A DNA stretch of 64,000 nucleotides from a virus (IMGVR_UViG_3300028374_000002:32001-96000), one strand, 5' to 3'. Counted from the first letter of the stretch, positions 1-64,000 are shown. Program-made: numbers and translations. Notes: generated from the sequence alone by a model not told the origin.

Positions 1-1
1 A

Positions 2-541
2 CAAAGATTTAGTCAATATTCGGAAAAGTTAAATGAGATGAATGATACACCAGAGAGTTATATAGCCACAGCACTTAATAAGCTTAAAAGAAAAGTTGAT
101 AAAATGTTTGCATATTTGGATGGTAAAACACAAGGTGGTAAGATATTAACACCAGAGGGCTTAGAAAAAGTAGATCCGAAAGATATAACGTTTAAAGATT
201 TAGGACTTCATTTAGATAGTTCTGAGGTCTCTAAATATTCTAAGTTATATGACTCATTTACTATAAAGTTTAGAGATGCTAACAACGCATATACAATGAT
301 TGTAATGATTGGTGTTGAGGAGGCTATGCCTGAAGAGTCAGAAGAACAATTTGGACAAGATAATATAGAAAATGCTTATATAAAATTTAAGAAGTATGGT
401 AGTGAGGGTATGGACTTAATTGGACAAATGGATAAAAATGTGAAAATAAAAGATATTGATGAAGCATTCTTGATAGATTTGAAGATTGAACTAGATGATG
501 AGTATGATGAAAATGAGGATGAATTCGAAATACAAACATAA
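2..541 (+). CDS. Acidic hypothetical protein, 5'-truncated by the window edge
   Basis: The frame stays open upstream of the called ATG at 38 (QRFSQYSEKLNE-M...), so the real start is probably just before base 1. The N-terminus resembles the recurring MKxIKxF/YxxFxE motif. Confidence 0.75.
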   Translation, partial: QRFSQYSEKLNEMNDTPESYIATALNKLKRKVDKMFAYLDGKTQGGKILTPEGLEKVDPKDITFKDLGLHLDSSEVSKYSKLYDSFTIKFRDANNAYTMIVMIGVEEAMPEESEEQFGQDNIENAYIKFKKYGSEGMDLIGQMDKNVKIKDIDEAFLIDLKIELDDEYDENEDEFEIQT

Positions 542-549
542 ATTAAAAT

Positions 550-1053
550 ATGGTTATACACGTAGTTACAAACATGCAAATAATAAGTAGTATATCAAAA
601 TCTAAATACTTTGCTAAGAATTTGGGTTTTGTCTCAACAGTAGAAAAAAATGGAAAAAGAATCCCTAATGATAAAGATAATTTCTCACATCGTTATATGA
701 ACTTATATAGATCAAGTATATATGCACAGGGTAACGTAGGGAATATAAAGTTTTATACTGACCACTACATAAATGACCAAGTTATGGCAGTTTATTATGG
801 TGAAGAATTAGAAGAATTTATATTTAATTTTGATAGTGAATTTGTTACAAAGAAAGGCATTGACTCTTTTCTAGGGAAGATACTCAAAGAACTAGAGGAA
901 AGATATGAAGAAAGGATTAAAACAAAAGAAAGCGAAAAAGTAGTAGAAAAGCCTAGGGGTAACTCTGATAAAATATTTAGTAATCCTGGTGATGTTACCT
1001 ATGAAGATTTAAAAGAGTACCTTCGAAAGAAAAAAGAAGAAAAAGAAATGTAA
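550..1053 (+). CDS. Hypothetical protein (167 aa)
   Basis: Long ORF in series with the upstream gene and ending at a terminator; no motif recognised. Confidence 0.75.
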   Translation: MVIHVVTNMQIISSISKSKYFAKNLGFVSTVEKNGKRIPNDKDNFSHRYMNLYRSSIYAQGNVGNIKFYTDHYINDQVMAVYYGEELEEFIFNFDSEFVTKKGIDSFLGKILKELEERYEERIKTKESEKVVEKPRGNSDKIFSNPGDVTYEDLKEYLRKKKEEKEM

Positions 1054-1056
1054 ATT

Positions 1057-1092
1057 AAAAAACCCCTCTTAAATTATTAAGAGGGGTTTTTT
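1057..1092. terminator. Bidirectional intrinsic terminator
   Basis: AAAAAACCCCTCTTAA-ATTA-TTAAGAGGGGTTTTTT perfect hairpin between convergent genes. Confidence 0.9.
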
Positions 1093-1109
1093 GTAATTAC
1101 ACATATTTA

Positions 1110-2978
1110 TTATTTGACTTCTTCAAAATCCACGTCCTCTGTATCATCAGATTCATTCTTTGTGGTTTCTTCCTCATTATTATATAATTTTGAACTTATA
1201 TCATTCCAAGATGTATTGAGTTTTTCAACCTTTTCATCTATTGCCTCTGCTTCTTCTGACTTATACGCATCTTTGAGTTCGTTTAAGCTATTGCTAAGGA
1301 CTTCTTTATCATCGCTTGATAACTTATCATCAAACTCTTTTAACTGCTTCTCTGTTTGGAAAATAAGCGTATCTGCTTTATTCATCTTATCGACTTTCTC
1401 TTTCTCTAGGTTATCAGCCTCTGCATTTGCCTCTGCTTCTTCTTTCATTTTGCTTATCTCTTCCTTAGAGAGTTGGGAACCACCTTCAATTCTTATTTTA
1501 TTTTCCTTACCAGATGCCTTATCTTTAGCAGATACTGATAGAACACCATTTGCATCAATATCTAAAGATACTGTAATCTGTGGAACTCCTCTAGGGGCTG
1601 GCAAAATGCTATCTAGATGAAATCTGCCCAAAGATTTATTATCTTTAGCCATTGGTCTTTCACCTTGTAAGACATGTATCTCAACACTTGACTGGTTATC
1701 TGATGCAGTTGAGAAGGTTTCTTCTTTTGATGTTGGTATAGTTGTATTGCCTTCAATTAGTTTTGATAATATCCCACCCATAGTTTCGATACCTAATGAT
1801 AGTGGTATAACATCTAATAAAAGAACATCATCTATACTTCCTGTTAGTACTGCTCCTTGTATAGAAGCACCAAGTGCTACAACTTCATCGGGATTTACCG
1901 ACTTATTAGCCTTCTTATTTAAAAACTTCTCTAGTGCTTCTTGAATAGCTGGTATTCTTGTTGAGCCACCAACTAATATAATCTCATCAATATCTGATGG
2001 ATTTAGTTTAGCATTTTTAAGTGCAGACTTTGCACAATCTATTGTTCTTTTAACTAAATTAGATGTTAGTTGTTCAAATTTAGCCTTTGTCAAGGTTTTA
2101 ACAAAATGAAGTGGTCCAGAATTACTTACCGTTATATATGGAAGATTTATTTCTGTTGTACTTGAAGAAGATAACTCTACCTTAGCCCTTTCCCCCGCAT
2201 CTTTTAGCCTCTGTAAAGCCATTGGATCTTTAGACAAATCAATAGAGTTTTCTTTCTTAAAGTCATCTACCATCCAATCAATAATAGCATCATCAAAGTC
2301 ATCTCCACCTAAGTGTGTATCACCATCAGTTGACTTAACCTCAAATACACCATCTCCAATTTCTAATACCGATACATCATGTGTCCCTCCACCGCAATCA
2401 AACACTAGAATCTTAGAATCTGCATCTTTCTTATCAAAACCATATGCTAATGCGGCTGCCGTTGGTTCATTAATAATTCTCTCAACCTTTAAACCCGCAA
2501 TTTCACCTGCCTCAATTGTTGCAGTTCTTTCAACATCTCCAAAATATGCAGGTACTGTGATTACTGCTCTAGTCACTTCTTGACCTAAAAAGTCTTCTGC
2601 TGTTTTTTTCATTTTCTGTAAAATCATTGCAGAAAGTTCTTGTGGAGTAAAAGTTCTATCACCTATCTTCACACTAGGTACATCATTACCACTGCTTACA
2701 ACATTGTATGGTACTCTTGATACCTCCTCTTTTAATTTTGAAAAGCTTTTACCCATAAATCTCTTTATAGAATAAATAGTATTCTCTGGGTTAGTTACTG
2801 CTTGTCTCTTAGCAGAGTCTCCCACTTTTCTTTCACCATCACTTGTAAAGGCTAGTATAGATGGTGTTGTTCTTTTTCCTTCTGAATTAGCTATGATTTG
2901 TGGTTCACCACCTTCAACAACTGAAACACAGCTATTTGTAGTACCAAGGTCAATTCCGATAATTACGTCTTTTTTCAT
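1110..2978 (-). CDS. dnaK: Hsp70 chaperone DnaK
   Basis: [45 protein letters not shown] and a DVDFEEVK tail. Start moved to MKKDVIIG (2978). Confidence 0.98.
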
Positions 2979-3005
2979 ATATTTATTATTTTTTAGTATA
3001 AATAG

Positions 3006-3020
3006 CCAATAAATATGCCA
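3006..3020 (-). promoter_or_regulatory. Sigma54-like -24/-12 element upstream of dnaK
   Basis: Minus strand TGGCAT-ATTTA-TTGG fits the TGGCAC-N5-TTGC spacing with two mismatches. Confidence 0.35.
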
Positions 3021-3031
3021 TTTGTTTTTAC

Positions 3032-3046
3032 ATGACAAAATGTCAT
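3032..3046. promoter_or_regulatory. Palindromic operator-like site upstream of dnaK
   Basis: ATGACA-AAA-TGTCAT perfect inverted repeat. Confidence 0.45.
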
Positions 3047-3292
3047 ATTTAACTGACTATGTGTTATATAATCAAAAGTTATAAAGTTTAGTAGTTTATA
3101 ATTTTACCTTCTTGTGTCTATGTCTAAATCTTTTTCATTATCAAAATTATCTTCAAATAGTTTAATATATTATGTGAAAAACATGCAACATCATGATATA
3201 TAAATAATAATTAATTAATATTCACGTTAAATAAGCAATATCAATCACTATTCGTGGTAAGTAACTATTATTCATACGACATATATAATAAA

Positions 3293-3301
3293 TAATATAT
3301 A
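3293..3301 (+). promoter_or_regulatory. Putative phage (late) promoter TAATATATA
   Basis: Motif ends 4 nt before the ATG at 3306; the same motif and spacing recur across the window. Confidence 0.6.
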
Positions 3302-3305
3302 CTGT

Positions 3306-4565
3306 ATGAATAATTATTTAAAACGATTTAAAACTTTTGAACTAGTTACCTCTCGTGATGAGTTAAATAGCACAAGAGATAGAAGGTCTAGCCTAGTAGA
3401 ACCAGCACTCATGGAACTAGAAGACTATCTAGAATTACTAGGTGCTAACAAGCAACATCCCTCATCTGCGTATCAATTTAACCTATCCGATTCGGAAAAA
3501 TTTGAAAATAAAGACCTTTATGACTATTTGAACACAAAAAAACATGGCTCTGTGTCAGTAAAATACTATATTAGAAATGATAAAGAGCATAACAATTCCT
3601 ATGTTAAAACAAATGATGAAGGTCATGTAGTACGTGATACAAAGGGTATGGCAGTTTATTTAAATAATGATGAATTAAAGGAAAAAGACCTATTAAATAA
3701 ATATGATAAGAATATAGTAGCTATTCATAATGATATTATAGTTGGGTCTGCTCAAGATGAATGGGGTTGTGTCTTAGTGTATGTGGTTGATGAATTTAAA
3801 GGTATAGGGATAGGTCAAGAATTAGTTGAATATTATAGAAAGATATACCCTGATAAGGTATCTGGAGGCACAACAGAGGATGGTTACAAGAACTTAATTA
3901 AATACTATAAGTATCAAGTTAAATTATACCTAAGAAATGGCATATATTCAGACATGGTCAAAAATGGTGATATTTCTAAAGAAAAAGTCAAGAAGATAAC
4001 AGATAGTGTAAAGGGAACGAAATACACCAAATACAAAGATACTATTTATAGTAAATATTTAAATATTGATAGTTATAATAAAGCTTTTGTTTATTCTGAT
4101 GGTGATATTGTATTAATAAATGATAAAATACTAGATTTCTATAATGATTATGATGGAACTGGTAAAGACTTTTATGAAAAATTCGTGTTTGGACACTCAC
4201 ACATTGTAGACAATGAGTATAATCAAAGATTATACTTTATAGAGGGAAAAAGCAATAAAGATATAGAAAGTGTTATAAAGCATTCACTATGCTTTATAAA
4301 TTCATATTATAAAAAAGATTTTGCTACATATTTTGTAACAGAGAATACATCTGACATAGTTAGAAAGTTTTTCAAGAGTATTGATAAAAATACAGATTTT
4401 AAAGTAGAATGGTATGAGAAAGACAGATGTAAAATATACTTTGACAAATGTGACTCTCTGAAAAAAGATTTATTAACAGGAACTAAATGGTTCTATTCTT
4501 TAGATGATAAATATGATGAAATAAAAAACCAATTAATAGAGAACGTTTACTCAACATTTGAATAA
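3306..4565 (+). CDS. GNAT acetyltransferase-domain protein with CTS-like N-terminus
   Basis: VYVVDEFKGIGIGQELVEYY fits GNAT motif A (acetyl-CoA binding); N-terminus MNNYLKRFKTFE. Confidence 0.65.
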   Translation: MNNYLKRFKTFELVTSRDELNSTRDRRSSLVEPALMELEDYLELLGANKQHPSSAYQFNLSDSEKFENKDLYDYLNTKKHGSVSVKYYIRNDKEHNNSYVKTNDEGHVVRDTKGMAVYLNNDELKEKDLLNKYDKNIVAIHNDIIVGSAQDEWGCVLVYVVDEFKGIGIGQELVEYYRKIYPDKVSGGTTEDGYKNLIKYYKYQVKLYLRNGIYSDMVKNGDISKEKVKKITDSVKGTKYTKYKDTIYSKYLNIDSYNKAFVYSDGDIVLINDKILDFYNDYDGTGKDFYEKFVFGHSHIVDNEYNQRLYFIEGKSNKDIESVIKHSLCFINSYYKKDFATYFVTENTSDIVRKFFKSIDKNTDFKVEWYEKDRCKIYFDKCDSLKKDLLTGTKWFYSLDDKYDEIKNQLIENVYSTFE

Positions 4566-4569
4566 TAAT

Positions 4570-4830
4570 TTAGTTATTAATCCATTTAAGTATTCTTCTT
4601 AAAAATATAACCTTGCTATCTCTATATGCATTATTTCGCTTATCAAGCTTATGTCTTGTTTCCCCACTTAATTCACTTTTAACCCAATTGGCTATATCTA
4701 ATCTATTTTTTTGAAATAGTGAAATTTTTTCATTATGAAGTTCCATTATATTACTAACTATCTCATCAACATTTGACTTTTGGTCATTAAGTTTAATCAC
4801 TTGTTCTTTTATATTTTGTTCTATACTCAT
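4570..4830 (-). CDS. Hypothetical protein (86 aa)
   Basis: ORF in series with neighbouring minus-strand genes. Confidence 0.65.
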   Translation of the reverse strand: MSIEQNIKEQVIKLNDQKSNVDEIVSNIMELHNEKISLFQKNRLDIANWVKSELSGETRHKLDKRNNAYRDSKVIFLRRILKWINN

Positions 4831-4848
4831 TCTTTCTATATTAAAAAA

Positions 4849-5529
4849 TTAATTAAATACTTCTTCATAGACTTCAACATTCTTAATCTTAAATCTTAGT
4901 TTGAATCTTTTTTCACCAGCACCTAAAATAAGTTCAACCCAGTAACCCCTAATTTTTTTAGCTAGACTATATGTAAAGTATACTCTGTCATCTACTTTGA
5001 ACCATACCATCTGTTCTCCCAAAAATGAGAATCTTATGGACAGATACTCTCCTTTGTTATCAGAGAACTCACCCTTACTATTTACATATTTTAGATTAGC
5101 TGAGTGATACCATTTACTCACAGTATTAGGTCTAGTTACCTCACCTACTTGGTGGATAAGCTGTGCATCACCTACTCTTGGTTTGAATATTTGATAGTGA
5201 TTCCAAGCTGGGTTTCTCTGTGCAGACCACATATAAGATAATTTAAATCTATTCCAGGGCGTGGTTGGATAAAGGTTTTTCGCAATGAAAAACCATTCGT
5301 AACCTAAATCATTAGACTTACCATCATTAAGATATATCCATAGTGGAAGAGCTATAAATCTTAATAACATATTATTTGATTCATGATACATCCACCTTAA
5401 CTGTTTTCTTAGAAGATAAGCTAGTGGATATATCACTAGTGCAGTAACTGCAAAAAACCCTGATACTATCATATTTATTAAATATTCTAGTATTGATAAT
5501 GTTTTAATTTTAATACTTGGTTTATACAT
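4849..5529 (-). CDS. Hypothetical membrane protein (226 aa)
   Basis: N-terminal hydrophobic helix (MIVSGFFAVTALVIYPLAYLL), aromatic-rich RNPAWNHY segment, TAATATATA upstream. Confidence 0.75.
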   Translation of the reverse strand: MYKPSIKIKTLSILEYLINMIVSGFFAVTALVIYPLAYLLRKQLRWMYHESNNMLLRFIALPLWIYLNDGKSNDLGYEWFFIAKNLYPTTPWNRFKLSYMWSAQRNPAWNHYQIFKPRVGDAQLIHQVGEVTRPNTVSKWYHSANLKYVNSKGEFSDNKGEYLSIRFSFLGEQMVWFKVDDRVYFTYSLAKKIRGYWVELILGAGEKRFKLRFKIKNVEVYEEVFN

Positions 5530-5608
5530 ATTGTTTCCTTTTTTTTAGTATATATTAATTTATAATTAGACAATAGTCCAACCTTATGTACAAATTGTTT
5601 ATAAAATA

Positions 5609-5815
5609 TCAATTGGAATCAGAGTTTTTTAATTCTTCAACTAAAGATTTAACATCATCGAATTCTATATATTTACCGTAAACCCATTCTGTCTTTGTAC
5701 CATCTTCTTCTATATCAAAGGCTTTAAATTGTAACATATCTAACTTTTCGATAACATCAGACACTTTTAATTTTTTATCTTTTTCCTCTTTCATTTTATT
5801 ATTTTCATTATTCAT
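5609..5815 (-). CDS. Small hypothetical protein (68 aa)
   Basis: Preceded by a TAnnTTTG box. Similar in style to 6118-6309 (VIEKLDMLQ/VIILLNKLQRFD ... YIEFDDVKSLVEELK/YVDSYEIDDLINKLK). Confidence 0.65.
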   Translation of the reverse strand: MNNENNKMKEEKDKKLKVSDVIEKLDMLQFKAFDIEEDGTKTEWVYGKYIEFDDVKSLVEELKNSDSN

Positions 5816-5850
5816 AACCTCTAATTATATTATTGTTTCTAATTATAAAA

Positions 5851-5858
5851 CAAATATA
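5851..5858 (-). promoter_or_regulatory. Bacteroidota sigmaA -7 box (TATATTTG)
   Basis: Exact TAnnTTTG 35 nt upstream of the ORF start at 5815. Confidence 0.6.
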
Positions 5859-5923
5859 CATCAAATAAATATATTATTAAGTAAAATCATTAGATATATT
5901 TATTTTATATAATTCACCAAGTC

Positions 5924-6118
5924 TCATATATTTCTATAATGGTTATACTTAATTATTATTTCACCATCAACTGAAAACTCATCTAATATTGTTTCTAAAT
6001 TATTATTAAGATATTTTACAGCTTCTATTATATCCTTAAATCCTAAATCTTTATAAACCTCATCATATCTTTTATCGGGTGTCTCTTGATACCATGTTTT
6101 CAATATTATTTCGTACAT
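5924..6118 (-). CDS. Small hypothetical protein (64 aa)
   Basis: Start overlaps the stop of the upstream ORF (TAATG coupling). Confidence 0.65.
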   Translation of the reverse strand: MYEIILKTWYQETPDKRYDEVYKDLGFKDIIEAVKYLNNNLETILDEFSVDGEIIIKYNHYRNI

Positions 6119-6309
6119 TATAAAGTGCTTTTTAATTTATTAATCAAATCATCTATTTCATAAGAATCAACATATTCCCCATTATCGTTATTTTCACGTT
6201 CTGTATCAATGCCATACTCACCCTCTCGATAATTAGTTAAATCGAATCTTTGTAACTTATTTAAAAGTATTATAACACTATGTGTACTATATTCTTTTTT
6301 ATCATCCAT
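6118..6309 (-). CDS. Small hypothetical protein (63 aa)
   Basis: Coupled ORF; likely a distant paralogue of 5609-5815. Confidence 0.65.
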   Translation of the reverse strand: MDDKKEYSTHSVIILLNKLQRFDLTNYREGEYGIDTERENNDNGEYVDSYEIDDLINKLKSTL

Positions 6310-6323
6310 TCTATTAATGTTTA

Positions 6324-6467
6324 TTAATTAATATTTCTACCACATTTTAAACATAGTGATCTATATCCATTTGTCTGTATTATATCATCTTCTGGGTGAT
6401 CACATAATTTTAATTCAGTATGACTCTTGCTATTTTTTTCTTTAATAAATTCTTTAGTCTTATTCAT
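6324..6467 (-). CDS. Small Cys/His protein (47 aa, below the ORF-track cutoff)
   Basis: MNKTKEFIKEKNSKSHTELKLCDHPEDDIIQTNGYRSLCLKCGRNIN; C-x-H...C-x2-C zinc-ribbon-like pattern. Confidence 0.55.
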   Translation of the reverse strand: MNKTKEFIKEKNSKSHTELKLCDHPEDDIIQTNGYRSLCLKCGRNIN

Positions 6468-6608
6468 TTTATTCTATTAACTAGGTTAAAATACATTTCT
6501 ATGGGGTAAATATAGTTTAATTTACCTCACTATGGGTAAATTACATTTTGATAGCATAAAATATACTGTTTATGAATTACCATATGTGCTATACAACAAG
6601 TTATTATA

Positions 6609-6947
6609 TTAATTCTTTAAATAATTAACAATCTTAATTGGATTAATTGACTTATTCTTCGTTACAAATGTTGATAAATCACCCACTTTACGCTTAATAT
6701 CATCAATTATATCACTAGAATTAGCACCATCAGGATACTTATTACTAAACCAATCTTTATCCGATATCATTGTATTAACTCATGTTTGTAAAGTCTCAAT
6801 ACCATACTCATCTAATCCTAGTGACGTTAAATACTTATTCTTTGGCATTGGACTACCATGGTGGTCTCCTTTGAATTGTGAAACAAGATCATAATTTTCA
6901 TTTATGAATAATGTAAAGTTTTTTATCTTGCTCTTTGGTGTTTCCAT
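6609..6947 (-). pseudogene. 112-codon gene interrupted by one in-frame TGA (6780-6782)
   Basis: METPKSKIKNFTLFINE...IETLQT*VNTMISDKDWF...YLKN; the frame is continuous on both sides of the TGA. TTTATATATA lies 20 nt upstream. Confidence 0.55.
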
Positions 6948-7049
6948 CTATCTTATTATTTTACCTTTATATATAAAATAATAAAAATACATAACCCAAT
7001 ACTATTTAATTATATCCCAACTTTATGTATAGCAAGACTAGGTAATAAT

Positions 7050-7292
7050 TTATCTATTTATCTTCCATTTATCTAATTCTTCATGGGTACACATTTTATT
7101 AGTAAGTCTGCAATGTTCCGAAAATCCTAATACCTCATCAGTAGTAAACAAATCTTTATTAGATGAAACGTTTAAATTAATTACTTCTTCTAGACAAACT
7201 ATATATTTTGAAGTTCGTATTGGTATATTAGGTTTGTCCTTATCTGAATACGTTTTCCATTCACTTAAACTTTTCCCTCTCTTTTTGCTCAT
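7050..7292 (-). CDS. Small hypothetical protein (80 aa)
   Basis: ORF in the minus-strand series. Confidence 0.6.
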   Translation of the reverse strand: MSKKRGKSLSEWKTYSDKDKPNIPIRTSKYIVCLEEVINLNVSSNKDLFTTDEVLGFSEHCRLTNKMCTHEELDKWKINR

Positions 7293-7307
7293 GTCTATTA
7301 ACTGTTT

Positions 7308-7634
7308 TTACTTATGTCTATTAACTGTAGTCCAAAAAGTGCTATTACACTTTGTACAATGCTTGGTATGTTCTATACAATGTCGCCCTTTACAATTAGG
7401 ACAAGTTGGTACATTTTTTTCACTTTTAAAGTCATGTATATTTAAGGCATTTCTAACTATCTGTCTCATTTCATTAGGTCCTTCTTTGTGATCTGGTAAC
7501 CCATACTCATAGGAGTCATATATTAAAGCATACTTATCCAAGTCAGAAACTATTTTATCCAATACATTTGGGGATATGCGACTTATGATATCGCCTATAT
7601 GCAATTCTTCACCATTTTCATTAAATATTTTCAT
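7308..7634 (-). CDS. Hypothetical protein with C-terminal zinc ribbon
   Basis: CPNCKGRHCIEHTKHCTKCNSTF. Confidence 0.65.
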   Translation of the reverse strand: MKIFNENGEELHIGDIISRISPNVLDKIVSDLDKYALIYDSYEYGLPDHKEGPNEMRQIVRNALNIHDFKSEKNVPTCPNCKGRHCIEHTKHCTKCNSTFWTTVNRHK

Positions 7635-7654
7635 ATGTATATTTTATAAATAAA

Positions 7655-7861
7655 TTAAAGCGTTTCTCTGTAATCACTTATCAAATCACTTGAATACCAA
7701 GTGCTTACTAAAAGACAATCACCACTTTTTATAAGCGAGTATTTATCTTCATTATTTTTAGCAAATTCTATAAACCCATCATACCTAAATAACTTCCTAT
7801 CATTTCTCTTTGATGATAGTTCAGAATATCTTTTTGATATTTTTTCTATTGAATGTAACAT
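7655..7861 (-). CDS. Small hypothetical protein (68 aa)
   Basis: TAnnTTTG box 25 nt upstream. Confidence 0.6.
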   Translation of the reverse strand: MLHSIEKISKRYSELSSKRNDRKLFRYDGFIEFAKNNEDKYSLIKSGDCLLVSTWYSSDLISDYRETL

Positions 7862-7886
7862 ATTCGTATTTTAGTATTTATAACAA

Positions 7887-7894
7887 CAAACATA
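7887..7894 (-). promoter_or_regulatory. Bacteroidota -7 box (TATGTTTG)
   Basis: Exact TAnnTTTG upstream of 7861. Confidence 0.55.
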
Positions 7895-8170
7895 AATCAT
7901 GCCTTTATATCTCTTTTTAAATCTAAGTACTCATTCACAAAATATAAAGTCTAAAGTCTTTGTTTTTGGTGTTGATTTACTCCCCACACGAACATATTCA
8001 CATATTAAAATAATTTCTTATAAATAAAACTTCATAATTCTAGTATTTATATTTAATTAGTGAAAATATTATTTGCTATTGGGTTTTAGTAAAATTTGTA
8101 TAATCTACTCAATATATATTGTATAAATGATAGTTCTAATTTATTTCCAATAGTCTCATATCTACTTGTT

Positions 8171-8500
8171 TTAGTTATGCTCTATAAATTTTTTCGCTAA
8201 TTTATTGAGTCCAGTATCATCTTCATTTATTTCAAACTCACCTCTAATAAAGTCATAGTTTCTAAGCATATGACCACAATAACTTTCTGAGTTAGCTAGT
8301 TCATTAAGCCAAGTCATATAATCTAAGGGCTTGTCATTATCTTCTATATGTTCTGTTCTTAATAAAATTATTTCCATAGACCCATGTCCACTTAGTAACT
8401 TTTTTGTTAAAGCGAAATCCTTTATAGTTCCTTTAAACTCTTTCTTAGTTCCCCATCCAAATTCGGGAAGTTTTTGAAATAGACTAATTAAGTTTTCCAT
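8171..8500 (-). CDS. Hypothetical protein (109 aa)
   Basis: ORF with normal composition. Confidence 0.7.
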   Translation of the reverse strand: MENLISLFQKLPEFGWGTKKEFKGTIKDFALTKKLLSGHGSMEIILLRTEHIEDNDKPLDYMTWLNELANSESYCGHMLRNYDFIRGEFEINEDDTGLNKLAKKFIEHN

Positions 8501-8610
8501 ACCTATTTTTTGTTATGTATAATAACAAATGTTATTAATATTTCTTTATACATCAAAAGTAATCATTATCTATAAGACATACAAGCTTATGTCTAACTAT
8601 TTATGATATT

Positions 8611-8745
8611 GATTCAAAAAGGGCTACATCTAAACTAACCGATATTCCTTTTGGGTCAAGCCGAAGCCCCCTCGGTAGGAACAGATAACAGGCTTTAGAC
8701 ACCTTCAGTTTTAAAATCTTATCTGTTGTTTGTACACCCACTAAG
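8611..8745 (-). ncRNA. Candidate structured RNA (family unknown)
   Basis: GC-enriched intergenic stretch. Stems UGGGU/ACCCA and AACAGAUA/UAUCUGUU, a cUUCGg tetraloop hairpin, and a final hairpin with a U-run. Confidence 0.4.
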
Positions 8746-8790
8746 TATATGCATTTAATCCCTTTTTAAATCAATAATAATTTTTTATAA

Positions 8791-9033
8791 TCATAAGGTT
8801 GTGTCTAAAGAGTCCCACTTTTTCCTAGATAGTTCTCGATGCCTTTTATCATCAATTTTTTTATCTACGCTATACCCCCAGGTGAGTACATATTCTAAAG
8901 AAACTAGTTCTTGCCATTCTTTATCAGTCAAGCAACCTTGTGGGTAGTCGAAGTGTTGACTGGTAATATGTGTGTGTAAAAAGCGTTTTATTACCAATTT
9001 AAATCTATTGGGGGTTTTATTTAGTCTATTCAT
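8791..9033 (-). CDS. Small hypothetical protein (80 aa)
   Basis: ORF in the minus-strand series. Confidence 0.65.
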   Translation of the reverse strand: MNRLNKTPNRFKLVIKRFLHTHITSQHFDYPQGCLTDKEWQELVSLEYVLTWGYSVDKKIDDKRHRELSRKKWDSLDTTL

Positions 9034-9050
9034 TATTCAAATTTATAATC

Positions 9051-9329
9051 CTAACACTTTTCACCACCTTTACCATCAAGACTTTTAAGTAAATGATTTG
9101 ATCCAGCTAAGTCAGTTAGTATTCTTAATTCTTCAAAACTCAAGGTGTTCCTTGCTACTAGTTGACCATCTTTGTGTCTTTCAAGCTGAATTCCTAATGC
9201 AGAAGTCTCTGGTACTATCCTATAGGTTTCATTAGTTTCTGTATTGTGTATATTAGTAATTCCATCAATGTCAGTATAGATATGACACCATTTGTTGGCA
9301 TTTGGTAATTTTTCTCTTGTCTTATTCAT
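9051..9329 (-). CDS. Small hypothetical protein (92 aa)
   Basis: ORF in the minus-strand series. Confidence 0.65.
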   Translation of the reverse strand: MNKTREKLPNANKWCHIYTDIDGITNIHNTETNETYRIVPETSALGIQLERHKDGQLVARNTLSFEELRILTDLAGSNHLLKSLDGKGGEKC

Positions 9330-9339
9330 TTCTTCTTAT

Positions 9340-9879
9340 TTATAATTTATAATTTTTGAAAATATATCTATGAAACTCATCATAATCCATTGATGGTGCA
9401 ATTTCTCTTATTGGATTAATCTTTATTTCTAAATTTATATTAAGTTCCTTATTCAATATTTTAGCAGCCGAATACCTATGATGACCATCTTCGATATAAA
9501 ACCCCTTCTTGTGCTTATCATCTTGCCAGTAAGAGACATCTATTGGCTCTGATAAATCTATTGTCATTGCCCACTTCTTTTTTGATAAAACACTTTTAGA
9601 TATTTCATATCTTACATTTTCTATATCATCATCCCATCTAATTTTTAAGTATTTTGGTTCTAATGTTTTGATATCACCTTCTGAGAACCCATGTGCTAAC
9701 CTATCTAGTGTTTCGATTGAAATACCACCACCCCTTAATAGTTCTTCATCGGTATCATACTTTGCTAGTTCTTTTTTTAAAGAATCTATAAACTCAGTTT
9801 TTAAATAAACTTTATTGCTTTCTATTTGCTCATTAATATATTCACTTATAGTAGTTGATATAAATTTCCGTGATTTCAT
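9340..9879 (-). CDS. ParB/Srx-like domain protein
   Basis: EPIDVS...GFYIEDGHHRYSAAKIL is the DGHHR signature; CTS-like N-terminus ending ...SEYINE. Confidence 0.65.
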   Translation of the reverse strand: MKSRKFISTTISEYINEQIESNKVYLKTEFIDSLKKELAKYDTDEELLRGGGISIETLDRLAHGFSEGDIKTLEPKYLKIRWDDDIENVRYEISKSVLSKKKWAMTIDLSEPIDVSYWQDDKHKKGFYIEDGHHRYSAAKILNKELNINLEIKINPIREIAPSMDYDEFHRYIFKNYKL

Positions 9880-10060
9880 AGTATTCTATAATTTATTCTA
9901 TATATAAATATTAAATGAACAAAACCCTATGTATTAATGTCTTTGTGTAATTTGTCAATACTTTTTTCTAATTATAAATGTTTATATATTAGCATTCTTA
10001 TTAGACTCCCTTTCGGTAAATCATCATAAAGTTTAGATAACTCTCCCTTATCCATATAAT

Positions 10061-10315
10061 TTAATGTTTTTCTAACATTTCCTTACAAGCCAAATCTTCA
10101 CACCATTGTGAACATGGATTGTTATATACAAGTGCATCAGATGAAACACAGTAAAAAGAATCAATACTATCGAGTAATATTGATTCTTTATTTAGTTTTT
10201 CAATTGAAGCATCTAGCATAAATTGTAATGTTTCGCTAGGAACTGACATATTCTTCTCTCTTAGAAAAACATACGCTTCTCTAATCTCTTTTTCTAATTG
10301 TTTTTTAGCACTCAT
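10061..10315 (-). CDS. Small hypothetical protein (84 aa)
   Basis: ORF with a Cys-rich C-terminus. Confidence 0.6.
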   Translation of the reverse strand: MSAKKQLEKEIREAYVFLREKNMSVPSETLQFMLDASIEKLNKESILLDSIDSFYCVSSDALVYNNPCSQWCEDLACKEMLEKH

Positions 10316-10341
10316 ATCTTTTATAATTAGGATTAAATTTA

Positions 10342-10581
10342 CTATTCTATAATTAACTTGTGTGTAATAGTTTGTTTATTTTTTATCAAAAAATAACCAC
10401 CAATTGCCAAACCACCAATAAGACCTAACCAAATTTGTCCATCAATAGGAGCTGGAACATCTTTTACAGTACCATCACCAGGCAGCATAGGAGGATTTCC
10501 TCCTGCACCAGGTTGGGCTATAAGAGATCCTACTGAAAAAAGTGAGAGGATAAGAATAAAAAGTATTTTTTTAGTTTTCAT
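10342..10581 (-). CDS. PID-CTERM-type small secreted/membrane-anchored protein
   Basis: Signal peptide, Pro/Gly linker, then PIDGQIWLGLIGGLAIGGYFLIKNK (PID + TM + basic tail), directly downstream of a T9SS cargo gene. Confidence 0.7.
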   Translation of the reverse strand: MKTKKILFILILSLFSVGSLIAQPGAGGNPPMLPGDGTVKDVPAPIDGQIWLGLIGGLAIGGYFLIKNKQTITHKLIIE

Positions 10582-10612
10582 AATTTTGTTTTTATTTATA
10601 TAATTAAAAATA

Positions 10613-13600
10613 TTATTCTACAATTAATTTGTGTGTAGTCGTCTGAGTTTGATAGGTCAGTCTAATTAGATAAACACCAGTGTTCAGACTGCTTGTATTT
10701 AGTTTTAATTCTGATGTAGATATACGTTCATTTTGAATCTCTATATTTTGACCTATGACATTAAAAACTGAAACCTTTAATTCGTTGTTGAAATATGGAT
10801 TATGCGTAATATATACAAATCCCGAATTTGAAGGGTTTGGATAAAGTTGTGTACTTGCTATCCTCTCGTCTTGGGATGTACATAAAGTGCTATCTTGTTC
10901 AAACATAATTTTAAATCTATCTGAATTTACAGAACCTGGTATTGAAGAGTCAATATCAAAAGCAATATCGTTTTCACCTTCATTCAATTGATGATCCTCT
11001 TCAGTGTAAGTATCTCTTAAGAATACATCATAATCTGGCATGTTTTCAACTTCAATATTCATGATATAATCTACATCTCTGTAATTGTCAATCCAAAAGC
11101 TAAATACATCATCGTCTTTAGGAAAAGGTCTTTTTTCGATAGCTAAATAATTTCCATCAGATTGAATTCCGATAGTTTCATCATCATTCCAGAATTTTAA
11201 AGCATCATCAGGACCAGCTTCTTCATTGTAAGTAGCATCAAATTTAAATCTTACACCATCCATCAATTCATTATTAGAGATACTGAAGATATTTAAATCT
11301 ATTTTTGAGGTAGGAACGTCTCTGAAAACTTCATTAGTTGAAGTACTGTCTGTTTTAAATTCTTCTTTAAAAGTCAATGAAGGGGCTTCATTTTCTGGAA
11401 CGACACTATTAGTCTGAACAAATACAGATTGATTGACTTGTAAATAGCGAAATTTTTCTGGACTTATATTAGGAATATTAGGGACGTATTCTATAGGTTC
11501 AGAACTTAAATCAACTGTAACATAACCACCTCTATCACCAATATTTGGTTTATAAGCATAGTAAAACCTTTTGCCCAAATGTGTTGAACTATTTTTTAGA
11601 GTTGCTTTCATATCAACTTCAGCTTGGTATGGATTACCAATTAAAGAAAAACCTTCTGGATTAGGATTTAAATCATCATTTATGTTTACATCACCAGTCA
11701 AAATAGTCCCCAAAGATCTCAATCTTGTATCATCGCCTTTAGCTAAATTATTTAAATACATATTTGTGCCTCTATCACCCCTAATCAAAATTCCGTAGGC
11801 TTTACCAGCTTCTAAAGTGTTTGTGTTTGTATTGGAAATTGTTGACCAAATCCCATTTTGTGAATTCCAAGAAAATAGAGATGGATTTCCAGTGCGTGTG
11901 GCATCAAGTCCATTAGCACCAGTTGTACTGCCTGTAATGTGTGTGCCATAACCAGGATTTGGGTCTTTATTTTCTTCGTAATCATTAACTGTATTGTTAA
12001 CCCCTTCTTGCCAGTTTTCATTTATGGAAGTTGTGGTATTTACAGAAGTGGTCATAAATCTAAAAGCTCTATTTCCCATAGGAATGTAACGTTCAATCAT
12101 AACCTCACCAACTATAGTATTATCATTTTCAATTTCACTAATAATAGCTGTGTGAGTAGCATTAGATTTAAAAGTTACTAGGTTATTATCTGGAATAGCA
12201 TGGTCATAATTTGTGATTAAATCACCAGTTATTAAATTTAAACTACCTAACACATTTACATTACCAGATACTAGATTTAAGCTGTGACCGTTATCGATAG
12301 TCAAGCTGTATACTGAAGTAGTACTATCTGTAGAAAAATTCTGAATTCCAGCTCCTTTAAATGCCAAAGTTGAGTTTCCTGGATTATAGGTACCATTATT
12401 TTCAAAATCACCATAAATATCAATTTGAGATTCATTGGTTTGTGAGACACTAGCACCATTAGCGATCAACAAATTTTTAATTTCTACATTCTCTGAAAAA
12501 ATGGGATCATTTGGTGTGATATTAATCACAATATCACTATTTCTATCAGGGAAGCCATTACTCCAATTGTTTATATTTTCAGCATCAGTAGAAACTACAC
12601 CAATCCAAACGGTTGGCTCTGGTGTACAATCTTCTATACCAACTGTTCCGTTAAACACCCAATTTCTGTCTGGGGGAATTTCTGAGAAACTAGGGATTGT
12701 AATTGCACTTTCATTGTTGGCAGTAATTCTACCTCCCCATCCAGCAACTTCTCCATTTAGGATAATTTTATTACAACCTGAGCTGGATTCTATAAGGCCA
12801 GCATGACTTGTTAAGTTATTAAAAATGATTTCTTCACCGAATTGAATTGTGCCCGTAGAATTGATTACAGTACTTCCAATAATTTCAAAACCAGCATTAG
12901 CTGCAATTTTACCACTCCACACTTTTAAATCACAATTGACAATAAAACTGTTTTCGACAATAAGTTCGGCATTGTTAGAATTGCTTTCTAGATCTCCTAA
13001 AATGGTTAAATCACCAGAAATATTAGCGTATGAATCATTTCTGAATTTTTGAGAGAAATTTATCGTTCCAGAAGAATTGATAGAACCATTACTGTTGGCA
13101 AGATTGTCTTCAAAAGTTGTAGAACCTTCATTATTTAAAGTAAATCCATTGCCCATTTGTTCATACGAACCAGAATTAACATTAAGGACACTACCAGTAT
13201 AAACGTTGATAAGACCACTGTCAAAGTTGGTACCGCCACCAACTAAATTTGTTGATGCCCCATCATAGGAATTTAAAGTACCATTTTGTAATTTTACTAC
13301 AGTAGTAAGTGTACCGTAATTATTTATTACAGAATTATTTTTAATTAAAATCGTAGATTGAGTTCCATGATTAAAATTTCCGTAATTATTAAGTGTTAAA
13401 TTATTTCCGCTATTTGGCCAGTTAAGACCTTGTGAGTTAAATGTTACGCCTTCACCAATACATAATGTTCCATTGTTTCCAATATCTTTCCAATTAGCAT
13501 TGTACGTAAAGTTACCACTTAAACATATTGTTTTATTATTCAAATTACCAGTAGGCCAATCATCATCAGAATCATCAATGACATAATCACAATCGCAATC

Positions 13601-13756
13601 CAAATTTATATCTTGAGAATTTGATTTAATATTAATTAAAACATCACTATTTCTATCAGATTTATTGTTGACTAATTGTTGGTCTTGTGCCATTGAGACA
13701 ATGGATGTCATCAAACCAATTATCAAATAAATCATTACTTTTCTAAATTTATTCAT
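10613..13756 (-). CDS. Large secreted protein with T9SS type A (Por) C-terminal sorting domain
   Basis: Signal peptide ending ...SMA-Q; Asn/Gly/Thr-rich beta-solenoid-like body; C-terminal LYPNPS...VSVFNVIGQ...LNTGVYLIRL...THKLIVE. Confidence 0.9.
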   Translation of the reverse strand: MNKFRKVMIYLIIGLMTSIVSMAQDQQLVNNKSDRNSDVLINIKSNSQDINLDCDCDYVIDDSDDDWPTGNLNNKTICLSGNFTYNANWKDIGNNGTLCIGEGVTFNSQGLNWPNSGNNLTLNNYGNFNHGTQSTILIKNNSVINNYGTLTTVVKLQNGTLNSYDGASTNLVGGGTNFDSGLINVYTGSVLNVNSGSYEQMGNGFTLNNEGSTTFEDNLANSNGSINSSGTINFSQKFRNDSYANISGDLTILGDLESNSNNAELIVENSFIVNCDLKVWSGKIAANAGFEIIGSTVINSTGTIQFGEEIIFNNLTSHAGLIESSSGCNKIILNGEVAGWGGRITANNESAITIPSFSEIPPDRNWVFNGTVGIEDCTPEPTVWIGVVSTDAENINNWSNGFPDRNSDIVINITPNDPIFSENVEIKNLLIANGASVSQTNESQIDIYGDFENNGTYNPGNSTLAFKGAGIQNFSTDSTTSVYSLTIDNGHSLNLVSGNVNVLGSLNLITGDLITNYDHAIPDNNLVTFKSNATHTAIISEIENDNTIVGEVMIERYIPMGNRAFRFMTTSVNTTTSINENWQEGVNNTVNDYEENKDPNPGYGTHITGSTTGANGLDATRTGNPSLFSWNSQNGIWSTISNTNTNTLEAGKAYGILIRGDRGTNMYLNNLAKGDDTRLRSLGTILTGDVNINDDLNPNPEGFSLIGNPYQAEVDMKATLKNSSTHLGKRFYYAYKPNIGDRGGYVTVDLSSEPIEYVPNIPNISPEKFRYLQVNQSVFVQTNSVVPENEAPSLTFKEEFKTDSTSTNEVFRDVPTSKIDLNIFSISNNELMDGVRFKFDATYNEEAGPDDALKFWNDDETIGIQSDGNYLAIEKRPFPKDDDVFSFWIDNYRDVDYIMNIEVENMPDYDVFLRDTYTEEDHQLNEGENDIAFDIDSSIPGSVNSDRFKIMFEQDSTLCTSQDERIASTQLYPNPSNSGFVYITHNPYFNNELKVSVFNVIGQNIEIQNERISTSELKLNTSSLNTGVYLIRLTYQTQTTTHKLIVE

Positions 13757-13819
13757 TTTTTTTAATTATTTTTATTTCCCGCACTATCAAATACCCTAGT
13801 GTATTAGTGTTCTATGTAA

Positions 13820-14041
13820 CTATATTGGTAGGTATACCCCTACTTTAAAATTAATATCAAAATCTGTCTTATTTATTGTTAGATAAAATTCTTTTGCTTT
13901 ACCTAGCGTTGTTTTTTCTTTTTTACACCAAAGGACTATAATAAAATCATCAACAATCCCTCTTACTTCGCAATATGAAATATTATTTATATTGTTTTCA
14001 TTGTAATACTTTTTAAACTTCAATCCTTTCTTAAGCTTCAT
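13820..14041 (-). CDS. Small hypothetical protein (73 aa)
   Basis: ORF in the minus-strand series. Confidence 0.6.
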   Translation of the reverse strand: MKLKKGLKFKKYYNENNINNISYCEVRGIVDDFIIVLWCKKEKTTLGKAKEFYLTINKTDFDINFKVGVYLPI

Positions 14042-14060
14042 AATTCAAATATTATTAATA

Positions 14061-14231
14061 CTAACCAAGTAATTGTACACGATAAGTTCTGCCCTTATCA
14101 TCTTCCCAAACACTTCTACAATTAATCATGTTTATTTCATCACCGTGTACATTTCGAACATGTCTTAGGTTCAGGCTTTTTGCCTTCTCTATAGTTATAA
14201 CACAAAATGTTCTTAGATACAAATTAAACAT
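14061..14231 (-). CDS. Possible small protein (56 aa, below cutoff)
   Basis: MFNLYLRTFCVITIEKAKSLNLRHVRNVHGDEINMINCRSVWEDDKGRTYRVQLLG fills the gap and overlaps the upstream stop. Confidence 0.4.
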   Translation of the reverse strand: MFNLYLRTFCVITIEKAKSLNLRHVRNVHGDEINMINCRSVWEDDKGRTYRVQLLG

Positions 14232-14427
14232 ATTGGCTTAATGTATCAATAGCGTTTTCAATTTCCCTTTTACCACTCTCAAGTCCATCAGTTGCTTCAT
14301 CAAAACTCTCTAATAATTCACTAAGCTCACTAAATAAATCACGAAGCTTATCTCTTTCTTTTGAAATTACAATCTTTGATTCTTCAATACCTGATAATAC
14401 CTTGTCTAATTCTTCTTTAGTTACCAT
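14224..14427 (-). CDS. Small coiled-coil protein (67 aa)
   Basis: Heptad-like Leu/Glu pattern. Confidence 0.7.
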   Translation of the reverse strand: MVTKEELDKVLSGIEESKIVISKERDKLRDLFSELSELLESFDEATDGLESGKREIENAIDTLSQYV

Positions 14428-14488
14428 ATCTAGTTAATACTTTATTTTGCCTACTCTATTAAGTTTTCGGCTTCTCTTATTTAGAGTA

Positions 14489-14496
14489 CAAATATA
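14489..14496 (-). promoter_or_regulatory. Bacteroidota -7 box (TATATTTG)
   Basis: Exact match in the intergenic region upstream of 14427. Confidence 0.55.
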
Positions 14497-14578
14497 GCAA
14501 TGTTTTTTGGATTACAGAAAGATTACTATATTTTTTATATTCATTTCTGTGTAATTAGATTCATTTGAAGCATTTGTT

Positions 14579-15799
14579 TTACCATATGTTTTTAAATCCT
14601 CTTTTCATTAACCATTCCCTTGCTAATTCTAACCTCTTAGTCTCATTTATTATAGAACTTACAACTAAGTTATAAGTCTCTCTAGATTCTAAGTATCTCT
14701 TATACTTATCATAAGACTCAAAATTATCTTCGATATCTTCTAAAGACATATCTTTAGCTAAAGAATAGTTTTTCATAGATAATATAAATGGTGCATCTTT
14801 ATTACCTTTGAGGTGATTTACTGCATATTCTTTCAATGATAAGCCCTTATACTTATTATATTCATTTTCTAAATATTCAACTCTGTCTTTTGTATAGGAT
14901 TTTACAACGGAAACCAATCTATCTATTCTATCGATAGATTCTATATCTTCCTCTGGTATCTCTGAGATAAGATCATCTATATCATCATTTAAAATATGTT
15001 TTATAAGGATATTTTCTCTGTATAAATCATCTGTTAAAAGTCCGTGTAAATTTCTATACCATTCAGTTTTAACTTTCAATACTATACCTTCCATTTCAAC
15101 AACCCATCCTTCTTTATTCTCAACAGTCTTGGCTAATTCAATAATATCATCTAATGTATAACATTCAAATTCAGCTTTCTTTATATTAACCCCACTTATA
15201 TCGATATACTCACCAGTCAAGTTGTTACGTAATTTTAGTAGAATAAGTTCTTCTTTCATATATCTTAAAACTATTCTATTAGAAGGTGCTACATATTCAA
15301 ATATAGGAACAATGTCATTGTCTAAACAATCATTTACAAAGTTTTTTATTTCCTCATTATCATTATAAACTCTATTAATCCCATCGGCTTGTGAATTATC
15401 AAATCCTATCTTAGATTTGCCAACTATCTTGCCATTTGGTAGCTTTATAAAGGTGGCTAATGAACCATCTTCTTTATTATTGACATTTATAACATTATAA
15501 TCTTTAACAACATCATATAGAGTCTCTGGAACTTGGTTCAAGTTGAAAAACTTCTTTAGTAGCAAGTATCTTTTAAATAAACTACCATCTTCATTAAATA
15601 CAAATGTTAATCCTCTTAACTCATAGGCACTTATATCTGAATCTTCTCCAAAAGGTTTGGCGAAGTCTGACCATTGTGCTAGTCTATAGTTAAATACAGA
15701 AATATTAAAACCTTCAACATTTACTTTAGTTTCATAAAATGCGGAATCTACTAGATTACACAAATCAACACATTGTTTATAAGTTATTAATTCTGACAT
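14579..15799 (-). CDS. T4 Rnl1-like RNA ligase
   Basis: ELRGLTF, KKFFNLNQ, motif I KEDGSL, IFEY, EGWVV, LKVKTEWY. Start moved to MSELITY (15799). Confidence 0.9.
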   Translation of the reverse strand: MSELITYKQCVDLCNLVDSAFYETKVNVEGFNISVFNYRLAQWSDFAKPFGEDSDISAYELRGLTFVFNEDGSLFKRYLLLKKFFNLNQVPETLYDVVKDYNVINVNNKEDGSLATFIKLPNGKIVGKSKIGFDNSQADGINRVYNDNEEIKNFVNDCLDNDIVPIFEYVAPSNRIVLRYMKEELILLKLRNNLTGEYIDISGVNIKKAEFECYTLDDIIELAKTVENKEGWVVEMEGIVLKVKTEWYRNLHGLLTDDLYRENILIKHILNDDIDDLISEIPEEDIESIDRIDRLVSVVKSYTKDRVEYLENEYNKYKGLSLKEYAVNHLKGNKDAPFILSMKNYSLAKDMSLEDIEDNFESYDKYKRYLESRETYNLVVSSIINETKRLELAREWLMKRGFKNIW

Positions 15800-15820
15800 C
15801 TTTTTATTTTTAGTTGAAAA

Positions 15821-15828
15821 CAAATATA
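15821..15828 (-). promoter_or_regulatory. Bacteroidota -7 box (TATATTTG) for the RNA ligase
   Basis: Exact match 21 nt upstream of the ATG at 15799. Confidence 0.6.
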
Positions 15829-15867
15829 CAACTTTTTTATATATAAATTAAATAAAATATACTTATT

Positions 15868-16485
15868 ATGAAATTATACGAATTACTAAAAGAATATGGC
15901 ATACCAGCTAAAGAAGCCAAGCAGAGGTTGGCTAATAAACAAGTTAAAATAAATGGTGAAATAACTGGCGGGGAGTTTAGACTAGGTAATGTGACTGATG
16001 TTTATGACCAAGGATTTTTCTTAGAGGAATTATACTCTAAGACAGATTACTCTAAATATTCTAAACAAATAATATTCTTTGGTTTAGAGAATTTATTTGG
16101 TAGTAACATAGAAAATGAGGTGGTTGACTTTTTAGCAGACTATAAAATGATAGAAATAGCAAAAGAAAATGTTATATTTCTAAAAATAGACAAGGGAATT
16201 CAAAAAACAAGGCTTAACGTAACATACCATATAGAATCAGAATCTAATTTTGATAGAGAGTATGAAATGCCAAAAGAAATAGATGAGTCTGATATACTTA
16301 ATAAGTTAAAGTCTGATCTAGAAAAGGTAGAAACACAATTATCAAATAAAGGATTTGTGGACAATGCACCATCTTTTAAGGTTGAAGCGGCTAGAAAAAG
16401 ACTAGAGAACATAAAATCAAAAATTGACGAAATAACTAAAAATGAGAAAGTATATTCATTTGAAAGATTTAACAAGCTAAAATAA
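15868..16485 (+). CDS. S4-like RNA-binding domain fused to a ValRS C-terminal tRNA-binding coiled-coil arm
   Basis: N-terminal LYELLKEYGIPAKEAKQRLANKQVKING (S4-like); C-terminal LKSDLEKVETQLSNKGFVDNAPSFKVEAARKRLENI (ValRS arm: KLSNxxFVxxAP). Confidence 0.7.
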   Translation: MKLYELLKEYGIPAKEAKQRLANKQVKINGEITGGEFRLGNVTDVYDQGFFLEELYSKTDYSKYSKQIIFFGLENLFGSNIENEVVDFLADYKMIEIAKENVIFLKIDKGIQKTRLNVTYHIESESNFDREYEMPKEIDESDILNKLKSDLEKVETQLSNKGFVDNAPSFKVEAARKRLENIKSKIDEITKNEKVYSFERFNKLK

Positions 16486-16488
16486 GAA

Positions 16489-16511
16489 AACCCACCTATA
16501 ATAAGTGGGTT
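16489..16511. terminator. Imperfect hairpin, probable terminator between convergent genes
   Basis: AACCCACCTAT-A-ATAAGTGGGTT. Confidence 0.5.
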
Positions 16512-16540
16512 CTCCATCGAGTAATTAAAACCATTAAAAA

Positions 16541-16957
16541 TTACCCAATCATTTGCTCTAGGTTAGCATTTCTATTTATCATCTTATCACCACCTAATTC
16601 TTTTTTTATCATAGAAACTCTGCATTTTAAATTTCTGTCACTATCACAACTCGTTATAACAGGATATATACTGTTTCTAGGCTTAATATTAGAGATAGTT
16701 CTCTTATGACCGAATCTGTCTGTAAAAGACATTCCAATTACATTTTGTGTAAATCCAACTTTCCTACATAACATTCTTTGTATTTCATAATTTTTACCAA
16801 CATTTTTAGACAATGAGAGTTCGATGTTTATGTTGCAAGATAATACGTTGCTACTATGTTCACTTATTAAATATTCTAGACCTTCTCTTTTTGTAATATC
16901 AGAAATGGCTTTATCTATTTCTTTCTTGATACTGTCAATTTTAATTTTAGTAAGCAT
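16541..16957 (-). CDS. Hypothetical protein (138 aa)
   Basis: Host-type promoter upstream; ends in the shared RNANLEQMIG motif. Confidence 0.7.
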   Translation of the reverse strand: MLTKIKIDSIKKEIDKAISDITKREGLEYLISEHSSNVLSCNINIELSLSKNVGKNYEIQRMLCRKVGFTQNVIGMSFTDRFGHKRTISNIKPRNSIYPVITSCDSDRNLKCRVSMIKKELGGDKMINRNANLEQMIG

Positions 16958-16981
16958 TGTGTATATTTTTTAAGTTGAATA

Positions 16982-17012
16982 CAAATATATAACATAATAT
17001 GGTATATACAAA
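16982..17012 (-). promoter_or_regulatory. Complete Bacteroidota sigmaA promoter
   Basis: TTTG (17012-17009) - N19 - TATATTTG (16989-16982). Confidence 0.75.
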
Positions 17013-17033
17013 GTATTTGTGCTATTATTTAAA

Positions 17034-17069
17034 AATACTCCCTTGTTATATCTAAAACAAGGGAGTATT
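17034..17069 (-). terminator. Intrinsic terminator after the M42 peptidase
   Basis: 14-bp perfect stem AATACTCCCTTGTT/AACAAGGGAGTATT followed by a T-run on the minus strand. Confidence 0.85.
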
Positions 17070-17074
17070 AGTTT

Positions 17075-18133
17075 TTAGACTATGAAGTCAGATTTTAGTT
17101 CCTTTAGTGTAGCAAGAAATACTTTTATAGCATTATCAACATCATCCTTGTGTGACATCTCAACTGTTGAGTGCATATACTTAAGTGGTGTTGCAATCAT
17201 GGCAGTTTCTATACCTTCTCTAAAAAAAGATAATGTATCATTACCAATAGATCCAATTTCGATTTGTAGTGGTATTTTATTTTCTTTTGCAACATTTCTT
17301 ATCAAAGCATTAATCCTTTTAGAATTCTGGTGTGTATAATGGACACTTGGTCCCTTACCACCTATAACATCACCGTGCTTAGCTTTATTATAAGAAGGTG
17401 TCGTTGTGTTGTGGCAAACATCATGCACTAATGCTAAATTAGGTCTTATTTTCTTGGCCATATGATTTGCACCCTCTAGTCCAACTTCTTCTTGGGAAGA
17501 ATTCACGACATAAAGGTCAAAATCAAGTTGTATTTTTTTACTAACAACAAGCCTTGCTACCTCTGCAATAATAAATCCACCAATCTTGTTATCCACACTT
17601 TTACAAGTGTAGTAATCTCCAATCATAGAGAATTTAGTATCATTTGTAATCAGATTACCCACTTCAACACCACTTTCCAAAACGGCATCCTTATCTTTTA
17701 ATCCTAAGTCAATATAAAGTTCGTGTTGATCAGGGCCATTTTCAACACTATTGTTTCTAGTATGAATAGCAGCCCACCCAAATACACCATTAGAAGTGTT
17801 TCCATTATGGTGGTGTATAATTACTGGTCTTGATGGTGCAATCATATTATCACTACCACCGTTTCTCTTAACTCTTAATAATCCACTATCTTCTATATGT
17901 GAAATCATCCATCCAATTTCATCAACATGTGCCTCTATGACAACTTTTTTTGCATCTGGTTTACCACATCTTATAATGCCATATGAACTATGATAAACAT
18001 CTCTGTGTATGTTTTCTCTGTCTATAAATTTAGACAAATATTCTTCCCATACATCTTGTGCTTCTTTTTCATTACCAGATGGTGAATGTGTGTTTAGATA
18101 ATTCTCTAAAAATCTTTTACTCTTCTTTCTCAT
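17075..18133 (-). CDS. M42 family metallopeptidase (TET aminopeptidase-like)
   Basis: SPSGNE, EAHVDEIG, KSVDNKIG, QEEVGLEGA, DVCH, PLKYMHSTVE. Start moved to the ATG at 18133. Confidence 0.92.
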   Translation of the reverse strand: MRKKSKRFLENYLNTHSPSGNEKEAQDVWEEYLSKFIDRENIHRDVYHSSYGIIRCGKPDAKKVVIEAHVDEIGWMISHIEDSGLLRVKRNGGSDNMIAPSRPVIIHHHNGNTSNGVFGWAAIHTRNNSVENGPDQHELYIDLGLKDKDAVLESGVEVGNLITNDTKFSMIGDYYTCKSVDNKIGGFIIAEVARLVVSKKIQLDFDLYVVNSSQEEVGLEGANHMAKKIRPNLALVHDVCHNTTTPSYNKAKHGDVIGGKGPSVHYTHQNSKRINALIRNVAKENKIPLQIEIGSIGNDTLSFFREGIETAMIATPLKYMHSTVEMSHKDDVDNAIKVFLATLKELKSDFIV

Positions 18134-18155
18134 TTTTGCTTTTTTCAATTTATAT

Positions 18156-18353
18156 TTAGTTTAAGTCTTTTAATAATGATTTAGCAGTCTTATACTGCCT
18201 TTCGCTTAGTATTCTTATATTTCGCTTGCCAATATTAACTTTTTCTAAGTATTTATTACTCTTTAATTGCTTTTTTAAGGATGTTAAGAAGGTATTTTCT
18301 CCTTTATAAGTTCTTATTTCTTTATTCAATTCTATCTTTTGTTCCAGTTCCAT
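18156..18353 (-). CDS. Small basic hypothetical protein (65 aa)
   Basis: YKGENTFLTSLKKQL...LSERQ; -7 box upstream. Confidence 0.7.
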   Translation of the reverse strand: MELEQKIELNKEIRTYKGENTFLTSLKKQLKSNKYLEKVNIGKRNIRILSERQYKTAKSLLKDLN

Positions 18354-18378
18354 TATTTGTATGTGGTTAATATTCGTG

Positions 18379-18386
18379 CAAATATA
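18379..18386 (-). promoter_or_regulatory. Bacteroidota -7 box (TATATTTG)
   Basis: Exact match 25 nt upstream of 18353. Confidence 0.6.
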
Positions 18387-18463
18387 CTAAAAAATATAAA
18401 TAAGAACCTATAATATTAAACTTTTATACCATTTTATGTTATAATATAAAAATAAATACATAT

Positions 18464-18949
18464 ATGAAAATTTTAATTACACCAGATGATATAATAAAAA
18501 GAGGGTGTTGGGATTCCTATGTATATTACATTATTGGTTCAGACAAGGATGCCCATAAATTATTAGAGGACAATGAAGAGATTGATATGTCCGAAAATGA
18601 TGCACTTGTCATCGGTCTTCTAAAAGTTATTGAGACTAACAATCTAATACACAAGTTTAATACATACATAACAGAGATACTTAGCAACAAGTCTTCAAAG
18701 CAAGAAAAAACACTAATGATCAGAAAGAAAACATTAGATTTTGCATTAGAAAAGTTTTTAAACAAATTTCCCGATTATTGGAACCCCAATGATTACTGGT
18801 TAGTACCATTAGGGGAACTCAGAGTTTATATAGATAACATGAAGGTTAAGATAGATAATCTTGAAATTCATACTATATCTGAAAGAAACTTTGTGAGCGA
18901 ATTCTATACAACTAATAACGTTAAAAAGCTTCTAAAATTTAATTACTAA
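18464..18949 (+). CDS. Hypothetical protein (161 aa)
   Basis: First gene of a tightly packed plus-strand operon. Confidence 0.75.
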   Translation: MKILITPDDIIKRGCWDSYVYYIIGSDKDAHKLLEDNEEIDMSENDALVIGLLKVIETNNLIHKFNTYITEILSNKSSKQEKTLMIRKKTLDFALEKFLNKFPDYWNPNDYWLVPLGELRVYIDNMKVKIDNLEIHTISERNFVSEFYTTNNVKKLLKFNY

Positions 18950-18950
18950 T

Positions 18951-19865
18951 ATGGAAAATGAAAAGAGTGTGATAATAATAGGTTCTGGACCAGCAGGATA
19001 TACTGCTGCATTGTATGCAGCAAGAGCTGGTTTAAAACCACTAATGATAACTGGGCAGAAAATAGGAGGGCAATTAACTGATACAAATGATGTTGAAAAC
19101 TTCCCAGGATATAGAGAGCCAGTAACTGGTCCAAAAATGATGGAAGATTTTAGATATCAAGCAGAAAAGTTTGGCACTGAAATCATAGAATCCTATATTG
19201 AATATGTTGACACTTCACAATATCCCTACGTTATAAAAGACCATAGAGGTACAGCATATAAAGCTAAGTCAATAATAATATCAACTGGTGCAGAAACCAA
19301 ATGGTTAGGTATTGAATCCGAGACTAAATATAGAGGAATGGGTGTCTCATCATGTGCAACATGTGATGGGTTCTTTTATAAAGACCTTACAGTTATCGTG
19401 ATTGGAGGCGGAGATACCGCTGCCGAGGAAGCCCTTTATCTTTCTAACATATGCAAGTCTGTGATAGTTTTAGTTAGAGGGAATGATATGAAGGCATCCA
19501 AAATAATGCAAAATCGTTTGTTTGATAATGACAAGATAATAGTTCATTTTAATACACATATTGAAGAAATATTAGGTGAGGAAAATAAGGGTGTTACTGG
19601 TGTAAGGATAGGTTCAGGAGATGTGCTTCAGTGTGATGGTGTCTTTGTTGCCATTGGACATAATCCAAGCACAGAAATATTCAAAAATATAATTGATTTA
19701 GACGATGATGGATACATAATAACTAAGCCTAAAAGTACCGAAACTAGTATAGATGGTGTATTTGCATGCGGTGATGTACAAGACAAAAAATATAGACAAG
19801 CTATAACAGCCGCAGGTACTGGATGTATGGCGGCATTAGATGCAGAAAAGTACCTATCAAAATAA
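18951..19865 (+). CDS. trxB: Thioredoxin-disulfide reductase
   Basis: IIGSGPAGYTAA, GGQL, ENFPG, CATCDG, GGGDTAAEEA, GVFACGDV, QAITAAGTG. Confidence 0.97.
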   Translation: MENEKSVIIIGSGPAGYTAALYAARAGLKPLMITGQKIGGQLTDTNDVENFPGYREPVTGPKMMEDFRYQAEKFGTEIIESYIEYVDTSQYPYVIKDHRGTAYKAKSIIISTGAETKWLGIESETKYRGMGVSSCATCDGFFYKDLTVIVIGGGDTAAEEALYLSNICKSVIVLVRGNDMKASKIMQNRLFDNDKIIVHFNTHIEEILGEENKGVTGVRIGSGDVLQCDGVFVAIGHNPSTEIFKNIIDLDDDGYIITKPKSTETSIDGVFACGDVQDKKYRQAITAAGTGCMAALDAEKYLSK

Positions 19866-19881
19866 ATAAAAATAATAAACT

Positions 19882-20406
19882 ATGGAAGATATAACTAAAT
19901 TTTTAAGGGATCGGGGAGTCATAGATGATAACTCAATAAAATTAACTATCATAAAAGATGATGGTGGAGAAATTAACCTTAATGAACTCATAGAGGAATA
20001 CTCTTCTTCTTATAATGAAAAATATATTAGGACACTTGCAGAACTAGAAAATTTCAAAAAACGTGTTAGTAAACAGAAAGAACAACTTAAAAAAGAAGTT
20101 CAATTAAAAACTCTTGAATCTGTTCTTGATATACATAATGAACTATCTATTGCAGTTGAAAAGACTATAAGCGAAGAGGCTAGAAGAAACTTCCAATCAA
20201 TGTTAAAAAAACTTGATAATTCCTTTAAAAGTATAGGTCTTGAAAAGGTTAAGAATAAGCAATATGATGTTGATATACATGAGGTTATAAGTATTGTTGA
20301 TTGTGAAAAGCATGGCATATATGAAGTTGTATCAAATGGTTATATAATGAATGATGAGATAATAAGATATCCTAAGATAATCTTGGGTAAATGTGATGGG
20401 GAATAA
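19882..20406 (+). CDS. grpE: Nucleotide exchange factor GrpE (divergent)
   Basis: EKYIRTLAELENFKKR, YDVDIHEVI, GYIMNDEIIRYPKIIL. Confidence 0.85.
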   Translation: MEDITKFLRDRGVIDDNSIKLTIIKDDGGEINLNELIEEYSSSYNEKYIRTLAELENFKKRVSKQKEQLKKEVQLKTLESVLDIHNELSIAVEKTISEEARRNFQSMLKKLDNSFKSIGLEKVKNKQYDVDIHEVISIVDCEKHGIYEVVSNGYIMNDEIIRYPKIILGKCDGE

Positions 20407-20409
20407 ATT

Positions 20410-20925
20410 ATGGAAGATTTAGATAAAAGTCAAATGAAAAGGCAAATTATAATAGATTCTTTGTGTACAGGTATTGTAAATACCTCTGACTTCATAGACG
20501 ATATAAACTACTTAATAGATAAAAGGATGTGTGACTTATCTGACGTTTTATATAATATTAGTATATACGATGGTGAAGATGATAAAATCATAGATCTTAT
20601 ATTACCCACATATAGAAAGGTGTGGTCTTCTGTTTATATAAACATTCCAACATATTTCGAATATACATCTAGAGATAGAGATGAAACATTAAAGCTATAT
20701 CAAATAATGTTTAATGCTGATGATTTCTTTGATCATTTTATAGAAGTCATAGATAAGACTAGAGGATCTTTTGAAAGATTTGATTATATAGATAAGACGG
20801 TTACTCATGTTAGTGTTATAGCGGATGATTATATATGCTACTTGATAGATCGTGTCTTAAATTGCAAAGATGTAAAAATGGAGATTAGAAATGCAAAATT
20901 GAAACAAATAAACAGAAGTAAGTAA
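20410..20925 (+). CDS. Hypothetical protein (171 aa)
   Basis: Operon member; C-terminal IRNAKLKQI motif. Confidence 0.75.
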   Translation: MEDLDKSQMKRQIIIDSLCTGIVNTSDFIDDINYLIDKRMCDLSDVLYNISIYDGEDDKIIDLILPTYRKVWSSVYINIPTYFEYTSRDRDETLKLYQIMFNADDFFDHFIEVIDKTRGSFERFDYIDKTVTHVSVIADDYICYLIDRVLNCKDVKMEIRNAKLKQINRSK

Positions 20926-20930
20926 CAAGC

Positions 20931-21257
20931 ATGAGCAAACTAAAAAATTGGAAGCTTAAATCAACTAATATTTCTATTAATGATACTACTAGGAAACGTT
21001 GTGAAACTAATGCTGAAATATACATGAATAAGTTTAAAATAATATTTGAAAACTTATTCGAATCGTCTTATTATTGTGGTGGTAATGTACCTACAAAACA
21101 AGAAGTAGAATCCCATTTAAACTCACTTGGATTTAAACTAACTATAAAAAAAGATGGAACTATGGTTTTGAAGTATAGTAGATACTTTGACATAGTACTT
21201 GATAGCAATACAAATTCAATAATAAGAGCAATTAAATTAAAAAATATTTTAAAATGA
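20931..21257 (+). CDS. Hypothetical protein (108 aa)
   Basis: Operon member; C-terminal IRAIKLKNILK motif. Confidence 0.7.
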   Translation: MSKLKNWKLKSTNISINDTTRKRCETNAEIYMNKFKIIFENLFESSYYCGGNVPTKQEVESHLNSLGFKLTIKKDGTMVLKYSRYFDIVLDSNTNSIIRAIKLKNILK

Positions 21258-22315
21258 AAGATAACTATTACGAAACACTAGGAATTGACAAAAACGCAAG
21301 TCAAGATGAAATAAAGAAAGCATATAGAAAGATGGCTTTAAAATATCATCCTGATAAAAACCCAGATGATATAGAAGCAGAGGGGAATTTCAAAAAAGCA
21401 GCTGAGGCTTATGATACACTAAAGGATGAATCTAAAAGAAATAATTATGACAGATTTGGAACTAGTGGAAACTCTAATACTGGTCAAAGTTCCAGCCAAG
21501 GCCATGGATTTGGTTTTGAAGACATATTCAATCAATTCGGTGATGTTTTTGGGAATTATTCAAAACAAAGATATAACAATTCTACACAACCTAAAAAGAA
21601 AGGTTCTAATCTTAGACTAAAGGTCAGTTTAACAATAGAAGATATACTAAATGGTGTGAATAAAACATTAAAGTATAATAGAAGGAAACATTGTAACACT
21701 TGTTCTGGTAAAGGTGGTAATGAAAGTTCTTCTTGTAATAAATGTAGTGGTAGTGGATATAAAATAATCATACAAGAAACACCATTTGGTAGTATGAGGC
21801 AACAAGTAATATGTTCTGAATGTGATGGAGATGGTACTCAAATAAAAAACAAGTGTAAAGACTGTGGTGGTCTAGGTACTAAAGAAGAATCAGAAAAACT
21901 AGATGTTGACATACCAGCAGGTGTTACATCTGGTATGAAGATAGGTATGAGTGGGTACGGCAACTATGCTAAGAATGGTATAGCGGGGGATTTACATATT
22001 TTTATTGATGAAATAAAAGAAGATTATTTCACCAGGGATAACAATAATATACTTATAAACAAAGAGATAAATGTAATAGATGCTATACTAGGTAATGAAG
22101 TTGAGGTAAAAACACCAAGAGGCACAATTAAATTAAATATAAACCCAGGTACTAAAGATGGACACGTGGCTAGATTCTCTGGTAAAGGAATACCTGATGT
22201 GAACTATGGTATGGGAAATATGTATGTTAGTATAAAAATAAGAATTCCAGCTGATATAAACGGAGAAGAAAGAAAAGTTTTAGAGAAACTAAAAGGCTCT
22301 GTTAATTTTAAATAA
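21254..22315 (+). CDS. dnaJ: Chaperone DnaJ
   Basis: J-domain with HPD, G/F linker, four CxxCxGxG repeats, C-terminal GDLHI...PGT. Confidence 0.97.
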   Translation: MKDNYYETLGIDKNASQDEIKKAYRKMALKYHPDKNPDDIEAEGNFKKAAEAYDTLKDESKRNNYDRFGTSGNSNTGQSSSQGHGFGFEDIFNQFGDVFGNYSKQRYNNSTQPKKKGSNLRLKVSLTIEDILNGVNKTLKYNRRKHCNTCSGKGGNESSSCNKCSGSGYKIIIQETPFGSMRQQVICSECDGDGTQIKNKCKDCGGLGTKEESEKLDVDIPAGVTSGMKIGMSGYGNYAKNGIAGDLHIFIDEIKEDYFTRDNNNILINKEINVIDAILGNEVEVKTPRGTIKLNINPGTKDGHVARFSGKGIPDVNYGMGNMYVSIKIRIPADINGEERKVLEKLKGSVNFK

Positions 22316-22492
22316 TTAAACATCACCTATATCGTTCATATATGAGAAAAGAAGTATAAGACAACTTGAAAATATACAAGCTATCGAAATATTGGTAATT
22401 ACGTTATAACCATTCACAGAGTTACTAGAAATGATAAACCACATAATAGATATGGTGATGAATGTTCTTCTGTATTTTGCTATTCTTTTCAT
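22316..22492 (-). CDS. Small two-TM membrane protein (58 aa, below cutoff)
   Basis: MKRIAKYRRTFITISIMWFIISSNSVNGYNVITNISIACIFSSCLILLFSYMNDIGDV fills the gap exactly. Confidence 0.6.
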   Translation of the reverse strand: MKRIAKYRRTFITISIMWFIISSNSVNGYNVITNISIACIFSSCLILLFSYMNDIGDV

Positions 22493-22517
22493 AGGATGGT
22501 AAATATACTAAAACTAA

Positions 22518-23153
22518 TTATATAATTGACACTTTAGCCTTTCTTTCGTTTAAAAGTATTTGTAATTCATCTTTTCTAAATGTTTTTAGATAAATATCGT
22601 TCATAGCATCTGTGTTTTGTAAATCCCATTCACTACCATTTGATGTTTGGTATATATATCTCTCATCACCATCAATAATCTCGATACTTCTAGATGTTAA
22701 CTTTTCATAAAACTTTTTAACATCATCATTTACTTTATACATCTTAGCATCTTCCCATCTATCCAAAGAAGAATTCCATGTTTGGAATAACATATAGTCT
22801 GGGTTTTCTAATTCATTAGCATTCATGTCATATATGAACATAAATTTACAGGCTTTATTTAAAAATGTTTGAAAATCATCACTATTCTTAACATCAGACT
22901 TCTTAAGTCCTATGCTAGACAAAGAATTTATAAATTCTATATTATCCGATAGAAATTCAATATCTAAATTATCAACATACACATCTGTTGGTAGGTCTAG
23001 TGTAGTAAATATGTTAACTTCTTCTGCATTTATAGAACTTATTAATGAATCATGCCATATATTTAGTGATTCCATTAAATCATCAAAATGTTCATATTCA
23101 AAATTGAATTGAATTGATTCTTTATAGCTATTGTAGTCCTTGATATATCTCAT
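22518..23153 (-). CDS. Hypothetical protein, CTS-like N-terminus
   Basis: MRYIKDYNSYKES; TAATATATA upstream. Confidence 0.8.
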   Translation of the reverse strand: MRYIKDYNSYKESIQFNFEYEHFDDLMESLNIWHDSLISSINAEEVNIFTTLDLPTDVYVDNLDIEFLSDNIEFINSLSSIGLKKSDVKNSDDFQTFLNKACKFMFIYDMNANELENPDYMLFQTWNSSLDRWEDAKMYKVNDDVKKFYEKLTSRSIEIIDGDERYIYQTSNGSEWDLQNTDAMNDIYLKTFRKDELQILLNERKAKVSII

Positions 23154-23239
23154 ATGTATAATTGGTTGTAAAGATATATATTAATTTTTAAAAACAACAA
23201 TGGTATTTTAATATATAAAGAAAACATATTTATAATTAG

Positions 23240-24607
23240 ATGAAATGGATTAGAAATTACGAGATATTCAAAGAGAGTAAATCATATTCAAATAAAAATT
23301 TAGTTAAAGAAATATGTACTTCAATGGTACTTCTTAACAATACGTTTTTAGATGATTTACTAGACAAAGGTATAAAGGCTAGATATTCGTCAAATTCTGA
23401 TGTATTCCTAACTGATTTAAAAAATCTATTAATTACTAAGAATAGATTAGAGTTAGGTAAGTACATTGATGGTAAATGTCAAAAAGATGATGAAATATCC
23501 AAAGTAATCGAACATTTTGAAGGTGTTAAGTTTGATATAGAGAAAGACTGGAAGTTGTTAGTAGATTCAAGAACTACTGCTAGAAGTATTATTGATAAAC
23601 TTTTAGCAGAGGAAAAGCTAGAAGAGAGTAGAATAAAGAAAGTATATTGGTTAGGACCAAACAAGACAGATGAATATGGTGAAGATATCGTTGTTGAGTT
23701 AAATGATGGTAGACAATTCTCTTTCTTCCTTGATAAAAGCTTATCAAAAACAAAAACAGCATCATTTAATAAGCTATCAGAAGAATTAATAGGTAATGAT
23801 TTAGATAATCTATTCAAGGGTGATTATCTTGAAAAATGGTCAATGCTAACACAAGAATGGATTACACTAATTTATGAGAATGTAAATAAAAATATACAAT
23901 CTCATATTGAAAAATTCATAGACACAAAAAATATTGATAAAATAGGATATTTTGATTTCTTTTCGATAAGACACAATGATTCTAGATATAGACACCTTGG
24001 GGAATATATGAAAGAGTTTGATAGAAACATACTTAATCTTTCTGATTTATTAATAGAAGTTTGGAAGGATAAGAAAATGTTTTTTAAAGATGAAGAATTA
24101 GTAACTAAAAAGTGGAATGAGACAAAAGTTGTTTTGCTCAACTCTAAAATACTAGAAAAGTTATTTACTGATTCTTTCAAAGAAAACTATCTAGATGACA
24201 TCGATAAACTAGATAATAATTTCAAACTAGCAACTGGTGAACTGAAAATGAAGTTATTTAAAATAATTGTTGAAAAATTAGGTTGCGAAGAAAGAAATAT
24301 TTATTACTTAGATAAGGGTAAATCATTCGAGATGATACCTTCTAGACAATTCTTTAGAAGATATTTTGATGATTTAGATATAATGTTTGACTATCACGTA
24401 GATTTTACAACTGATTCTGAAGATGATAATAATTTTGGGATTGTTATAAGAGTCGAAATGGATACTGATAAATTATTAGATTTAGACATTGATATAAAGT
24501 TTGCTGGTGGTGAGATGTCTGGTAAATTGAATGCTAAGTATAGTTTTGATATTTCTAAAAATTTTAACTATTTAGTATCTAAAAAGCAAACGTTTAAAGA
24601 ACAATAA
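23240..24607 (+). CDS. Hypothetical protein (455 aa), CTS-like N-terminus
   Basis: MKWIRNYEIFKES; TAATATATA about 21 nt upstream. Confidence 0.85.
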   Translation: MKWIRNYEIFKESKSYSNKNLVKEICTSMVLLNNTFLDDLLDKGIKARYSSNSDVFLTDLKNLLITKNRLELGKYIDGKCQKDDEISKVIEHFEGVKFDIEKDWKLLVDSRTTARSIIDKLLAEEKLEESRIKKVYWLGPNKTDEYGEDIVVELNDGRQFSFFLDKSLSKTKTASFNKLSEELIGNDLDNLFKGDYLEKWSMLTQEWITLIYENVNKNIQSHIEKFIDTKNIDKIGYFDFFSIRHNDSRYRHLGEYMKEFDRNILNLSDLLIEVWKDKKMFFKDEELVTKKWNETKVVLLNSKILEKLFTDSFKENYLDDIDKLDNNFKLATGELKMKLFKIIVEKLGCEERNIYYLDKGKSFEMIPSRQFFRRYFDDLDIMFDYHVDFTTDSEDDNNFGIVIRVEMDTDKLLDLDIDIKFAGGEMSGKLNAKYSFDISKNFNYLVSKKQTFKEQ

Positions 24608-24611
24608 CTAA

Positions 24612-24995
24612 TTACTGCTCTTGTGAAAACATTTCTATGAATTCTTCATCAAAGTCACCATTATCATCAAAAACTGGGACTTCGTCATAACCTATTTCAC
24701 ACATAAATGGAAAACTTGACTTAGAGTTGTATGTGGTTTTCATAATGACATCCTCTCCATTTACAGTAATATGGTAATTTGATACATAAAGACCATCACT
24801 ACCTAAATCTATTTCAAAAGGCTCACCACTTTCTTCTATGATTATACTTATACCTTCTGGTAATTGATGGTCTAATATTTTAAGAGCTAGGACACCCATA
24901 CATTTAAGTAATTTACTTTCATTAAAGAAATCTCTAGGTATTACTCTTTTGTAGTCACTATTATACGATTCGAATGTTTTTATGTTTTTTTCCAT
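24612..24995 (-). CDS. Acidic hypothetical protein, CTS-like N-terminus
   Basis: MEKNIKTFESYNS; TAATATATA 4 nt upstream. Confidence 0.8.
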   Translation of the reverse strand: MEKNIKTFESYNSDYKRVIPRDFFNESKLLKCMGVLALKILDHQLPEGISIIIEESGEPFEIDLGSDGLYVSNYHITVNGEDVIMKTTYNSKSSFPFMCEIGYDEVPVFDDNGDFDEEFIEMFSQEQ

Positions 24996-25005
24996 ATGAT
25001 ATATA

Positions 25006-26298
25006 TTAAATTCTTATAGTAATATTGTTAGAACCATCTGTTCTTGTATATCTAGTATTCTCTGAAAATATCACATTATAAGTTGATCTTAAACCATCTA
25101 ATTCTTCTTCTGATAGACCGATTATCTTCTCCCCATTTGGTAGCTCAACATCAAAGACAACTATATCCTCATTTACATTCTCTTCAAAGTCACCAGATAT
25201 ACCAGTTAAATCTTTAACATTAACTACCACATTATCTAAATTATCTAATTCTTTAAGTAATTCATCTATACTAACTTTTCTCTTAACCTCTCCTAGTGTT
25301 GCTTCTATCTTAGTCTGGTCTATATATTTACCAGTTTTAACAACTTCCCAATCTTCTAATATCCTCTCAACCTCATCTATATCATCCTCATCAACACGCA
25401 CAAAGTCATTATTGGGCAGATATTCCATAGAGCGTAATCTTCTAGCTATTGTTCTAGCCCTTCTACCTTCTTTGTCGCTAGAGGTACTATTTTTTATAGC
25501 TGATATAGCTCTTTTTATAAAATCCTCTATTGAAAGAAGTATAGACAATATAGAATTTTTTAAAATTCTATATAATTTACTTAGTATAGCTGATATAGTG
25601 TTTAGTGCGGCTTCTGAACAAAGAACATTGAGTACAGAAAAAAAGGGGAATATAGATAAAGCATCTAATGCCTTTGATTTTAATGACAAAAGTAGCATTA
25701 TTATATCTAATATCATAGTAATCATACCAGGCACATTAAATGCAAATGGTGCTAACATACCAACACCACCTGATATACTTGTTCCGATTGTAACAACTGC
25801 AAAAGCTATTTCTTTCACGAGTTCTACTACCTTTCTAACAAATTCCATTATTTTTTGTTTTATAGTTGCTTTAAGGCTTCTTGCTTTTTTATAGTATGGT
25901 GAATCTTCTGTAAGTGGATATTGTTTTTGTGTGTCTACTTGTTTTTTTATAGACTCATCAATAAGATTTTTTTTAAAAGGTGTATCACCCAATTCTGATA
26001 GATTAGTTAGTTGGTCTTCACTCTGTGATATTCCTTGTGAGGTAAGACCTAAACTTGGTCTAGAAGCTGTGTCTTGGGCTTCCTCGTCCGTAGCATCTGT
26101 GTTAGTTCCTAGATTTTTAAAACCATCTGTCATAAGTTCTATGTCTGCTGGTGGCATTGCGGGATTTTCGTCAGCTATAAGCTTTTTAACTATTTCTTTG
26201 TCATCTAATAAGAACTGGTTTATATCAAAACCAGGAATAGCTGAGCCTAGCTCCCCTTCTATTGAAGTTATATCTTGTAAAAGTTTATTATATGACAT
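25006..26298 (-). CDS. Hypothetical protein with central hydrophobic helices (possibly structural)
   Basis: Start moved to MSYNKLL (26298), 4 nt after AAATATATA; hydrophobic segments such as IAFAVVTIG...MILDIIMLLLSL. Confidence 0.8.
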   Translation of the reverse strand: MSYNKLLQDITSIEGELGSAIPGFDINQFLLDDKEIVKKLIADENPAMPPADIELMTDGFKNLGTNTDATDEEAQDTASRPSLGLTSQGISQSEDQLTNLSELGDTPFKKNLIDESIKKQVDTQKQYPLTEDSPYYKKARSLKATIKQKIMEFVRKVVELVKEIAFAVVTIGTSISGGVGMLAPFAFNVPGMITMILDIIMLLLSLKSKALDALSIFPFFSVLNVLCSEAALNTISAILSKLYRILKNSILSILLSIEDFIKRAISAIKNSTSSDKEGRRARTIARRLRSMEYLPNNDFVRVDEDDIDEVERILEDWEVVKTGKYIDQTKIEATLGEVKRKVSIDELLKELDNLDNVVVNVKDLTGISGDFEENVNEDIVVFDVELPNGEKIIGLSEEELDGLRSTYNVIFSENTRYTRTDGSNNITIRI

Positions 26299-26370
26299 AC
26301 TGTATATATTTTTTATGTAACTTCTCCTAAACATTTTAATAAATATGTATATAACAATAAAATATTTATT

Positions 26371-26595
26371 ATGCCAAAAAGTAAAAATAGAAAAGAACAC
26401 AAATCAAAAGTTCATAAAAGAAATTCTAAAAAAGAGCAAGATAAGAAAGATGTAGAGAGACGTAGGGCAAATTACATAAACCAACTCATAGAAAAAGAGC
26501 AAGAAAATGGTGTGTTTGATAATGTAGAGCCTTATGATGAGATAGATAATGATAAAGAAAGTGATGGTGGTCAAGAACAGAAACCGTTAACTTAA
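26371..26595 (+). CDS. Small protein, basic N-terminus and acidic C-terminus
   Basis: MPKSKNRKEHKSKVHKR...; strongly charge-segregated. Confidence 0.7.
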   Translation: MPKSKNRKEHKSKVHKRNSKKEQDKKDVERRRANYINQLIEKEQENGVFDNVEPYDEIDNDKESDGGQEQKPLT

Positions 26596-26808
26596 TTTAG
26601 GTTTTACTTCTGCCTCTGTCTCTTGGAGTTCTTTTATATCTTCTTCAATATAGTGATTGCTTAATACAATATTCATTTCATGTCTTAGGTAATTTCTGAT
26701 TAAACTTATAGATTTAAAGTTAGAAGATGAAAGACAAGATGATGTAAGAAACCAATTTATTAAAAGAATATAATTAATATCCTTTATGTGCTTTATATCT
26801 TTATCCAT
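26587..26808 (-). CDS. Small hypothetical protein (73 aa)
   Basis: Start moved to MDKDIKHIK (26808), 20 nt after TTTATATATA. Confidence 0.55.
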   Translation of the reverse strand: MDKDIKHIKDINYILLINWFLTSSCLSSSNFKSISLIRNYLRHEMNIVLSNHYIEEDIKELQETEAEVKPKLS

Positions 26809-26889
26809 TTGTGTTATAATTTTAACCTTATATATAAAAACTAAAAAATGAATTTTGACTTTTTTCACAGAATACCTAAACAAATCCAA

Positions 26890-26904
26890 ATATATATATA
26901 TATA
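26890..26904. repeat. (AT)7 microsatellite overlapping the promoter motif
   Basis: ATATATATATATATA ending 7 nt before the ATG at 26912. Confidence 0.8.
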
Positions 26905-26911
26905 CGTAAAT

Positions 26912-27238
26912 ATGATTAAAGATTTAAACGATAAGGAATTACTAGACTTTCTTATGAACTCAGACTACGAAGAAGATTTAAAACCAGAAGATTTAACTTA
27001 TTTACTCTTTAGGTTTAAATACTTCTATAGAATCTTACATGGTAGAATGGAAAACGCTAAGAGTGAGAAAGGTGCAGAACTTATGAACTTAAAAGATGAT
27101 TTAAAGTCAATAAGTAAAAAAATGATAGATGTTAAAACGGAACTAGCTGATAAAAAAAACTATATAGACCAATTTGAATCTAGAAAGCTAACACTTTCAG
27201 AGCGTTGGAAAGGTAAACTAAATATTAAAAATAGATGA
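26912..27238 (+). CDS. Coiled-coil hypothetical protein
   Basis: Start moved to MIKDLND; ATGA overlap with the next gene. Confidence 0.75.
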   Translation: MIKDLNDKELLDFLMNSDYEEDLKPEDLTYLLFRFKYFYRILHGRMENAKSEKGAELMNLKDDLKSISKKMIDVKTELADKKNYIDQFESRKLTLSERWKGKLNIKNR

Positions 27239-28341
27239 AAGTAGAAAAATTTAAAGAATTAGATCAACAGATGAATAACTATAGTTTTAATACTAGTTAT
27301 AGCAACATAAACAAAATAATGAAGGGGTTGTCATACTTTGGTAATATGACATCAATATTCCTTGCTTATTTCTTTATGTCCGATATATTATCTGGGCCAA
27401 TTGGTGATAACCAAGCACTAGTTGTTGCAGCATCGTTAATTATATTAATAGGTGTGGAACTTCTAAAAAGAGATATATTTGACAAGTTTTCCATTCAATC
27501 CCTAAAGGATAATACAATAAAAAAGACTGCCTTACCATTGGCAATATTAAGTGTATTGCTTATATTTTTATCATTTTATTCATCCTTGAGTGGTGCTAAA
27601 AAGTTTTCATTAAAGTCTGATGAAATAGAAGTTAAGACGGTGAATAAACTAGATGTTTATAGAGATAGTTTAACTACTATCTATGATACTAAGATAGGTG
27701 TTATTGAGAATAGGAATAAAATATTGTTTAATCAAAACATAAAATTTGATGAAGAAGCAGCTGAACTACCAGGTAATTATATATCTGCTAAAGAAAATAT
27801 TAGAAGTAACAAAAAGGTAAACTTAGAACAGATTAGTATAAACAAAGAAGAGATAGACGAACTCAAAGAAGAGTTTAAGACTAGGGTAGATGCAAAAAGT
27901 AATTCACTGACTAACAAATCTTCTAAAGAAAAAGAAAAGAATTCAGATAACTCTTTCCTTTTTATCATATTGTCAACATTTATAGAACTTATTATATTAG
28001 GTGGTGTCTATTTCAACCAATACTATAGATTTAGGTCTTATAAAGAATTTAGAAAAAAGATAGAAAAAGATCCAAAATATCAGAAATGGTTATTATATGA
28101 TGAGATACTATCAAATATCGTGTCTAGTGAGACTAAGATGAATGAGAAATTACCATCTAACAAATCAATAATAGACACTTGTAAAGTAAATGATATAATC
28201 ATACTACCCAAGGATATAAAGGACTTTATGAAAGTGTTATTAGGTCTTGGTATAATAAAATCTAGTGGGAGTGCTAGGTATATTATAAAAGAAAGGGAAA
28301 TGGCTAAAGAAACATTAAGAAATCATTTTAATATAAAATAA
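27235..28341 (+). CDS. Multi-pass membrane protein with a long coiled coil
   Basis: Three N-terminal hydrophobic helices, a coiled-coil loop, a fourth TM (FLFIILSTFIELIILGGVYF). Confidence 0.85.
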   Translation: MKVEKFKELDQQMNNYSFNTSYSNINKIMKGLSYFGNMTSIFLAYFFMSDILSGPIGDNQALVVAASLIILIGVELLKRDIFDKFSIQSLKDNTIKKTALPLAILSVLLIFLSFYSSLSGAKKFSLKSDEIEVKTVNKLDVYRDSLTTIYDTKIGVIENRNKILFNQNIKFDEEAAELPGNYISAKENIRSNKKVNLEQISINKEEIDELKEEFKTRVDAKSNSLTNKSSKEKEKNSDNSFLFIILSTFIELIILGGVYFNQYYRFRSYKEFRKKIEKDPKYQKWLLYDEILSNIVSSETKMNEKLPSNKSIIDTCKVNDIIILPKDIKDFMKVLLGLGIIKSSGSARYIIKEREMAKETLRNHFNIK

Positions 28342-28343
28342 TT

Positions 28344-28583
28344 ATGGTAAGATACTTTTGTGATAAATGTAAAAAAGATACTAAAGGGAATAGACTATTA
28401 ACTATCCCTATTTATAGACATATTAAAGACGACAATCCTTTAGATGGGTATTCTGTTATTAATGATGATGGTAATCTAGAACAGATTAGTGGAGTGAGTG
28501 ATGATATAGACCTTTGTATCACTTGTTATAATGTTGTGATGAAACCAATGTGGAATTCTATAAAAAATGAAATAAATGGATAA
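28344..28583 (+). CDS. Small zinc-binding protein
   Basis: YFCDKCKK ... DLCITCY. Confidence 0.7.
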   Translation: MVRYFCDKCKKDTKGNRLLTIPIYRHIKDDNPLDGYSVINDDGNLEQISGVSDDIDLCITCYNVVMKPMWNSIKNEING

Positions 28584-29388
28584 TTATATTAAGACACCTT
28601 TTAATTATACAGGTAGTAAATTTAAGATACTAAATCAGATAATACCAGAGATGGATTATAATAAGCCATACTTTTGTGACTTATTTTGTGGTGGTGGTTC
28701 TGTTTATACAAATATACTAGAACATTACGACAAAATATTAGCAAATGATATAATAGAAGATTTAATAGACATACATAAGCTTATATTAGTAGATGATAGC
28801 ATCATAGAAGATACAAAAGCATTATGTCCTGGTAAAGATAACAAAGAAGGATTTCTGTCGCTTAGAAGCTCTTATAATGAACATAAAACACCTTCTAAAT
28901 TATGGGCATTAATGCTATCATCAACAAATAATATGATGAGATTCAATAAGAAATTTCTATACAATCAAACTTATGGGAATAGGGGATGGAATCCTAACAC
29001 AGATAATAAAGTTAATGAGTTCAAAACAGAATTAAGAAAATATGGACATAAGATAAGATATACTTCTAAAAGCTTTAGTGATGTTAAAATATCATCTGAT
29101 AAAGTAATGTTATATTGTGATCCACCATATTCAAATACAGAAGCTGGTTATAATGCTTATTGGGAAAAGGATGATGACCAGAAGCTATATGAATATCTGA
29201 AAAATATAGATTCGAGTGGTTCTTCATTTATGGTTTCTGGTTCTTTAAAACATGATAATAAATCTTGCTTTTTACTAGATGAATTAATAAAGGATGGTTA
29301 TTCAGTAAAAAAGATAGAACACAATTATAACAAAGTATCTAGAAGCGGTAATAAGAAGACAGAGGAAATAATTATAATAAACTACTAG
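28576..29388 (+). CDS. dam: DNA adenine methyltransferase (Dam/D12 class)
   Basis: PFNYTGSK, DLFCGGGSV (motif I), ANDII, YCDPPY (motif IV). Confidence 0.92.
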   Translation: MDNYIKTPFNYTGSKFKILNQIIPEMDYNKPYFCDLFCGGGSVYTNILEHYDKILANDIIEDLIDIHKLILVDDSIIEDTKALCPGKDNKEGFLSLRSSYNEHKTPSKLWALMLSSTNNMMRFNKKFLYNQTYGNRGWNPNTDNKVNEFKTELRKYGHKIRYTSKSFSDVKISSDKVMLYCDPPYSNTEAGYNAYWEKDDDQKLYEYLKNIDSSGSSFMVSGSLKHDNKSCFLLDELIKDGYSVKKIEHNYNKVSRSGNKKTEEIIIINY

Positions 29389-29410
29389 GGATATATTAAA
29401 TAGTTTAATT

Positions 29411-29419
29411 TAATATATA
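29411..29419 (+). promoter_or_regulatory. Putative late promoter at the head of the LRR array
   Basis: TAATATATA 4 nt before the first ATG; no other intergenic space exists inside the array. Confidence 0.6.
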
Positions 29420-29423
29420 CTCT

Positions 29424-30155
29424 ATGAAACACATAAAATCTTACAAGATATTCGAGAGTGCTAGTCCTAACTTCCCAACTACAAGAGAGGAAGTTATAGA
29501 AGTTTGTGAAAAATATAAAATAGAAAAATATAGTATTAATGATGATTTAAGTATTGATGTTGATGGTGATGTTTATTTAGATGGTCAAAGCTTAGAATAC
29601 TTACCACTTAAATTTAATTATATAGAGGGTAGCTTTGATTGTCATTTTAATGAATTAAAATCATTAGAGGGTTGTCCAGAAAAAGTGGGTGGAACTTTTA
29701 ACTGTTCTTTTAATCAATTAAAAACATTAGAAGGTAGCCCACGAACAATAAATGGTCGTTTTAGTTGTTCTAATAATGAATTAAAAACATTAGAATTTAG
29801 CCCACAAACAGTAGGTGGTACTTTTCGTTGTATACATAATGAATTAAAGACATTAAAAGGTAGCCCACAAACAGTAGGTGGTAATTTTTCTTGTTCTCAT
29901 AATGAATTAAAAGATTTAGAACATTTCCCAGAAGTAAATAGTAGAATAGACATATTTGAAAACACAGTAAATTTATTAGTGTATACCTTTATTAAAAAAG
30001 CTGATAGCTTTATGATAGAAGACTTTGTAGATTATGAAATAGTCAGAAACAGAGATACTGTTATGCTAGATAGGCTTCAAACTTTTATAAGAGATAACGA
30101 TTTAGAAATGCCTGATTTGGAAGAAATTAAAAAAGAATATAAAATAATAGAATAG
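29424..30155 (+). CDS. LRR-like array paralogue 1 (4 internal repeats)
   Basis: MKHIKSYKIFES cap; LxxLEGxPxxVxGxFxCxxNx repeats; conserved ...YKIIE cap. Confidence 0.95.
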   Translation: MKHIKSYKIFESASPNFPTTREEVIEVCEKYKIEKYSINDDLSIDVDGDVYLDGQSLEYLPLKFNYIEGSFDCHFNELKSLEGCPEKVGGTFNCSFNQLKTLEGSPRTINGRFSCSNNELKTLEFSPQTVGGTFRCIHNELKTLKGSPQTVGGNFSCSHNELKDLEHFPEVNSRIDIFENTVNLLVYTFIKKADSFMIEDFVDYEIVRNRDTVMLDRLQTFIRDNDLEMPDLEEIKKEYKIIE

Positions 30156-30156
30156 A

Positions 30157-30888
30157 ATGAAACATATAAAACCTTATAAAATATTCGAGAATAAAAGTCC
30201 TAACTTCCCAACTACAAGAGAGGAAGTTATACAAGTGTGTGAAAAGTATGAAATAGAAAATTATACCATAAACGATGATTTAAGTATTGGTGTTGATGGT
30301 AGTGTATATTTAGAGAAGAAAAAATTAGAATACTTACCACTTAAATTTAATTATGTGAGTGGTACATTTATATGTTCTAGTAATAAATTAAAGTCATTAG
30401 AAGGTTGTCCACAAACAGTAAGTGGTAGTTTTTATTGCTTTAATAATAAACTAGAATCATTAGAAGGTAGTCCACAAACAGTAAATGGGGATTTTTATTG
30501 CTTTAATAATAATTTAAAAACATTAAAAGGGTGTCCACAAACAGTAAATGGTAATTTCAGTTGTGACAATAATGAATTAAAATCATTAAAAGGTTGCCCA
30601 CAAACAGTAAATGGTAATTTTGGCTGTAAAGATAATGAATTAAAAGACTTAGAACATTTTCCAGAAGTAAATGGTATTATAGACATAAGGGGAAATCCAG
30701 TAAATCTCTTAACATATACCTTTATCAAAAATGCTGATAGCTTTATGATAGAAGATTTTAACGACTATGAAATAGTTAGAAATAGAGATACTGTTATGTT
30801 AGATAGATTAAAAACCTTCATAGAAGGATTTGATTTAGAAATGCCTAATTTGGAAGAAATTAAAAAGCACTATAAAATAATAGAATAA
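30157..30888 (+). CDS. LRR-like array paralogue 2 (4 repeats)
   Basis: Same architecture; first 208 nt identical to paralogue 7. Confidence 0.95.
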   Translation: MKHIKPYKIFENKSPNFPTTREEVIQVCEKYEIENYTINDDLSIGVDGSVYLEKKKLEYLPLKFNYVSGTFICSSNKLKSLEGCPQTVSGSFYCFNNKLESLEGSPQTVNGDFYCFNNNLKTLKGCPQTVNGNFSCDNNELKSLKGCPQTVNGNFGCKDNELKDLEHFPEVNGIIDIRGNPVNLLTYTFIKNADSFMIEDFNDYEIVRNRDTVMLDRLKTFIEGFDLEMPNLEEIKKHYKIIE

Positions 30889-30890
30889 AC

Positions 30891-31622
30891 ATGAAACACA
30901 TAAAACCTTACAAAATATTTGAGAGTGCTGAGCCTAACTTCCCAACTACAAGAGAAGAAGTTATAAAGGTATGTAGAAGATATAAAATATATAGCTACAC
31001 TATTAATGATGATTTAAGTATTGATGTTGATGGTGATGTTGAATTATATAGTAAAAATTTAGAATACTTACCGCTTAAATTTAATTATGTAAATGGTTAT
31101 TTTAATTGTGATTATAACAACTTAAAAACATTAGAAGGGTGTCCACAAACGGTAGATGGGGTTTTTGATTGCTCTCAAAATGAATTAAAATCATTAAAAG
31201 GTTGCCCACAAACAATAGGAATGGATTTTTATTGTAGCTTTAATGAATTAGAAACACTAGAAGGTAGTCCATCAGTAGTGAATGCTAATTTTCTATGTGA
31301 TGATAATGAATTAACGACATTAAAAGGTTGTCCACAAACAGTAAGTGGTGGCTTTAACTGTAAATTTAATAAATTAACAGATTTGGAACACTTCCCAGAA
31401 GTAAATGGTATTATAGCCATAAGGGGAAATCCAGTAGATTTATTAGTACATACTTTTATCGAAACTGCTGATAGCTTTATGATCGAAGATTTTGTAGATT
31501 ATGAGATTGTTAGAAATGGTGATACTGTTATGTTAGATAGACTTCAGACCTTCATTAGGGATAACGATTTAGAAATGCCTAACTTGGAAGACATCAAAGA
31601 ACACTATAAAATAATAGAATAG
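30891..31622 (+). CDS. LRR-like array paralogue 3 (4 repeats)
   Basis: Same architecture. Confidence 0.95.
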   Translation: MKHIKPYKIFESAEPNFPTTREEVIKVCRRYKIYSYTINDDLSIDVDGDVELYSKNLEYLPLKFNYVNGYFNCDYNNLKTLEGCPQTVDGVFDCSQNELKSLKGCPQTIGMDFYCSFNELETLEGSPSVVNANFLCDDNELTTLKGCPQTVSGGFNCKFNKLTDLEHFPEVNGIIAIRGNPVDLLVHTFIETADSFMIEDFVDYEIVRNGDTVMLDRLQTFIRDNDLEMPNLEDIKEHYKIIE

Positions 31623-31623
31623 A

Positions 31624-32229
31624 ATGAAACATATAAAACCCTATAAAATATTCGAGAGTGTTAGTCATAACTTCCCAACTACAAGAGAGGAAGTTGTAAA
31701 AGTGTGTGAATATTACAAAATAGAAAATTACACTATTAATGATGATTTAAGTATTGATGTTGATGGATCTATTGGCTTATATAATAAAAATTTAGAACAC
31801 TTGCCACTTAAATTTAACTATGTAGATGGTGGTTTTCATTGTAATCGTAATAAATTAAAATCATTAGAAGGTTGTCCAAAAACAGTAAATGGTGATTTTT
31901 ATTGCTTTACTAATGAATTAGAGACATTAGAAGGTTGTCCGCAAACAGTAGGTGGTGATTTTTATTGCTTTACTAATGAATTAAAAGACTTAGAACATTT
32001 CCCAGAAGTAAATGGTAGAATAGATATAGAGGAAAATCCAGTAGATTTATTAGTACATACTTTCATTGATAATGCTGATAGCTTTATGATAGAAGATTTT
32101 AACGACTATGAAATAGTTAGAAACAGAGATACTGTTATGTTAGATAGGCTTCAAACATTTATTAGAGATAACGATTTAGAGATGCCTAATTTGGATAACA
32201 TTAAAGAACACTATAAAATAATAGAATAA
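31624..32229 (+). CDS. LRR-like array paralogue 4 (2 repeats)
   Basis: Same architecture, 201 aa. Confidence 0.95.
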   Translation: MKHIKPYKIFESVSHNFPTTREEVVKVCEYYKIENYTINDDLSIDVDGSIGLYNKNLEHLPLKFNYVDGGFHCNRNKLKSLEGCPKTVNGDFYCFTNELETLEGCPQTVGGDFYCFTNELKDLEHFPEVNGRIDIEENPVDLLVHTFIDNADSFMIEDFNDYEIVRNRDTVMLDRLQTFIRDNDLEMPNLDNIKEHYKIIE

Positions 32230-32230
32230 A

Positions 32231-32899
32231 ATGAAACATATAAAACCTTATAAAATATTCGAGAGCAATAGTCCTAAATTTCCAACTACAAGAGAGGAAG
32301 TTATACAAGTGTGTAAAAAGTATAAAATAATAGATTATACTATTAATGATGATTTAAGTATTGATGTTGATGGTGATGTTGAATTATATAGACAAAGATT
32401 AGAATATCTACCACTTAAATTTAATTATGTAAGTGGTAATTTTAATTGTTTTGTTAATAAATTAAAAACATTAGAAGGTAGTCCACAAACAGTATTTGGA
32501 TATTTTAACTGTGGTGGCAATGAATTAAAATCGTTAGAAGGTAGTCCACAAACAGTAGGTGGGCGTTTTAATTGTTATTTTAATGAGTTAGTATCATTAG
32601 AAGGTAGTCCACAAACAGTAGATGGTGATTTTGATTGTTCCTATAATGAATTAAAAGACTTAGAACATTTCCCAGAAGTAAATGGAACTATAGATATAGA
32701 AGATAATATAGTATATTGTTTAGTATATACCTTTATTAATAAAGCGGATAGCTTTATGATAGAAGATTTTATAGACTATGAAATAGTTAGAAACAGAGAT
32801 ACTGTTATGTTAGATAGGCTTCAAACTTTTATAAGAGATAACGATTTAGAAATGCCTAATCTGGAAGAAATTAAAAAAGACTATAAAATAATAGAATAA
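32231..32899 (+). CDS. LRR-like array paralogue 5 (3 repeats)
   Basis: Same architecture, 222 aa. Confidence 0.95.
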   Translation: MKHIKPYKIFESNSPKFPTTREEVIQVCKKYKIIDYTINDDLSIDVDGDVELYRQRLEYLPLKFNYVSGNFNCFVNKLKTLEGSPQTVFGYFNCGGNELKSLEGSPQTVGGRFNCYFNELVSLEGSPQTVDGDFDCSYNELKDLEHFPEVNGTIDIEDNIVYCLVYTFINKADSFMIEDFIDYEIVRNRDTVMLDRLQTFIRDNDLEMPNLEEIKKDYKIIE

Positions 32900-32901
32900 A
32901 C

Positions 32902-33951
32902 ATGAAACATATAAAACCTTATAAAATATTCGAGAATAAAAGTCCTAACTTCCCAACTACAAGGGATGAAGTTATAGAAGTGTGTAAAAGATATGGTATA
33001 GAAGACTACACTATTAATGATAATTTAAGCATTGATGTTGATGGTGATGTTGATTTAGGGAGGGTATACTTAGAATATTTACCACTTAAATTTAATTATG
33101 TGAGTGGTTATTTTGATTGTAATTATAATGAATTAAAGACATTAGAAGGTTGTCCAACAACAGTAGGGGGTAGCTTTTATTGCTATGGTAATCAATTAGA
33201 GACATTAGAAGGTTGTCCACAAACAATAGGTGGTGATTTTTATTGTAACATCAATATTTTAGAAACATTAGAAGGTTGTCCACAAACAGTAGAGGGTTAT
33301 TTTGATTGTAGCCATAATGGATTAACGTCATTAGAAGGTAGTCCACAAACAGTAACTGGGGGTTTTGGTTGTTCTAGCAATGAATTAACAACATTAAAAG
33401 GTTGTCCACAAACAGCGGGTAAGTATTTTGATTGCTCTTCTAATAAAAAATTAAAATCATTGAAGGGTTGTCCACAAAAAGTAGAGGGGGATTTTAATTG
33501 TAGTGGAAATAACTTAAAAACATTAGAAGGTGGCCCACAGACAGTGGGTGGTAATTTTCAGTGTTATTATAATAGTTTGGAAACATTAAAAGGTTGTCTA
33601 CAAACAGTAGATGGGGATTTTAATTGTCATTTTAATAAATTAGAAACACTAGAGGGTGGTCCACAAACAGTAAATGGGAATTTTCGTTGTTTTAATAATA
33701 AATTAAAAGACTTAGAACACTTCCCAGAAGTAAATGGTAGAATAGATATAAAGAAAAACACAGTAAATTTATTAGTATATACCTTTATTGAAAATGCTGA
33801 TAGTTTTATCGTAGAAGATTTTAACGACTATGAAATAGTTAGAAACAGAGATACTGTTATGTTAGATAGGCTTCAAACATTTATTAGAGATAACGATTTA
33901 GAGATGCCTAATTTGGATAACATTAAAGAACACTATAAAATAATAGAATAA
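32902..33951 (+). CDS. LRR-like array paralogue 6 (9 repeats)
   Basis: Same architecture, 349 aa. Confidence 0.95.
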   Translation: MKHIKPYKIFENKSPNFPTTRDEVIEVCKRYGIEDYTINDNLSIDVDGDVDLGRVYLEYLPLKFNYVSGYFDCNYNELKTLEGCPTTVGGSFYCYGNQLETLEGCPQTIGGDFYCNINILETLEGCPQTVEGYFDCSHNGLTSLEGSPQTVTGGFGCSSNELTTLKGCPQTAGKYFDCSSNKKLKSLKGCPQKVEGDFNCSGNNLKTLEGGPQTVGGNFQCYYNSLETLKGCLQTVDGDFNCHFNKLETLEGGPQTVNGNFRCFNNKLKDLEHFPEVNGRIDIKKNTVNLLVYTFIENADSFIVEDFNDYEIVRNRDTVMLDRLQTFIRDNDLEMPNLDNIKEHYKIIE

Positions 33952-33952
33952 A

Positions 33953-34684
33953 ATGAAACATATAAAACCTTATAAAATATTCGAGAATAAAAGTCCTAAC
34001 TTCCCAACTACAAGAGAGGAAGTTATACAAGTGTGTGAAAAGTATGAAATAGAAAATTATACCATAAACGATGATTTAAGTATTGGTGTTGATGGTAGTG
34101 TATATTTAGAGAAGAAAAAATTAGAATACTTACCACTTAAATTTAATTATGTGAGTGGTAATTTTTATTGTCATCATAATAAATTAAAATCGTTAGAAGG
34201 TAGTCCACAAACAGTAGAGGGGGATTTTAAATGTGCTTATAATAAATTAAAGACATTAGAAGATAGCCCACAAACAGTAGGTGGGCGTTTTATTTGTTAT
34301 TTTAATGAGTTAGTATCATTAGAAGGTAGTCCACAAACAGTAGATGGTGATTTTGATTGTTCCTATAATGAATTAGAAACACTAGAGGGTGGTTCACAAA
34401 CAGTAAATGGTAATTTTGATTGTTATAGTAATGAATTAAAGGACTTAGAACATTTCCCAGAAGTAAATGGAACTATAGATATGGGGGCAAATCTAGTAAA
34501 TCTATTAGTATATACTTTTATTGAAAATGCTGATATCTTTATGATAGAAGATTTTATAGATTATGAAATAGTTAGAAATAGAGATACTGTTATGTTTGAC
34601 AGATTAGAAACTTTTATAAGAGATAATGATTTAAAAATGCCTGATTTGGAAGAAATTAAAAAACACTATAAAATAATAGAATAA
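33953..34684 (+). CDS. LRR-like array paralogue 7 (4 repeats, mosaic)
   Basis: Segments identical or near-identical to paralogues 2, 10 and 5. Confidence 0.95.
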   Translation: MKHIKPYKIFENKSPNFPTTREEVIQVCEKYEIENYTINDDLSIGVDGSVYLEKKKLEYLPLKFNYVSGNFYCHHNKLKSLEGSPQTVEGDFKCAYNKLKTLEDSPQTVGGRFICYFNELVSLEGSPQTVDGDFDCSYNELETLEGGSQTVNGNFDCYSNELKDLEHFPEVNGTIDMGANLVNLLVYTFIENADIFMIEDFIDYEIVRNRDTVMFDRLETFIRDNDLKMPDLEEIKKHYKIIE

Positions 34685-34686
34685 AC

Positions 34687-35484
34687 ATGAAACATATAAA
34701 ACCTTATAAAATATTCGAGAGCAATGGGCCTAACTTTCCAACTACAAAAGAGGAGGTTATAGAAGTGTGTAAAAAGTATAAAATAATAGATTATACTATT
34801 AATGATGATTTAAGTATTGATGTTGATAGTTATGTTAGATTAGATAGTAAAAATTTAGAATACTTACCACTTAGATTTAATTATGTGAGTGGTGGATTTT
34901 CTTGTTGTAGAAATATATTAGTATCGTTAGAAGGTAGTCCACAAACAGTAGGTGGTGATTTTGACTGTCAAGGTAATGAATTAAAAACATTAGAAGGTAG
35001 TCCACAAACAGTGGGTACTAACTTTGAATGTTCTTATAATAACAAACTAGAAACATTAGAAGGTTGTCCACAAACAGTTGGTGGTTATTTTGGTTGTTCA
35101 CTTAATGAATTAAAATCATTAAAAGGTTGTCCACAAACAGTAGGTGGTGATTTTGATTGTTTTGGAAATGAATTAAAATCATTAGAAGGTTGTCCATCGG
35201 TAGTTAATGGTAATTTTAATTGTTCTTTTAATAAATTAAAAGATTTAGAACACATATCAGAAGTAAGTGGTAATATAGACATAAGACACAATGTAGTATA
35301 TTTACTGATGTATACCTTCATTGATAAAGCTGATAGCTTTATGATAGAAGATTTTATAGACTATGAAATAGTTAGAAATAGAGATACTGTTATGTTAGAT
35401 AGGCTTCAAACATTTATTAGAGATAACGATTTAGAGATGCCTAATTTGGATAACATTAAAGAACACTATAAAATAATAGAATAA
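34687..35484 (+). CDS. LRR-like array paralogue 8 (5 repeats)
   Basis: Same architecture, 265 aa. Confidence 0.95.
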   Translation: MKHIKPYKIFESNGPNFPTTKEEVIEVCKKYKIIDYTINDDLSIDVDSYVRLDSKNLEYLPLRFNYVSGGFSCCRNILVSLEGSPQTVGGDFDCQGNELKTLEGSPQTVGTNFECSYNNKLETLEGCPQTVGGYFGCSLNELKSLKGCPQTVGGDFDCFGNELKSLEGCPSVVNGNFNCSFNKLKDLEHISEVSGNIDIRHNVVYLLMYTFIDKADSFMIEDFIDYEIVRNRDTVMLDRLQTFIRDNDLEMPNLDNIKEHYKIIE

Positions 35485-35486
35485 AC

Positions 35487-36098
35487 ATGAAACATATAAA
35501 ACCTTATAAGATATTCGAGAGTGTTGGTCCTAACTTCCCAACTACAAGAAAGGAAGTTATACAAGTGTGTAATGGGTATAGAATAAAAAACTATACTATT
35601 AATGATGATTTAAGTATCGATGTTGATGGTGATGTTCATTTATATAGTAAAAATTTAGAATACTTACCACTTAGATTTAGTTATGTGAGTGGTGCATTTC
35701 TATGTTATGATAATGAATTAAAAACATTAGAAGGTTGTCCACAAACAGTAGGTAGGTCTTTTTCCTGTTCTAATAATTTTTTAGTATCGTTGAAAGGATG
35801 TCCACAAACAGTACGTGGTAGTTTTAATTGCTCTTATAATAAAATAACAGACTTAGAACACTTTCCAGAAGATAGTCAGGTCATATACATAGAAAATAAT
35901 CCAATATACAATCTAATAAATACGTTTATTTTTAAACCAAAAACTGATAGCTTTATGATAGAAGACTTTATAGATTATGAAATAGTTAGAAACAGAGATA
36001 CTGTTATGTTAGATAGACTTCAAACATTCATTAGAGATAACGATTTAGAAATGCCTGACTTAGAAGAAATTAAAAAAAAATATAAAATAATAGAATAG
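35487..36098 (+). CDS. LRR-like array paralogue 9 (2 repeats)
   Basis: Same architecture, 203 aa. Confidence 0.95.
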   Translation: MKHIKPYKIFESVGPNFPTTRKEVIQVCNGYRIKNYTINDDLSIDVDGDVHLYSKNLEYLPLRFSYVSGAFLCYDNELKTLEGCPQTVGRSFSCSNNFLVSLKGCPQTVRGSFNCSYNKITDLEHFPEDSQVIYIENNPIYNLINTFIFKPKTDSFMIEDFIDYEIVRNRDTVMLDRLQTFIRDNDLEMPDLEEIKKKYKIIE

Positions 36099-36100
36099 AC

Positions 36101-36832
36101 ATGAAACATATAAAACCTTATAAGATATTCGAAAGCAATGGTCCTAAATTTCCAACTACAAGAGAGGAAGTTATACAAGTGTGTAAAAAGTATAAAATAA
36201 TAGATTATACTATTAATGATGATTTGAGCATTGATGTTGATGGTGGTGTATATTTAAACAGAAGATACTTAGAATATTTACCACTTAAATTTAATTATGT
36301 GAGTGGTAATTTTTATTGTCATCATAATAAATTAAAATCGTTAGAAGGTAGTCCACAAACAGTAGAGGGGGATTTTAAATGTTATTTTAATAAATTAAAG
36401 ACATTAGAAGGATGTCCACAAACGATTAGTGGTAGTTTTAATTGCTCTGATAATTATTTGAAACTATTAAAAGGTTGTCCACAAACAGTAGATGGTAGCT
36501 TTGATTGTTCATATAATAAATTAATATCATTAGAGGATGGTCCACAAACAGTAGGTGGTTATTTTGAATGCGATAATAATAAATTAACTGATATGGAACA
36601 CTTCCCAGAAGTAAATGGTCCTATAATCATAGATGGGAATCCAGTAAACTCTTTAATATTTACCTTTATCAAAAACGCAGATAGTTTTCTCATAGAAGAT
36701 TTCGTAGATTATGAAATAGTTAGAAATGGCGATACTGTTATGTTAGATAGGCTTCGAACTTTAATTAATGATAATGATTTAAAAATGCCTGACTTAGAAG
36801 GTATTAAAAAGCACTATAAAATAATAGAATAA
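36101..36832 (+). CDS. LRR-like array paralogue 10 (4 repeats)
   Basis: Same architecture, 243 aa. Confidence 0.95.
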   Translation: MKHIKPYKIFESNGPKFPTTREEVIQVCKKYKIIDYTINDDLSIDVDGGVYLNRRYLEYLPLKFNYVSGNFYCHHNKLKSLEGSPQTVEGDFKCYFNKLKTLEGCPQTISGSFNCSDNYLKLLKGCPQTVDGSFDCSYNKLISLEDGPQTVGGYFECDNNKLTDMEHFPEVNGPIIIDGNPVNSLIFTFIKNADSFLIEDFVDYEIVRNGDTVMLDRLRTLINDNDLKMPDLEGIKKHYKIIE

Positions 36833-36835
36833 TGA

Positions 36836-37108
36836 TTAAATATCACTTAAATCAAAATTTGTTGTTTTTATTTTATAACAATTTGTCCAAAACTCAGTCA
36901 CAAAGTCTATAACAGTATCTGATTTAATTCTATCATTTTTATTTATCTCATTCTTTTCAGTATCACTAGAACATCTTTGGACATCAGCAATACCAGCAAA
37001 GAAGAATATATAAGCTTCTCCAATTTCTATGACATCAGTGTTTTCATAACATTCAAAATCATACTCTACATTTGAATGTCCTTCAATTTCTCTCTTAAAA
37101 TTTTTCAT
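36836..37108 (-). CDS. Hypothetical protein (90 aa)
   Basis: Start moved to MKNFKREIE (37108); -7 box upstream. Confidence 0.7.
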   Translation of the reverse strand: MKNFKREIEGHSNVEYDFECYENTDVIEIGEAYIFFFAGIADVQRCSSDTEKNEINKNDRIKSDTVIDFVTEFWTNCYKIKTTNFDLSDI

Positions 37109-37129
37109 AGTACAAATTGTTTTATAAAG

Positions 37130-37137
37130 CAAATATA
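37130..37137 (-). promoter_or_regulatory. Bacteroidota -7 box (TATATTTG)
   Basis: Exact match 21 nt upstream of 37108. Confidence 0.6.
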
Positions 37138-37198
37138 CAACATATAATATGAAAACCTAATAAATATAGATAATAATTATAAAGGGAGGTGTTTATAT

Positions 37199-37303
37199 TA
37201 ATATATACGTTAGCTGTTCACTGCTTATGTCGGATATCATTATGGTGTCTTAAAGATTTGATTAAGAATCAAAGATATAGGTTTAAAAATAAAAAGAATA
37301 ACT
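37199..37303 (+). promoter_or_regulatory. TAATATATA promoter plus a structured 5' leader of about 92 nt
   Basis: Hairpins GGAUAUCA-UUA-UGGUGUCU (pairs only with G-U wobble on the + strand) and UUUGAUU-AAG-AAUCAAA. Confidence 0.45.
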
Positions 37304-38140
37304 ATGAAAAAACAAATTTTAAATCCTAAGCCTAATGCTTGGGTCGTATCTTCTAAAGACAAAGGAAGAAAATCGATTAAAAATGGAAAAGTTTATCTAA
37401 AAAATAAAGAAAACTTTGAAATAGAATTATTTAATCCACTAAGTGAAAATATCTTAGCAGATATTAAGATAAATAAGACTTCTATTTCAGAAAATGGACT
37501 CATTGTAAAACCAGGACAAAGAGTATATTTAGACTGCTTTATTGACGACTTAAAAAAGTTTATATTTGAAACATATAATATTGAGGAATCACCAGAAGCC
37601 AAAGAAGCTATTTCTAATAATGGTGTGGTTGATGTATATTTCTATAAAGAAGAAGTGAAACAATTTAACATACCATTGAACCAATATTGGTATGGTGGAT
37701 ATCAGAAATATCCAATTACTTACCCCCATCCCTATCCTTGGTGTACATACACTACTAATACTGGAACGAGTTTTAATTTAAATAGTGGTAATTATACATT
37801 AACTAATAATAGTTCATCTAATTCAACGTTAACTAGTGATGTTCTTGGATTAGATGTAAGTAGTAGTATTGAAACTGGAAGAGTTGAAAGGGGTGATGTT
37901 TCAAATCAAAACTTTCAAAGTGTAGAAATGGATTTCGAAAGCTATTGTATATCTTCTGTTTCTATTATGCTATTACCAGAGAGTATAAAGCCTATTGAAA
38001 TAATTAAAAAGAAAGGTAAATCAAAAAATTCAGATGGTGTTATAGAATTAATAAACAAATTACATAATTTACTTGAAAGTGATGTTATAACAGAAGAAGA
38101 ATTTTCTAATAAAAAGAAAGAACTCCTCAATAGAATATAA
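37304..38140 (+). CDS. Conserved-looking phage protein with C-terminal SHOCT-like domain
   Basis: FEIELFNP...KPGQRVYL...ETGRVERG; C-terminal IELINKLHNLLESDVITEEEFSNKKKELL fits the SHOCT pattern. Confidence 0.75.
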   Translation: MKKQILNPKPNAWVVSSKDKGRKSIKNGKVYLKNKENFEIELFNPLSENILADIKINKTSISENGLIVKPGQRVYLDCFIDDLKKFIFETYNIEESPEAKEAISNNGVVDVYFYKEEVKQFNIPLNQYWYGGYQKYPITYPHPYPWCTYTTNTGTSFNLNSGNYTLTNNSSSNSTLTSDVLGLDVSSSIETGRVERGDVSNQNFQSVEMDFESYCISSVSIMLLPESIKPIEIIKKKGKSKNSDGVIELINKLHNLLESDVITEEEFSNKKKELLNRI

Positions 38141-38161
38141 ATTAATAATCGAACAGCTATT

Positions 38162-38191
38162 AAAAACCACTATGAACACATAGTGGTTTTT
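38162..38191 (+). terminator. Intrinsic terminator
   Basis: AAAAACCACTATG-AACA-CATAGTGGTTTTT, immediately followed by the next TAATATATA. Confidence 0.9.
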
Positions 38192-38218
38192 TAATATATA
38201 ATAAAAATAACCATAAAT

Positions 38219-39460
38219 ATGTTCATTAAGAAATATATAGAATTCATAAAAGAGGCAAATGAGGCGAATGTCAAATTAGACATACCGAAAAAATTCACAA
38301 GACAAGATATAGAGGAATTTTTCTTAGATTTTACTGATAATGAATGGGATATGTATATAAATAAAGATATTATAGAGACAGCTCTTCTAAGAGAAGAATA
38401 TCATATAAGAGACTTAATGATAGGATTAGATGAAGAATATTACCTAGTATATGATGTGGAGTTTAGTGCTAATTCAAACACATCAAGTGATAATGTTTCT
38501 TTAATATCTGCAATAGAGTTTATTACTAACTATACAAAGTCATTAACTGATTATGATGTAGTTATAAAGATAGACAACGGTATAGTTGATGTGGATGAGA
38601 TATTCATTAATGAAAATAATGAATTTATAGATAAAAGAACAGGATCTAATTTAGGAAATTATGGGATAATCACAATAGTTGATCACTTAATAGGGAGTAT
38701 AACAGCTAAGCAGCTCTTCCAACATTATGACTTTAAATATGATTATGAGAAAGATGGTAATGTATTTGTGGATATAGCATATACCGAACTTATAAAATAT
38801 GTGAATGATGAGGATTATGAGAATATTTTAAATAATGGATATACAGAATATGAAGATTATGGAGACTATGATATGAATTTACATGATTTGCTTTCTTTAT
38901 TAAACAAAGAAAATTTTTATTTGTTAATAGACATCTTTGTAAAAGAGCAAAATGGATGGGAATCATATTATGAAAATGAGTTTAAAGAACTAAATATAGA
39001 AGAAGGTATAGATTCTATTGATAAATTTAAAAGCTTCTTATATAATGAAAGATTCCATGATACATCAGATGAAGTATTTGATACTAGTGATGATACCATA
39101 ATATCTTTAAAACTTACTATTAGAGATTTGGAATTAAGAAGATTAGAATTTGATTATTTCAAGATAGTAGAAAATGCATTTGAAAAAAAGATTTTAGAAT
39201 CAATAGGTGGTGAAGTTATTACCAAAGAAAATAAAGAATCTAGTGATAAATTTTTTAGAGTACCATATAAGCAAGAATGGGTAGAGGGATCAGATTTTGA
39301 TGTTAATGATATGACACAGTGTGATATCGATGAAATTTTTGAGGAATATATGTCAAATTCTTGGTCATATGATTTAAAAATATCAGCACCAGAATCTTCA
39401 TCAATTAATAATGATGAACTAAACCAAGGTATTAATGAATTCTTGAAAGGTATTAGCTAA
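38219..39460 (+). CDS. Highly acidic protein (413 aa), CTS-like N-terminus
   Basis: MFIKKYIEFIKEANE; rich in Asp, Glu and Tyr. Confidence 0.85.
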   Translation: MFIKKYIEFIKEANEANVKLDIPKKFTRQDIEEFFLDFTDNEWDMYINKDIIETALLREEYHIRDLMIGLDEEYYLVYDVEFSANSNTSSDNVSLISAIEFITNYTKSLTDYDVVIKIDNGIVDVDEIFINENNEFIDKRTGSNLGNYGIITIVDHLIGSITAKQLFQHYDFKYDYEKDGNVFVDIAYTELIKYVNDEDYENILNNGYTEYEDYGDYDMNLHDLLSLLNKENFYLLIDIFVKEQNGWESYYENEFKELNIEEGIDSIDKFKSFLYNERFHDTSDEVFDTSDDTIISLKLTIRDLELRRLEFDYFKIVENAFEKKILESIGGEVITKENKESSDKFFRVPYKQEWVEGSDFDVNDMTQCDIDEIFEEYMSNSWSYDLKISAPESSSINNDELNQGINEFLKGIS

Positions 39461-40026
39461 TAATCAGATACATTTAAATACTCTTTAAGCTTTAAAATCA
39501 TATAGTCAGTTATCAAATCAGATGTATTTAGTGAATCTACGAATTTAGCATCAACCTTGACAGATTTACTCATAGACTCAGCCTTAGAACCATCACCACT
39601 AGCTAATCCTTCATCATAATCTCTCTCACTCAAAGGAATTATATAGCCATAATATTTATTAGTATGAGCTTTATTTATAAAGAGTGGTTTTAGTTCATCA
39701 AATAAGTAACCATCTTTTATTATTATACCAGCTTCTTCTTCTAATTCTCTTAACACTGCTTCTTCTTTAGACTCCCCCTCTTCTACACCACCACTAAGGA
39801 CTGTTATATGGTACTCCTGCCCTTCTCTATACTTATATGTCGGTATGTACTCATGGCGTATTAAAAATTGATTAGACTCTATGAAATAAGGTATACAGAC
39901 AACTAAATCCTTTTCTTCAATTATAGACCAACCTTCGTAATCAATTACTTTAATATATTCGTTATCAAAGAGAATATTATCTTTCTTTTCTTTAGGTTTC
40001 TTTTTTAAGCTAGAAAATTTGTCCAT
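39457..40026 (-). CDS. NUDIX hydrolase
   Basis: Nudix box GGVEEGESKEEAVLRELEEEAG. Confidence 0.92.
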   Translation of the reverse strand: MDKFSSLKKKPKEKKDNILFDNEYIKVIDYEGWSIIEEKDLVVCIPYFIESNQFLIRHEYIPTYKYREGQEYHITVLSGGVEEGESKEEAVLRELEEEAGIIIKDGYLFDELKPLFINKAHTNKYYGYIIPLSERDYDEGLASGDGSKAESMSKSVKVDAKFVDSLNTSDLITDYMILKLKEYLNVSDY

Positions 40027-40070
40027 TATTAGATATTAATTTTACTTATATATTAAAAACAATACATTGC

Positions 40071-40649
40071 TTAACACTCAAAAGGAGGATCTCTGAACAA
40101 ATGGATGTAATCAACACCAAAAATATGCCCTAAATCTTGATGGTTTTTTAAACCACCCATCCTTATTTTTTCATTTATTATATTGAGTGGGTTGTCTAGA
40201 ACATAACCACATATCTCACCATTTTCACAACCTATTTGCTTATCATCTCTCGTAAAAATATCAATTAATAATATCTCTTCCTTGTCCCTTATTCTACCTA
40301 TTAATTTAGATATAAATCCCCTAACAACCTTTTGCTTATGTGGTATTTCAATATATCCTAGTCTATTTACCTCTATATCATTGTCATAGCAATCTCTTAG
40401 AACAAAGGTTTTATATTTATGCGAACAACTTTTTTTAATGATTATATCATAATCATTTGGAAGTCTGTCTATAACTCCGTAAATATATAAGCAAGCTGAT
40501 CCAGTTATTATATAATCTTCTATTTCTTCATCGATAGAATTATATTTATCCTTAAGAATATTAAATCTATCCAAGGAAGGCTTTAAAATAGTTTTGTCAT
40601 TAATTATAGATATTTTATAATTCCTGAAGCACTCTTTAATATTACTCAT
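40071..40649 (-). CDS. Nucleotidyltransferase-fold protein
   Basis: YIITGSACLYIYGVIDRLPNDYDIII (GS...DxD) and a later IDIF strand. Confidence 0.6.
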   Translation of the reverse strand: MSNIKECFRNYKISIINDKTILKPSLDRFNILKDKYNSIDEEIEDYIITGSACLYIYGVIDRLPNDYDIIIKKSCSHKYKTFVLRDCYDNDIEVNRLGYIEIPHKQKVVRGFISKLIGRIRDKEEILLIDIFTRDDKQIGCENGEICGYVLDNPLNIINEKIRMGGLKNHQDLGHIFGVDYIHLFRDPPFEC

Positions 40650-40730
40650 AATTTTATTTTTAATATGTGTTATCTAGGTATTTTCTAAACTAATTAGTAT
40701 ATCAACTCTGTTAAATGAACTACACAAACA

Positions 40731-41672
40731 TCATTCATTTTTTTTTAAATCTTCTATCTCTTTTAATAACTTCTTAATTTTATCATCAGAATCTATGTTA
40801 ATATTTTTATTAGATTCTTTGCTTTTTAGTTCACTAGCGTTAGTACTAAATAAATCCCCTTTAAAGTTAATAGTCCCATCCTGTGATAAAGTTGATATGT
40901 ATTCAAAATGAACTTGATAGTATTGATTTAGATTAACACCATTCAGTAGTTCGTGTCTATAACCATCAAAAAATGACCACAATTCTCTGCTTATATCAAC
41001 CATTCTATAATTACTAATAACTCTAGCTACTATATATTTATTGCTTCCGAACGTTTTAATCTTTAAAACCTCTCCCTCTTTATATTTTACTTTTGAGGTA
41101 AATGCAGTCTTTCTTTCTGTCTGTATTAACTTTTCTACTGTGTATATTTTAGCGTTCAGATGCTCTGGTATAAATAAGCCATTATTTACAGGTTGTATTA
41201 TTTCTTTATTACTATTTATTAAGTTTAAATACTTACCATCCATAAGTTCGTCATAACCAGGAACTCTATTGTATTTAGTACCTTTTCTATTATCAAATTT
41301 GAAATGCCTTAACAAGATATTACATAGGTGGTTAAATGTCTGTGGGGCTACCTCTGGTAACTTTGACAACCCAGTACCATAGCCACCACTAGAAAATACG
41401 ATTGTGTTTCCCTCTAGTGCAAGTTTTTTTAATCTTAATACATCATCATCAATTTTTTGAGTATTAGATTTTAAATCTTTATCATTATAGAAAGATAGTG
41501 GCTTATTATTAGGTCCTATTTTAGTTCTGATTCCAAAGGTATTATCCAGACCTCTTATTACAGCTTGTCCACCTTTCCCAACCCTAGCGTTATTATCACC
41601 AAATACAAAAATATCACGACTACCAAGTACATCCTTCCTCTGCCAATTCCCCTCAAATATTTTTATCTTCAT
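40731..41672 (-). CDS. Protein with N-terminal FVFGDN-x3-G-x-GGQA domain (possible nucleotide/ADP-ribose-binding fold)
   Basis: IFVFGDNNARVGKGGQAVIRGLDNTFGIRTK...GYGTGLSKLPEVAP; function is inferred only. Confidence 0.5.
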   Translation of the reverse strand: MKIKIFEGNWQRKDVLGSRDIFVFGDNNARVGKGGQAVIRGLDNTFGIRTKIGPNNKPLSFYNDKDLKSNTQKIDDDVLRLKKLALEGNTIVFSSGGYGTGLSKLPEVAPQTFNHLCNILLRHFKFDNRKGTKYNRVPGYDELMDGKYLNLINSNKEIIQPVNNGLFIPEHLNAKIYTVEKLIQTERKTAFTSKVKYKEGEVLKIKTFGSNKYIVARVISNYRMVDISRELWSFFDGYRHELLNGVNLNQYYQVHFEYISTLSQDGTINFKGDLFSTNASELKSKESNKNINIDSDDKIKKLLKEIEDLKKNE

Positions 41673-42019
41673 TATTTAATTTTTTGTTTTGGTAAATTTG
41701 AAAATGTTGGTCTTTTTACACCAACCTCACCTTTGAATATAATATCCATTTTTCGGTGACGTTCCATTGATAAAGACTTAAAAGAATTTAAATCTATTTG
41801 TATTGCATTAATGTTATATTCCTTAATTAAAGCTTTTTCATGCTTGCCATACTCTACATAATTAAATTCTTCTAAATAGGTAAGTTCATCATAGTAATCA
41901 TCATTATAAAAGAATCTATAAAATGCATCATCATCACAATCTAAATTATTGTAATACACCTCATCTGATAAACAAGATTGGTGTCTTTTCTCATCCGAAA
42001 CTTTATATACATAACACAT
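41672..42019 (-). CDS. Acidic hypothetical protein (115 aa)
   Basis: Coupled to the next gene; contains RHRKMDIIF. Confidence 0.65.
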   Translation of the reverse strand: MCYVYKVSDEKRHQSCLSDEVYYNNLDCDDDAFYRFFYNDDYYDELTYLEEFNYVEYGKHEKALIKEYNINAIQIDLNSFKSLSMERHRKMDIIFKGEVGVKRPTFSNLPKQKIK

Positions 42020-42035
42020 AATCTATCTATTAAAT

Positions 42036-42305
42036 TCATCCGACTATCTCTTTTATTTTACATTCTCTGGTTATTCCTTTATTATAGTTAAATATAACCT
42101 TAATGTTTATTACATCACCATTTGATGTAATAACAAGGCTATATTCTATATCTTTTAATTTATTAGGTAGATAAGACATTACAAACAATCTAGCATCATC
42201 CATATTCATTAAATTATTAGTATTGTATCTAATAATATTCTGACTGAATAATATGTGATTGTTTGAATCTTTACACTTCTCTATATACATTTCTATATTA
42301 ACCAT
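42036..42305 (-). CDS. Small hypothetical protein (89 aa)
   Basis: C-terminal RECKIKEIVG motif. Confidence 0.65.
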   Translation of the reverse strand: MVNIEMYIEKCKDSNNHILFSQNIIRYNTNNLMNMDDARLFVMSYLPNKLKDIEYSLVITSNGDVINIKVIFNYNKGITRECKIKEIVG

Positions 42306-42364
42306 ATTAATTTTTATCAGTTTTAAATTGAAATTTAGTTATTATGTTTTATTTTTTTGATAAG

Positions 42365-42395
42365 CAAATATAGTGTATTTATAATACACTAGCAA
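42365..42395 (-). promoter_or_regulatory. Bacteroidota promoter with a palindrome in the spacer
   Basis: TTG-N20-TATATTTG; TAGTGTATT-TAT-AATACACTA inverted repeat at 42371-42391. Confidence 0.55.
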
Positions 42396-42396
42396 T

Positions 42397-42436
42397 AATT
42401 TAACCCCATATTTCTTTATAGATATGGGGTTAAATT
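42397..42436. terminator. Terminator-like hairpin after 42468-42926
   Basis: 15-bp perfect stem AATTTAACCCCATAT/ATATGGGGTTAAATT. Confidence 0.75.
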
Positions 42437-42467
42437 ATTATGATAAGAGAACTTAATTAATTAAATT

Positions 42468-42926
42468 TTATTTAATGTTATTACCATCAGATTGTACCTT
42501 TTTCATTTGTTTTTGATTCAATCCTTTTAATGAAGTTAACTGATTATTTCTACAATCGAAATTACGAGCGTGTGAAGGAGATCCTACCAAAGTCTCTAAT
42601 TTATTATATGAACAATCAAAATCACGAACATGTGAAGGGGATCCTTTCAAATTTTTCAATTTATTTTTACTACAGTCAAAGTCCTTTACAACCTCTTTAG
42701 GAGACCCAACTAATGACTCTAATTTATTGTCTTGACAATAGAAACTCCCACCGACCATTGAAAAGGTGATTGGTAATTTGGCTAAATTTTTATTAGCTAA
42801 ATTAACATCGCCTTTTACATCGATACTACCATTGCTATTTACTGTGTAATTCTTTATGCCAAATTTTTCACATAGTGTGTCTATATCACTTTCTACGCTT
42901 TCATTAAATGTTTTCAAATGCTTCAT
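42468..42926 (-). CDS. Orphan LRR-like paralogue of the array family (no C-terminal cap)
   Basis: MKHLKTFNES; FGIKNYTVNSNGSIDVKGDVNL; LESLVGSPKEVVKDFDCSKNK repeats. Confidence 0.9.
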   Translation of the reverse strand: MKHLKTFNESVESDIDTLCEKFGIKNYTVNSNGSIDVKGDVNLANKNLAKLPITFSMVGGSFYCQDNKLESLVGSPKEVVKDFDCSKNKLKNLKGSPSHVRDFDCSYNKLETLVGSPSHARNFDCRNNQLTSLKGLNQKQMKKVQSDGNNIK

Positions 42927-42972
42927 AACTTTTTTTATAGTTATATATAAAAGTTTTTATATGATAAATATA

Positions 42973-43575
42973 TTAATTTTTATAATTTTCTATAATTACC
43001 CTATTATTCATTATTTCTCTTATTTCAACATATGATTTTGGTGTATAGTTAATAACATTACAGCCTACATCTTCAATTTTTCTTCTATATAGAATATCTT
43101 TCTGTGTAGCATATAAAGACCCATGTGTATGTCCGTGTAGCATCCAAGACCCTACATGGCATTTGTTCCATACTATAATAGGATAATGCGATAATACAAT
43201 CATTTGAAAGCCACCATTTCTTTCAGTATCTACAATACTTTCATCCTTTACATAAATCTCAGTACCATAACTTATTATATCTTCAAATCTATTAGTTTTT
43301 AAGATGTTTTTATAACTATCGTGGTTTCCTAGTATAAAATAAATAGTACCATTTAAGGAATCTGCTATTTCTTTTCTTATAGCTGTGCCACTAAAGCTAA
43401 AATCACCTAAAAAGTATACTATATCACCATCTTTTACCACTGAGTTCCAGTTATTTATTAAACATTCATTCATATCATCAATGTTTGGAAATGGTCTCTT
43501 GTCAAAATCTAATATTTTTTTGTGACAAAAATGTAAATCACTTATAAAAAATATATTTTGTTTAAAATGTTTCAT
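42973..43575 (-). CDS. Calcineurin-like metallophosphoesterase
   Basis: ISDLHF, LGDFSF, LGNHD, HYP, LHGHTH. Confidence 0.93.
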   Translation of the reverse strand: MKHFKQNIFFISDLHFCHKKILDFDKRPFPNIDDMNECLINNWNSVVKDGDIVYFLGDFSFSGTAIRKEIADSLNGTIYFILGNHDSYKNILKTNRFEDIISYGTEIYVKDESIVDTERNGGFQMIVLSHYPIIVWNKCHVGSWMLHGHTHGSLYATQKDILYRRKIEDVGCNVINYTPKSYVEIREIMNNRVIIENYKN

Positions 43576-43591
43576 CTATTTAGTTTTTGTA

Positions 43592-43599
43592 CAAATATA
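43592..43599 (-). promoter_or_regulatory. Bacteroidota -7 box (TATATTTG)
   Basis: Exact match 16 nt upstream of 43575. Confidence 0.55.
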
Positions 43600-43629
43600 G
43601 GGTAAATGGTTCAATATAATATATAATCT

Positions 43630-43923
43630 ATGAAAAAATTTACAAAAGTATTAGAAGGTAAGGAGTTGGGTTATACAGATTTCTTTGGTAATAAAGTGAG
43701 TCCAGAAAAAGATTTTATCAAAATGTTAAAATCTGGCATTACCCATATTATGATGGAAGAAGGAGAGATTTCAGAAAAAGCTTTTAAAGAAATTGATGAA
43801 GTTATAGAACAAGTAGATAAATTGATTACTAAAGAATTAGTACAAGAGGCTATGGATATGCATAGACAAGATAAAAGAATTAAATTAATTTGTGAGTTTA
43901 TATATGATAAATATATAAACTAA
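43630..43923 (+). CDS. Small hypothetical protein (97 aa)
   Basis: MKKFTKVLE; TAATATATA 4 nt upstream. Confidence 0.75.
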   Translation: MKKFTKVLEGKELGYTDFFGNKVSPEKDFIKMLKSGITHIMMEEGEISEKAFKEIDEVIEQVDKLITKELVQEAMDMHRQDKRIKLICEFIYDKYIN

Positions 43924-43960
43924 TTAATATTTTAGTATATAATAGTAAAATAATAGTAAA

Positions 43961-44212
43961 ATGAGCAAAATTCCTACATCAACCAATCTTATATCATCTA
44001 ATCTTATATCATCTAATCTTACAAACAATACGAGTTTAGTATTTAGTGATAATAATACTTTCACTAATTGTGTCACTGCTACTTCAATAACCCTCAAAGA
44101 TGAAAAAGATGGAAGTGAATGGTGTATAAAGATATATGATGGTGAACTAATAATAGAGCCTGTTGATAAGGTTGCTAAGCGAAACTATAATATTAAGAGA
44201 GTTTTGAAATAG
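43961..44212 (+). CDS. Small hypothetical protein (83 aa)
   Basis: Low-complexity SSNLI repeat at the N-terminus; C-terminal RNYNIKRVLK motif. Confidence 0.65.
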   Translation: MSKIPTSTNLISSNLISSNLTNNTSLVFSDNNTFTNCVTATSITLKDEKDGSEWCIKIYDGELIIEPVDKVAKRNYNIKRVLK

Positions 44213-44485
44213 TTATTTTTTAATTATTCTTATTATTAGATTACCATTACCCTTTATTATCCTATGGTAGGTCTCTTTAGGTATAAATGTATTTTCTGTT
44301 ATGCTTTTAGGTAATTCGTTATCCAATTGTATTTTCCAATTACACTCATTTATACATGTAATATATCTATCCTCTTCATCACGATGCCAAACCATTTCAT
44401 TAGATGGAATAGCTTGTGAAAACTCTCTTATGAAAGTGTTTTTACTTATCTTATTTTCTGTATAAGGATTCTCCATATTCACCAA
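44213..44485 (-). CDS. Small cupin-like protein
   Basis: EMVWHRDEEDR ... FIPKETYHRIIKG resembles the two His-containing cupin motifs. Confidence 0.55.
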   Translation of the reverse strand: MVNMENPYTENKISKNTFIREFSQAIPSNEMVWHRDEEDRYITCINECNWKIQLDNELPKSITENTFIPKETYHRIIKGNGNLIIRIIKK

Positions 44486-45072
44486 TAGCTATTTGATTGA
44501 CCACTAATACCTAAAGAATCTGCATATCTTGGCAACCTACATGACCAATATCCAGCAGTTGTCTTATCTTTTTTATTCTTACAGTCATGCCTAGCCGCAA
44601 AGTTTTTACTAGCTTCTTTATCATCTAATTTAACACTAAGTCCACCTTTTTTATCACCAAAGTTTATCTTTATTATATTCCCAGTATCTGGATTTTTAAC
44701 ATATACTTTATATTTCTTTGGACCACTTGACCGAGTTGGTTTGTTTATTTCTACTTTTTTACCACCTTTATATTCGTGTTTCTTCTCTTCTATTATGTAC
44801 TCATCTGATTCAGAAGGTATATCTAATGGTACTTTTATACCTTTATAAATCCCATATCTGCCTATATCAGTATTTTCATAGAGTTCCATATCTAAATCAA
44901 CCAATTCTATAACACCATCTTCGTATAGATTTCTAACTTCTTCTAGAAGTATGTAAAATGACTCAGAACCAGTTCTAAATATATTATTTGTAAAACTTAT
45001 ACTATTATCAATGTGATATTTTATATTTTCTGATACTAATCTATAATCACTAAATTTTTTAATTATCCCCAT
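44479..45072 (-). CDS. Phage protein with basic C-terminal FAARHxC...YWSC domain, CTS-like N-terminus
   Basis: MGIIKKFSDYRLVSE; KKYKVYVKNP...INFG...FAARHDC...AGYWSCR. Confidence 0.75.
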   Translation of the reverse strand: MGIIKKFSDYRLVSENIKYHIDNSISFTNNIFRTGSESFYILLEEVRNLYEDGVIELVDLDMELYENTDIGRYGIYKGIKVPLDIPSESDEYIIEEKKHEYKGGKKVEINKPTRSSGPKKYKVYVKNPDTGNIIKINFGDKKGGLSVKLDDKEASKNFAARHDCKNKKDKTTAGYWSCRLPRYADSLGISGQSNSYW

Positions 45073-45430
45073 GTTTGTTTATTATTTTATCAAAAACCAT
45101 TTGACATTTTTCATATTCTTCGTTTAATTCCAATGTTTTCAAATATACCATTAATTCCCTTTTATCAGATAACATATACCTTATTAAGAACTTTATTTCC
45201 ATTATCTGGTCTATATCTTCGGATTTAGTAAATATTATAGAATTGACTATATCTTGGTCTATATCTTTCATGTTATTATAAGAGTTCCAATCATTTATTC
45301 CTTTATCTTTTATTAATTTAAGTATTTCTTTAGATATTAGTTTAGACCTAACACATCTTTTATATTTTTTACTAAACACTCTCCGTAGAAAACTATCATT
45401 TAAATATTTGATGTATCTCCTAATATTCAT
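45059..45430 (-). CDS. Hypothetical protein (123 aa)
   Basis: Start moved to MNIRRYIK (45430), 4 nt after TAATATATA. Confidence 0.7.
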   Translation of the reverse strand: MNIRRYIKYLNDSFLRRVFSKKYKRCVRSKLISKEILKLIKDKGINDWNSYNNMKDIDQDIVNSIIFTKSEDIDQIMEIKFLIRYMLSDKRELMVYLKTLELNEEYEKCQMVFDKIINKHGDN

Positions 45431-45499
45431 ACTATATATATTAAAACACACTAGCAAGAAAGACTAAAATTAATATATAAATCAAATATAATATCTTGA

Positions 45500-48400
45500 A
45501 TGTCTAATCACGAAAATCTAATTTGGTTTAATAAAGAAGGAGATTTCCTTAATTTCAATTATAATGAATCAGTTAATAGATTCGAGGGAGATATACTCTT
45601 CCATGAGAGCTCTACTGATATATATAAAACATACGGACTTTATATGTTTGAAGACGTACCATCATTTGACTTTGAAAGACCTAATGAATTAACTACAAGA
45701 AAGTTTCAGTTGTTTAATGAGAGGGGAATACACTTTTATGGCACTGACTTAAAAAGCCAAGACATAACTAAAATAGAACCAGTAAACAACGATGTCGGAT
45801 TTTATTCTAAATGGATATATGGTGATGATTTCCAAGCTAAGTTTCCAATTGGAACTATTGTATCATTCGATAATCCTTTCTTGGAGTTCAATAACCCTAA
45901 TAAGACCTACGTAGTTTCTGGTAATAAAAGCAATGCTATACTTATACTATCACAAGTAGATAATAAAAGCTTTGAAATAGATTATCAACAACTCTATGAA
46001 AATGAAAACTCTTATATAAACCAAAAATTATCTGGTGTCAATTGTATTGGTGTTTATGATTATATAGATATAGAAACTTATAAAGAAAAGTTATCAGATT
46101 GGAGCGAACCAGAATTTTATGATAAATATTTTATAGGCAAAAAATTGAATATAATAAATTCTAAATTAAACGACAAAGTAGTTACTGTTGATAACACAAA
46201 ACTTATTGACTTAATCCACTATGAATATTTATTACATAAGGATGAATTACCAGATGATAAAGACTTTATTATTGAGGTGATATCAAAAACCGATTTACCA
46301 AGGATATATAATGGGGGAATAGTTATAGATAGTGATAGTAGGATAAACATAGATCCAAACTTTTATCCAGCTATCATAAAACCTGGTACTGAGTTCAAAA
46401 TAGAGGGAAGTATAAACAGTGATGTGTTTTTAAGAGTATCTGATTTGAGAAATTGGGATGGGATATTAACAACAACCGATTTTATAGTGGGTGACCAAGT
46501 TACATTCAACAACAGAATATTTCAGTGTAAAGAGAATTATGTACAATCTTTTTCAAATATTGAAACATCATCAATCACACCTAGTAATAGCGAAAAATGG
46601 GGTAGACCCGATTATATAAAAATAGAACAAATATTACAACCAGATAATATATCATTAGGTCAGTTATACCTTACTACAGATAGATTTTATTTCACTTATA
46701 GTTGGGATACTAACAAAGAAATAACACTAGCATCTGCAATAGAAAAATATAAAGATGATTTAAATTTATTTAACATAGACCTATATTATGAGAATAATCA
46801 GGTTAATGCTGATTTGGTTTATCCAAGCCAGTATGCTAATGTCAATTTTTATCACACTGAGGCTATAAATACCAATAAAATTGGAGGATTTTTTAAAGCC
46901 ATAGAAAGACTAGTTGGTGTTGGAGAAGATTTAGATTACGAACTTAATTATAATAATTCAGAACTTTTTGATTTTAAAATAGTTTTTACAGACATAGATG
47001 AATTTGGTATAAAGGTAAATATAAATGGTATGATATATGAAGAAGAAGTTAGCTTTATATTTTCGGGAAACTCTATTGATGTAGAAAGAACAATAGATAG
47101 AACACTTAGAAACTGGTTGAGTAGAAATTATATCGAATTATTTAAACTAGGTATAGATATTCAACTTAGATTTTCTGGAAACACTACTTCTCTTTTCTAT
47201 AATTCAATCAGAGTATTATCACAATATCCAAATGTACCTGTTAGCGTGGATGATGTATTAGTTGGGACAACTGCTAATTATTATATAGAACATTCAAGAG
47301 TATTATTTAGAGACTTGGGTGGGTATCTAGATATAAGAATAAATGGTATATCATATGGTGTACAAACTATTTATAATAGTAGTACTAACACACCAGATGT
47401 GATATCAACAATAAGCAAATGGGTTAGAGAACACAATAATAGATTGAATGATTTTGGTATAATTGTCAAAAACATAAATCAACTTTTGATATTTGATATA
47501 AAAGACCTAAAGAGAAGATTAGACTATACTATAACAACTGGTAAGGTTAATATACCTGGGTTAAAAGACTTTGAGATAAATAACTTAATAAAGGGCAATG
47601 AGGGTGTTATAATATCATCAAATGAAATCCTATTACCAAGAGATAGAGATGAGAGTTTAGAAGATTTTGAAGAATATGGATTTGCAACTGGTATGGCTTT
47701 GAGTATAAACAATACTATATATTCTTTAGTTAATCAAGAATATACTATCCAATACCTAGACCCACTCATAATGAATATAAGTTATGAAGGCCCATTTTGG
47801 GGACTTACATCTAGTATTTGTAATTCATCTGCATTTGTAACATTGGCATTTGATAATGGTTATGGTTTAACTGGATGTGGTGAACCGTTATCCCCAGATA
47901 GAACAATTACAAGTCCGTTTAATACTGAATTTAGAAACTTAGAGCCAGATAATAATTTAAATCTAGATAAAAGTAATAGTCAGTTTAAGATTGATTTTAA
48001 TGCTAATGACTATGAAGTTATCGAATTTGATTTAAATAGATTTTCTGGTGCTGATAATATGGTTGATATAATCTATATACAGAACTCTAACTCTATATAC
48101 ACACTAGCAGACTCTCTTATAGTTCACAATGCATCAACATCAAATATTGTTACAATAATTGACCTAATAAATAACATCGGAAGTATAAAACTTAAATATA
48201 ATAATATTAATAATTATTTGTATGCACTAACTATTAATAGCATGTATATTATAAATCCCTTAACAAATATGGTAATTGGGATTGTAGAATTTCAAAATAA
48301 TGGAGAAGCTTTTGATATAGACTTTAATCCATTGAATGGTGATGTTTATGTAACATTTTCTAATCTACCAGAAATATCAATATGGGGGAGTATAAACTTA

Positions 48401-51298
48401 TCAAACATACCATCTAGGACAATAGATAGCAATATAAATGAATTTCCATTAAATGTTAGTAATACTAAAAACATAGTATTTAACGACTTTGAAGGAGATA
48501 TGTATGTATCAACAGATAATGGATTTATAATTAGAATAAACTCCAACAGAACTATACAAAATGTATATGATGCTGGTGTGTTAAAATCAGAACTATTCTA
48601 TGAACCAGTCGAGGAATCTATTTATTTTTTCACAGATACACATTTGAGTAAGATAGATAATGGTGTGTTAGAGGATATAGAAGAATATAGTAATGACTTT
48701 AATGAAATTTTATTTAATAACTTAACGGGTAATATGAATATATCTACTGGTAGTTCTAATGATGGAGATTTCTTAAAAGTCGATATAATAAGTGATTCCG
48801 TAGAAAGCTATGATATAGATACTTATGGATTTTTGGGCATAAATCAGTTTGATGGTGATGTTTATTTAACATCACAAACACTAGATGTTGTTTATGTTAT
48901 AAATCCTATCAACGGAACTATACTACACACACAGAACTTAACTAGTGGGGCAACTCAAATAATCAATAACCCCGAACGAAATTCGATGTGGGTTATACAA
49001 CCTAGTAATAAACGAATAATAGAAATGTCAGTTGAAGTGAACACTACGATCACACCATTCGAACAAGAGCCAGAAGTAGTAGGCGAGAACCTTTATGGTA
49101 CACTAAATCCTGATTATGTTAAAAGAGAATCTATGTGGTTAAAGACCAAGGATTATATAAGAAAGCCTAGGGAAAATTTTGAAGGAGATACACAAGTTAG
49201 CTTGTACTGGAAATGGGAAGATAATCAAACACCAGAATTTTTCATATATGATTTTACTGGTGATCAGCTAGAAAATAATGGCTCTTATTCATACACGGGT
49301 ATTAAACCATTTGATAAGATTGTTCTTAATAAATCGCCTAATAAAGATATAAATAGAATTAATCAACCAGAGTTTCAACAAACTATATTTGATAAGATAT
49401 CATATGAATTACCATTTATAGATGACCAAAGAAACGTATCTACTGATGTTGAGCCTTTGGAACTCTTTTTAGGATATAAGTCTACGCTAGAGGGGGCATA
49501 TCAATCTATTTTAAAATTATATAAAAAAGAAAGTGTTAGATTTGATATCGAATCAGATTCTATGACAGATATAACATTAGAAATAATAGAGGGTAGTGAT
49601 AGAAGAGGTATAATATATCTAAATAATACTTCTCCAATTAGTTTATCAAATAGAGGCTTAAAACCTGAACAATTACTTGTTTTATATCTAAATGACATAT
49701 CTAATGAATCTAATCAATATACATCAGTAAACAATGCCTCGGTGTTTAAGATAAGACAAGTTTTTAGTAAAAGTATAATAATAGACTTTATAAACTCAAA
49801 TGATTTTATTTCTGACGAAAATACAGTTATTGATAATTACCCAAGCGTTGGTGATACTACTTATCTATCAACAACCTTCAAAATTATTGATAAGGAAATA
49901 GGTAGATTTAATGTTTATGGACAAACTGAAGATGAAGACGAGAGGTTTAAGATAAACCTAGCAAACGAAGGTAAGCTTATTGGACCAGATGAGGTATTTA
50001 TATTCAAACAATATGATATACAAGAAGGTGGTATTGATTGGACATTTTTAAATAAAAAGAGAAAGGAGATGCTTATGATGAAACAACTTATATATCCTTA
50101 TATAGGTGCTTATAAATCAATAATAAATGCTATCAATTTTTTTGGATATAACGACTTACAATTAAACGAGTATTATAGAAACGTAAATCCAGAGTCCGAG
50201 AGTTTTTCTAAATTATTTAAGGTAGAAATACCAGATATTTTTGATAATTCAACAGAAGGATGGGATGATAATGATTTCATTAAAAACACATATCCCAATA
50301 CTAACTTTGAAGAAACTAAGTTATTCAACCTAACCTATAAGATAACTGATAAAGAAGGTAATAGAGTTATAAACTATACACTTGATGAAGTAATTATAAA
50401 ATTACAAGGATTGAAGTATTGGCTTAAAAATAATATTATACCACTTACTCATAAAATAGAAGATATAACAGGACTTGCTTATGTAAAAACTTCGAACTAT
50501 ATACAACACAGATTGCATGATATAAGGATAATAAATATTAAGGAAAATATGACACCTATTTCGTGTAAAATGAATGAGGCATATCTGATGCCTATAAATT
50601 CTGGATCGACTGTATATAATTGTGCAATTGACTTCTATTCAATAGTAGAGGGTATTGGAAAAAGTGATTATACAACAGAGGGTGTTAAAGCATATGATGG
50701 GTTTAAACTAGAAATCCCCGATAGTTTTGACATAGAAATTCGAACATATAAAACTTATAAAGAATGGGAGCCATTTTCAACATATAATAGAGGTGATAAA
50801 GTTAGATATTTAGATTTTTTGTATGAATCAGTAATAGATTTTAATAGGACTAATAATCCTTCTAAATATAATACTGCTTTACCATGGTCACCAAACATAA
50901 ATTATAAAGTAGGAAGTATAGTATTATACAATAATAACTATTATTCTTTAAGAACTAGTGCTTTGATGTCATCAACACCCCCTTTATCTGATTCTGTTAA
51001 CTGGTTAAAGATTTCACAATGGATTAGGATAAGCTTAGAACCAGTTCAAACAGTACAAGAGTTTAGAAAAGGTAGTAACTTATTGCCATATAGTTTCACA
51101 ATTGATTCCAACATTGATCCTTTTATAACTATTGAGGTTACATCTGATAATGGGTATGGTGAGATTTATAGGGATAGAAAAAATTATGAATTAAAAGGTG
51201 CTAATGACTTAGGTTTAATGAGAGTTAATCAAGTAAATTTACCAACTCTTAGGTCTCCACTTACACCAATATTTGATGTCCCAACTGATAATACTTAA
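45500..51298 (+). CDS. Very large putative virion structural protein (baseplate/tail)
   Basis: 1932 aa, beta-rich; central repeat region resembling a beta-propeller; GAYKSIINAINFFGY segment; three short chitin/CBM-like motifs; late-type promoter. Confidence 0.6.
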   Translation: MSNHENLIWFNKEGDFLNFNYNESVNRFEGDILFHESSTDIYKTYGLYMFEDVPSFDFERPNELTTRKFQLFNERGIHFYGTDLKSQDITKIEPVNNDVGFYSKWIYGDDFQAKFPIGTIVSFDNPFLEFNNPNKTYVVSGNKSNAILILSQVDNKSFEIDYQQLYENENSYINQKLSGVNCIGVYDYIDIETYKEKLSDWSEPEFYDKYFIGKKLNIINSKLNDKVVTVDNTKLIDLIHYEYLLHKDELPDDKDFIIEVISKTDLPRIYNGGIVIDSDSRINIDPNFYPAIIKPGTEFKIEGSINSDVFLRVSDLRNWDGILTTTDFIVGDQVTFNNRIFQCKENYVQSFSNIETSSITPSNSEKWGRPDYIKIEQILQPDNISLGQLYLTTDRFYFTYSWDTNKEITLASAIEKYKDDLNLFNIDLYYENNQVNADLVYPSQYANVNFYHTEAINTNKIGGFFKAIERLVGVGEDLDYELNYNNSELFDFKIVFTDIDEFGIKVNINGMIYEEEVSFIFSGNSIDVERTIDRTLRNWLSRNYIELFKLGIDIQLRFSGNTTSLFYNSIRVLSQYPNVPVSVDDVLVGTTANYYIEHSRVLFRDLGGYLDIRINGISYGVQTIYNSSTNTPDVISTISKWVREHNNRLNDFGIIVKNINQLLIFDIKDLKRRLDYTITTGKVNIPGLKDFEINNLIKGNEGVIISSNEILLPRDRDESLEDFEEYGFATGMALSINNTIYSLVNQEYTIQYLDPLIMNISYEGPFWGLTSSICNSSAFVTLAFDNGYGLTGCGEPLSPDRTITSPFNTEFRNLEPDNNLNLDKSNSQFKIDFNANDYEVIEFDLNRFSGADNMVDIIYIQNSNSIYTLADSLIVHNASTSNIVTIIDLINNIGSIKLKYNNINNYLYALTINSMYIINPLTNMVIGIVEFQNNGEAFDIDFNPLNGDVYVTFSNLPEISIWGSINLSNIPSRTIDSNINEFPLNVSNTKNIVFNDFEGDMYVSTDNGFIIRINSNRTIQNVYDAGVLKSELFYEPVEESIYFFTDTHLSKIDNGVLEDIEEYSNDFNEILFNNLTGNMNISTGSSNDGDFLKVDIISDSVESYDIDTYGFLGINQFDGDVYLTSQTLDVVYVINPINGTILHTQNLTSGATQIINNPERNSMWVIQPSNKRIIEMSVEVNTTITPFEQEPEVVGENLYGTLNPDYVKRESMWLKTKDYIRKPRENFEGDTQVSLYWKWEDNQTPEFFIYDFTGDQLENNGSYSYTGIKPFDKIVLNKSPNKDINRINQPEFQQTIFDKISYELPFIDDQRNVSTDVEPLELFLGYKSTLEGAYQSILKLYKKESVRFDIESDSMTDITLEIIEGSDRRGIIYLNNTSPISLSNRGLKPEQLLVLYLNDISNESNQYTSVNNASVFKIRQVFSKSIIIDFINSNDFISDENTVIDNYPSVGDTTYLSTTFKIIDKEIGRFNVYGQTEDEDERFKINLANEGKLIGPDEVFIFKQYDIQEGGIDWTFLNKKRKEMLMMKQLIYPYIGAYKSIINAINFFGYNDLQLNEYYRNVNPESESFSKLFKVEIPDIFDNSTEGWDDNDFIKNTYPNTNFEETKLFNLTYKITDKEGNRVINYTLDEVIIKLQGLKYWLKNNIIPLTHKIEDITGLAYVKTSNYIQHRLHDIRIINIKENMTPISCKMNEAYLMPINSGSTVYNCAIDFYSIVEGIGKSDYTTEGVKAYDGFKLEIPDSFDIEIRTYKTYKEWEPFSTYNRGDKVRYLDFLYESVIDFNRTNNPSKYNTALPWSPNINYKVGSIVLYNNNYYSLRTSALMSSTPPLSDSVNWLKISQWIRISLEPVQTVQEFRKGSNLLPYSFTIDSNIDPFITIEVTSDNGYGEIYRDRKNYELKGANDLGLMRVNQVNLPTLRSPLTPIFDVPTDNT

Positions 51299-51313
51299 AA
51301 TATTTATTATATT

Positions 51314-51643
51314 TTAAATAATTTCTTCACCTAGTATATTTAACGTAAGTGACACTTTTGTTGTGTTGTTAAATATATTACCAATAACTAGACTTCTGTC
51401 GATGGTATGTACTATAATTTCTTCGTCTCGGTCTAATATTATAACTCTATCAGAGTTCATGATATTGACTTTCGTTCCTTTTAACAAATTAAACCTTTGC
51501 TTTGAGTTAAGGCTTAGTTCTATAAAATCAATTCTGGTAGATAAATCTTTTAGGTAATTTCTTAATTTTCTATAGAATGCTATAATGAAACCCATGACGG
51601 TCATTGATGCTGCAACTATTCCTACTATTGATATAATACTCAT
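51314..51643 (-). CDS. Hypothetical protein with N-terminal TM helix
   Basis: MSIISIVGIVAASMTVMGFIIAFY followed by basic residues. Confidence 0.7.
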   Translation of the reverse strand: MSIISIVGIVAASMTVMGFIIAFYRKLRNYLKDLSTRIDFIELSLNSKQRFNLLKGTKVNIMNSDRVIILDRDEEIIVHTIDRSLVIGNIFNNTTKVSLTLNILGEEII

Positions 51644-51663
51644 AAGTTTTTAAGCTATATATA

Positions 51664-51697
51664 AAAAACCCCCTCTTATTTATAAGAGGGGGTTTTT
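51664..51697. terminator. Intrinsic terminator
   Basis: AAAAACCCCCTCTTAT-TT-ATAAGAGGGGGTTTTT. Confidence 0.9.
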
Positions 51698-51715
51698 ATT
51701 TTTTTATAAAATAGA

Positions 51716-52369
51716 TTATGCCTGTTCTACTTTAGCATCAGTATCCTTTGTAACATTAGGCTCAAATTTGGCCACCCAGTCTTGAATGTCACCAGAAAGT
51801 GTTTTACCAGTATTATCATAATAGTTTACAATTTTACTAATATCACCAATTCTTTTTAATACATTACCAAAGTTATAAGCACTTTTATCAAGACCCTTTA
51901 CTTTGTATTTAGATATCAAATGGTAGATATAGGTAATTTCTGTTGCATCAACTTCAAACCCTTCTAGTACTTTATCATCAGGGAAGTTGCTTTTTAGCTT
52001 CATATTACCCATAGTGTTAGTAAGTTCAATAGCTAGAAATACAGTATTTACATCATATTCCATTTTCTTTGTTATAGTGTCTGTTAAAAAGTTATATTGT
52101 TGTCTGTTTAAATAGAAAACATATTTAGCATTTCTTAGTTCTGTTGCATAATCACCCCATAGGATTTGTGCTTGTTTATAAAGTTCATCTTTTTCATCAG
52201 AAGTTTTTCCAAAACCCTCATTTTCTGACATATATTTTAGAATTGTAGCCTCGCTTTTATCTAATGCGACCTCATACTTTTTATCTAAAATTACATGCTC
52301 TAATTTATTTTCATTAAAGCTTAATCTTGGTTTTACTACATTTGTTTGTATATTCTCTTTATTATTCAT
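51716..52369 (-). CDS. Hypothetical protein (217 aa)
   Basis: Long ORF in the minus-strand operon. Confidence 0.8.
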   Translation of the reverse strand: MNNKENIQTNVVKPRLSFNENKLEHVILDKKYEVALDKSEATILKYMSENEGFGKTSDEKDELYKQAQILWGDYATELRNAKYVFYLNRQQYNFLTDTITKKMEYDVNTVFLAIELTNTMGNMKLKSNFPDDKVLEGFEVDATEITYIYHLISKYKVKGLDKSAYNFGNVLKRIGDISKIVNYYDNTGKTLSGDIQDWVAKFEPNVTKDTDAKVEQA

Positions 52370-52388
52370 TTGTTTATGTTTTTTTTAT

Positions 52389-52637
52389 TTATCCATTAAT
52401 TTTATCTTCTCTATCAAAAATCTCTTTGATAGATTCTAGTTTTCCCTTAGAGTCTTGGTATTTTTGTAACCACTTATCTTGCTCATCTTGTAAATCAGAG
52501 TGTTCCCCAATTGCAGTTAATCTATCAGATGTGTATAATCTTAATGTTGCTACTGCTGTTTTAATCTCTGATTCGTATCTTAGTACTAGAGCATCTAAAT
52601 ACTCTTTCCCAACTCCTTCTGCCTTTATCTTTCCCAT
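52389..52637 (-). CDS. Small helical phage protein (AIGEHxD motif)
   Basis: AIGEHSDLQDEQDKWL...GKLESI resembles, from recall, a small protein family of T4-like myoviruses. Confidence 0.65.
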   Translation of the reverse strand: MGKIKAEGVGKEYLDALVLRYESEIKTAVATLRLYTSDRLTAIGEHSDLQDEQDKWLQKYQDSKGKLESIKEIFDREDKING

Positions 52638-52638
52638 A

Positions 52639-53064
52639 TTATATTAAATCTGCGGTTTGTCCATCTGCTTTTTGTTCTTGATATAAATCTTCAACTTGAT
52701 TAGCCTTAGCTACTTTTTCAACACCATACTTATTAACTATTGATGAAAATGTATTTAAGTCTGTTTTTCTCAACTTAATTTTACCAGTTTCTAAGTTACA
52801 TTCTAACTTATCTAGCTCTTGTTCAATTAATATTTGAATTGATTCTTCATCAAACACATCCATTAATTCTTCATTCATAATTACCTTTACTTCTTTATCC
52901 AATATAAAAGAAATATCTTCGGGGATTCTAGAGATTTTGATAATTGTTTTTTGTTTGTAATCTCCTATGAATTGAAATTTGATGTCAATAGGAAATGATT
53001 TCTTATTAAAAACGTCATAAAAGTCTTTAATAGTGTCTTCTGATAATTCTGTGTATCTGTCCAT
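52639..53064 (-). CDS. Phage metallopeptidase-like protein with degenerate active site
   Basis: ILIEQELDKL where HExxH would be, followed by GKIKLRKTDLNTFSSIVNKYG. Confidence 0.5.
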   Translation of the reverse strand: MDRYTELSEDTIKDFYDVFNKKSFPIDIKFQFIGDYKQKTIIKISRIPEDISFILDKEVKVIMNEELMDVFDEESIQILIEQELDKLECNLETGKIKLRKTDLNTFSSIVNKYGVEKVAKANQVEDLYQEQKADGQTADLI

Positions 53065-53103
53065 AATTTTTGTTTTTATTTGTATTATTAATTCTGTAAA
53101 AGT

Positions 53104-53532
53104 TTAAATATAAATGTAAAATAATGTAGCTGTTCCTAAAATAACTAAAGGTGTAAACACATAATACATGAAGTTATAGTACTTGTGGCTTTTGAACAAA
53201 GAAAATCCAAATATTAATAAGAAAGAATATTTACCAACCTTTTCTACTGTGTATGTCTTGTGTAATTCTTTTAATTCTATTGAATCTAGATAAATGCCTA
53301 ATTCTGTAACATACTCTTTAAGATAAGTCTGTGATATTCTTTCAATATCAGACCTCTTTAAAGAATATGCTTCACCAATTAAATTTTCTGGTATATTTAG
53401 AACAGTATACATTCTATCAGCTTTATCAATGCGTACATTATATTTTAGCTTTAAGTTATCTTGTACAGTCTTAATTCTCTTTTTATAGAAATTAAATAGT
53501 TTTATATTTTTAAATACATTACTCATAAACAT
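53104..53532 (-). CDS. Hypothetical protein with C-terminal TM anchor
   Basis: FMYYVFTPLVILGTATLFYIYI at the C-terminus. Confidence 0.75.
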   Translation of the reverse strand: MFMSNVFKNIKLFNFYKKRIKTVQDNLKLKYNVRIDKADRMYTVLNIPENLIGEAYSLKRSDIERISQTYLKEYVTELGIYLDSIELKELHKTYTVEKVGKYSFLLIFGFSLFKSHKYYNFMYYVFTPLVILGTATLFYIYI

Positions 53533-53561
53533 TATACTGTTATAAAGTAAAATGTTTTAAA

Positions 53562-56450
53562 TTAATTTGCTTTATTTATCATTTTATTAAAAGTTCCCTC
53601 TGGATCATCCTCTGAATCACCTGAAAATTCCATTAAAACACTATTCAAAGAAGATGTAGACCTATCTATATTAGTGAGTAATTCTATAACTCTATCTAAT
53701 TTTTCCTCTAGTTGGCTATTATCAACTGATTGGATTTGTGTTCTTGTCTCGATAATACCCGATTGGTTAGTTGAATCACCACCAACAGTTTGTTCATTTT
53801 GCAATTGAAAAGACTCTGGATTACTCATTTGTCCAGTAAATCTAACCATATCTCTGAAATCAGTTATGTTTAATGATTTCATTGATGAACTAAGATTTAT
53901 AAGTGAAGATGCTAATTTATCATAACTTTCTGACAATACAGATATTCTCTTAGCTATCTGTACAATAGGATCGGTTTCAAATATAGCACTAGCACTATCT
54001 CTTAACCCACTAAACATCCCACCTTCATCATCTGCTGTTAGTTCTTTGACCATTTCGTTAAAATCTATCATGTTTTTAGATAAACTCTGCATATAGTCTG
54101 GACTTATGCTAGTTGTGAACATACCATCTTTATCATGTAATATTTTTGCAACCGATGATATTTTGTTAGCAGTGTATAATACTTTTTTATAATTAACATC
54201 TTCTTCGTCTATATAATTTGCTAACATTGTAAAATCCTTTACAACGTTCTCAATACTACTACTCCACTTTTTATCTGGGTAGCTTTCCCATGTTACACCA
54301 TCACTTGAAAATATCTTAGCAACACTAACAATGGTTTCTGCTATGCCACTTATACCAGCTTTTATATCGTTTATAACAGACTTCCCTGATTTCCAAAATC
54401 CAGACTTTTCCATTAATAAATCATAGACTGGTGCAAATGCACCAATTGCCGCCCCAACACCAGCTGACCATTGCTCACTAGGATAAGATCCAGTAAATTT
54501 AGATGCGTTGCTAGCAAAAAAATCAGCAGAACTGACTATACTCTTAGAAATGGTAGTAATAGCATCATTCATATCAGAAAGAGAAACACCTCCACCAAAA
54601 AAACTGTTATTCTTAGAGATAGCCTCATAAACTACTGAGAATGCACCAATTGCCAATGCAGTTCCCTTTGCCCAACTTTCATCTGGTCCACCAGCATAAC
54701 TCCCTTTTTGTAATTTAAAAGACAATGCAACAATTGTATCTCCAATGCTTAACATCATTGCTTTAGCTTTATCCCAAGGGCTTTCTGCACCAAAAAACTT
54801 AACAACAGATGATGCTAATCCAACTGCACCTAATGCAACCATTATTGGTGCAAACGTGGAGAATAACAATGCAGTTGATTTTGCCCATTCTGTCATATTG
54901 GGAATGTTATAATTACCCTCTCTAAGTATTTTAGATGTAGCCACTATAGTTCCAGCCACACCAAGTATAGCAACTAAACCTGCTGCAAAAACAAGTGCTT
55001 GTGGACCAGCAACAAACAATCCTAGTCCAATTGCGGCAGCACCAAAACCCAAGAGTGACAAACCAACACCAGTTATCCAATCCATATCTGGGAAATCTTC
55101 ATAATTACCTAGGTTAAGTAATTGAGAAGATGCCGCAATCACACCAGCAAGTGCTATAATAGACAAGCCACCTTTTGCAATAGCACCAGGTGATAGTTTT
55201 AATTTATCAATCAATTTTATAGGTAATACCATAAGAGAGACAACTATAGCCATTGTTGATCCTAATAATAATATATTAAGCATTTTAGAAGAATCTATAT
55301 CAGCAGTTTCTTTCAAAAAATGCGAAGAAGCCATAATAGCTAGGGATAGTCCAGTAAATATAGCAGGTGCTGCCAATGATGCAACAATAGCAGTTTTAAA
55401 GTCCATTCCTTTAAACGATGTGATTATTTGTCTTAGACCAAATGACAGTAAAACAAATATACCACTTACCATAGCCGCTGAAAAGAATTGTGTTAGACCT
55501 AGAGGTTGTACATCTTTTAAAAAGTGAGAGGAAGCCATAATAGCCATAGAAAACCCAATGAAGATAACTGATGCCAAACCAGCTGCCAAAGCAGCAGTTC
55601 CTAAGTCCATTCCTTTAAATGCTGATATTATATTCCTAAGACCATATGACATTACTACAAATATTCCCATAGTCATTATAGCACCAAAGAATGACACTAA
55701 GCCTAACGGTTGAGTATTTGCTAAATATTCCGAGGATTTTGATACTGCCCAAGATATTACTGGTAATATAATTGGTATGAATAAAGATGCAGTTATTATA
55801 TCTGTAAATGATGCCCCTCTAAACGCATCTATCATATTCTTAACACCATATGACAGTATTGCAAATGCTGATGACATTACTATAAGGCTTGCGAACTGTT
55901 CGCCTGATATTGGCTTAGACTGTGATAAAAAATAGCTAGATATAGTAAGTGCAATAGATGCTAGTACTAACGCACCAGATGCTATTGCGGCACTTTCTAG
56001 ACTTAGATTTAAACTAGCGACCTTTTCAAAGGCAATAGATAATATTGTAATTGCTAGAGAAAGTCCGATAACTGACATAACATCTACTGAACCAACTAAA
56101 TTAAATGCTGATCCAATGGCTAAGACAGCAACTGCAATCATAAGGATTGTCCCAACACCCCTCTCTATTTTTTCCTTTTTATCTTCACCAACTTGGATAC
56201 CTTCTGTTTTTTCGCCCTCTTTTTGTTTAGAGAGTTCTATAATAGTCTCTTGATTTTTTAGTATGTCTTGTGTATTAGCCTTTATCTCATTTATACTAAT
56301 AGATATGGTTTGTAATTGTTTACCAAAATCACCACTTTGTATGGCTTGTGCAGTAGCAGATTTAGGAGTATCCTTACTTTCTAAGGATCTTGCTAATTCC
56401 TCTAAGCCATAACTTATATTATCTAGTGCATCTAATAATCTCTTATCCAT
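53562..56450 (-). CDS. Tape-measure-like protein
   Basis: 962 aa, rich in Ala, Gly, Ile and Ser, with long amphipathic or hydrophobic repeats (e.g. IMASSHFLK x2) between charged termini. Confidence 0.6.
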   Translation of the reverse strand: MDKRLLDALDNISYGLEELARSLESKDTPKSATAQAIQSGDFGKQLQTISISINEIKANTQDILKNQETIIELSKQKEGEKTEGIQVGEDKKEKIERGVGTILMIAVAVLAIGSAFNLVGSVDVMSVIGLSLAITILSIAFEKVASLNLSLESAAIASGALVLASIALTISSYFLSQSKPISGEQFASLIVMSSAFAILSYGVKNMIDAFRGASFTDIITASLFIPIILPVISWAVSKSSEYLANTQPLGLVSFFGAIMTMGIFVVMSYGLRNIISAFKGMDLGTAALAAGLASVIFIGFSMAIMASSHFLKDVQPLGLTQFFSAAMVSGIFVLLSFGLRQIITSFKGMDFKTAIVASLAAPAIFTGLSLAIMASSHFLKETADIDSSKMLNILLLGSTMAIVVSLMVLPIKLIDKLKLSPGAIAKGGLSIIALAGVIAASSQLLNLGNYEDFPDMDWITGVGLSLLGFGAAAIGLGLFVAGPQALVFAAGLVAILGVAGTIVATSKILREGNYNIPNMTEWAKSTALLFSTFAPIMVALGAVGLASSVVKFFGAESPWDKAKAMMLSIGDTIVALSFKLQKGSYAGGPDESWAKGTALAIGAFSVVYEAISKNNSFFGGGVSLSDMNDAITTISKSIVSSADFFASNASKFTGSYPSEQWSAGVGAAIGAFAPVYDLLMEKSGFWKSGKSVINDIKAGISGIAETIVSVAKIFSSDGVTWESYPDKKWSSSIENVVKDFTMLANYIDEEDVNYKKVLYTANKISSVAKILHDKDGMFTTSISPDYMQSLSKNMIDFNEMVKELTADDEGGMFSGLRDSASAIFETDPIVQIAKRISVLSESYDKLASSLINLSSSMKSLNITDFRDMVRFTGQMSNPESFQLQNEQTVGGDSTNQSGIIETRTQIQSVDNSQLEEKLDRVIELLTNIDRSTSSLNSVLMEFSGDSEDDPEGTFNKMINKAN

Positions 56451-56511
56451 ATAAAACTTTTAGTTATAACTATATATAAAAATGTAAGTATTCTTATTAA
56501 ATATATACCAT

Positions 56512-56922
56512 ATGAAAACTATTATAAACAAAGAGATATTAAAAAGTTTAGTCAGATTTAATAAAATAAAGGACAGAATATCTAGAAACGAGAAGAATGA
56601 GTTATATAGTACAATATATAGTAATGAAAAGAACTATATGATGTTATCTAAAAATATTACGTTTTATAGGTTAAAAGATATGCTTGATAAGAAAGTTAAG
56701 ATAGTTTGTAACTTAAAAGACAGAAATGGTAAGATAGGTGAAAGAGTTTTGAATATAATATCTAATATAGATACTAGTTATGATTTATTATTATCAAGAA
56801 ATACGCCTTGTAAATTAGAAGACCGTTTTCTTTATAATATAAAATATAATGAGAAGAAGAAATATTATTCCTTGGAAGAGCATAGTGAGTATTTTGAAAA
56901 AATAAAAATAAATAATGATTAA
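56512..56922 (+). CDS. Basic hypothetical protein (136 aa)
   Basis: AAATATATA 4 nt upstream. Confidence 0.7.
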   Translation: MKTIINKEILKSLVRFNKIKDRISRNEKNELYSTIYSNEKNYMMLSKNITFYRLKDMLDKKVKIVCNLKDRNGKIGERVLNIISNIDTSYDLLLSRNTPCKLEDRFLYNIKYNEKKKYYSLEEHSEYFEKIKINND

Positions 56923-57187
56923 AAAGTTTAAACAATTCAACGAAGAAATATCTGGTACAGAGTTAGTTGGACCAATTGGACCAGCTTATGGAGAGACTGG
57001 ATTACAGAATAAAACTGTTAATTCACATGATACTAATGTAATATTTTGTGATATAAATAATAACTTTTACACTATTGATGAGTATAATAATTTATATGCA
57101 GATTATTTAAAAGAGGGTGGGAGTCCATTATATGGATTTAACTTAGAAAATATACATACTATAATTTCATTTTTAGAAAGTGAATAA
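56915..57187 (+). CDS. Small protein, CTS-like N-terminus
   Basis: MIKKFKQFNEEIS. Confidence 0.75.
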   Translation: MIKKFKQFNEEISGTELVGPIGPAYGETGLQNKTVNSHDTNVIFCDINNNFYTIDEYNNLYADYLKEGGSPLYGFNLENIHTIISFLESE

Positions 57188-57215
57188 CATTGATAAAAAC
57201 AAAAATCAAGAATAA

Positions 57216-58544
57216 ATGAGTAAATTAATAACACTAAATGGATTGGACGAGGCTGATTTAATAAGCGATATGCTTAGTACGGAAATACTAGTATATGAGG
57301 ATGTGCAAGGTAGTAAAATATGGGTTAATTGGGATGGTAAAGAATTTACCATAAAGCCAAAATCTATATCTAGCGAACCTATAAATCTTATAGATTTAGC
57401 AATGCAAAATTATTATAATGCTGCTATTGATTATTTTAATACACTAGATAAAAGAGTTCAATCCCTTCTTAATAAAAAATGGTGGTTTTGTTTTGAATAT
57501 TTCCCAGATAACCAACCAGCTAATATTGAGTATAATGATACACCTAGAAATAATATGGTTCTTACTTCAATTAACAAATCTGGTAAATATGACTTTAACA
57601 TTGAAGAATTAGAAGAATATGCCAGGCTATTTAATGTTGATGTAATACCTGTTATATTTCAAGGTAAGTTAACTGAAAGTATGAAGGAAGCAATAAAGTA
57701 CTTTTTAAATACAAGTGAGGATGATTTAGAATATATATTTGGTGAGAAATCTTTTGCATACTTTTTTTATAAGATATTAAATCCATCTTTGAATAATTCT
57801 TTTCTGATGGATAGTGATTACTTTCAAGAAAATATAGAAAAGCTTATAATAAATACAATAAATAATGATATATCATTTGAACTTTTAAATCCATTATACA
57901 CAAGGGTTGATAATACTAATAATACTGAGTTTGTTGAAATATATACACTTATACTTGTTAATTTCCTTAATTTTTGTCAGTCGGTAAATATTGAGGAAAT
58001 TAAAATTAAAGAGGATAGTAAGGACGAAGCTTACATATATCTTATGTCCAAACTATTTAACATATATGTTTCCCAAGTTAAAGAAGATTTATTAAAATTC
58101 GATTTTATTGTTCCAGAATTCTTTGATAAAGATAAATTCAAGATAAACACTGAATTAATTAGCAACAAATTGACTAAAGATTATATAAGCCAAGACCGTA
58201 AGTTAGAGTATATATTCAAAGTTGTACTTGGATCTTTTAAATCAAAGCGAAAAAAACCAATTGGTATATTTACTGAGAATACTGTCATATTATTCAATAA
58301 ATTTGTTAACGATATTAGCAAGATAATAGAGAGACACCTTGGTAAGATACATGAAGTTGAATTGAATAAGTCAGGTCTTCTAGATTTTGGGGATTTCTTT
58401 GATATAAAATATGATACAGATGCAGAAGGTCAAGTATATCCAGATGTTTATGATGAATTCGAGAAGGGTCAAGATAATAGTAAGAAAGGTAAGAAAGGTA
58501 AAGGTGGTAAGTTTGATATACCTTCTAAAGACGATCTTAAATAG
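57216..58544 (+). CDS. RNA/DNA ligase-fold-like protein lacking the catalytic Lys
   Basis: VYEDVQGS where ExKxDGS is expected; FCFEY; LEEYARLFNVDVIPVIFQG. Confidence 0.45.
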   Translation: MSKLITLNGLDEADLISDMLSTEILVYEDVQGSKIWVNWDGKEFTIKPKSISSEPINLIDLAMQNYYNAAIDYFNTLDKRVQSLLNKKWWFCFEYFPDNQPANIEYNDTPRNNMVLTSINKSGKYDFNIEELEEYARLFNVDVIPVIFQGKLTESMKEAIKYFLNTSEDDLEYIFGEKSFAYFFYKILNPSLNNSFLMDSDYFQENIEKLIINTINNDISFELLNPLYTRVDNTNNTEFVEIYTLILVNFLNFCQSVNIEEIKIKEDSKDEAYIYLMSKLFNIYVSQVKEDLLKFDFIVPEFFDKDKFKINTELISNKLTKDYISQDRKLEYIFKVVLGSFKSKRKKPIGIFTENTVILFNKFVNDISKIIERHLGKIHEVELNKSGLLDFGDFFDIKYDTDAEGQVYPDVYDEFEKGQDNSKKGKKGKGGKFDIPSKDDLK

Positions 58545-58583
58545 AAATATACAAATTTAAAAAATCAACCACATTATATAGCT

Positions 58584-59822
58584 ATGGTAAAAAAAGAATC
58601 TAGTATTTATGCTAAAAGCGAGAAGAAGCTATCTGGATTACACAAGAACTTAAATAATAAGAAATTCGTATATCAATTCCTACCTCATTTCTTTAATGAT
58701 ATGATAGATCAGAAAAAGATACGTCATAAAGAAAAGAATTTAAAAGTAGATTACCTGATTGATATAATTAATAACCTTATACTTAAACATTATATAAATA
58801 AACGTAATGGATTTCCATTAAATTCGAGTGTTTTAAAGGAGAGATATGGTATGAATTATAATTATTATATCGATTACTTACTTTGTATAAAAGTTATTAA
58901 CTTAGATAAGGACTATCTAAAATCTGTATCTTCTAGGATATATTCTTTAAAGCCTATTGTGTTCAGTAAGAAGATGACACGTTATGAGAACAAAGACAGT
59001 TTTGTATTAAAAAAGTATACAAAACGTGTTTTAGAAGATTATGAAATATGTAAAAAAGATGGAAACCTTATAGAGTTTTTTGTTAGGGAAAAACTTATAG
59101 AAGACTTATTTTCAGTTGAAATAGATGAACAAAGGTCTATGTCTTTCCTAAACACGATCAAAGGGGATGGAACGGAGTCTTATAACAAGAATAGCTATGC
59201 AGTTGAGTGTGTTAGAAATAATCATATATTCTACCACTTTGATAAGTATGGTAGGATGCATACTAACTTTACAATACTTAAGTCATTTATAAGAAAAAAC
59301 TGCTTGAAAATTAATGGTAGTGATGTTAGAGAGATTGATATATCAAATTCCCAACCTTTATTTTTGACTAAGCTTATTGAAGAGTCTGGGACTAAATGGG
59401 TTAATAAAGAAGAATTTGATATTTTTAAGGCGTTGACAAAAAATGGTAATTTCTATAAATACCTTATGACTAAACTAGATATTAGAGATAGAAAAAAAGC
59501 AAAAACTATGACATATAGTGTTTTATTTGGAAATCATATTTATAAGTCAAAAAGTGATAAAATGTTTCAAAAATTATTTCCAACTATATTTAATTTTATA
59601 AATCTATATAAAAGGGATTGTGGTAATTATAAAAAATTATCATGTGACTTACAGAGAATGGAATCTAATGTTATATTTAATAGAATAGTTAAAACAGTAA
59701 TGGAGCGTAATCCTAGTATCAAAATGATAACAGTACACGATAGTATCATTGTTCCAATAGAGCATTATGACTATGTTAATGATATCTTCCAAAAAATCTT
59801 ATTATCAGAGTTCTCTTTTTAA
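58584..59822 (+). CDS. Compact family-A polymerase-like protein
   Basis: YGRMHT, EIDISNSQP (motif A), RKKAKTMTYSVLFG (motif B), LQRMES, ITVHDSII (motif C); no exonuclease domain. Confidence 0.7.
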   Translation: MVKKESSIYAKSEKKLSGLHKNLNNKKFVYQFLPHFFNDMIDQKKIRHKEKNLKVDYLIDIINNLILKHYINKRNGFPLNSSVLKERYGMNYNYYIDYLLCIKVINLDKDYLKSVSSRIYSLKPIVFSKKMTRYENKDSFVLKKYTKRVLEDYEICKKDGNLIEFFVREKLIEDLFSVEIDEQRSMSFLNTIKGDGTESYNKNSYAVECVRNNHIFYHFDKYGRMHTNFTILKSFIRKNCLKINGSDVREIDISNSQPLFLTKLIEESGTKWVNKEEFDIFKALTKNGNFYKYLMTKLDIRDRKKAKTMTYSVLFGNHIYKSKSDKMFQKLFPTIFNFINLYKRDCGNYKKLSCDLQRMESNVIFNRIVKTVMERNPSIKMITVHDSIIVPIEHYDYVNDIFQKILLSEFSF

Positions 59823-59833
59823 TATATAGTAAA

Positions 59834-60373
59834 ATGGACTTAGAAAACAAGAAATCGTCTTTTATACTTATAACATGTGATAAAATAGAAGATATAATAT
59901 CTGTTTTATACGCTAAGGAGTATAAAATAATAGAACTGAAGCAATATTATAGGGGCCATCATAAGCCTAGTATTATTGCATATAGCAACACTGGTAATGA
60001 CTGCCTTAGAGATGATGCTATTTTTATACTAGACCACTTTAAAGAGCCTTCAATGGTTATTAAATACTTGGGGGAGGAAGTTGTAAAACAAATAAGATTT
60101 GATGGCTCAGAGAGCCTATTAGAAGTATCTATGTTTAATACTGATAACGACAGAACATGTTATTTACTAAACGGTGTCTCATTTTCTTTTGTAGATATAG
60201 ATAGATACTGGAATCCTGTTAATAAGGATGATTTAAGAGATGGTATGATAGTTGAATATATGAACAATAGTATTTGGTATGAGAAGAAAATAACTAATGT
60301 AAATGAGGATTATGATAACTTTTTTAAGCTTCTTATGAAATATGATAAGGTCAGAGTGAAATCAAGGCCTTAA
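59834..60373 (+). CDS. Hypothetical protein (179 aa)
   Basis: TAATATATA 5 nt upstream, overlapping the previous stop. Confidence 0.75.
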   Translation: MDLENKKSSFILITCDKIEDIISVLYAKEYKIIELKQYYRGHHKPSIIAYSNTGNDCLRDDAIFILDHFKEPSMVIKYLGEEVVKQIRFDGSESLLEVSMFNTDNDRTCYLLNGVSFSFVDIDRYWNPVNKDDLRDGMIVEYMNNSIWYEKKITNVNEDYDNFFKLLMKYDKVRVKSRP

Positions 60374-61140
60374 ATAATATTAAACCAACAAAGATTGTTC
60401 TCTAAAGATAACCCTTCATCTAAATAGTAGCAATTATTAGTTTTGTCAATCATTAACTTCAAACCATTATTACTATTATTAACTATTATTATTTTATTGG
60501 GATTAATTCTTTGGTCACAAATAGAATTATAATTTTTATCTATAGGATATTCTAAGTTTAGAAGGGATAATATATCCATAACACGTGTTCCTACTAATAA
60601 AGTTTTTTTACCAGTAAAGTGTTCATTGTCCCCAATTGATGACCAATCAATATCATAACTCATTTGCATATCATAATTTTGTATTGAAAAATATATTTTG
60701 TTAGCATTATCTATCATATTATCATAGTTTGTGTTTCTTATATCATTCTTCAAAGAAATATCATTGAGCTGTGTTTTCCCTATAGTTTTTTTATATTTAG
60801 TCTTGTTATCTATAGTGCTTACAATATCTTCGTAAGTAACTAAATCATTTATTATCCTATTAGGTCTAATCACTTTTTCAATAGTTTCAAAGTAAGAAGT
60901 TTCTGTCCAAAATCTTGTATCTGTGTATAACATATCTACTTCCCTTTTTTTTGCTTTATAAGCCTCTTCACAACACTCATCATTTATATAGAAAATACTG
61001 ATTTCTCTTAATTCTTTTTTTGCTTTATTAATGCTTTCTTCTCTTGATAGTTTTTTATGTTGAACATAACTTATTCTTAAGTCTCTACCTTCATTATTAA
61101 CTTCTTTATACATTGTTAATAATTTTGCTTTTTCTATCAT
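60370..61140 (-). CDS. Hypothetical protein (256 aa)
   Basis: Coupled to the upstream glycosyltransferase C-terminal frame (ATGA overlap). Confidence 0.7.
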   Translation of the reverse strand: MIEKAKLLTMYKEVNNEGRDLRISYVQHKKLSREESINKAKKELREISIFYINDECCEEAYKAKKREVDMLYTDTRFWTETSYFETIEKVIRPNRIINDLVTYEDIVSTIDNKTKYKKTIGKTQLNDISLKNDIRNTNYDNMIDNANKIYFSIQNYDMQMSYDIDWSSIGDNEHFTGKKTLLVGTRVMDILSLLNLEYPIDKNYNSICDQRINPNKIIIVNNSNNGLKLMIDKTNNCYYLDEGLSLENNLCWFNII

Positions 61141-61891
61141 AATTGGTATTTGTTTTTTAAACCTTTATTATTTAAATGTTTAATATTTACACTTAATTCA
61201 CCTTTACTCATTAATCTGTATTTGTTGAATAGATTTAGATTCCTCTTATAAGCATCAACATCTGTAAGACCCCTTGTATGATATAAGTGATAGCAATTCC
61301 CTGTTAGTTCAATATGGTTTAAGAAGTGTTTACTTTTTATCGATTGGAAGTCATCTTCTGCACCCATCCAACAAATAGTTCATTCCATCCATGTATTTTT
61401 TCAATAGCACTTCTAGTAAACATAGCTATCCCACCGCATATATTTATTTTCTGTATATCTTCATCACCTCTACCTAGTCTGTTTATACTCATAATGTTTT
61501 TCATTGGTAAATTTGATTCACACTCGTTTAAGTCTATGACTTTATTGTATGGACTAACCATATCATATTTATCCAATAGGTTTATACTTTCTATAAACTT
61601 ATTGGGATTCATAACTATATCAGTATCAGAAAATATAATTTTATTGGTAGTAGAATATTTAAGACCAACGTTAAATCCCCATGATTTATTAAATAATTCA
61701 CTAGATTCTATAAAGATATGCTTAGCATCTAAGTTTAATTCTGATATTTTTGAATTAGTGTCTTGTTCGACTAGAATAATTTCTGCACCCGCAAATAAAT
61801 TAATCCAATCAATAACCTTTTTTAATGGGTTTAACCTATCAGTTCTGTGTCTGTAGCATATTATAAACGAAAATTTGTAATTGTTTTTCAT
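61137..61891 (-). pseudogene. GT2/GT7-type glycosyltransferase split by a 1-nt frameshift
   Basis: N-part: FIICYR, ILVEQD, FNKSWGFNVG, FSDTD, GWNELFVGW. C-part in another frame: GAEDDFQ...CYHLYH. TGGGT is present where TGGGGT would restore WGAEDD (G-run at 61363-61365). Confidence 0.85.
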
Positions 61892-61902
61892 GTTGATATA
61901 TT

Positions 61903-61910
61903 TATGTTTG
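61903..61910 (+). promoter_or_regulatory. Bacteroidota -7 box (TATGTTTG)
   Basis: Exact match upstream of the pyruvyl transferase. Confidence 0.45.
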
Positions 61911-61957
61911 TATTAAATTAAACTTAAATGTTTAAAATTATATAATAAATAAAGCTA

Positions 61958-62716
61958 TTGTACATGAATAATATAAAATTATTGTGGTTTCCTAGTGATA
62001 ACTGGGGAGATGCATTGAGTCCACACATGGTTAGGTTCATAAGTGGTAAAAATGTTGTATACTCTGCTCCTAATAAGTACGAAGATAAATATAGTTGTAT
62101 AGGAAGTATATTATCACATTCAAATGATAAAACAATCGTGTGGGGATCAGGATTGATATCTAGCAATAGTAATATTATATCTCAGCCTGATATAAGAGCA
62201 GTAAGAGGACCATTGACTAGAGATTTAATACTAAAACAAGGATATAAATGCCCAGAAGTTTATGGAGATCCAGCACTTCTTATGTCACATTTTTATGACG
62301 TTGATATAGATAAAAAATTCAAAGTCGGTATTTTACCACACTATGTGGACAAGGAGTCATATTGGGTAGTTAAAAATAAAACTGAGAAAGATGTTTTATT
62401 TATTGATATAAAAGGTGGTTTAGAAAAAGTTATTAACCAAGTTAAATCATGTGATTATATAATAACTAGTTCTCTACATGGTATAATATGTGCAGATACA
62501 TATGGTGTTAAAAGTATATGGATAAAAATATCTAATGATATAGAAGGTGGTAGCTTTAAATTTAATGATTATTTTTTGTCGATTGGTCAAGGGATTAAAC
62601 AACCTTTAGTTGTTAAGAGAGATACAACCATAAAGCAAGTTTTAAATAAATATATACCTTATTCTGTTAATATAGATTTGGAAAAACTTGCTGATGCTTG
62701 TCCTTTCTTTGATTAG
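61958..62716 (+). CDS. Polysaccharide pyruvyl transferase family protein
   Basis: NWGDALS, GSIL, AVRGPLT, GDPALL, GILPHY, SSLHGII.ADTYG, FKFNDY. Confidence 0.88.
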   Translation: MYMNNIKLLWFPSDNWGDALSPHMVRFISGKNVVYSAPNKYEDKYSCIGSILSHSNDKTIVWGSGLISSNSNIISQPDIRAVRGPLTRDLILKQGYKCPEVYGDPALLMSHFYDVDIDKKFKVGILPHYVDKESYWVVKNKTEKDVLFIDIKGGLEKVINQVKSCDYIITSSLHGIICADTYGVKSIWIKISNDIEGGSFKFNDYFLSIGQGIKQPLVVKRDTTIKQVLNKYIPYSVNIDLEKLADACPFFD

Positions 62717-62845
62717 CTATTCATATCATATATTAAATGGTATTGGTATTGGTATTGGTGCTGAAACTAACATTATTTATATTTACTTTCAAACATTTAA
62801 ATATATAAAATCTATAACTACAAATTATATTAAGACTTGATACTT

Positions 62846-63370
62846 ATGGTACAATTAAATCAAAAGAACTTTATAACTGGATTCCGTTTCGATATAGAAA
62901 TGTCATTCTACAAAATATTTGACTTTTTTGAGTTATCTGGACTCAATTGCTTGTATATGAATGATATTAATTCATCTTCTAAGCAAGTATATAAAATTTC
63001 TCAAATAGATTTTAAATCAGAAGTTGACGTATGTAAAATTTTAAGTGATGAATCAAACTTATTTAGAATAGATTTAATTGTTATAAATCTATTTAATTAC
63101 TCTATTGACCAAATTTTATACATAAAGGAATGTCTTACTAGTACAAATATTAAGTTTGTAATACTATCAAGGGATTACTCTTACTCCCATAATGATAATA
63201 TAAACGTGTATAATATATCTAGAAGGGTGTATATAAAGTCGAATAATATTGATTATAATACAGATACTACATACGTTGTGATAGATCTTATTAACAAAAA
63301 TAGTTATTCGTTTGATGAATATTTAAAAGCCTATAAAAGGGGTGTTAAAATTAAAAATATATTAGGATAA
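62846..63370 (+). CDS. Hypothetical protein
   Basis: Start moved to the ATG at 62846; C-terminal RGVKIKNILG motif. Confidence 0.7.
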   Translation: MVQLNQKNFITGFRFDIEMSFYKIFDFFELSGLNCLYMNDINSSSKQVYKISQIDFKSEVDVCKILSDESNLFRIDLIVINLFNYSIDQILYIKECLTSTNIKFVILSRDYSYSHNDNINVYNISRRVYIKSNNIDYNTDTTYVVIDLINKNSYSFDEYLKAYKRGVKIKNILG

Positions 63371-63499
63371 CTATTTAAATTCTGTCGATTTGACTATGAA
63401 TAGCCTCTGTTGTGGTGTTAGGTTGTTGGGATTCCAATTCTTCTCTTTGCAAATTTTATTTATTGCTACTTCTTTCTTGTATATATTTATATTTTTCAT
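63371..63499 (-). CDS. Small basic protein (42 aa, below cutoff)
   Basis: MKNINIYKKEVAINKICKEKNWNPNNLTPQQRLFIVKSTEFK; ATGA overlap with the upstream stop. Confidence 0.65.
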   Translation of the reverse strand: MKNINIYKKEVAINKICKEKNWNPNNLTPQQRLFIVKSTEFK

Positions 63500-63891
63500 A
63501 ATTTTGTAAATATTATTATTACTATTAATAAGATTTGAACTGAGATTCCGATTACCATACTATTAATATTTTTTTTTTGAGTATATTTTGTAGTTGAGTA
63601 CTTTATATTTTTAACAGCACAATCAGAAGATAACGTTGTTAAATACCTGAACAATAGAATGTATGATATGATAAGTGGTATAGCATAAAAATCTATGTAT
63701 TTAAATGTAATATAAGCCATTAGAGTGAGAAATAATATAGCTTGTATTTTGAATATTTTTCGATAATCAATTGATATCTCTCTCCTTGTGTTTTCTTCGT
63801 AAACTTGAACCATACCTTCCCTTACTCCTTCAAAAAAGCAGTAAGCGAGCCAAAATATATTAGCTAAAAGTATGATTAACAAGTAGTTCAT
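63496..63891 (-). CDS. Multi-pass membrane protein (131 aa)
   Basis: Four hydrophobic segments; TAATATATA 20 nt upstream. Confidence 0.8.
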   Translation of the reverse strand: MNYLLIILLANIFWLAYCFFEGVREGMVQVYEENTRREISIDYRKIFKIQAILFLTLMAYITFKYIDFYAIPLIISYILLFRYLTTLSSDCAVKNIKYSTTKYTQKKNINSMVIGISVQILLIVIIIFTKL

Positions 63892-63931
63892 ATTATTTTT
63901 TATTGTTAATCTATATATTAAAATATTTTTG

Positions 63932-63939
63932 TACCTTTG
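63932..63939 (+). promoter_or_regulatory. Bacteroidota -7 box (TACCTTTG) for a gene beyond the window
   Basis: Exact TAnnTTTG in the terminal intergenic region. Confidence 0.4.
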
Positions 63940-64000
63940 TAAATGTTTAAATCAAAAGGTATATTATATTTTAATCCAATAAATGTTACTAAAAAACATT

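What the first reader, a model, noticed from the sequence alone, without database searches (positions are those of the whole stretch)
29424..36832. Phage array of 10 variable LRR-like proteins: constant caps with 2-9 hypervariable 21-aa modules
Seen: ten ORFs 1-2 nt apart behind one TAATATATA motif. Each has a conserved N-cap of about 60 aa and a conserved C-cap of about 70 aa. Between them are 4,4,4,2,3,9,4,5,2,4 copies of LxxLxGxPxxVxGxFxCxxNx (63 nt). Framework residues are fixed while the x positions around V-x-G-x-F-x-C-x-x-N vary in almost every repeat. Known: in LRR solenoids the LxxLxLxxN strand positions form the concave ligand-binding face, and lamprey VLRs diversify with this cap-module-cap logic. 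Inference: a repertoire of binding proteins with differing specificities, for example neutralisers of diverse host defence proteins, expanded in accordion fashion.
Basis: partly seen in the sequence, partly recalled or inferred. Interest (0 to 1): 0.92.

Follow-up and report, generated by a model that had tools for sequence, protein, structure and literature searches.

The report
Megaphage arrays of diversified LRR proteins
A huge phage of Bacteroidota from saline lakes carries at least 25 tandem genes for small leucine-rich-repeat proteins. Their scaffold is fixed, their predicted binding face is almost randomised, and their conserved 11-residue start looks like the tag phage T4 uses to load proteins into its head, so they are probably a library of binders, possibly injected with the DNA.

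Summary
The ten ORFs at 29424-36832 are real and lie 1-2 nt apart behind a single TAATATATA. They are one of three arrays in a 201-kb fragment of a probable ~700-kb megaphage, with at least 25 paralogues plus 2 diverged ones. First-stage notes on other windows of this genome had flagged the other arrays.

AlphaFold and Foldseek give a short-repeat LRR solenoid, closest to the IpaH/SspH/YopM LRR domains. Six of 21 module positions (11, 13, 15, 17, 18, 20) are hypervariable and flank the F-x-C strand. Their dN/dS is 2.6 (bootstrap 2.1-3.4), against 0.25-0.34 for caps and framework.

Exact tracts of up to 208 nt, some shifted by one 63-nt module, show recombination between paralogues. Strains with 96-99% identical flanks carry different gene sets.

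New here: residues 1-11 (MKHIKPYKIFE) are the most constrained part (pN 0.013, pS 0.49) and end in the T4 prohead-protease motif L/I-x-E. The motif persists in distant homologues, and similar leaders sit on 15 unrelated ORFs. The genome has a T4-type portal, protease-scaffold and capsid protein. I therefore read the family as a diversified binder repertoire (well supported), probably capsid-loaded and injected (inferred). An anti-defence role is untested. Other scan agents reported CTS-like leaders in other megaphages.

The parts
29411..29419 (+). TAATATATA promoter-like motif, 4 nt upstream of the first ATG. It is the only copy before 37199.
   Evidence: Genome-wide, 61 of 78 copies lie within 60 nt upstream of a same-strand start, and one precedes the first gene of each of the three arrays.
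29424..30155 (+). LRR paralogue 1 (B3), 243 aa, 5 F-x-C-x-x-N modules
   Evidence: Absent from strain L014; in L017 it is replaced after about nt 430.
30157..30888 (+). LRR paralogue 2 (B4), 243 aa, 5 modules; the protein that was folded
   Evidence: Its first 208 nt are identical to paralogue 7.
30891..31622 (+). LRR paralogue 3 (B5), 243 aa, 5 modules
   Evidence: A 96.7% identical orthologue is present in L014/L016/L017.
31624..32229 (+). LRR paralogue 4 (B6), 201 aa, 3 modules
   Evidence: Its C-terminal 137 nt are identical to paralogue 6.
32231..32899 (+). LRR paralogue 5 (B7), 222 aa, 4 modules
   Evidence: An 82-nt tract is shared with paralogue 7.
32902..33951 (+). LRR paralogue 6 (B8), 349 aa, 10 modules (one of 22 aa)
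   Evidence: Its middle part (33316-33616) has no cover in runs X3 and X4.
33953..34684 (+). LRR paralogue 7 (B9), 243 aa, 5 modules; a chimera of paralogues 2, 10 and 5
   Evidence: exact tracts 1-208 (B4), 178-282 (B12) and 342-423 (B7).
34687..35484 (+). LRR paralogue 8 (B10), 265 aa, 6 modules (one of 22 aa)
35487..36098 (+). LRR paralogue 9 (B11), 203 aa, 3 modules
   Evidence: Long exact tracts are shared with C24 in the third array.
36101..36832 (+). LRR paralogue 10 (B12), 243 aa, 5 modules
42468..42926 (-). Diverged family member, 152 aa, 4 modules, leader MKHLKTFNE, no C-cap
   Evidence: phrog_7816; weak SspH2/InlJ LRR similarity.
38219..39460 (+). Unrelated 413-aa ORF with a leader-like N-terminus (MFIKKYIEFIKE) behind TAATATATA
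23240..24607 (+). Unrelated 455-aa ORF with a leader-like N-terminus (MKWIRNYEIFKE) behind TAATATATA
22518..23153 (-). Unrelated 211-aa ORF with a leader-like N-terminus (MRYIKDYNSYKE) behind TAATATATA

Best explanation
The ten genes are one operon-like array of a phage multigene family with at least 25 paralogues in three arrays on this fragment. Each gene encodes a small acidic protein of 21-39 kDa. The protein has a constant N-cap, 2-10 copies of a 21-residue Cys-containing leucine-rich repeat, and a constant C-terminal alpha/beta cap of about 60 residues.

Shown: the repeats fold as a short-repeat LRR solenoid. Six positions per repeat, around the F-x-C strand, are almost randomised between paralogues, while caps and framework are under purifying selection. 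The arrays evolve by duplication, by unequal crossing-over in 63-nt steps and by gene conversion. They differ between strains that are otherwise 96-99% identical.

Inferred, strong: each paralogue binds a different ligand on its concave face, and the constant caps serve a common function.

Inferred, moderate: the invariant first 11 residues (MKHIKPYKIFE, followed by S or N) are a T4-type capsid-targeting propeptide. The proteins would be loaded onto the scaffold core of the prohead, clipped after I-F-E by the phage's T4-like prohead protease, packed with the DNA and ejected into the Bacteroidota host.

Inferred, weak: once in the host they would act at once, before any phage gene is expressed, against variable host proteins. 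Defence nucleases or sensors are the obvious candidates, by analogy with T4 IPI* blocking GmrSD.
For: Fold: the AF2 model has pLDDT above 90 for residues 13-180. The best Foldseek PDB hits are the SspH1, IpaH and YopM LRR domains at probability 1.0.

Variability: positions 11, 13, 15, 17, 18 and 20 carry 2.3-3.3 bits, while F14, C16 and N19 are invariant. DSSP places the strand at F14-x15.

Selection: in six independent pairs, omega at the variable positions is 2.6 (bootstrap 2.07-3.36), against 0.28-0.34 for the framework and 0.25 for the caps. In the same pairs, 83% of variable residues differ, against 16.5% of four-fold degenerate sites.

Recombination: exact tracts reach 208 nt, and some are shifted by 63 nt.

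Strain turnover: L014-L017 flanks are 96.4-98.7% identical, yet the arrays hold 6 or 7 genes or have a different first gene. The third array also differs in L023, L025 and L027.

Leader: codons 1-11 have pS 0.49 and pN 0.013. Homologues at 43-56% identity keep [LI]-[FY]-E at residues 6-8 or 9-11. T4's CTS is MKTYQEFIAE (PMC8442874). [quoted passage not shown] The genome has Portal_T4 (181 bits), a head maturation protease (phrog_207, E 2e-27) fused to a scaffold with about 11 Y-[IV]-A-E-N repeats, a Gp23-type capsid protein and a gp55-like sigma factor. Fifteen of 205 non-family ORFs have a leader-like start, against 0.67% of internal Met contexts (p 1e-11). Eleven of those 15 sit behind TAATATATA (odds ratio 8.6). 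The same motif precedes the portal, tail tube and a terminase large-subunit (TerL) fragment. One diverged paralogue lies inside the head module.

Host: a T9SS sorting-domain protein and a DnaK closest to Bacteroidota.
Against: No expression, cleavage or virion data exist, and no RNA run was found.

The proteins are acidic (pI 4.3-5.0), whereas T4 IPI-III are described as highly basic (PMC8442874).

The TAATATATA motif also precedes a topoisomerase II gene, so it is not proven to be a late promoter.

The protease match to Pfam Peptidase_S77 is weak (E 0.0025).

The leader regex was written after the data had been seen.

Nei-Gojobori (NG86) estimates can overestimate omega in AT-rich genomes, and module swapping blurs orthology.

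The gene order inside the array rests on one short-read assembly. Independent Logan contigs cover every part but none spans the array.

Nothing identifies the ligands.
Confidence: 0.5

Rival explanations
1. The proteins are the same diversified LRR binder repertoire, but they are made and act only inside the infected cell and are not packaged. On this reading the conserved N-terminal 11-mer has another role, for example part of the N-cap fold, a localisation or turnover signal, or a docking peptide for the phage's own DnaK/DnaJ chaperones.
For: The proteins are acidic, unlike T4 internal proteins. TAATATATA also precedes a topoisomerase II gene. AF2 gives no structure for residues 1-12, so a role in folding cannot be excluded. 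The array lies among chaperone and DNA-modification genes and not in the head module.
Against: Unrelated proteins carry the same kind of leader, so a fold-specific role is unlikely. Across distant homologues the leader ends exactly in L/I-x-E followed by a small residue. A T4-type protease and scaffold with repeated I-A-E-N sites are present.
Confidence: 0.3
2. The proteins are virion-surface parts: exchangeable receptor-binding or decoration modules. The constant C-cap would anchor them to a fibre, baseplate or capsid, and the variable LRR face would bind host surface glycans or proteins, widening host range.
For: LRR adhesins such as the internalins exist, and there is weak similarity to the InlJ LRR. 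The constant caps could be anchors. The arrays share a promoter-like motif with structural genes. Strain-level turnover is typical of receptor-binding proteins.
Against: There is no similarity to any known fibre, baseplate or decoration domain. The arrays lie far from the tail and head genes. Twenty-five or more alternative tips have no precedent. An N-terminal L/I-x-E propeptide fits internal cargo better than external parts.
Confidence: 0.1
3. Diversity is generated by a programmed mechanism within infections: VLR-like cassette assembly, or a diversity-generating retroelement (DGR) acting on the modules.
For: The architecture is cap-module-cap and mosaic tracts are present. Asn (AAY codons) is the commonest variable residue.
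Against: No reverse transcriptase was found in the 201 kb. E, K and Q are frequent at variable positions, and DGR mutagenesis of AAY cannot produce them. All copies are complete ORFs and there are no partial cassettes. Orthologues in other strains are 86-97% identical, so the genes are inherited stably.
Confidence: 0.03
4. The array is an assembly artefact or a set of decaying duplicates without function.
For: Short-read assemblers break in these arrays: many IMG/VR contigs end in them, and Logan contigs fragment there.
Against: All 25 ORFs are intact. Caps and framework are under purifying selection (omega 0.25-0.34). Every part of the array is covered at 97% likeness or more in independent assemblies, and both flanks enter it. 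Genes 2 and 3 recur in the same order in four ENA contigs. More than 1500 close homologues have lengths quantised in 21-aa steps.
Confidence: 0.02

Closest known systems
LRR domains of bacterial type III effectors (Shigella IpaH, Salmonella SspH1/SspH2/SlrP, Yersinia YopM)
   Same: Both have short 20-22-residue repeats. They are the best structural matches (Foldseek probability 1.0), with weak HMM similarity. In those effectors the LRR face picks the host target and the proteins are delivered ready-made into the target cell. YopM is also an LRR-only protein (my own knowledge).
   Different: Sequence identity is only 15-27%. There is no NEL ubiquitin-ligase domain. The caps differ and the C-cap has no known fold match. 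A Cys replaces the second core Leu. The genes are encoded by a phage in tandem arrays.
[quoted passage not shown]
   Same: Both have a short N-terminal peptide ending in L/I-x-E. The bodies behind a conserved tag are polymorphic. IPI* is an injected inhibitor of a host restriction enzyme (PMC3012670, PMC9026906). T4-type portal, protease and capsid genes are present here.
   Different: The T4 proteins are basic, are not LRR proteins, and number three per genome. Here at least 25 acidic LRR proteins share whole caps and not only the tag. Cleavage and packaging are not shown.
Variable lymphocyte receptors of lampreys and hagfish
   Same: Both have a cap-module-cap build and a variable number of LRR modules, with diversity concentrated on the concave strand positions. 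VLR structures appear lower in the fold hit list.
   Different: VLR diversity is assembled somatically from cassettes into one incomplete gene. Here every copy is a complete inherited gene. The caps are unrelated: there are no LRRNT/LRRCT hits.
Head paralogue families of giant phages (SPN3US family B with 20 members, phiKZ inner-body proteins)
   Same: They are large, partly tandem paralogue families whose number varies between related giant phages. They are located in the head and their function is unknown (PMC5694885).
   Different: No sequence or fold relationship was tested or seen. Those families are not LRR proteins and have long propeptides.
Repeat-protein multigene families of giant eukaryotic viruses (ankyrin, LRR, FNIP and others)
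   Same: In both, repeat-protein paralogues expand with genome size (PMC5753266).
   Different: Those are eukaryotic viruses with different repeat types. Concave-face hypervariability and a capsid tag are not described for them.
Listeria internalin J (cysteine-ladder LRR)
   Same: Both have a 21-residue repeat with a conserved Cys in the core position. It is the best NCBIfam hit (46.6 bits for the 349-aa paralogue).
   Different: The score is far below the family cut-off of 1700 bits. There is no signal peptide, no cell-wall anchor and no internalin cap.

Membership tests
Leucine-rich repeat superfamily | Tandem repeats with the L-x-x-L-x-L-x-x-N-x-L core, including the Asn ladder | tested here: met
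   Every module has F14-x-C16-x-x-N19-x-L21. F, C and N are invariant in 79 modules.
Leucine-rich repeat superfamily | Curved solenoid fold with a parallel strand on the concave side | tested here: met
   The AF2 model has pLDDT above 90 for residues 13-180, with one strand per repeat at F14-x15. The top 50 Foldseek PDB hits are nearly all LRR proteins.
Leucine-rich repeat superfamily | Match to a curated LRR profile above threshold | tested here: not met
   The best Pfam LRR_4 score is 15.4 bits against a cut-off of 27. No NCBIfam model reaches its cut-off. The family is an unmodelled subtype.
IpaH/SspH (NEL) effectors | C-terminal NEL E3 ubiquitin-ligase domain | tested here: not met
   The region after the LRR is only about 60 residues. 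There is no Pfam or NCBIfam NEL hit, and the C-cap fold has no PDB match.
Lamprey VLR | LRRNT and LRRCT disulfide caps | tested here: not met
   The window proteins have no LRRNT or LRRCT hit. The N-cap is a helix plus hairpin, and the C-cap is an alpha/beta domain.
Lamprey VLR | Somatic assembly of one incomplete gene from flanking cassettes | tested here: not met
   All 25 copies are complete ORFs with both caps. Orthologues are stable between strains.
T4-type capsid-targeted internal proteins | N-terminal propeptide of about 10-19 residues ending in L/I-x-E | tested here: met
   The start is MKHIKPYK-I-F-E followed by S or N. Residues 1-11 have pN 0.013. Distant homologues keep the motif. 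The rule is taken from PMC9026906.
T4-type capsid-targeted internal proteins | T4-like prohead protease, scaffold core, portal and gp23-type capsid protein in the same phage | tested here: met
   Portal_T4 scores 181 bits and Gp23 92 bits. The protease matches phrog_207 at E 2e-27 but Peptidase_S77 only at E 0.0025. The scaffold repeats contain I-A-E-N.
T4-type capsid-targeted internal proteins | The same tag on otherwise unrelated proteins | tested here: met
   Fifteen of 205 non-family ORFs carry it, against 0.67% of internal Met contexts. The pattern was defined after seeing the data.
T4-type capsid-targeted internal proteins | Small, highly basic proteins | tested here: not met
   pI is 4.3-5.0 and mass is 21-39 kDa.
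T4-type capsid-targeted internal proteins | Presence in virions in cleaved form, and ejection into the host | not testable with these tools
   This needs virion proteomics. No RNA or protein data were found.
Diversity-generating retroelement target | Reverse transcriptase with a template/variable repeat pair | tested here: inconclusive
   There is no RVT_1 hit in the 201 kb, but CheckV estimates that only 28% of the genome is held. E, K and Q at variable sites argue against adenine mutagenesis.

The most novel reading that the evidence does not exclude
The phage carries a germline-encoded 'immune-like' repertoire. Dozens of LRR binders are loaded into the capsid by a T4-type tag and injected with the DNA. 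Each would neutralise a different host defence or takeover target at time zero. The library would be renewed by module shuffling and gene gain and loss between strains. That would make it a viral counterpart of VLR/NLR-type recognition repertoires and a large expansion of the T4 internal-protein strategy.
Probability: 0.3. Interest if true: 0.9.

Novelty: new variant of a known kind. Interest (0 to 1): 0.74.

Why it matters
If the reading holds, phages can keep large, fast-evolving libraries of recognition proteins of the kind used by animal and plant immune systems, possibly delivered pre-made with the genome. Three consequences would follow. It would explain part of the unexplained coding capacity of megaphages. 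It would give a direct route to the defence or takeover targets in uncultured Bacteroidota, by pull-downs with individual paralogues. It would also offer a compact, natural 21-residue LRR scaffold with defined variable positions for binder engineering. The leader-tagged gene set would define the injected proteome of a phage group that has no cultured member. The family itself is large: 16,241 cluster representatives match at E up to 0.001. It has no Pfam, NCBIfam or functional PHROG annotation.

Tried and rejected
Pfam, NCBIfam and PHROGs give no named family for the proteins: only LRR_4 below threshold, InlJ/SspH2 far below their cut-offs, and phrog_7816 of unknown function.

A DGR is unlikely: no reverse transcriptase was found in the record.

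Megablast of 24 kb against INPHARED phages found only one short 73% match.

No close relative was found in one genome each of 185,579 prokaryote species, so a cellular origin or prophage state is not indicated.

The fold of the C-cap alone (pLDDT 83) has no convincing solved relative. Foldseek E-values are all above 3, and the best VIA Z is 2.8. This does not show a new fold.

Sigma-70-type promoters and intrinsic terminators in 29000-38300 are no more frequent than in shuffles, and none marks the array end.

Sequencing runs: no RNA holder is listed. Logan contigs of four lake and salt-lake runs cover the array in pieces of 120-370 nt, and none spans it, so gene order could not be verified independently. 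The hole at 33316-33616 in X3 and X4 may reflect strain differences or filtering.

Pfam on ten long homologues (545-1228 aa) showed no informative fused domain, only one PcfJ-like hit.

TAATATATA as a strictly late promoter was rejected: it also precedes a topoisomerase II gene.

Complex prediction was not used. A CTS-scaffold contact is unlikely to be predictable, and a failure would carry no weight.

The mapping rests on DSSP and on the canonical LRR register.

Full report
OBSERVATION. The window holds ten + strand ORFs at 29424-36832 of 243, 243, 243, 201, 222, 349, 243, 265, 203 and 243 aa. All start with ATG and lie 1-2 nt apart. A TAATATATA sits at 29411-29419, 4 nt before the first ATG, and the next copy is at 37199. 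Each protein has a 57-residue N-cap, a run of 21-residue modules, and a C-terminal region of about 81 residues that begins with one degenerate repeat. The F-x-C-x-x-N motif occurs 5,5,5,3,4,10,5,6,3,5 times.

THE ARRAY IS ONE OF THREE. The window is bases 32001-96000 of a linear 201,264-bp IMG/VR virus record that CheckV rates 28% complete. The record carries two further arrays. One is at genome 1-2233 on the - strand, with 3 genes, cut by the contig end. The other is at 183146-192328 on the + strand, with 12 genes, interrupted by a 240-aa non-LRR gene. Two diverged members also exist, at window 42468-42926 (-) and genome 147153-147917 (-). First-stage notes on other windows of this genome had flagged these arrays. 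I checked them here.

WHAT THE GENOME IS. The record encodes the following.
- A T4-type portal (Portal_T4, 181 bits).
- A Gp23-type major capsid protein (92 bits).
- A head maturation protease (phrog_207, E 2e-27; Peptidase_S77 only E 0.0025) fused to a scaffold-like region with about eleven tandem Y-S-E-Y-[IV]-A-E-N-L-D-K-N-I units.
- A gp55-like late sigma factor, a tail tube protein and a terminase large-subunit (TerL) fragment.

In the window it also has DnaK, GrpE, DnaJ, thioredoxin reductase, T4-type RNA ligase and a Dam-type methylase directly upstream of the array. A 1047-aa protein ends in a T9SS sorting domain. The DnaK is closest (64-70%) to Bacteroidota proteins. Family members occur at 36% identity in the 735-kb, 642-kb and 635-kb uncultured phages. 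Those sizes match the largest 'Mahaphage' genomes, which were predicted to infect Bacteroidetes (PMC7162821). Public runs that hold the stretch are lake-water and salt-lake metagenomes. The element is therefore a megaphage fragment with a Bacteroidota host. The narrower Flavobacteriaceae assignment is not established.

FOLD. An AF2 model of paralogue 2, built on 27 aligned relatives, has pLDDT above 90 for residues 13-180. It shows a helix plus hairpin N-cap and then one short strand per repeat at F14-x15. The best Foldseek PDB matches are the LRR domains of SspH1, IpaH7.8, IpaH9.8, IpaH3 and YopM at probability 1.0, though E-values are only about 1e-3 and TM about 0.4. VLRs and GPIb-alpha rank lower. 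AFDB clusters give uncharacterised proteins at 24-46% identity, some misnamed pentapeptide-repeat proteins. The motif F-x-C-x-x-N-x-L is the canonical L-x-L-x-x-N-x-L with Cys at the second core site. That feature and the 21-residue period are shared with internalin J, the best but far sub-threshold NCBIfam hit. The last 84 residues, folded alone with a more diverse alignment, give a confident small alpha/beta domain (pLDDT 83). It has no convincing solved relative.

VARIABILITY AND SELECTION. Over 79 internal modules, F14, C16 and N19 never vary, and L3, G5, P7, V10, G12 and L21 are 87-99% conserved. Positions 11, 13, 15, 17, 18 and 20 have 9-15 residue types. In the LRR register, positions 13, 15, 17 and 18 are the classic x3, x5, x7 and x8 concave-face positions. 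I could not compute accessibility because model coordinates are not exposed.

Nei-Gojobori (NG86) counts on same-length paralogues give dN/dS of 0.25 (N-cap), 0.21 (C-cap), 0.29 (framework) and 1.5 (variable positions) when all pairs are pooled. In six non-overlapping closest pairs, omega at the variable positions is 2.6 (bootstrap 2.07-3.36, none of 2000 resamples at or below 1), against 0.28-0.34 for the framework and 0.25 for the caps. Put more simply: in those pairs only 16.5% of four-fold degenerate sites differ, while 83% of variable-position residues differ. A random draw would give 89%. The figure is 20% for the framework and 17% for the caps. N, D, S, G, Y, E and F dominate the variable sites.

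Three caveats apply. Counting methods can inflate omega in AT-rich DNA. The variable class was defined on the same data, although theory also predicts it. Module swapping blurs orthology, but the comparison is made within the same codon pairs.

RECOMBINATION AND TURNOVER. Paralogues that are about 75-80% identical overall share exact tracts of up to 208 nt. Examples are paralogue 2 with paralogue 7 (nt 1-208), C18 with C19 (1-207), and the C-terminal 137 nt of paralogues 4 and 6. Paralogue 7 is a patchwork of paralogues 2, 10 and 5. Some tracts are offset by exactly 63 nt, which is the signature of unequal exchange by one module. Tracts also link different arrays, for example B11 with C24.

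Four ENA contigs are syntenic upstream (GrpE, DnaJ, methylase). They match the window at 96.4-98.7% up to or just into the array, and then differ. L014 has six genes (244, 243, 306, 247, 285, 243 aa) and L015 has seven. L017 starts with a different 223-aa gene. Only window genes 2 and 3 have clear orthologues there (86% and 96-97% identity), and the rest match no window gene above 76%. The third array likewise differs in L023, L025 and L027, and other IMG/VR contigs hold 2 to 12 or more genes.

The family is large. There are 1529 close hits with lengths quantised at 201, 222, 243, 264, 285 and 306 aa, and 16,241 cluster representatives at E up to 0.001. The nearest ESM Atlas clusters are all viral 'hypothetical protein'. 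No close relative exists in 185,579 species genomes.

ASSEMBLY. Many IMG/VR contigs, including this one, end inside such arrays. Logan contigs of four runs cover every 300-nt bin of the stretch in X1 and X2 at 97% likeness or more. Long flank contigs enter the array at 29492 and 36770, but the inside is in pieces of 120-370 nt and nothing spans it. The sequence content is therefore independently supported, while the exact order and some mosaic joints are not. Intact ORFs, purifying selection on the caps and the recurrence of genes 2-3 in four other assemblies argue against an artefact.

Residues 1-11 (MKHIKPYKIFE) are the most constrained part of the protein: pS is 0.49 but pN is 0.013. Codons 12-20 have pN 0.12. 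The constraint is therefore on the peptide and not on the RNA. AF2 leaves residues 1-12 unstructured. Representatives at only 43-56% identity, including some with a different C-terminal domain, keep M-K-x-[IL]-K-x-[FY] and then [LI]-[FY]-E followed by S, A, N or D, at residues 6-8 or 9-11. Other subfamilies lack the leader altogether, so it is modular.

T4's capsid targeting sequence is MKTYQEFIAE (PMC8442874). T4 internal-protein propeptides are 10-19 residues long, and gp21 cuts after L/I-x-E (PMC9026906). The T-even internal proteins are described as a diverse set of anti-restriction proteins sharing only that tag (PMC3012670). This phage has the T4-type head machinery. Its scaffold repeats carry I-A-E-N about eleven times, and its capsid protein has I-N-E-N near residue 43.

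Leader-like starts occur on 15 of 205 non-family ORFs, against 0.67% of internal Met contexts (p 1e-11). Eleven of those 15 lie behind TAATATATA, against 46 of 190 other ORFs (odds ratio 8.6, p 2e-4). That motif is tied to gene starts: 61 of 78 copies are within 60 nt upstream, with spacing modes of 4 and 18-22 nt. It precedes all three arrays, the portal, the tail tube and a TerL fragment, but also a topoisomerase II gene. One diverged paralogue lies between the portal and protease genes. Other agents of this scan reached similar CTS readings for other megaphages and T4-like phages. These are unchecked leads and I do not count them as support.

Against the reading: the proteins are acidic (pI 4.3-5.0) whereas T4 internal proteins are basic, and there are no expression or proteome data.

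CONCLUSION. Shown: a large, tandemly arrayed, recombining phage gene family of short-repeat LRR solenoids with a fixed scaffold and a near-randomised set of strand-flanking positions. The family varies in gene and module number between close strains. Strongly inferred: a repertoire of binders with different specificities. Moderately inferred: loading into the capsid through a T4-type propeptide, and injection. Weakly inferred: the targets are host defence or takeover proteins.

The family is not a member of the NEL effectors, VLRs or internalins. It works like a germline binder repertoire, and possibly like an expanded set of T4 internal proteins. My literature searches found no description of phage LRR arrays. 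I class it as a new variant of known kinds.

Noticed in passing
whole genome; in the window at 3293, 23209, 29411, 38192, 43617, 45471 and others: TAATATATA is tied to gene starts: 61 of 78 copies lie within 60 nt upstream on the same strand. There are two spacing classes, 4 nt and 18-22 nt before the ATG. The 4-nt class would give leaderless or nearly leaderless mRNAs.
   Followed up: partly
genome 141303-143441 (-), = L019:304-2442: The head maturation protease is fused to a scaffold-like region with about eleven tandem 13-residue units, Y-S-E-Y-[IV]-A-E-N-L-D-K-N-I. Each unit contains an I-A-E protease-type site. An acidic His/Asp/Glu-rich tract follows.
   Followed up: partly
window 3306-4565, 22518-23153, 23240-24607, 24612-24995, 38219-39460; genome 2286, 97951, 107526, 108022, 126792, 163564, 177202, 186461: Fifteen ORFs unrelated to the LRR family start with a similar leader (M-K-x-[IL]-K-x-[FY]...E). 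Most sit behind TAATATATA. They are a candidate set of co-regulated, tagged proteins.
   Followed up: partly
window 29424-36832, both ends of each gene: Residues 7-11 (Y-K-I-F-E) resemble the last five residues (Y-K-I-I-E). Distant homologues keep Y-x-[IV]-[IV] at the C-terminus but not always the final E, and the model makes it a strand of the C-cap. The resemblance may therefore be a coincidence.
   Followed up: partly
window 1110-3038 (-), 19882-20406, 21254-22315, 18951-19865, 17075-18148: The phage encodes a full DnaK/GrpE/DnaJ chaperone set, plus thioredoxin reductase and an M42 aminopeptidase, close to the array.
   Followed up: no
window 10613-13756 (-): A 1047-aa protein ends in a T9SS C-terminal sorting domain (51 bits). 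This is a Bacteroidota-specific secretion signal encoded by the phage.
   Followed up: no
genome 186461-187183 (+): A 240-aa non-LRR gene with the same leader type (MKHIKLYEEY) is inserted in frame order inside the third array, 1 nt after the preceding LRR gene.
   Followed up: no
L129 (LR756501.1 231038-243547): The 735-kb megaphage has a tandem cluster of four diverged family members (236-290 aa). They carry an extra N-terminal domain of about 70-90 residues in front of the N-cap, and one starts MIKKFGLFESK.
   Followed up: partly
IMG/VR loci L020-L043: Contigs of this phage group very often end inside an LRR array, so these arrays appear to be a main cause of fragmented megaphage assemblies.
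   Followed up: no
window 45500-51298 (+): A 1932-aa ORF behind TAATATATA has only a CBM_5_12 carbohydrate-binding match near its C-terminus. It may be a fibre or other large structural protein.
   Followed up: no

What the first reader, a model, noticed from the sequence alone, without database searches (positions are those of the whole stretch)
30157..36382. Paralogue 7 is a chimera: exact-identity tracts show ongoing module shuffling
Seen: 33953-34160 is identical to 30157-30364 (208 nt, paralogue 2). The overlapping tract of about 100 nt from about 34134 matches 36281-36382 (paralogue 10). The next tract of about 106 nt from about 34268 matches paralogue 5 (from about 32547) with one mismatch. 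Paralogues 4, 6 and 8 share the identical tail ...LEMPNLDNIKEHYKIIE, and 5 and 10 share near-identical N-caps. Inference: recent gene conversion or unequal crossover in the conserved framework generates new repeat combinations, a recombination-driven diversifier that needs no reverse transcriptase.
Basis: partly seen in the sequence, partly recalled or inferred. Interest (0 to 1): 0.78.

Follow-up and report, generated by a model that had tools for sequence, protein, structure and literature searches.

The report
Recombining LRR gene array in phage
A giant lake phage carries ten tandem copies of a small leucine-rich-repeat gene, and copy 7 shares long letter-perfect stretches with copies 2, 10 and 5; four related phage assemblies show that ordinary homologous recombination keeps swapping gene ends, repeats and whole genes here, so the process is real and active but the mechanism is familiar.

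Summary
Gene 7 (33953-34684) is identical to gene 2 over 209 nt, which is its whole N-terminal cap. It is identical to gene 10 over 105 nt and to gene 5 over 108 nt with one mismatch. Elsewhere these pairs differ at 17-20% of sites (Fisher p 9e-17 to 7e-7; GENECONV-like global p<0.0005; PHI p<=0.001).

The proteins are 21-residue cysteine-ladder LRRs (Internalin-J, E 5e-13). Repeat positions 1, 3, 5 and 6 are hypervariable (dN/dS 1.7 against 0.2-0.4 elsewhere).

Four related assemblies share the right flank (95.5-99.3% identical) but carry different arrays. These include a gene-7 body joined to the gene-9 tail, a gene-8 body under the gene-7-type cap, a gene 10 with one extra repeat, and 3, 4 or 7 genes.

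The best reading is homologous recombination between tandem paralogues, with breakpoints in conserved blocks. I found no reverse transcriptase and no A-biased changes. A RecA-family gene lies on the contig.

- Gene 7 is not shown to be the recipient.
- Much of its mosaic predates the strain splits.
- Exchange is in register, not free cassette shuffling.
- The left flank of this contig is not syntenic with the relatives, so a chimeric join inside the array is not excluded.

This scan had already noted the LRR arrays elsewhere in this genome.

The parts
29424..36832 (+). Array of ten tandem paralogous genes, g1-g10: 29424-30155, 30157-30888, 30891-31622, 31624-32229, 32231-32899, 32902-33951, 33953-34684, 34687-35484, 35487-36098, 36101-36832. 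They are separated by 1-2 nt. Each has a 69-aa N-cap, 2-9 full 21-aa repeats plus an 11-aa half repeat, and a 79-aa (g9: 81-aa) C-cap.
33953..34684 (+). Gene 7 (243 aa). N-cap 33953-34159; repeats R1 34160-34222, R2 34223-34285, R3 34286-34348, R4 34349-34411; half repeat 34412-34444; C-cap 34445-34684.
   Evidence: AlphaFold2 model, pLDDT above 90 for residues 20-140
33952..34160 (+). 209-nt tract identical to 30156-30364 (gene 2). It covers exactly the N-cap.
30156..30364 (+). Gene-2 copy of the 209-nt tract.
34130..34234 (+). 105-nt tract identical to 36278-36382 (gene 10): the last 30 nt of the cap, R1 and 12 nt of R2. It overlaps the gene-2 tract by 31 nt (34130-34160), where all three genes are identical. 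This is the possible crossover interval.
36278..36382 (+). Gene-10 copy of the 105-nt tract.
34268..34375 (+). 108-nt tract equal to 32546-32653 (gene 5) except at 34293. That change is non-synonymous (Ile against Asn) at hypervariable position 3 of R3. The gene-7-like gene of L052 has the gene-5 state there, giving 110 nt exact.
32546..32653 (+). Gene-5 copy of the 108-nt tract.
33812..33986 (+). 175-nt tract identical to 32090-32264: gene-6 tail, spacer and first 34 nt of gene 7 equal gene-4 tail, spacer and first 34 nt of gene 5. The last 106 nt of genes 4, 6 and 8 are identical (32125-32230, 33847-33952, 35380-35485).
34579..34601 (+). Most conserved block of the C-cap (gene nt 627-649, the DYEIVRNRDTV region). 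The switch from gene-7-type body to gene-9-type tail in the relatives' genes h2/k3 lies here, in a 17-nt interval (gene nt 628-644) identical in genes 7 and 9.
35974..36175 (+). Gene-9 tail, spacer and gene-10 head. This unit recurs with 2 mismatches in 200 nt behind the gene-7-like body in L050 and L051.

Best explanation
The ten genes are a tandem family of small cytoplasmic-type LRR proteins of the Internalin-J-like 21-residue cysteine-ladder class. They have no signal peptide and sit in a fragment of a huge lake phage. The long exact tracts are products of general homologous recombination between the paralogues. That means non-reciprocal gene conversion of patches of about 80-210 nt, and unequal crossover that fuses genes and changes the number of genes or repeats.

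Exchange starts or resolves in the conserved blocks that frame the variable parts. These are gene nt 1-20, 42-72 and 178-200, the DYEIVRNRDTV block of the C-cap, the last 22 nt, and the N.L..LEG.PQTV framework of each repeat. The exchange is in register.

The result is a set of genes in which cap, repeats and tail have separate histories. Gene 7 is one such mosaic.

Shown:
- The tracts and their statistical excess.
- Discordant cap and tail histories.
- Hybrid genes and different array contents in close relatives.
- Hypervariability confined to repeat positions 1, 3, 5 and 6.

Inferred:
- The enzyme is probably the phage's RecA-family recombinase acting on replicating concatemers.
- Selection keeps new combinations of the binding face.
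- The direction of each event.
For: - Tracts and statistics.
- N-cap and C-cap distances are uncorrelated over 190 gene pairs (Spearman 0.11). Gene 8 groups with genes 5 and 10 by cap (97/93) and with genes 4 and 6 by tail (96/94). The cap data reject the tail clade (AU p 0.029).
- PHI p<=0.001 for whole genes and for the concatenated caps.
- The same pattern occurs in another array of the genome: C6 and C7 share an exact 207-nt cap at 87% overall identity. Other contigs show it too (L029 159 nt, L039 124 nt).
- Gene 7 against its counterpart h2/k3: 30 differences, clustered as 1 in nt 1-219, 2 at 220/223, 11 in 283-315, 0 in 316-644 and 16 in 645-732.
- The h2 tail is the gene-9 tail (81 nt exact), followed by the gene-9|gene-10 junction (2/200 mismatches).
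- k2 is the gene-2/7-type cap (167 nt exact) followed by the gene-8 body, with only 5 nt of overlap at the joint.
- h3 is gene 10 (283 nt exact) plus one extra 63-nt repeat shared with h2.
- Arrays of 3, 4 and 7 genes, and one partial array, sit before the same right flank.
- Conserved blocks coincide with breakpoints.
- LRR identity: Internalin-J 3bz5 E 5e-13. All top Foldseek matches are LRR domains.
- dN/dS is 1.73 at positions 1, 3, 5 and 6, against 0.39, 0.30 and 0.19 elsewhere.
- A RecA-family ORF scores over the Pfam cut-off at G000:133578-134336.
Against: - All sequences are short-read metagenome assemblies. The exact repeats of 105-209 nt are as long as, or longer than, reads and assembly words.
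- The order of genes, and even whether genes 1-5 and 6-10 are contiguous, is unverified. Three relatives have a different left flank.
- The 3-gene haplotype (L051) holds no word that the 4-gene haplotype (L050) lacks. It could be a collapsed repeat.
- Topology tests are weak because the trees are star-like. The tail data do not reject a g2+g7 clade (AU p 0.27).
- No donor or recipient could be fixed for any of the three tracts in gene 7.
- Nothing shows that the recombination rate is higher here than in any other tandem repeat.
Confidence: 0.8

Rival explanations
1. Assembly artefact. The contig is a chimera of two arrays or two co-occurring strains joined through a shared exact repeat, or paralogues were threaded wrongly, so gene 7 or gene 2 does not exist as written.
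For: - The left flank of this contig (Dam-like methyltransferase side) is absent from three relatives. Those relatives have a PSII_BNR gene, PhoH with an intein and a 73-aa ORF there instead.
- Many related contigs end inside arrays.
- Logan contigs of four runs break into 120-370-nt pieces inside the array.
Against: - The gene-7 mosaic is reproduced in independent assemblies from three other samples. h2/k3 match gene 7 exactly over nt 164-219 and 316-644. The L052 gene matches over nt 86-282. Both spans cross the gene-2-tract/gene-10-tract joint.
- The outer ends of the gene-2 cap abut unique sequence with 0-1 nt of shared context. Words spanning them must therefore come from reads.
- The hybrid joints in k2 and k3 share only 5 and 17 nt, less than any usual assembly word.
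- A wrong path through a repeat changes order. It does not change the existence of two bodies behind one cap.
- Left and right flank contigs have equal depth in four runs.
Confidence: 0.08
2. Tree-like history. Genes 2 and 7 (and 7 and 10, 5 and 7) are recent duplicates, and the parts outside the tracts diverged very fast under positive selection.
For: - dN/dS is above 1 at repeat positions 1, 3, 5 and 6.
- The tail data do not reject a g2+g7 clade by topology.
Against: - Outside the tract, genes 2 and 7 differ at 19.7% of all sites. This includes the C-cap, where dN/dS is 0.19 and pS is 0.43, so synonymous sites are as diverged as in any other pair.
- One gene cannot be the youngest duplicate of three different genes in three adjoining segments.
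- PHI and the fragment test reject site exchangeability.
Confidence: 0.04
3. A dedicated, programmed diversifier: a DGR, a site-specific shufflon, or expression-site/silent-cassette conversion as in pilE/pilS or vlsE, or VLR-like assembly.
For: - Hypervariable binding face and many copies.
- Two independent cap swaps (g2/g7 and C6/C7) end at the same cap/repeat boundary.
Against: - No RVT_1 match in 201 kb. The contig is only about 28% of the genome, so this is not proof of absence.
- Substitutions involve A in 67% of cases where A is 40% of bases, not nearly 100% as in DGRs.
- All ten genes are complete ORFs with their own start codons. There are no truncated silent cassettes.
- All genes face the same way, and no inverted-repeat recombination sites were seen.
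- Tract ends fall at varied positions.
Confidence: 0.05

Closest known systems
Listeria internalin multigene family: InlJ (PDB 3bz5) for the fold class; inlH as an inlC2::inlD recombinant (PMC3977354)
   Same: - 21-residue LRR with a cysteine in place of the sixth-position leucine. It is the best solved relative by sequence (E 5e-13).
- A tandem LRR gene cluster in which a hybrid gene (5' end of one paralogue, 3' end of a neighbour) arose by recombination. h2/k3 here (gene-7 body, gene-9 tail) has the same form.
   Different: - These genes are phage-encoded and have no signal peptide, LPXTG or GW anchor.
- They are much smaller (180-349 aa) and have family-specific 69-aa and 79-aa caps that match no Pfam family.
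- There are 24 or more copies in 201 kb.
Staphylococcus aureus lpl tandem paralogue cluster (Tsuru and Kobayashi 2008, PMC2568036)
   Same: - Recombination at conserved blocks inside tandem paralogues shuffles the 5' and 3' variable parts of an ORF.
- The unit of 3' region, spacer and 5' region of the next ORF stays together. Here the gene-9 tail|gene-10 head unit recurs behind another body with 2/200 mismatches.
- Strains differ in gene number.
   Different: - Different protein family and a bacterial chromosome island.
- Here there are several conserved blocks plus an internal repeat framework, so repeat number also changes.
Plant NLR / R-gene clusters, e.g. RPP8 (PMC6771003)
   Same: Tandem LRR genes with positive selection on solvent-exposed LRR positions. 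Intergenic exchange and unequal crossover create new alleles and copy-number variation.
   Different: Those are host immune receptors with NB-ARC signalling domains in diploid eukaryotes undergoing meiotic recombination. Here the family belongs to the virus, and the proteins are bare LRR modules.
Diversity-generating retroelements of phages (BPP-1 Mtd type; own knowledge)
   Same: They are a phage-borne way to vary a binding surface.
   Different: A DGR needs a reverse transcriptase, a template repeat and adenine-specific mutagenesis. None was found here.
Poxvirus 'genomic accordions' and lineage-specific gene expansions of large viruses; Bacillus phage G has about 35 copies of a zinc ribbon (PMC7824862)
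   Same: Recombination-driven expansion and contraction of tandem gene copies in a large viral genome.
   Different: Accordions amplify near-identical copies transiently. Here the copies are old (about 80% identity) and mosaic. PMC7824862 does not mention LRR expansions.

Membership tests
LRR proteins, Internalin-J-like 21-residue cysteine-ladder class | Tandem 21-residue repeats with the L..L.C..N.L core | tested here: met
   Consensus of 70 full units is xFxCxxNxLx[TS]L[EK]G[SC]PQTVxG. F2, C4, N7 and L12 are invariant.
LRR proteins, Internalin-J-like 21-residue cysteine-ladder class | Significant sequence similarity to a solved member | tested here: met
   phmmer of gene 6 against PDB: 3bz5_A Internalin-J, E 5e-13, over 156 residues. 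IpaH LRR domains follow at 1e-3.
LRR proteins, Internalin-J-like 21-residue cysteine-ladder class | Curved solenoid fold with one short beta strand per repeat | tested here: inconclusive
   The AlphaFold2 model has pLDDT above 90 for residues 20-140 and paired short strands every 21 residues. All top Foldseek PDB matches are LRR domains (IpaH, SspH1, YopM, VLR), but none reaches E<=0.001 and TM is 0.3-0.4.
LRR proteins, Internalin-J-like 21-residue cysteine-ladder class | Match to a curated LRR profile | tested here: not met
   Pfam LRR_4 reaches only E 0.024, 15 bits against a cut-off of 27. No family passes its threshold. PHROG 7816, of unknown function, matches at 1e-10.
Multigene family evolving by gene conversion and unequal crossover | Identity tracts longer than site permutation allows | tested here: met
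   GENECONV-like test: g2-g7 and g7-g10 global p<0.0005; g4-g6 p 0.012. Fisher p 9e-17 to 7e-7.
Multigene family evolving by gene conversion and unequal crossover | Excess of incompatible neighbouring sites, and discordant segment histories | tested here: met
   PHI p<=0.001. Cap and tail distances are uncorrelated. Gene 8 changes clade between cap and tail. Single-clade AU tests are mostly weak (p 0.03-0.39).
Multigene family evolving by gene conversion and unequal crossover | Hybrid genes and changes in copy or repeat number between close relatives | tested here: met
   The hybrids are h2/k3, k2 and h3. Arrays of 3, 4, 7 and 10 genes sit before right flanks 95.5-99.3% identical. Caveat: these are short-read assemblies.
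Diversity-generating retroelement | Reverse transcriptase near the variable gene | tested here: not met
   No RVT_1 match in the 201-kb contig. The contig is about 28% of the genome.
Diversity-generating retroelement | Differences restricted to adenines of a template repeat | tested here: not met
   67% of mismatches involve A, and A is 40% of bases. All six mismatch classes occur.
Expression-site / silent-cassette antigenic variation (pilE/pilS, vlsE) or VLR-type assembly | One expressed gene plus promoterless, truncated donor cassettes | tested here: not met
   All ten genes are complete ORFs from ATG to stop with both caps. Expression itself was not tested.

The most novel reading that the evidence does not exclude
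The arrays are a virus-side counterpart of plant R-gene clusters: a heritable repertoire of intracellular or injected LRR binders. New specificities would be made on ecological time scales by recombination at built-in conserved blocks, so that co-occurring, otherwise near-identical phages each carry a different binder set. That would make array turnover a main axis of host-range or counter-defence evolution in huge phages.
Probability: 0.25. Interest if true: 0.75.

Novelty: new member of a known kind. Interest (0 to 1): 0.45.

Why it matters
Huge phages devote much DNA to genes of unknown role. This one spends about 9% of a 201-kb fragment on one LRR family.

Flanks that are 99.3% identical can carry arrays with different genes, hybrids and orders. 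The family is therefore the fastest-changing part of these genomes, which points to an arms-race function such as target binding in the host.

The mechanism itself is textbook and is known from internalins, S. aureus lpl genes and plant NLR clusters. The value lies in three things:
- It documents this mechanism in a phage.
- It gives concrete hybrid joints that can be followed in time series.
- It warns that short-read contigs through such arrays may be mis-ordered.

Tried and rejected
- Logan contigs of four runs laid on 29000-37400 are cut into 120-370-nt pieces inside the array. The 31-nt three-way identity at 34130-34160 equals their word length. They can neither confirm nor refute the joints. 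The listed 'joints' have sides under 31 nt and were ignored.
- Exact-protein look-ups of gene 7 and gene 2 found nothing.
- Relatives fetched through the neighbouring methyltransferase are at most 59% identical and have no adjacent array.
- A 3SEQ-like excursion statistic was unsuited. Gene 5 is out of register beyond nt 430, and the g2/g10 pair gave p 0.40 despite runs of 28 and then 22 informative sites. I replaced it with the fragment test.
- AU tests of single clades on 207-273-nt segments were mostly uninformative.
- Pfam gave no family. Foldseek gave no match at E<=0.001.
- The record behind L052 could not be opened through the genome search. Its contig was reached through the look-up of encoding contigs instead.
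- I first read L051/L050 as a simple 1414-nt deletion of our g7-g9 interval. The gene order in L055 (g9-like, g8-like, g7-like, g10-like) shows the history is not that simple. Only the hybrid joint itself is claimed.
- Papers on phage LRR arrays were sought without success.


Full report
**Setting**

The window is bases 32001-96000 of a 201,264-bp IMG/VR virus contig that CheckV rates about 28% complete. It is therefore a fragment of a very large phage. Public runs that hold it are lake-water and salt-lake metagenomes.

Between 29424 and 36832 lie ten same-strand ORFs separated by 1-2 nt. Each has:
- a 69-aa N-cap (MKHIKPYKIFE...);
- two to nine full 21-aa repeats plus an 11-aa half repeat;
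- a 79-aa C-cap ending in YKIIE.

The contig holds at least 24 complete members, in three arrays plus two divergent singletons.

**The observation**

- 30156-30364 = 33952-34160 (209 nt).
- 34130-34234 = 36278-36382 (105 nt).
- 32546-32653 against 34268-34375 (108 nt, one mismatch at 34293).
- An identical 106-nt tail in genes 4, 6 and 8.

In addition, a 175-nt identity runs from the tail of genes 4 and 6 across the stop into the next gene.

Along gene 7 the best exact match changes as follows:
- gene 2 for nt 1-208;
- gene 10 for nt 178-282;
- gene 5 for nt 316-423;
- no match over 41 nt after that.

The gene-2 tract is exactly the N-cap. The gene-2 and gene-10 tracts overlap in 31 nt where all three genes agree.

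**Is it more than chance or constraint?**

Other gene pairs are 79-91% identical in the cap and 76-95% in the tail (g9, whose C-cap is 2 aa longer, is left out). Outside the tracts the same pairs differ at 17-20% of sites.

| Pair | Differences inside tract | Differences outside | Fisher p |
|---|---|---|---|
| g2/g7 | 0/208 | 103/524 | 8.7e-17 |
| g7/g10 | 0/105 | 126/627 | 6.7e-10 |
| g5/g7 | 1/108 | 56/322 | 7.2e-7 |

- I wrote a GENECONV-like test that takes the longest run of concordant polymorphic sites and compares it with 2000 permutations of site order. It gives global p<0.0005 for g2-g7 and g7-g10 among the seven 732-nt genes.
- PHI is significant for whole genes and for the concatenated caps (p<=0.001), and for the N-cap alone (0.002) and the C-cap alone (0.023).
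- Cap and tail distances are uncorrelated over 190 pairs (rho 0.11).
- Gene 8 sits with genes 5 and 10 by cap and with genes 4 and 6 by tail, both well supported. The cap data reject the tail clade (AU 0.029).
- Other single-clade AU tests are weak because the trees are star-like.
- Fast divergence after duplication does not fit. Synonymous divergence in the C-cap is as high as anywhere (pS 0.43, dN/dS 0.19).

**What the proteins are**

No Pfam family passes its threshold. Gene 6 matches Internalin-J (3bz5) at E 5e-13 and IpaH LRR domains at about 1e-3.

An AlphaFold2 model of gene 7 is confident for residues 20-140, with paired short strands every 21 residues. The C-cap is helical and poorly predicted. 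All top Foldseek matches are LRR domains, although none reaches E 0.001.

The repeat consensus is xFxCxxNxLx[TS]L[EK]G[SC]PQTVxG. Positions 1, 3, 5 and 6 carry 2.9-3.5 bits of entropy and have dN/dS 1.73. The other repeat codons have 0.39, the N-cap 0.30 and the C-cap 0.19 (Nei-Gojobori, near saturation, so the values are approximate). By the standard LRR register these four positions are the exposed residues of the concave strand. That placement is an inference from established LRR knowledge.

**Relatives**

Only the right flank has close relatives. Four assemblies from other samples share it.

| Assembly | Sample | Right-flank identity to the window |
|---|---|---|
| L026 = L051 | 3300028376 | 95.6% |
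| L050 | 3300023049 | 95.5% |
| L052 = L055 | 3300031339 | 99.3% |
| L053 (short contig) | not recorded | 97.2% |

Over the first 900 nt of the flank (global alignment) L050 is 97.4% and L053 99.3% identical to the window. Their arrays differ from ours and from each other.

L051 has three genes, h1-h3.
- h2 differs from gene 7 at 30 sites, in clusters: 1 in nt 1-219, 2 at 220/223, 11 in 283-315, none in 316-644 and 16 in 645-732.
- Its last 81 nt are the gene-9 tail.
- The following spacer and gene head are the gene-9|gene-10 junction (2 mismatches in 200 nt, against 20-22 for other junctions).
- The switch lies in a 17-nt interval identical in genes 7 and 9, inside the most conserved C-cap block.
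- h3 is gene 10 (283 nt exact) with one extra 63-nt repeat, copied in register from h2.
- h1 is a gene-6-like mosaic with two fewer repeats and 119 mismatches, mostly outside nt 440-810.

L050 equals L051 (7 mismatches in 11.9 kb) but has one more gene, k2, between k1 and k3.
- k2 is the gene-2/7-type cap (167 nt exact) on a gene-8 body.
- It has 28 differences from gene 8 in nt 1-162 and 18 in the remaining 630 nt.

L055 has seven genes: a gene-6-like gene, two unrelated members, then gene-9-like, gene-8-like (again under the gene-7-type cap), gene-7-like and gene-10-like.
- Its gene-7-like gene matches gene 7 exactly over nt 86-282.
- It matches gene 5 exactly over 110 nt, including the site that differs in our gene 7.

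**What this means for gene 7**

- The joint between the gene-2-type cap and the gene-10-type repeat 1 is present in gene-7-like genes of three other assemblies, and so are the gene-5-type repeats 3-4. These features are real and older than the splits between these strains.
- The cap type occurs on gene-7-like bodies in all four arrays that hold such a gene, and fully in three of them. Gene 2 is therefore at least as likely the recipient as the donor.
- Gene 7 and gene 10 are identical at 220/223, where h2 differs. This fits either a later gene-10-to-gene-7 conversion or two changes at hypervariable codons in h2.
- I cannot fix the direction of any of the three tracts.

**Module shuffling?**

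- Tract ends fall at repeat phases 1, 13, 46 and 28, so they are not module borders.
- Of 77 full repeat units in 24 genes only 7 pairs are within 3 mismatches, and all 7 are at the same ordinal position. Within this genome exchange is in register.
- Out-of-register exchange is seen only as gain or loss of repeats (h3, h1, C1/C11).
- Ends do cluster at conserved blocks (gene nt 1-20, 42-72, 178-200, about 610-650 and the last 22 nt).
- Two independent cap swaps (g2/g7 and C6/C7) both stop at the first hypervariable codon.
- An exact tract must run through any block without differences, so I did not attempt a formal enrichment test.

**Mechanism**

- There is no RVT_1 match on the contig. Mismatches are not adenine-specific.
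- All ten genes are complete, so there are no silent cassettes.
- A RecA-family ORF is present at G000:133578-134336.
- General homologous recombination during phage replication is the simplest cause. That attribution is an inference.

**Caveats**

- All data are short-read assemblies.
- Three relatives share a left flank (a 1700-aa PSII_BNR protein, PhoH with a LAGLIDADG intein and a 73-aa ORF) that is absent from our 201 kb. Our left flank (methyltransferase side) is absent from the one relative record that could be searched whole (G001, the contig of L026/L051).
- Either the array is a real rearrangement point, or one assembly, possibly ours, is joined wrongly inside the array.
- Left and right flank contigs have equal depth in four runs. 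That fits one genome but does not prove adjacency.
- L051 may be a collapsed version of L050.
- The hybrid joints in k2 and k3 share only 5 and 17 nt with their 'parents' and recur in two or three assemblies, so they are not graph artefacts.

**Known parallels**

- inlH of Listeria EGD-e is an inlC2::inlD recombinant (PMC3977354).
- The S. aureus lpl cluster recombines at a conserved block and keeps a tail-spacer-head unit (PMC2568036).
- Plant NLR clusters such as RPP8 show the same kind of intergenic exchange (PMC6771003).
- I found no paper describing LRR arrays in phages. A survey of jumbo phages does not mention them.
- Earlier notes of this scan on other windows of this genome had already described the arrays as recombining LRR repertoires. 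I re-tested the Internalin-J match, the selection signal and the differences between near-identical phages.

**Verdict**

Recombination is the cause and it is still active. The mechanism is conventional, and the specific claims about gene 7 as the recipient and about cassette-like shuffling are not upheld.

Noticed in passing
window 26855-29388 against L050:1-4276, L051:1-5073, L055:1-7361: The array is a synteny break. Our left flank is 127-aa, 368-aa and 79-aa ORFs plus a Dam-like methyltransferase. Three relatives with 95.5-99.3% identical right flanks instead have a 1700-aa PSII_BNR protein, PhoH interrupted by a LAGLIDADG intein, and a 73-aa ORF. PhoH is absent from the whole 201-kb contig.
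   Followed up: partly
G000:C1:187333-188682 (outside the window): Adjacent genes C6 and C7 of another array share an exact 207-nt N-cap at 87% overall identity. This is the same pattern as genes 2 and 7, with the same end point at the first hypervariable codon.
   Followed up: partly
window 35487-36098 and G000:C1:191717-192328; L052:2632-3243: Gene 9 and gene C12, about 124 kb apart in different arrays, are 94.8% identical. The relative's m4 matches C12 over exact tracts of 210 and 208 nt. This suggests exchange or recent copying between arrays.
   Followed up: no
L044 (IMGVR_UViG_3300020045_008999, 597-kb contig), L047, L031: More distant huge-phage contigs carry arrays of 12-15 genes of the same family (37-50% identity to gene 7). 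The family is therefore widespread in this phage group.
   Followed up: no
G000:C1:133578-134336 (-): A RecA-family ORF of 415 aa (Pfam RecA, 57.7 bits, over the cut-off). It is a candidate for the phage's own strand-exchange protein.
   Followed up: no
window 30495-30728, 31229-31420, 35085-35321 (-): Antisense ORFs of 63-78 aa inside the array repeat with the 63-nt period (…CGQPFN…). They are most likely by-products of the repeat, not genes.
   Followed up: no
window 34293: The only mismatch in the gene-5/gene-7 tract is non-synonymous (Asn/Ile) at hypervariable position 3 of repeat 3. The relative L052 keeps the gene-5 state. This is a point change on the binding face inside an otherwise identical tract.
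   Followed up: partly
window 37304-38140 and L026:9995-10861: The first right-flank gene (278 aa, with a C-terminal SHOCT-like peptide) is 288 aa in the relatives. The difference is a 10-residue insertion in a Ser/Thr/Asn-rich low-complexity stretch.
   Followed up: no
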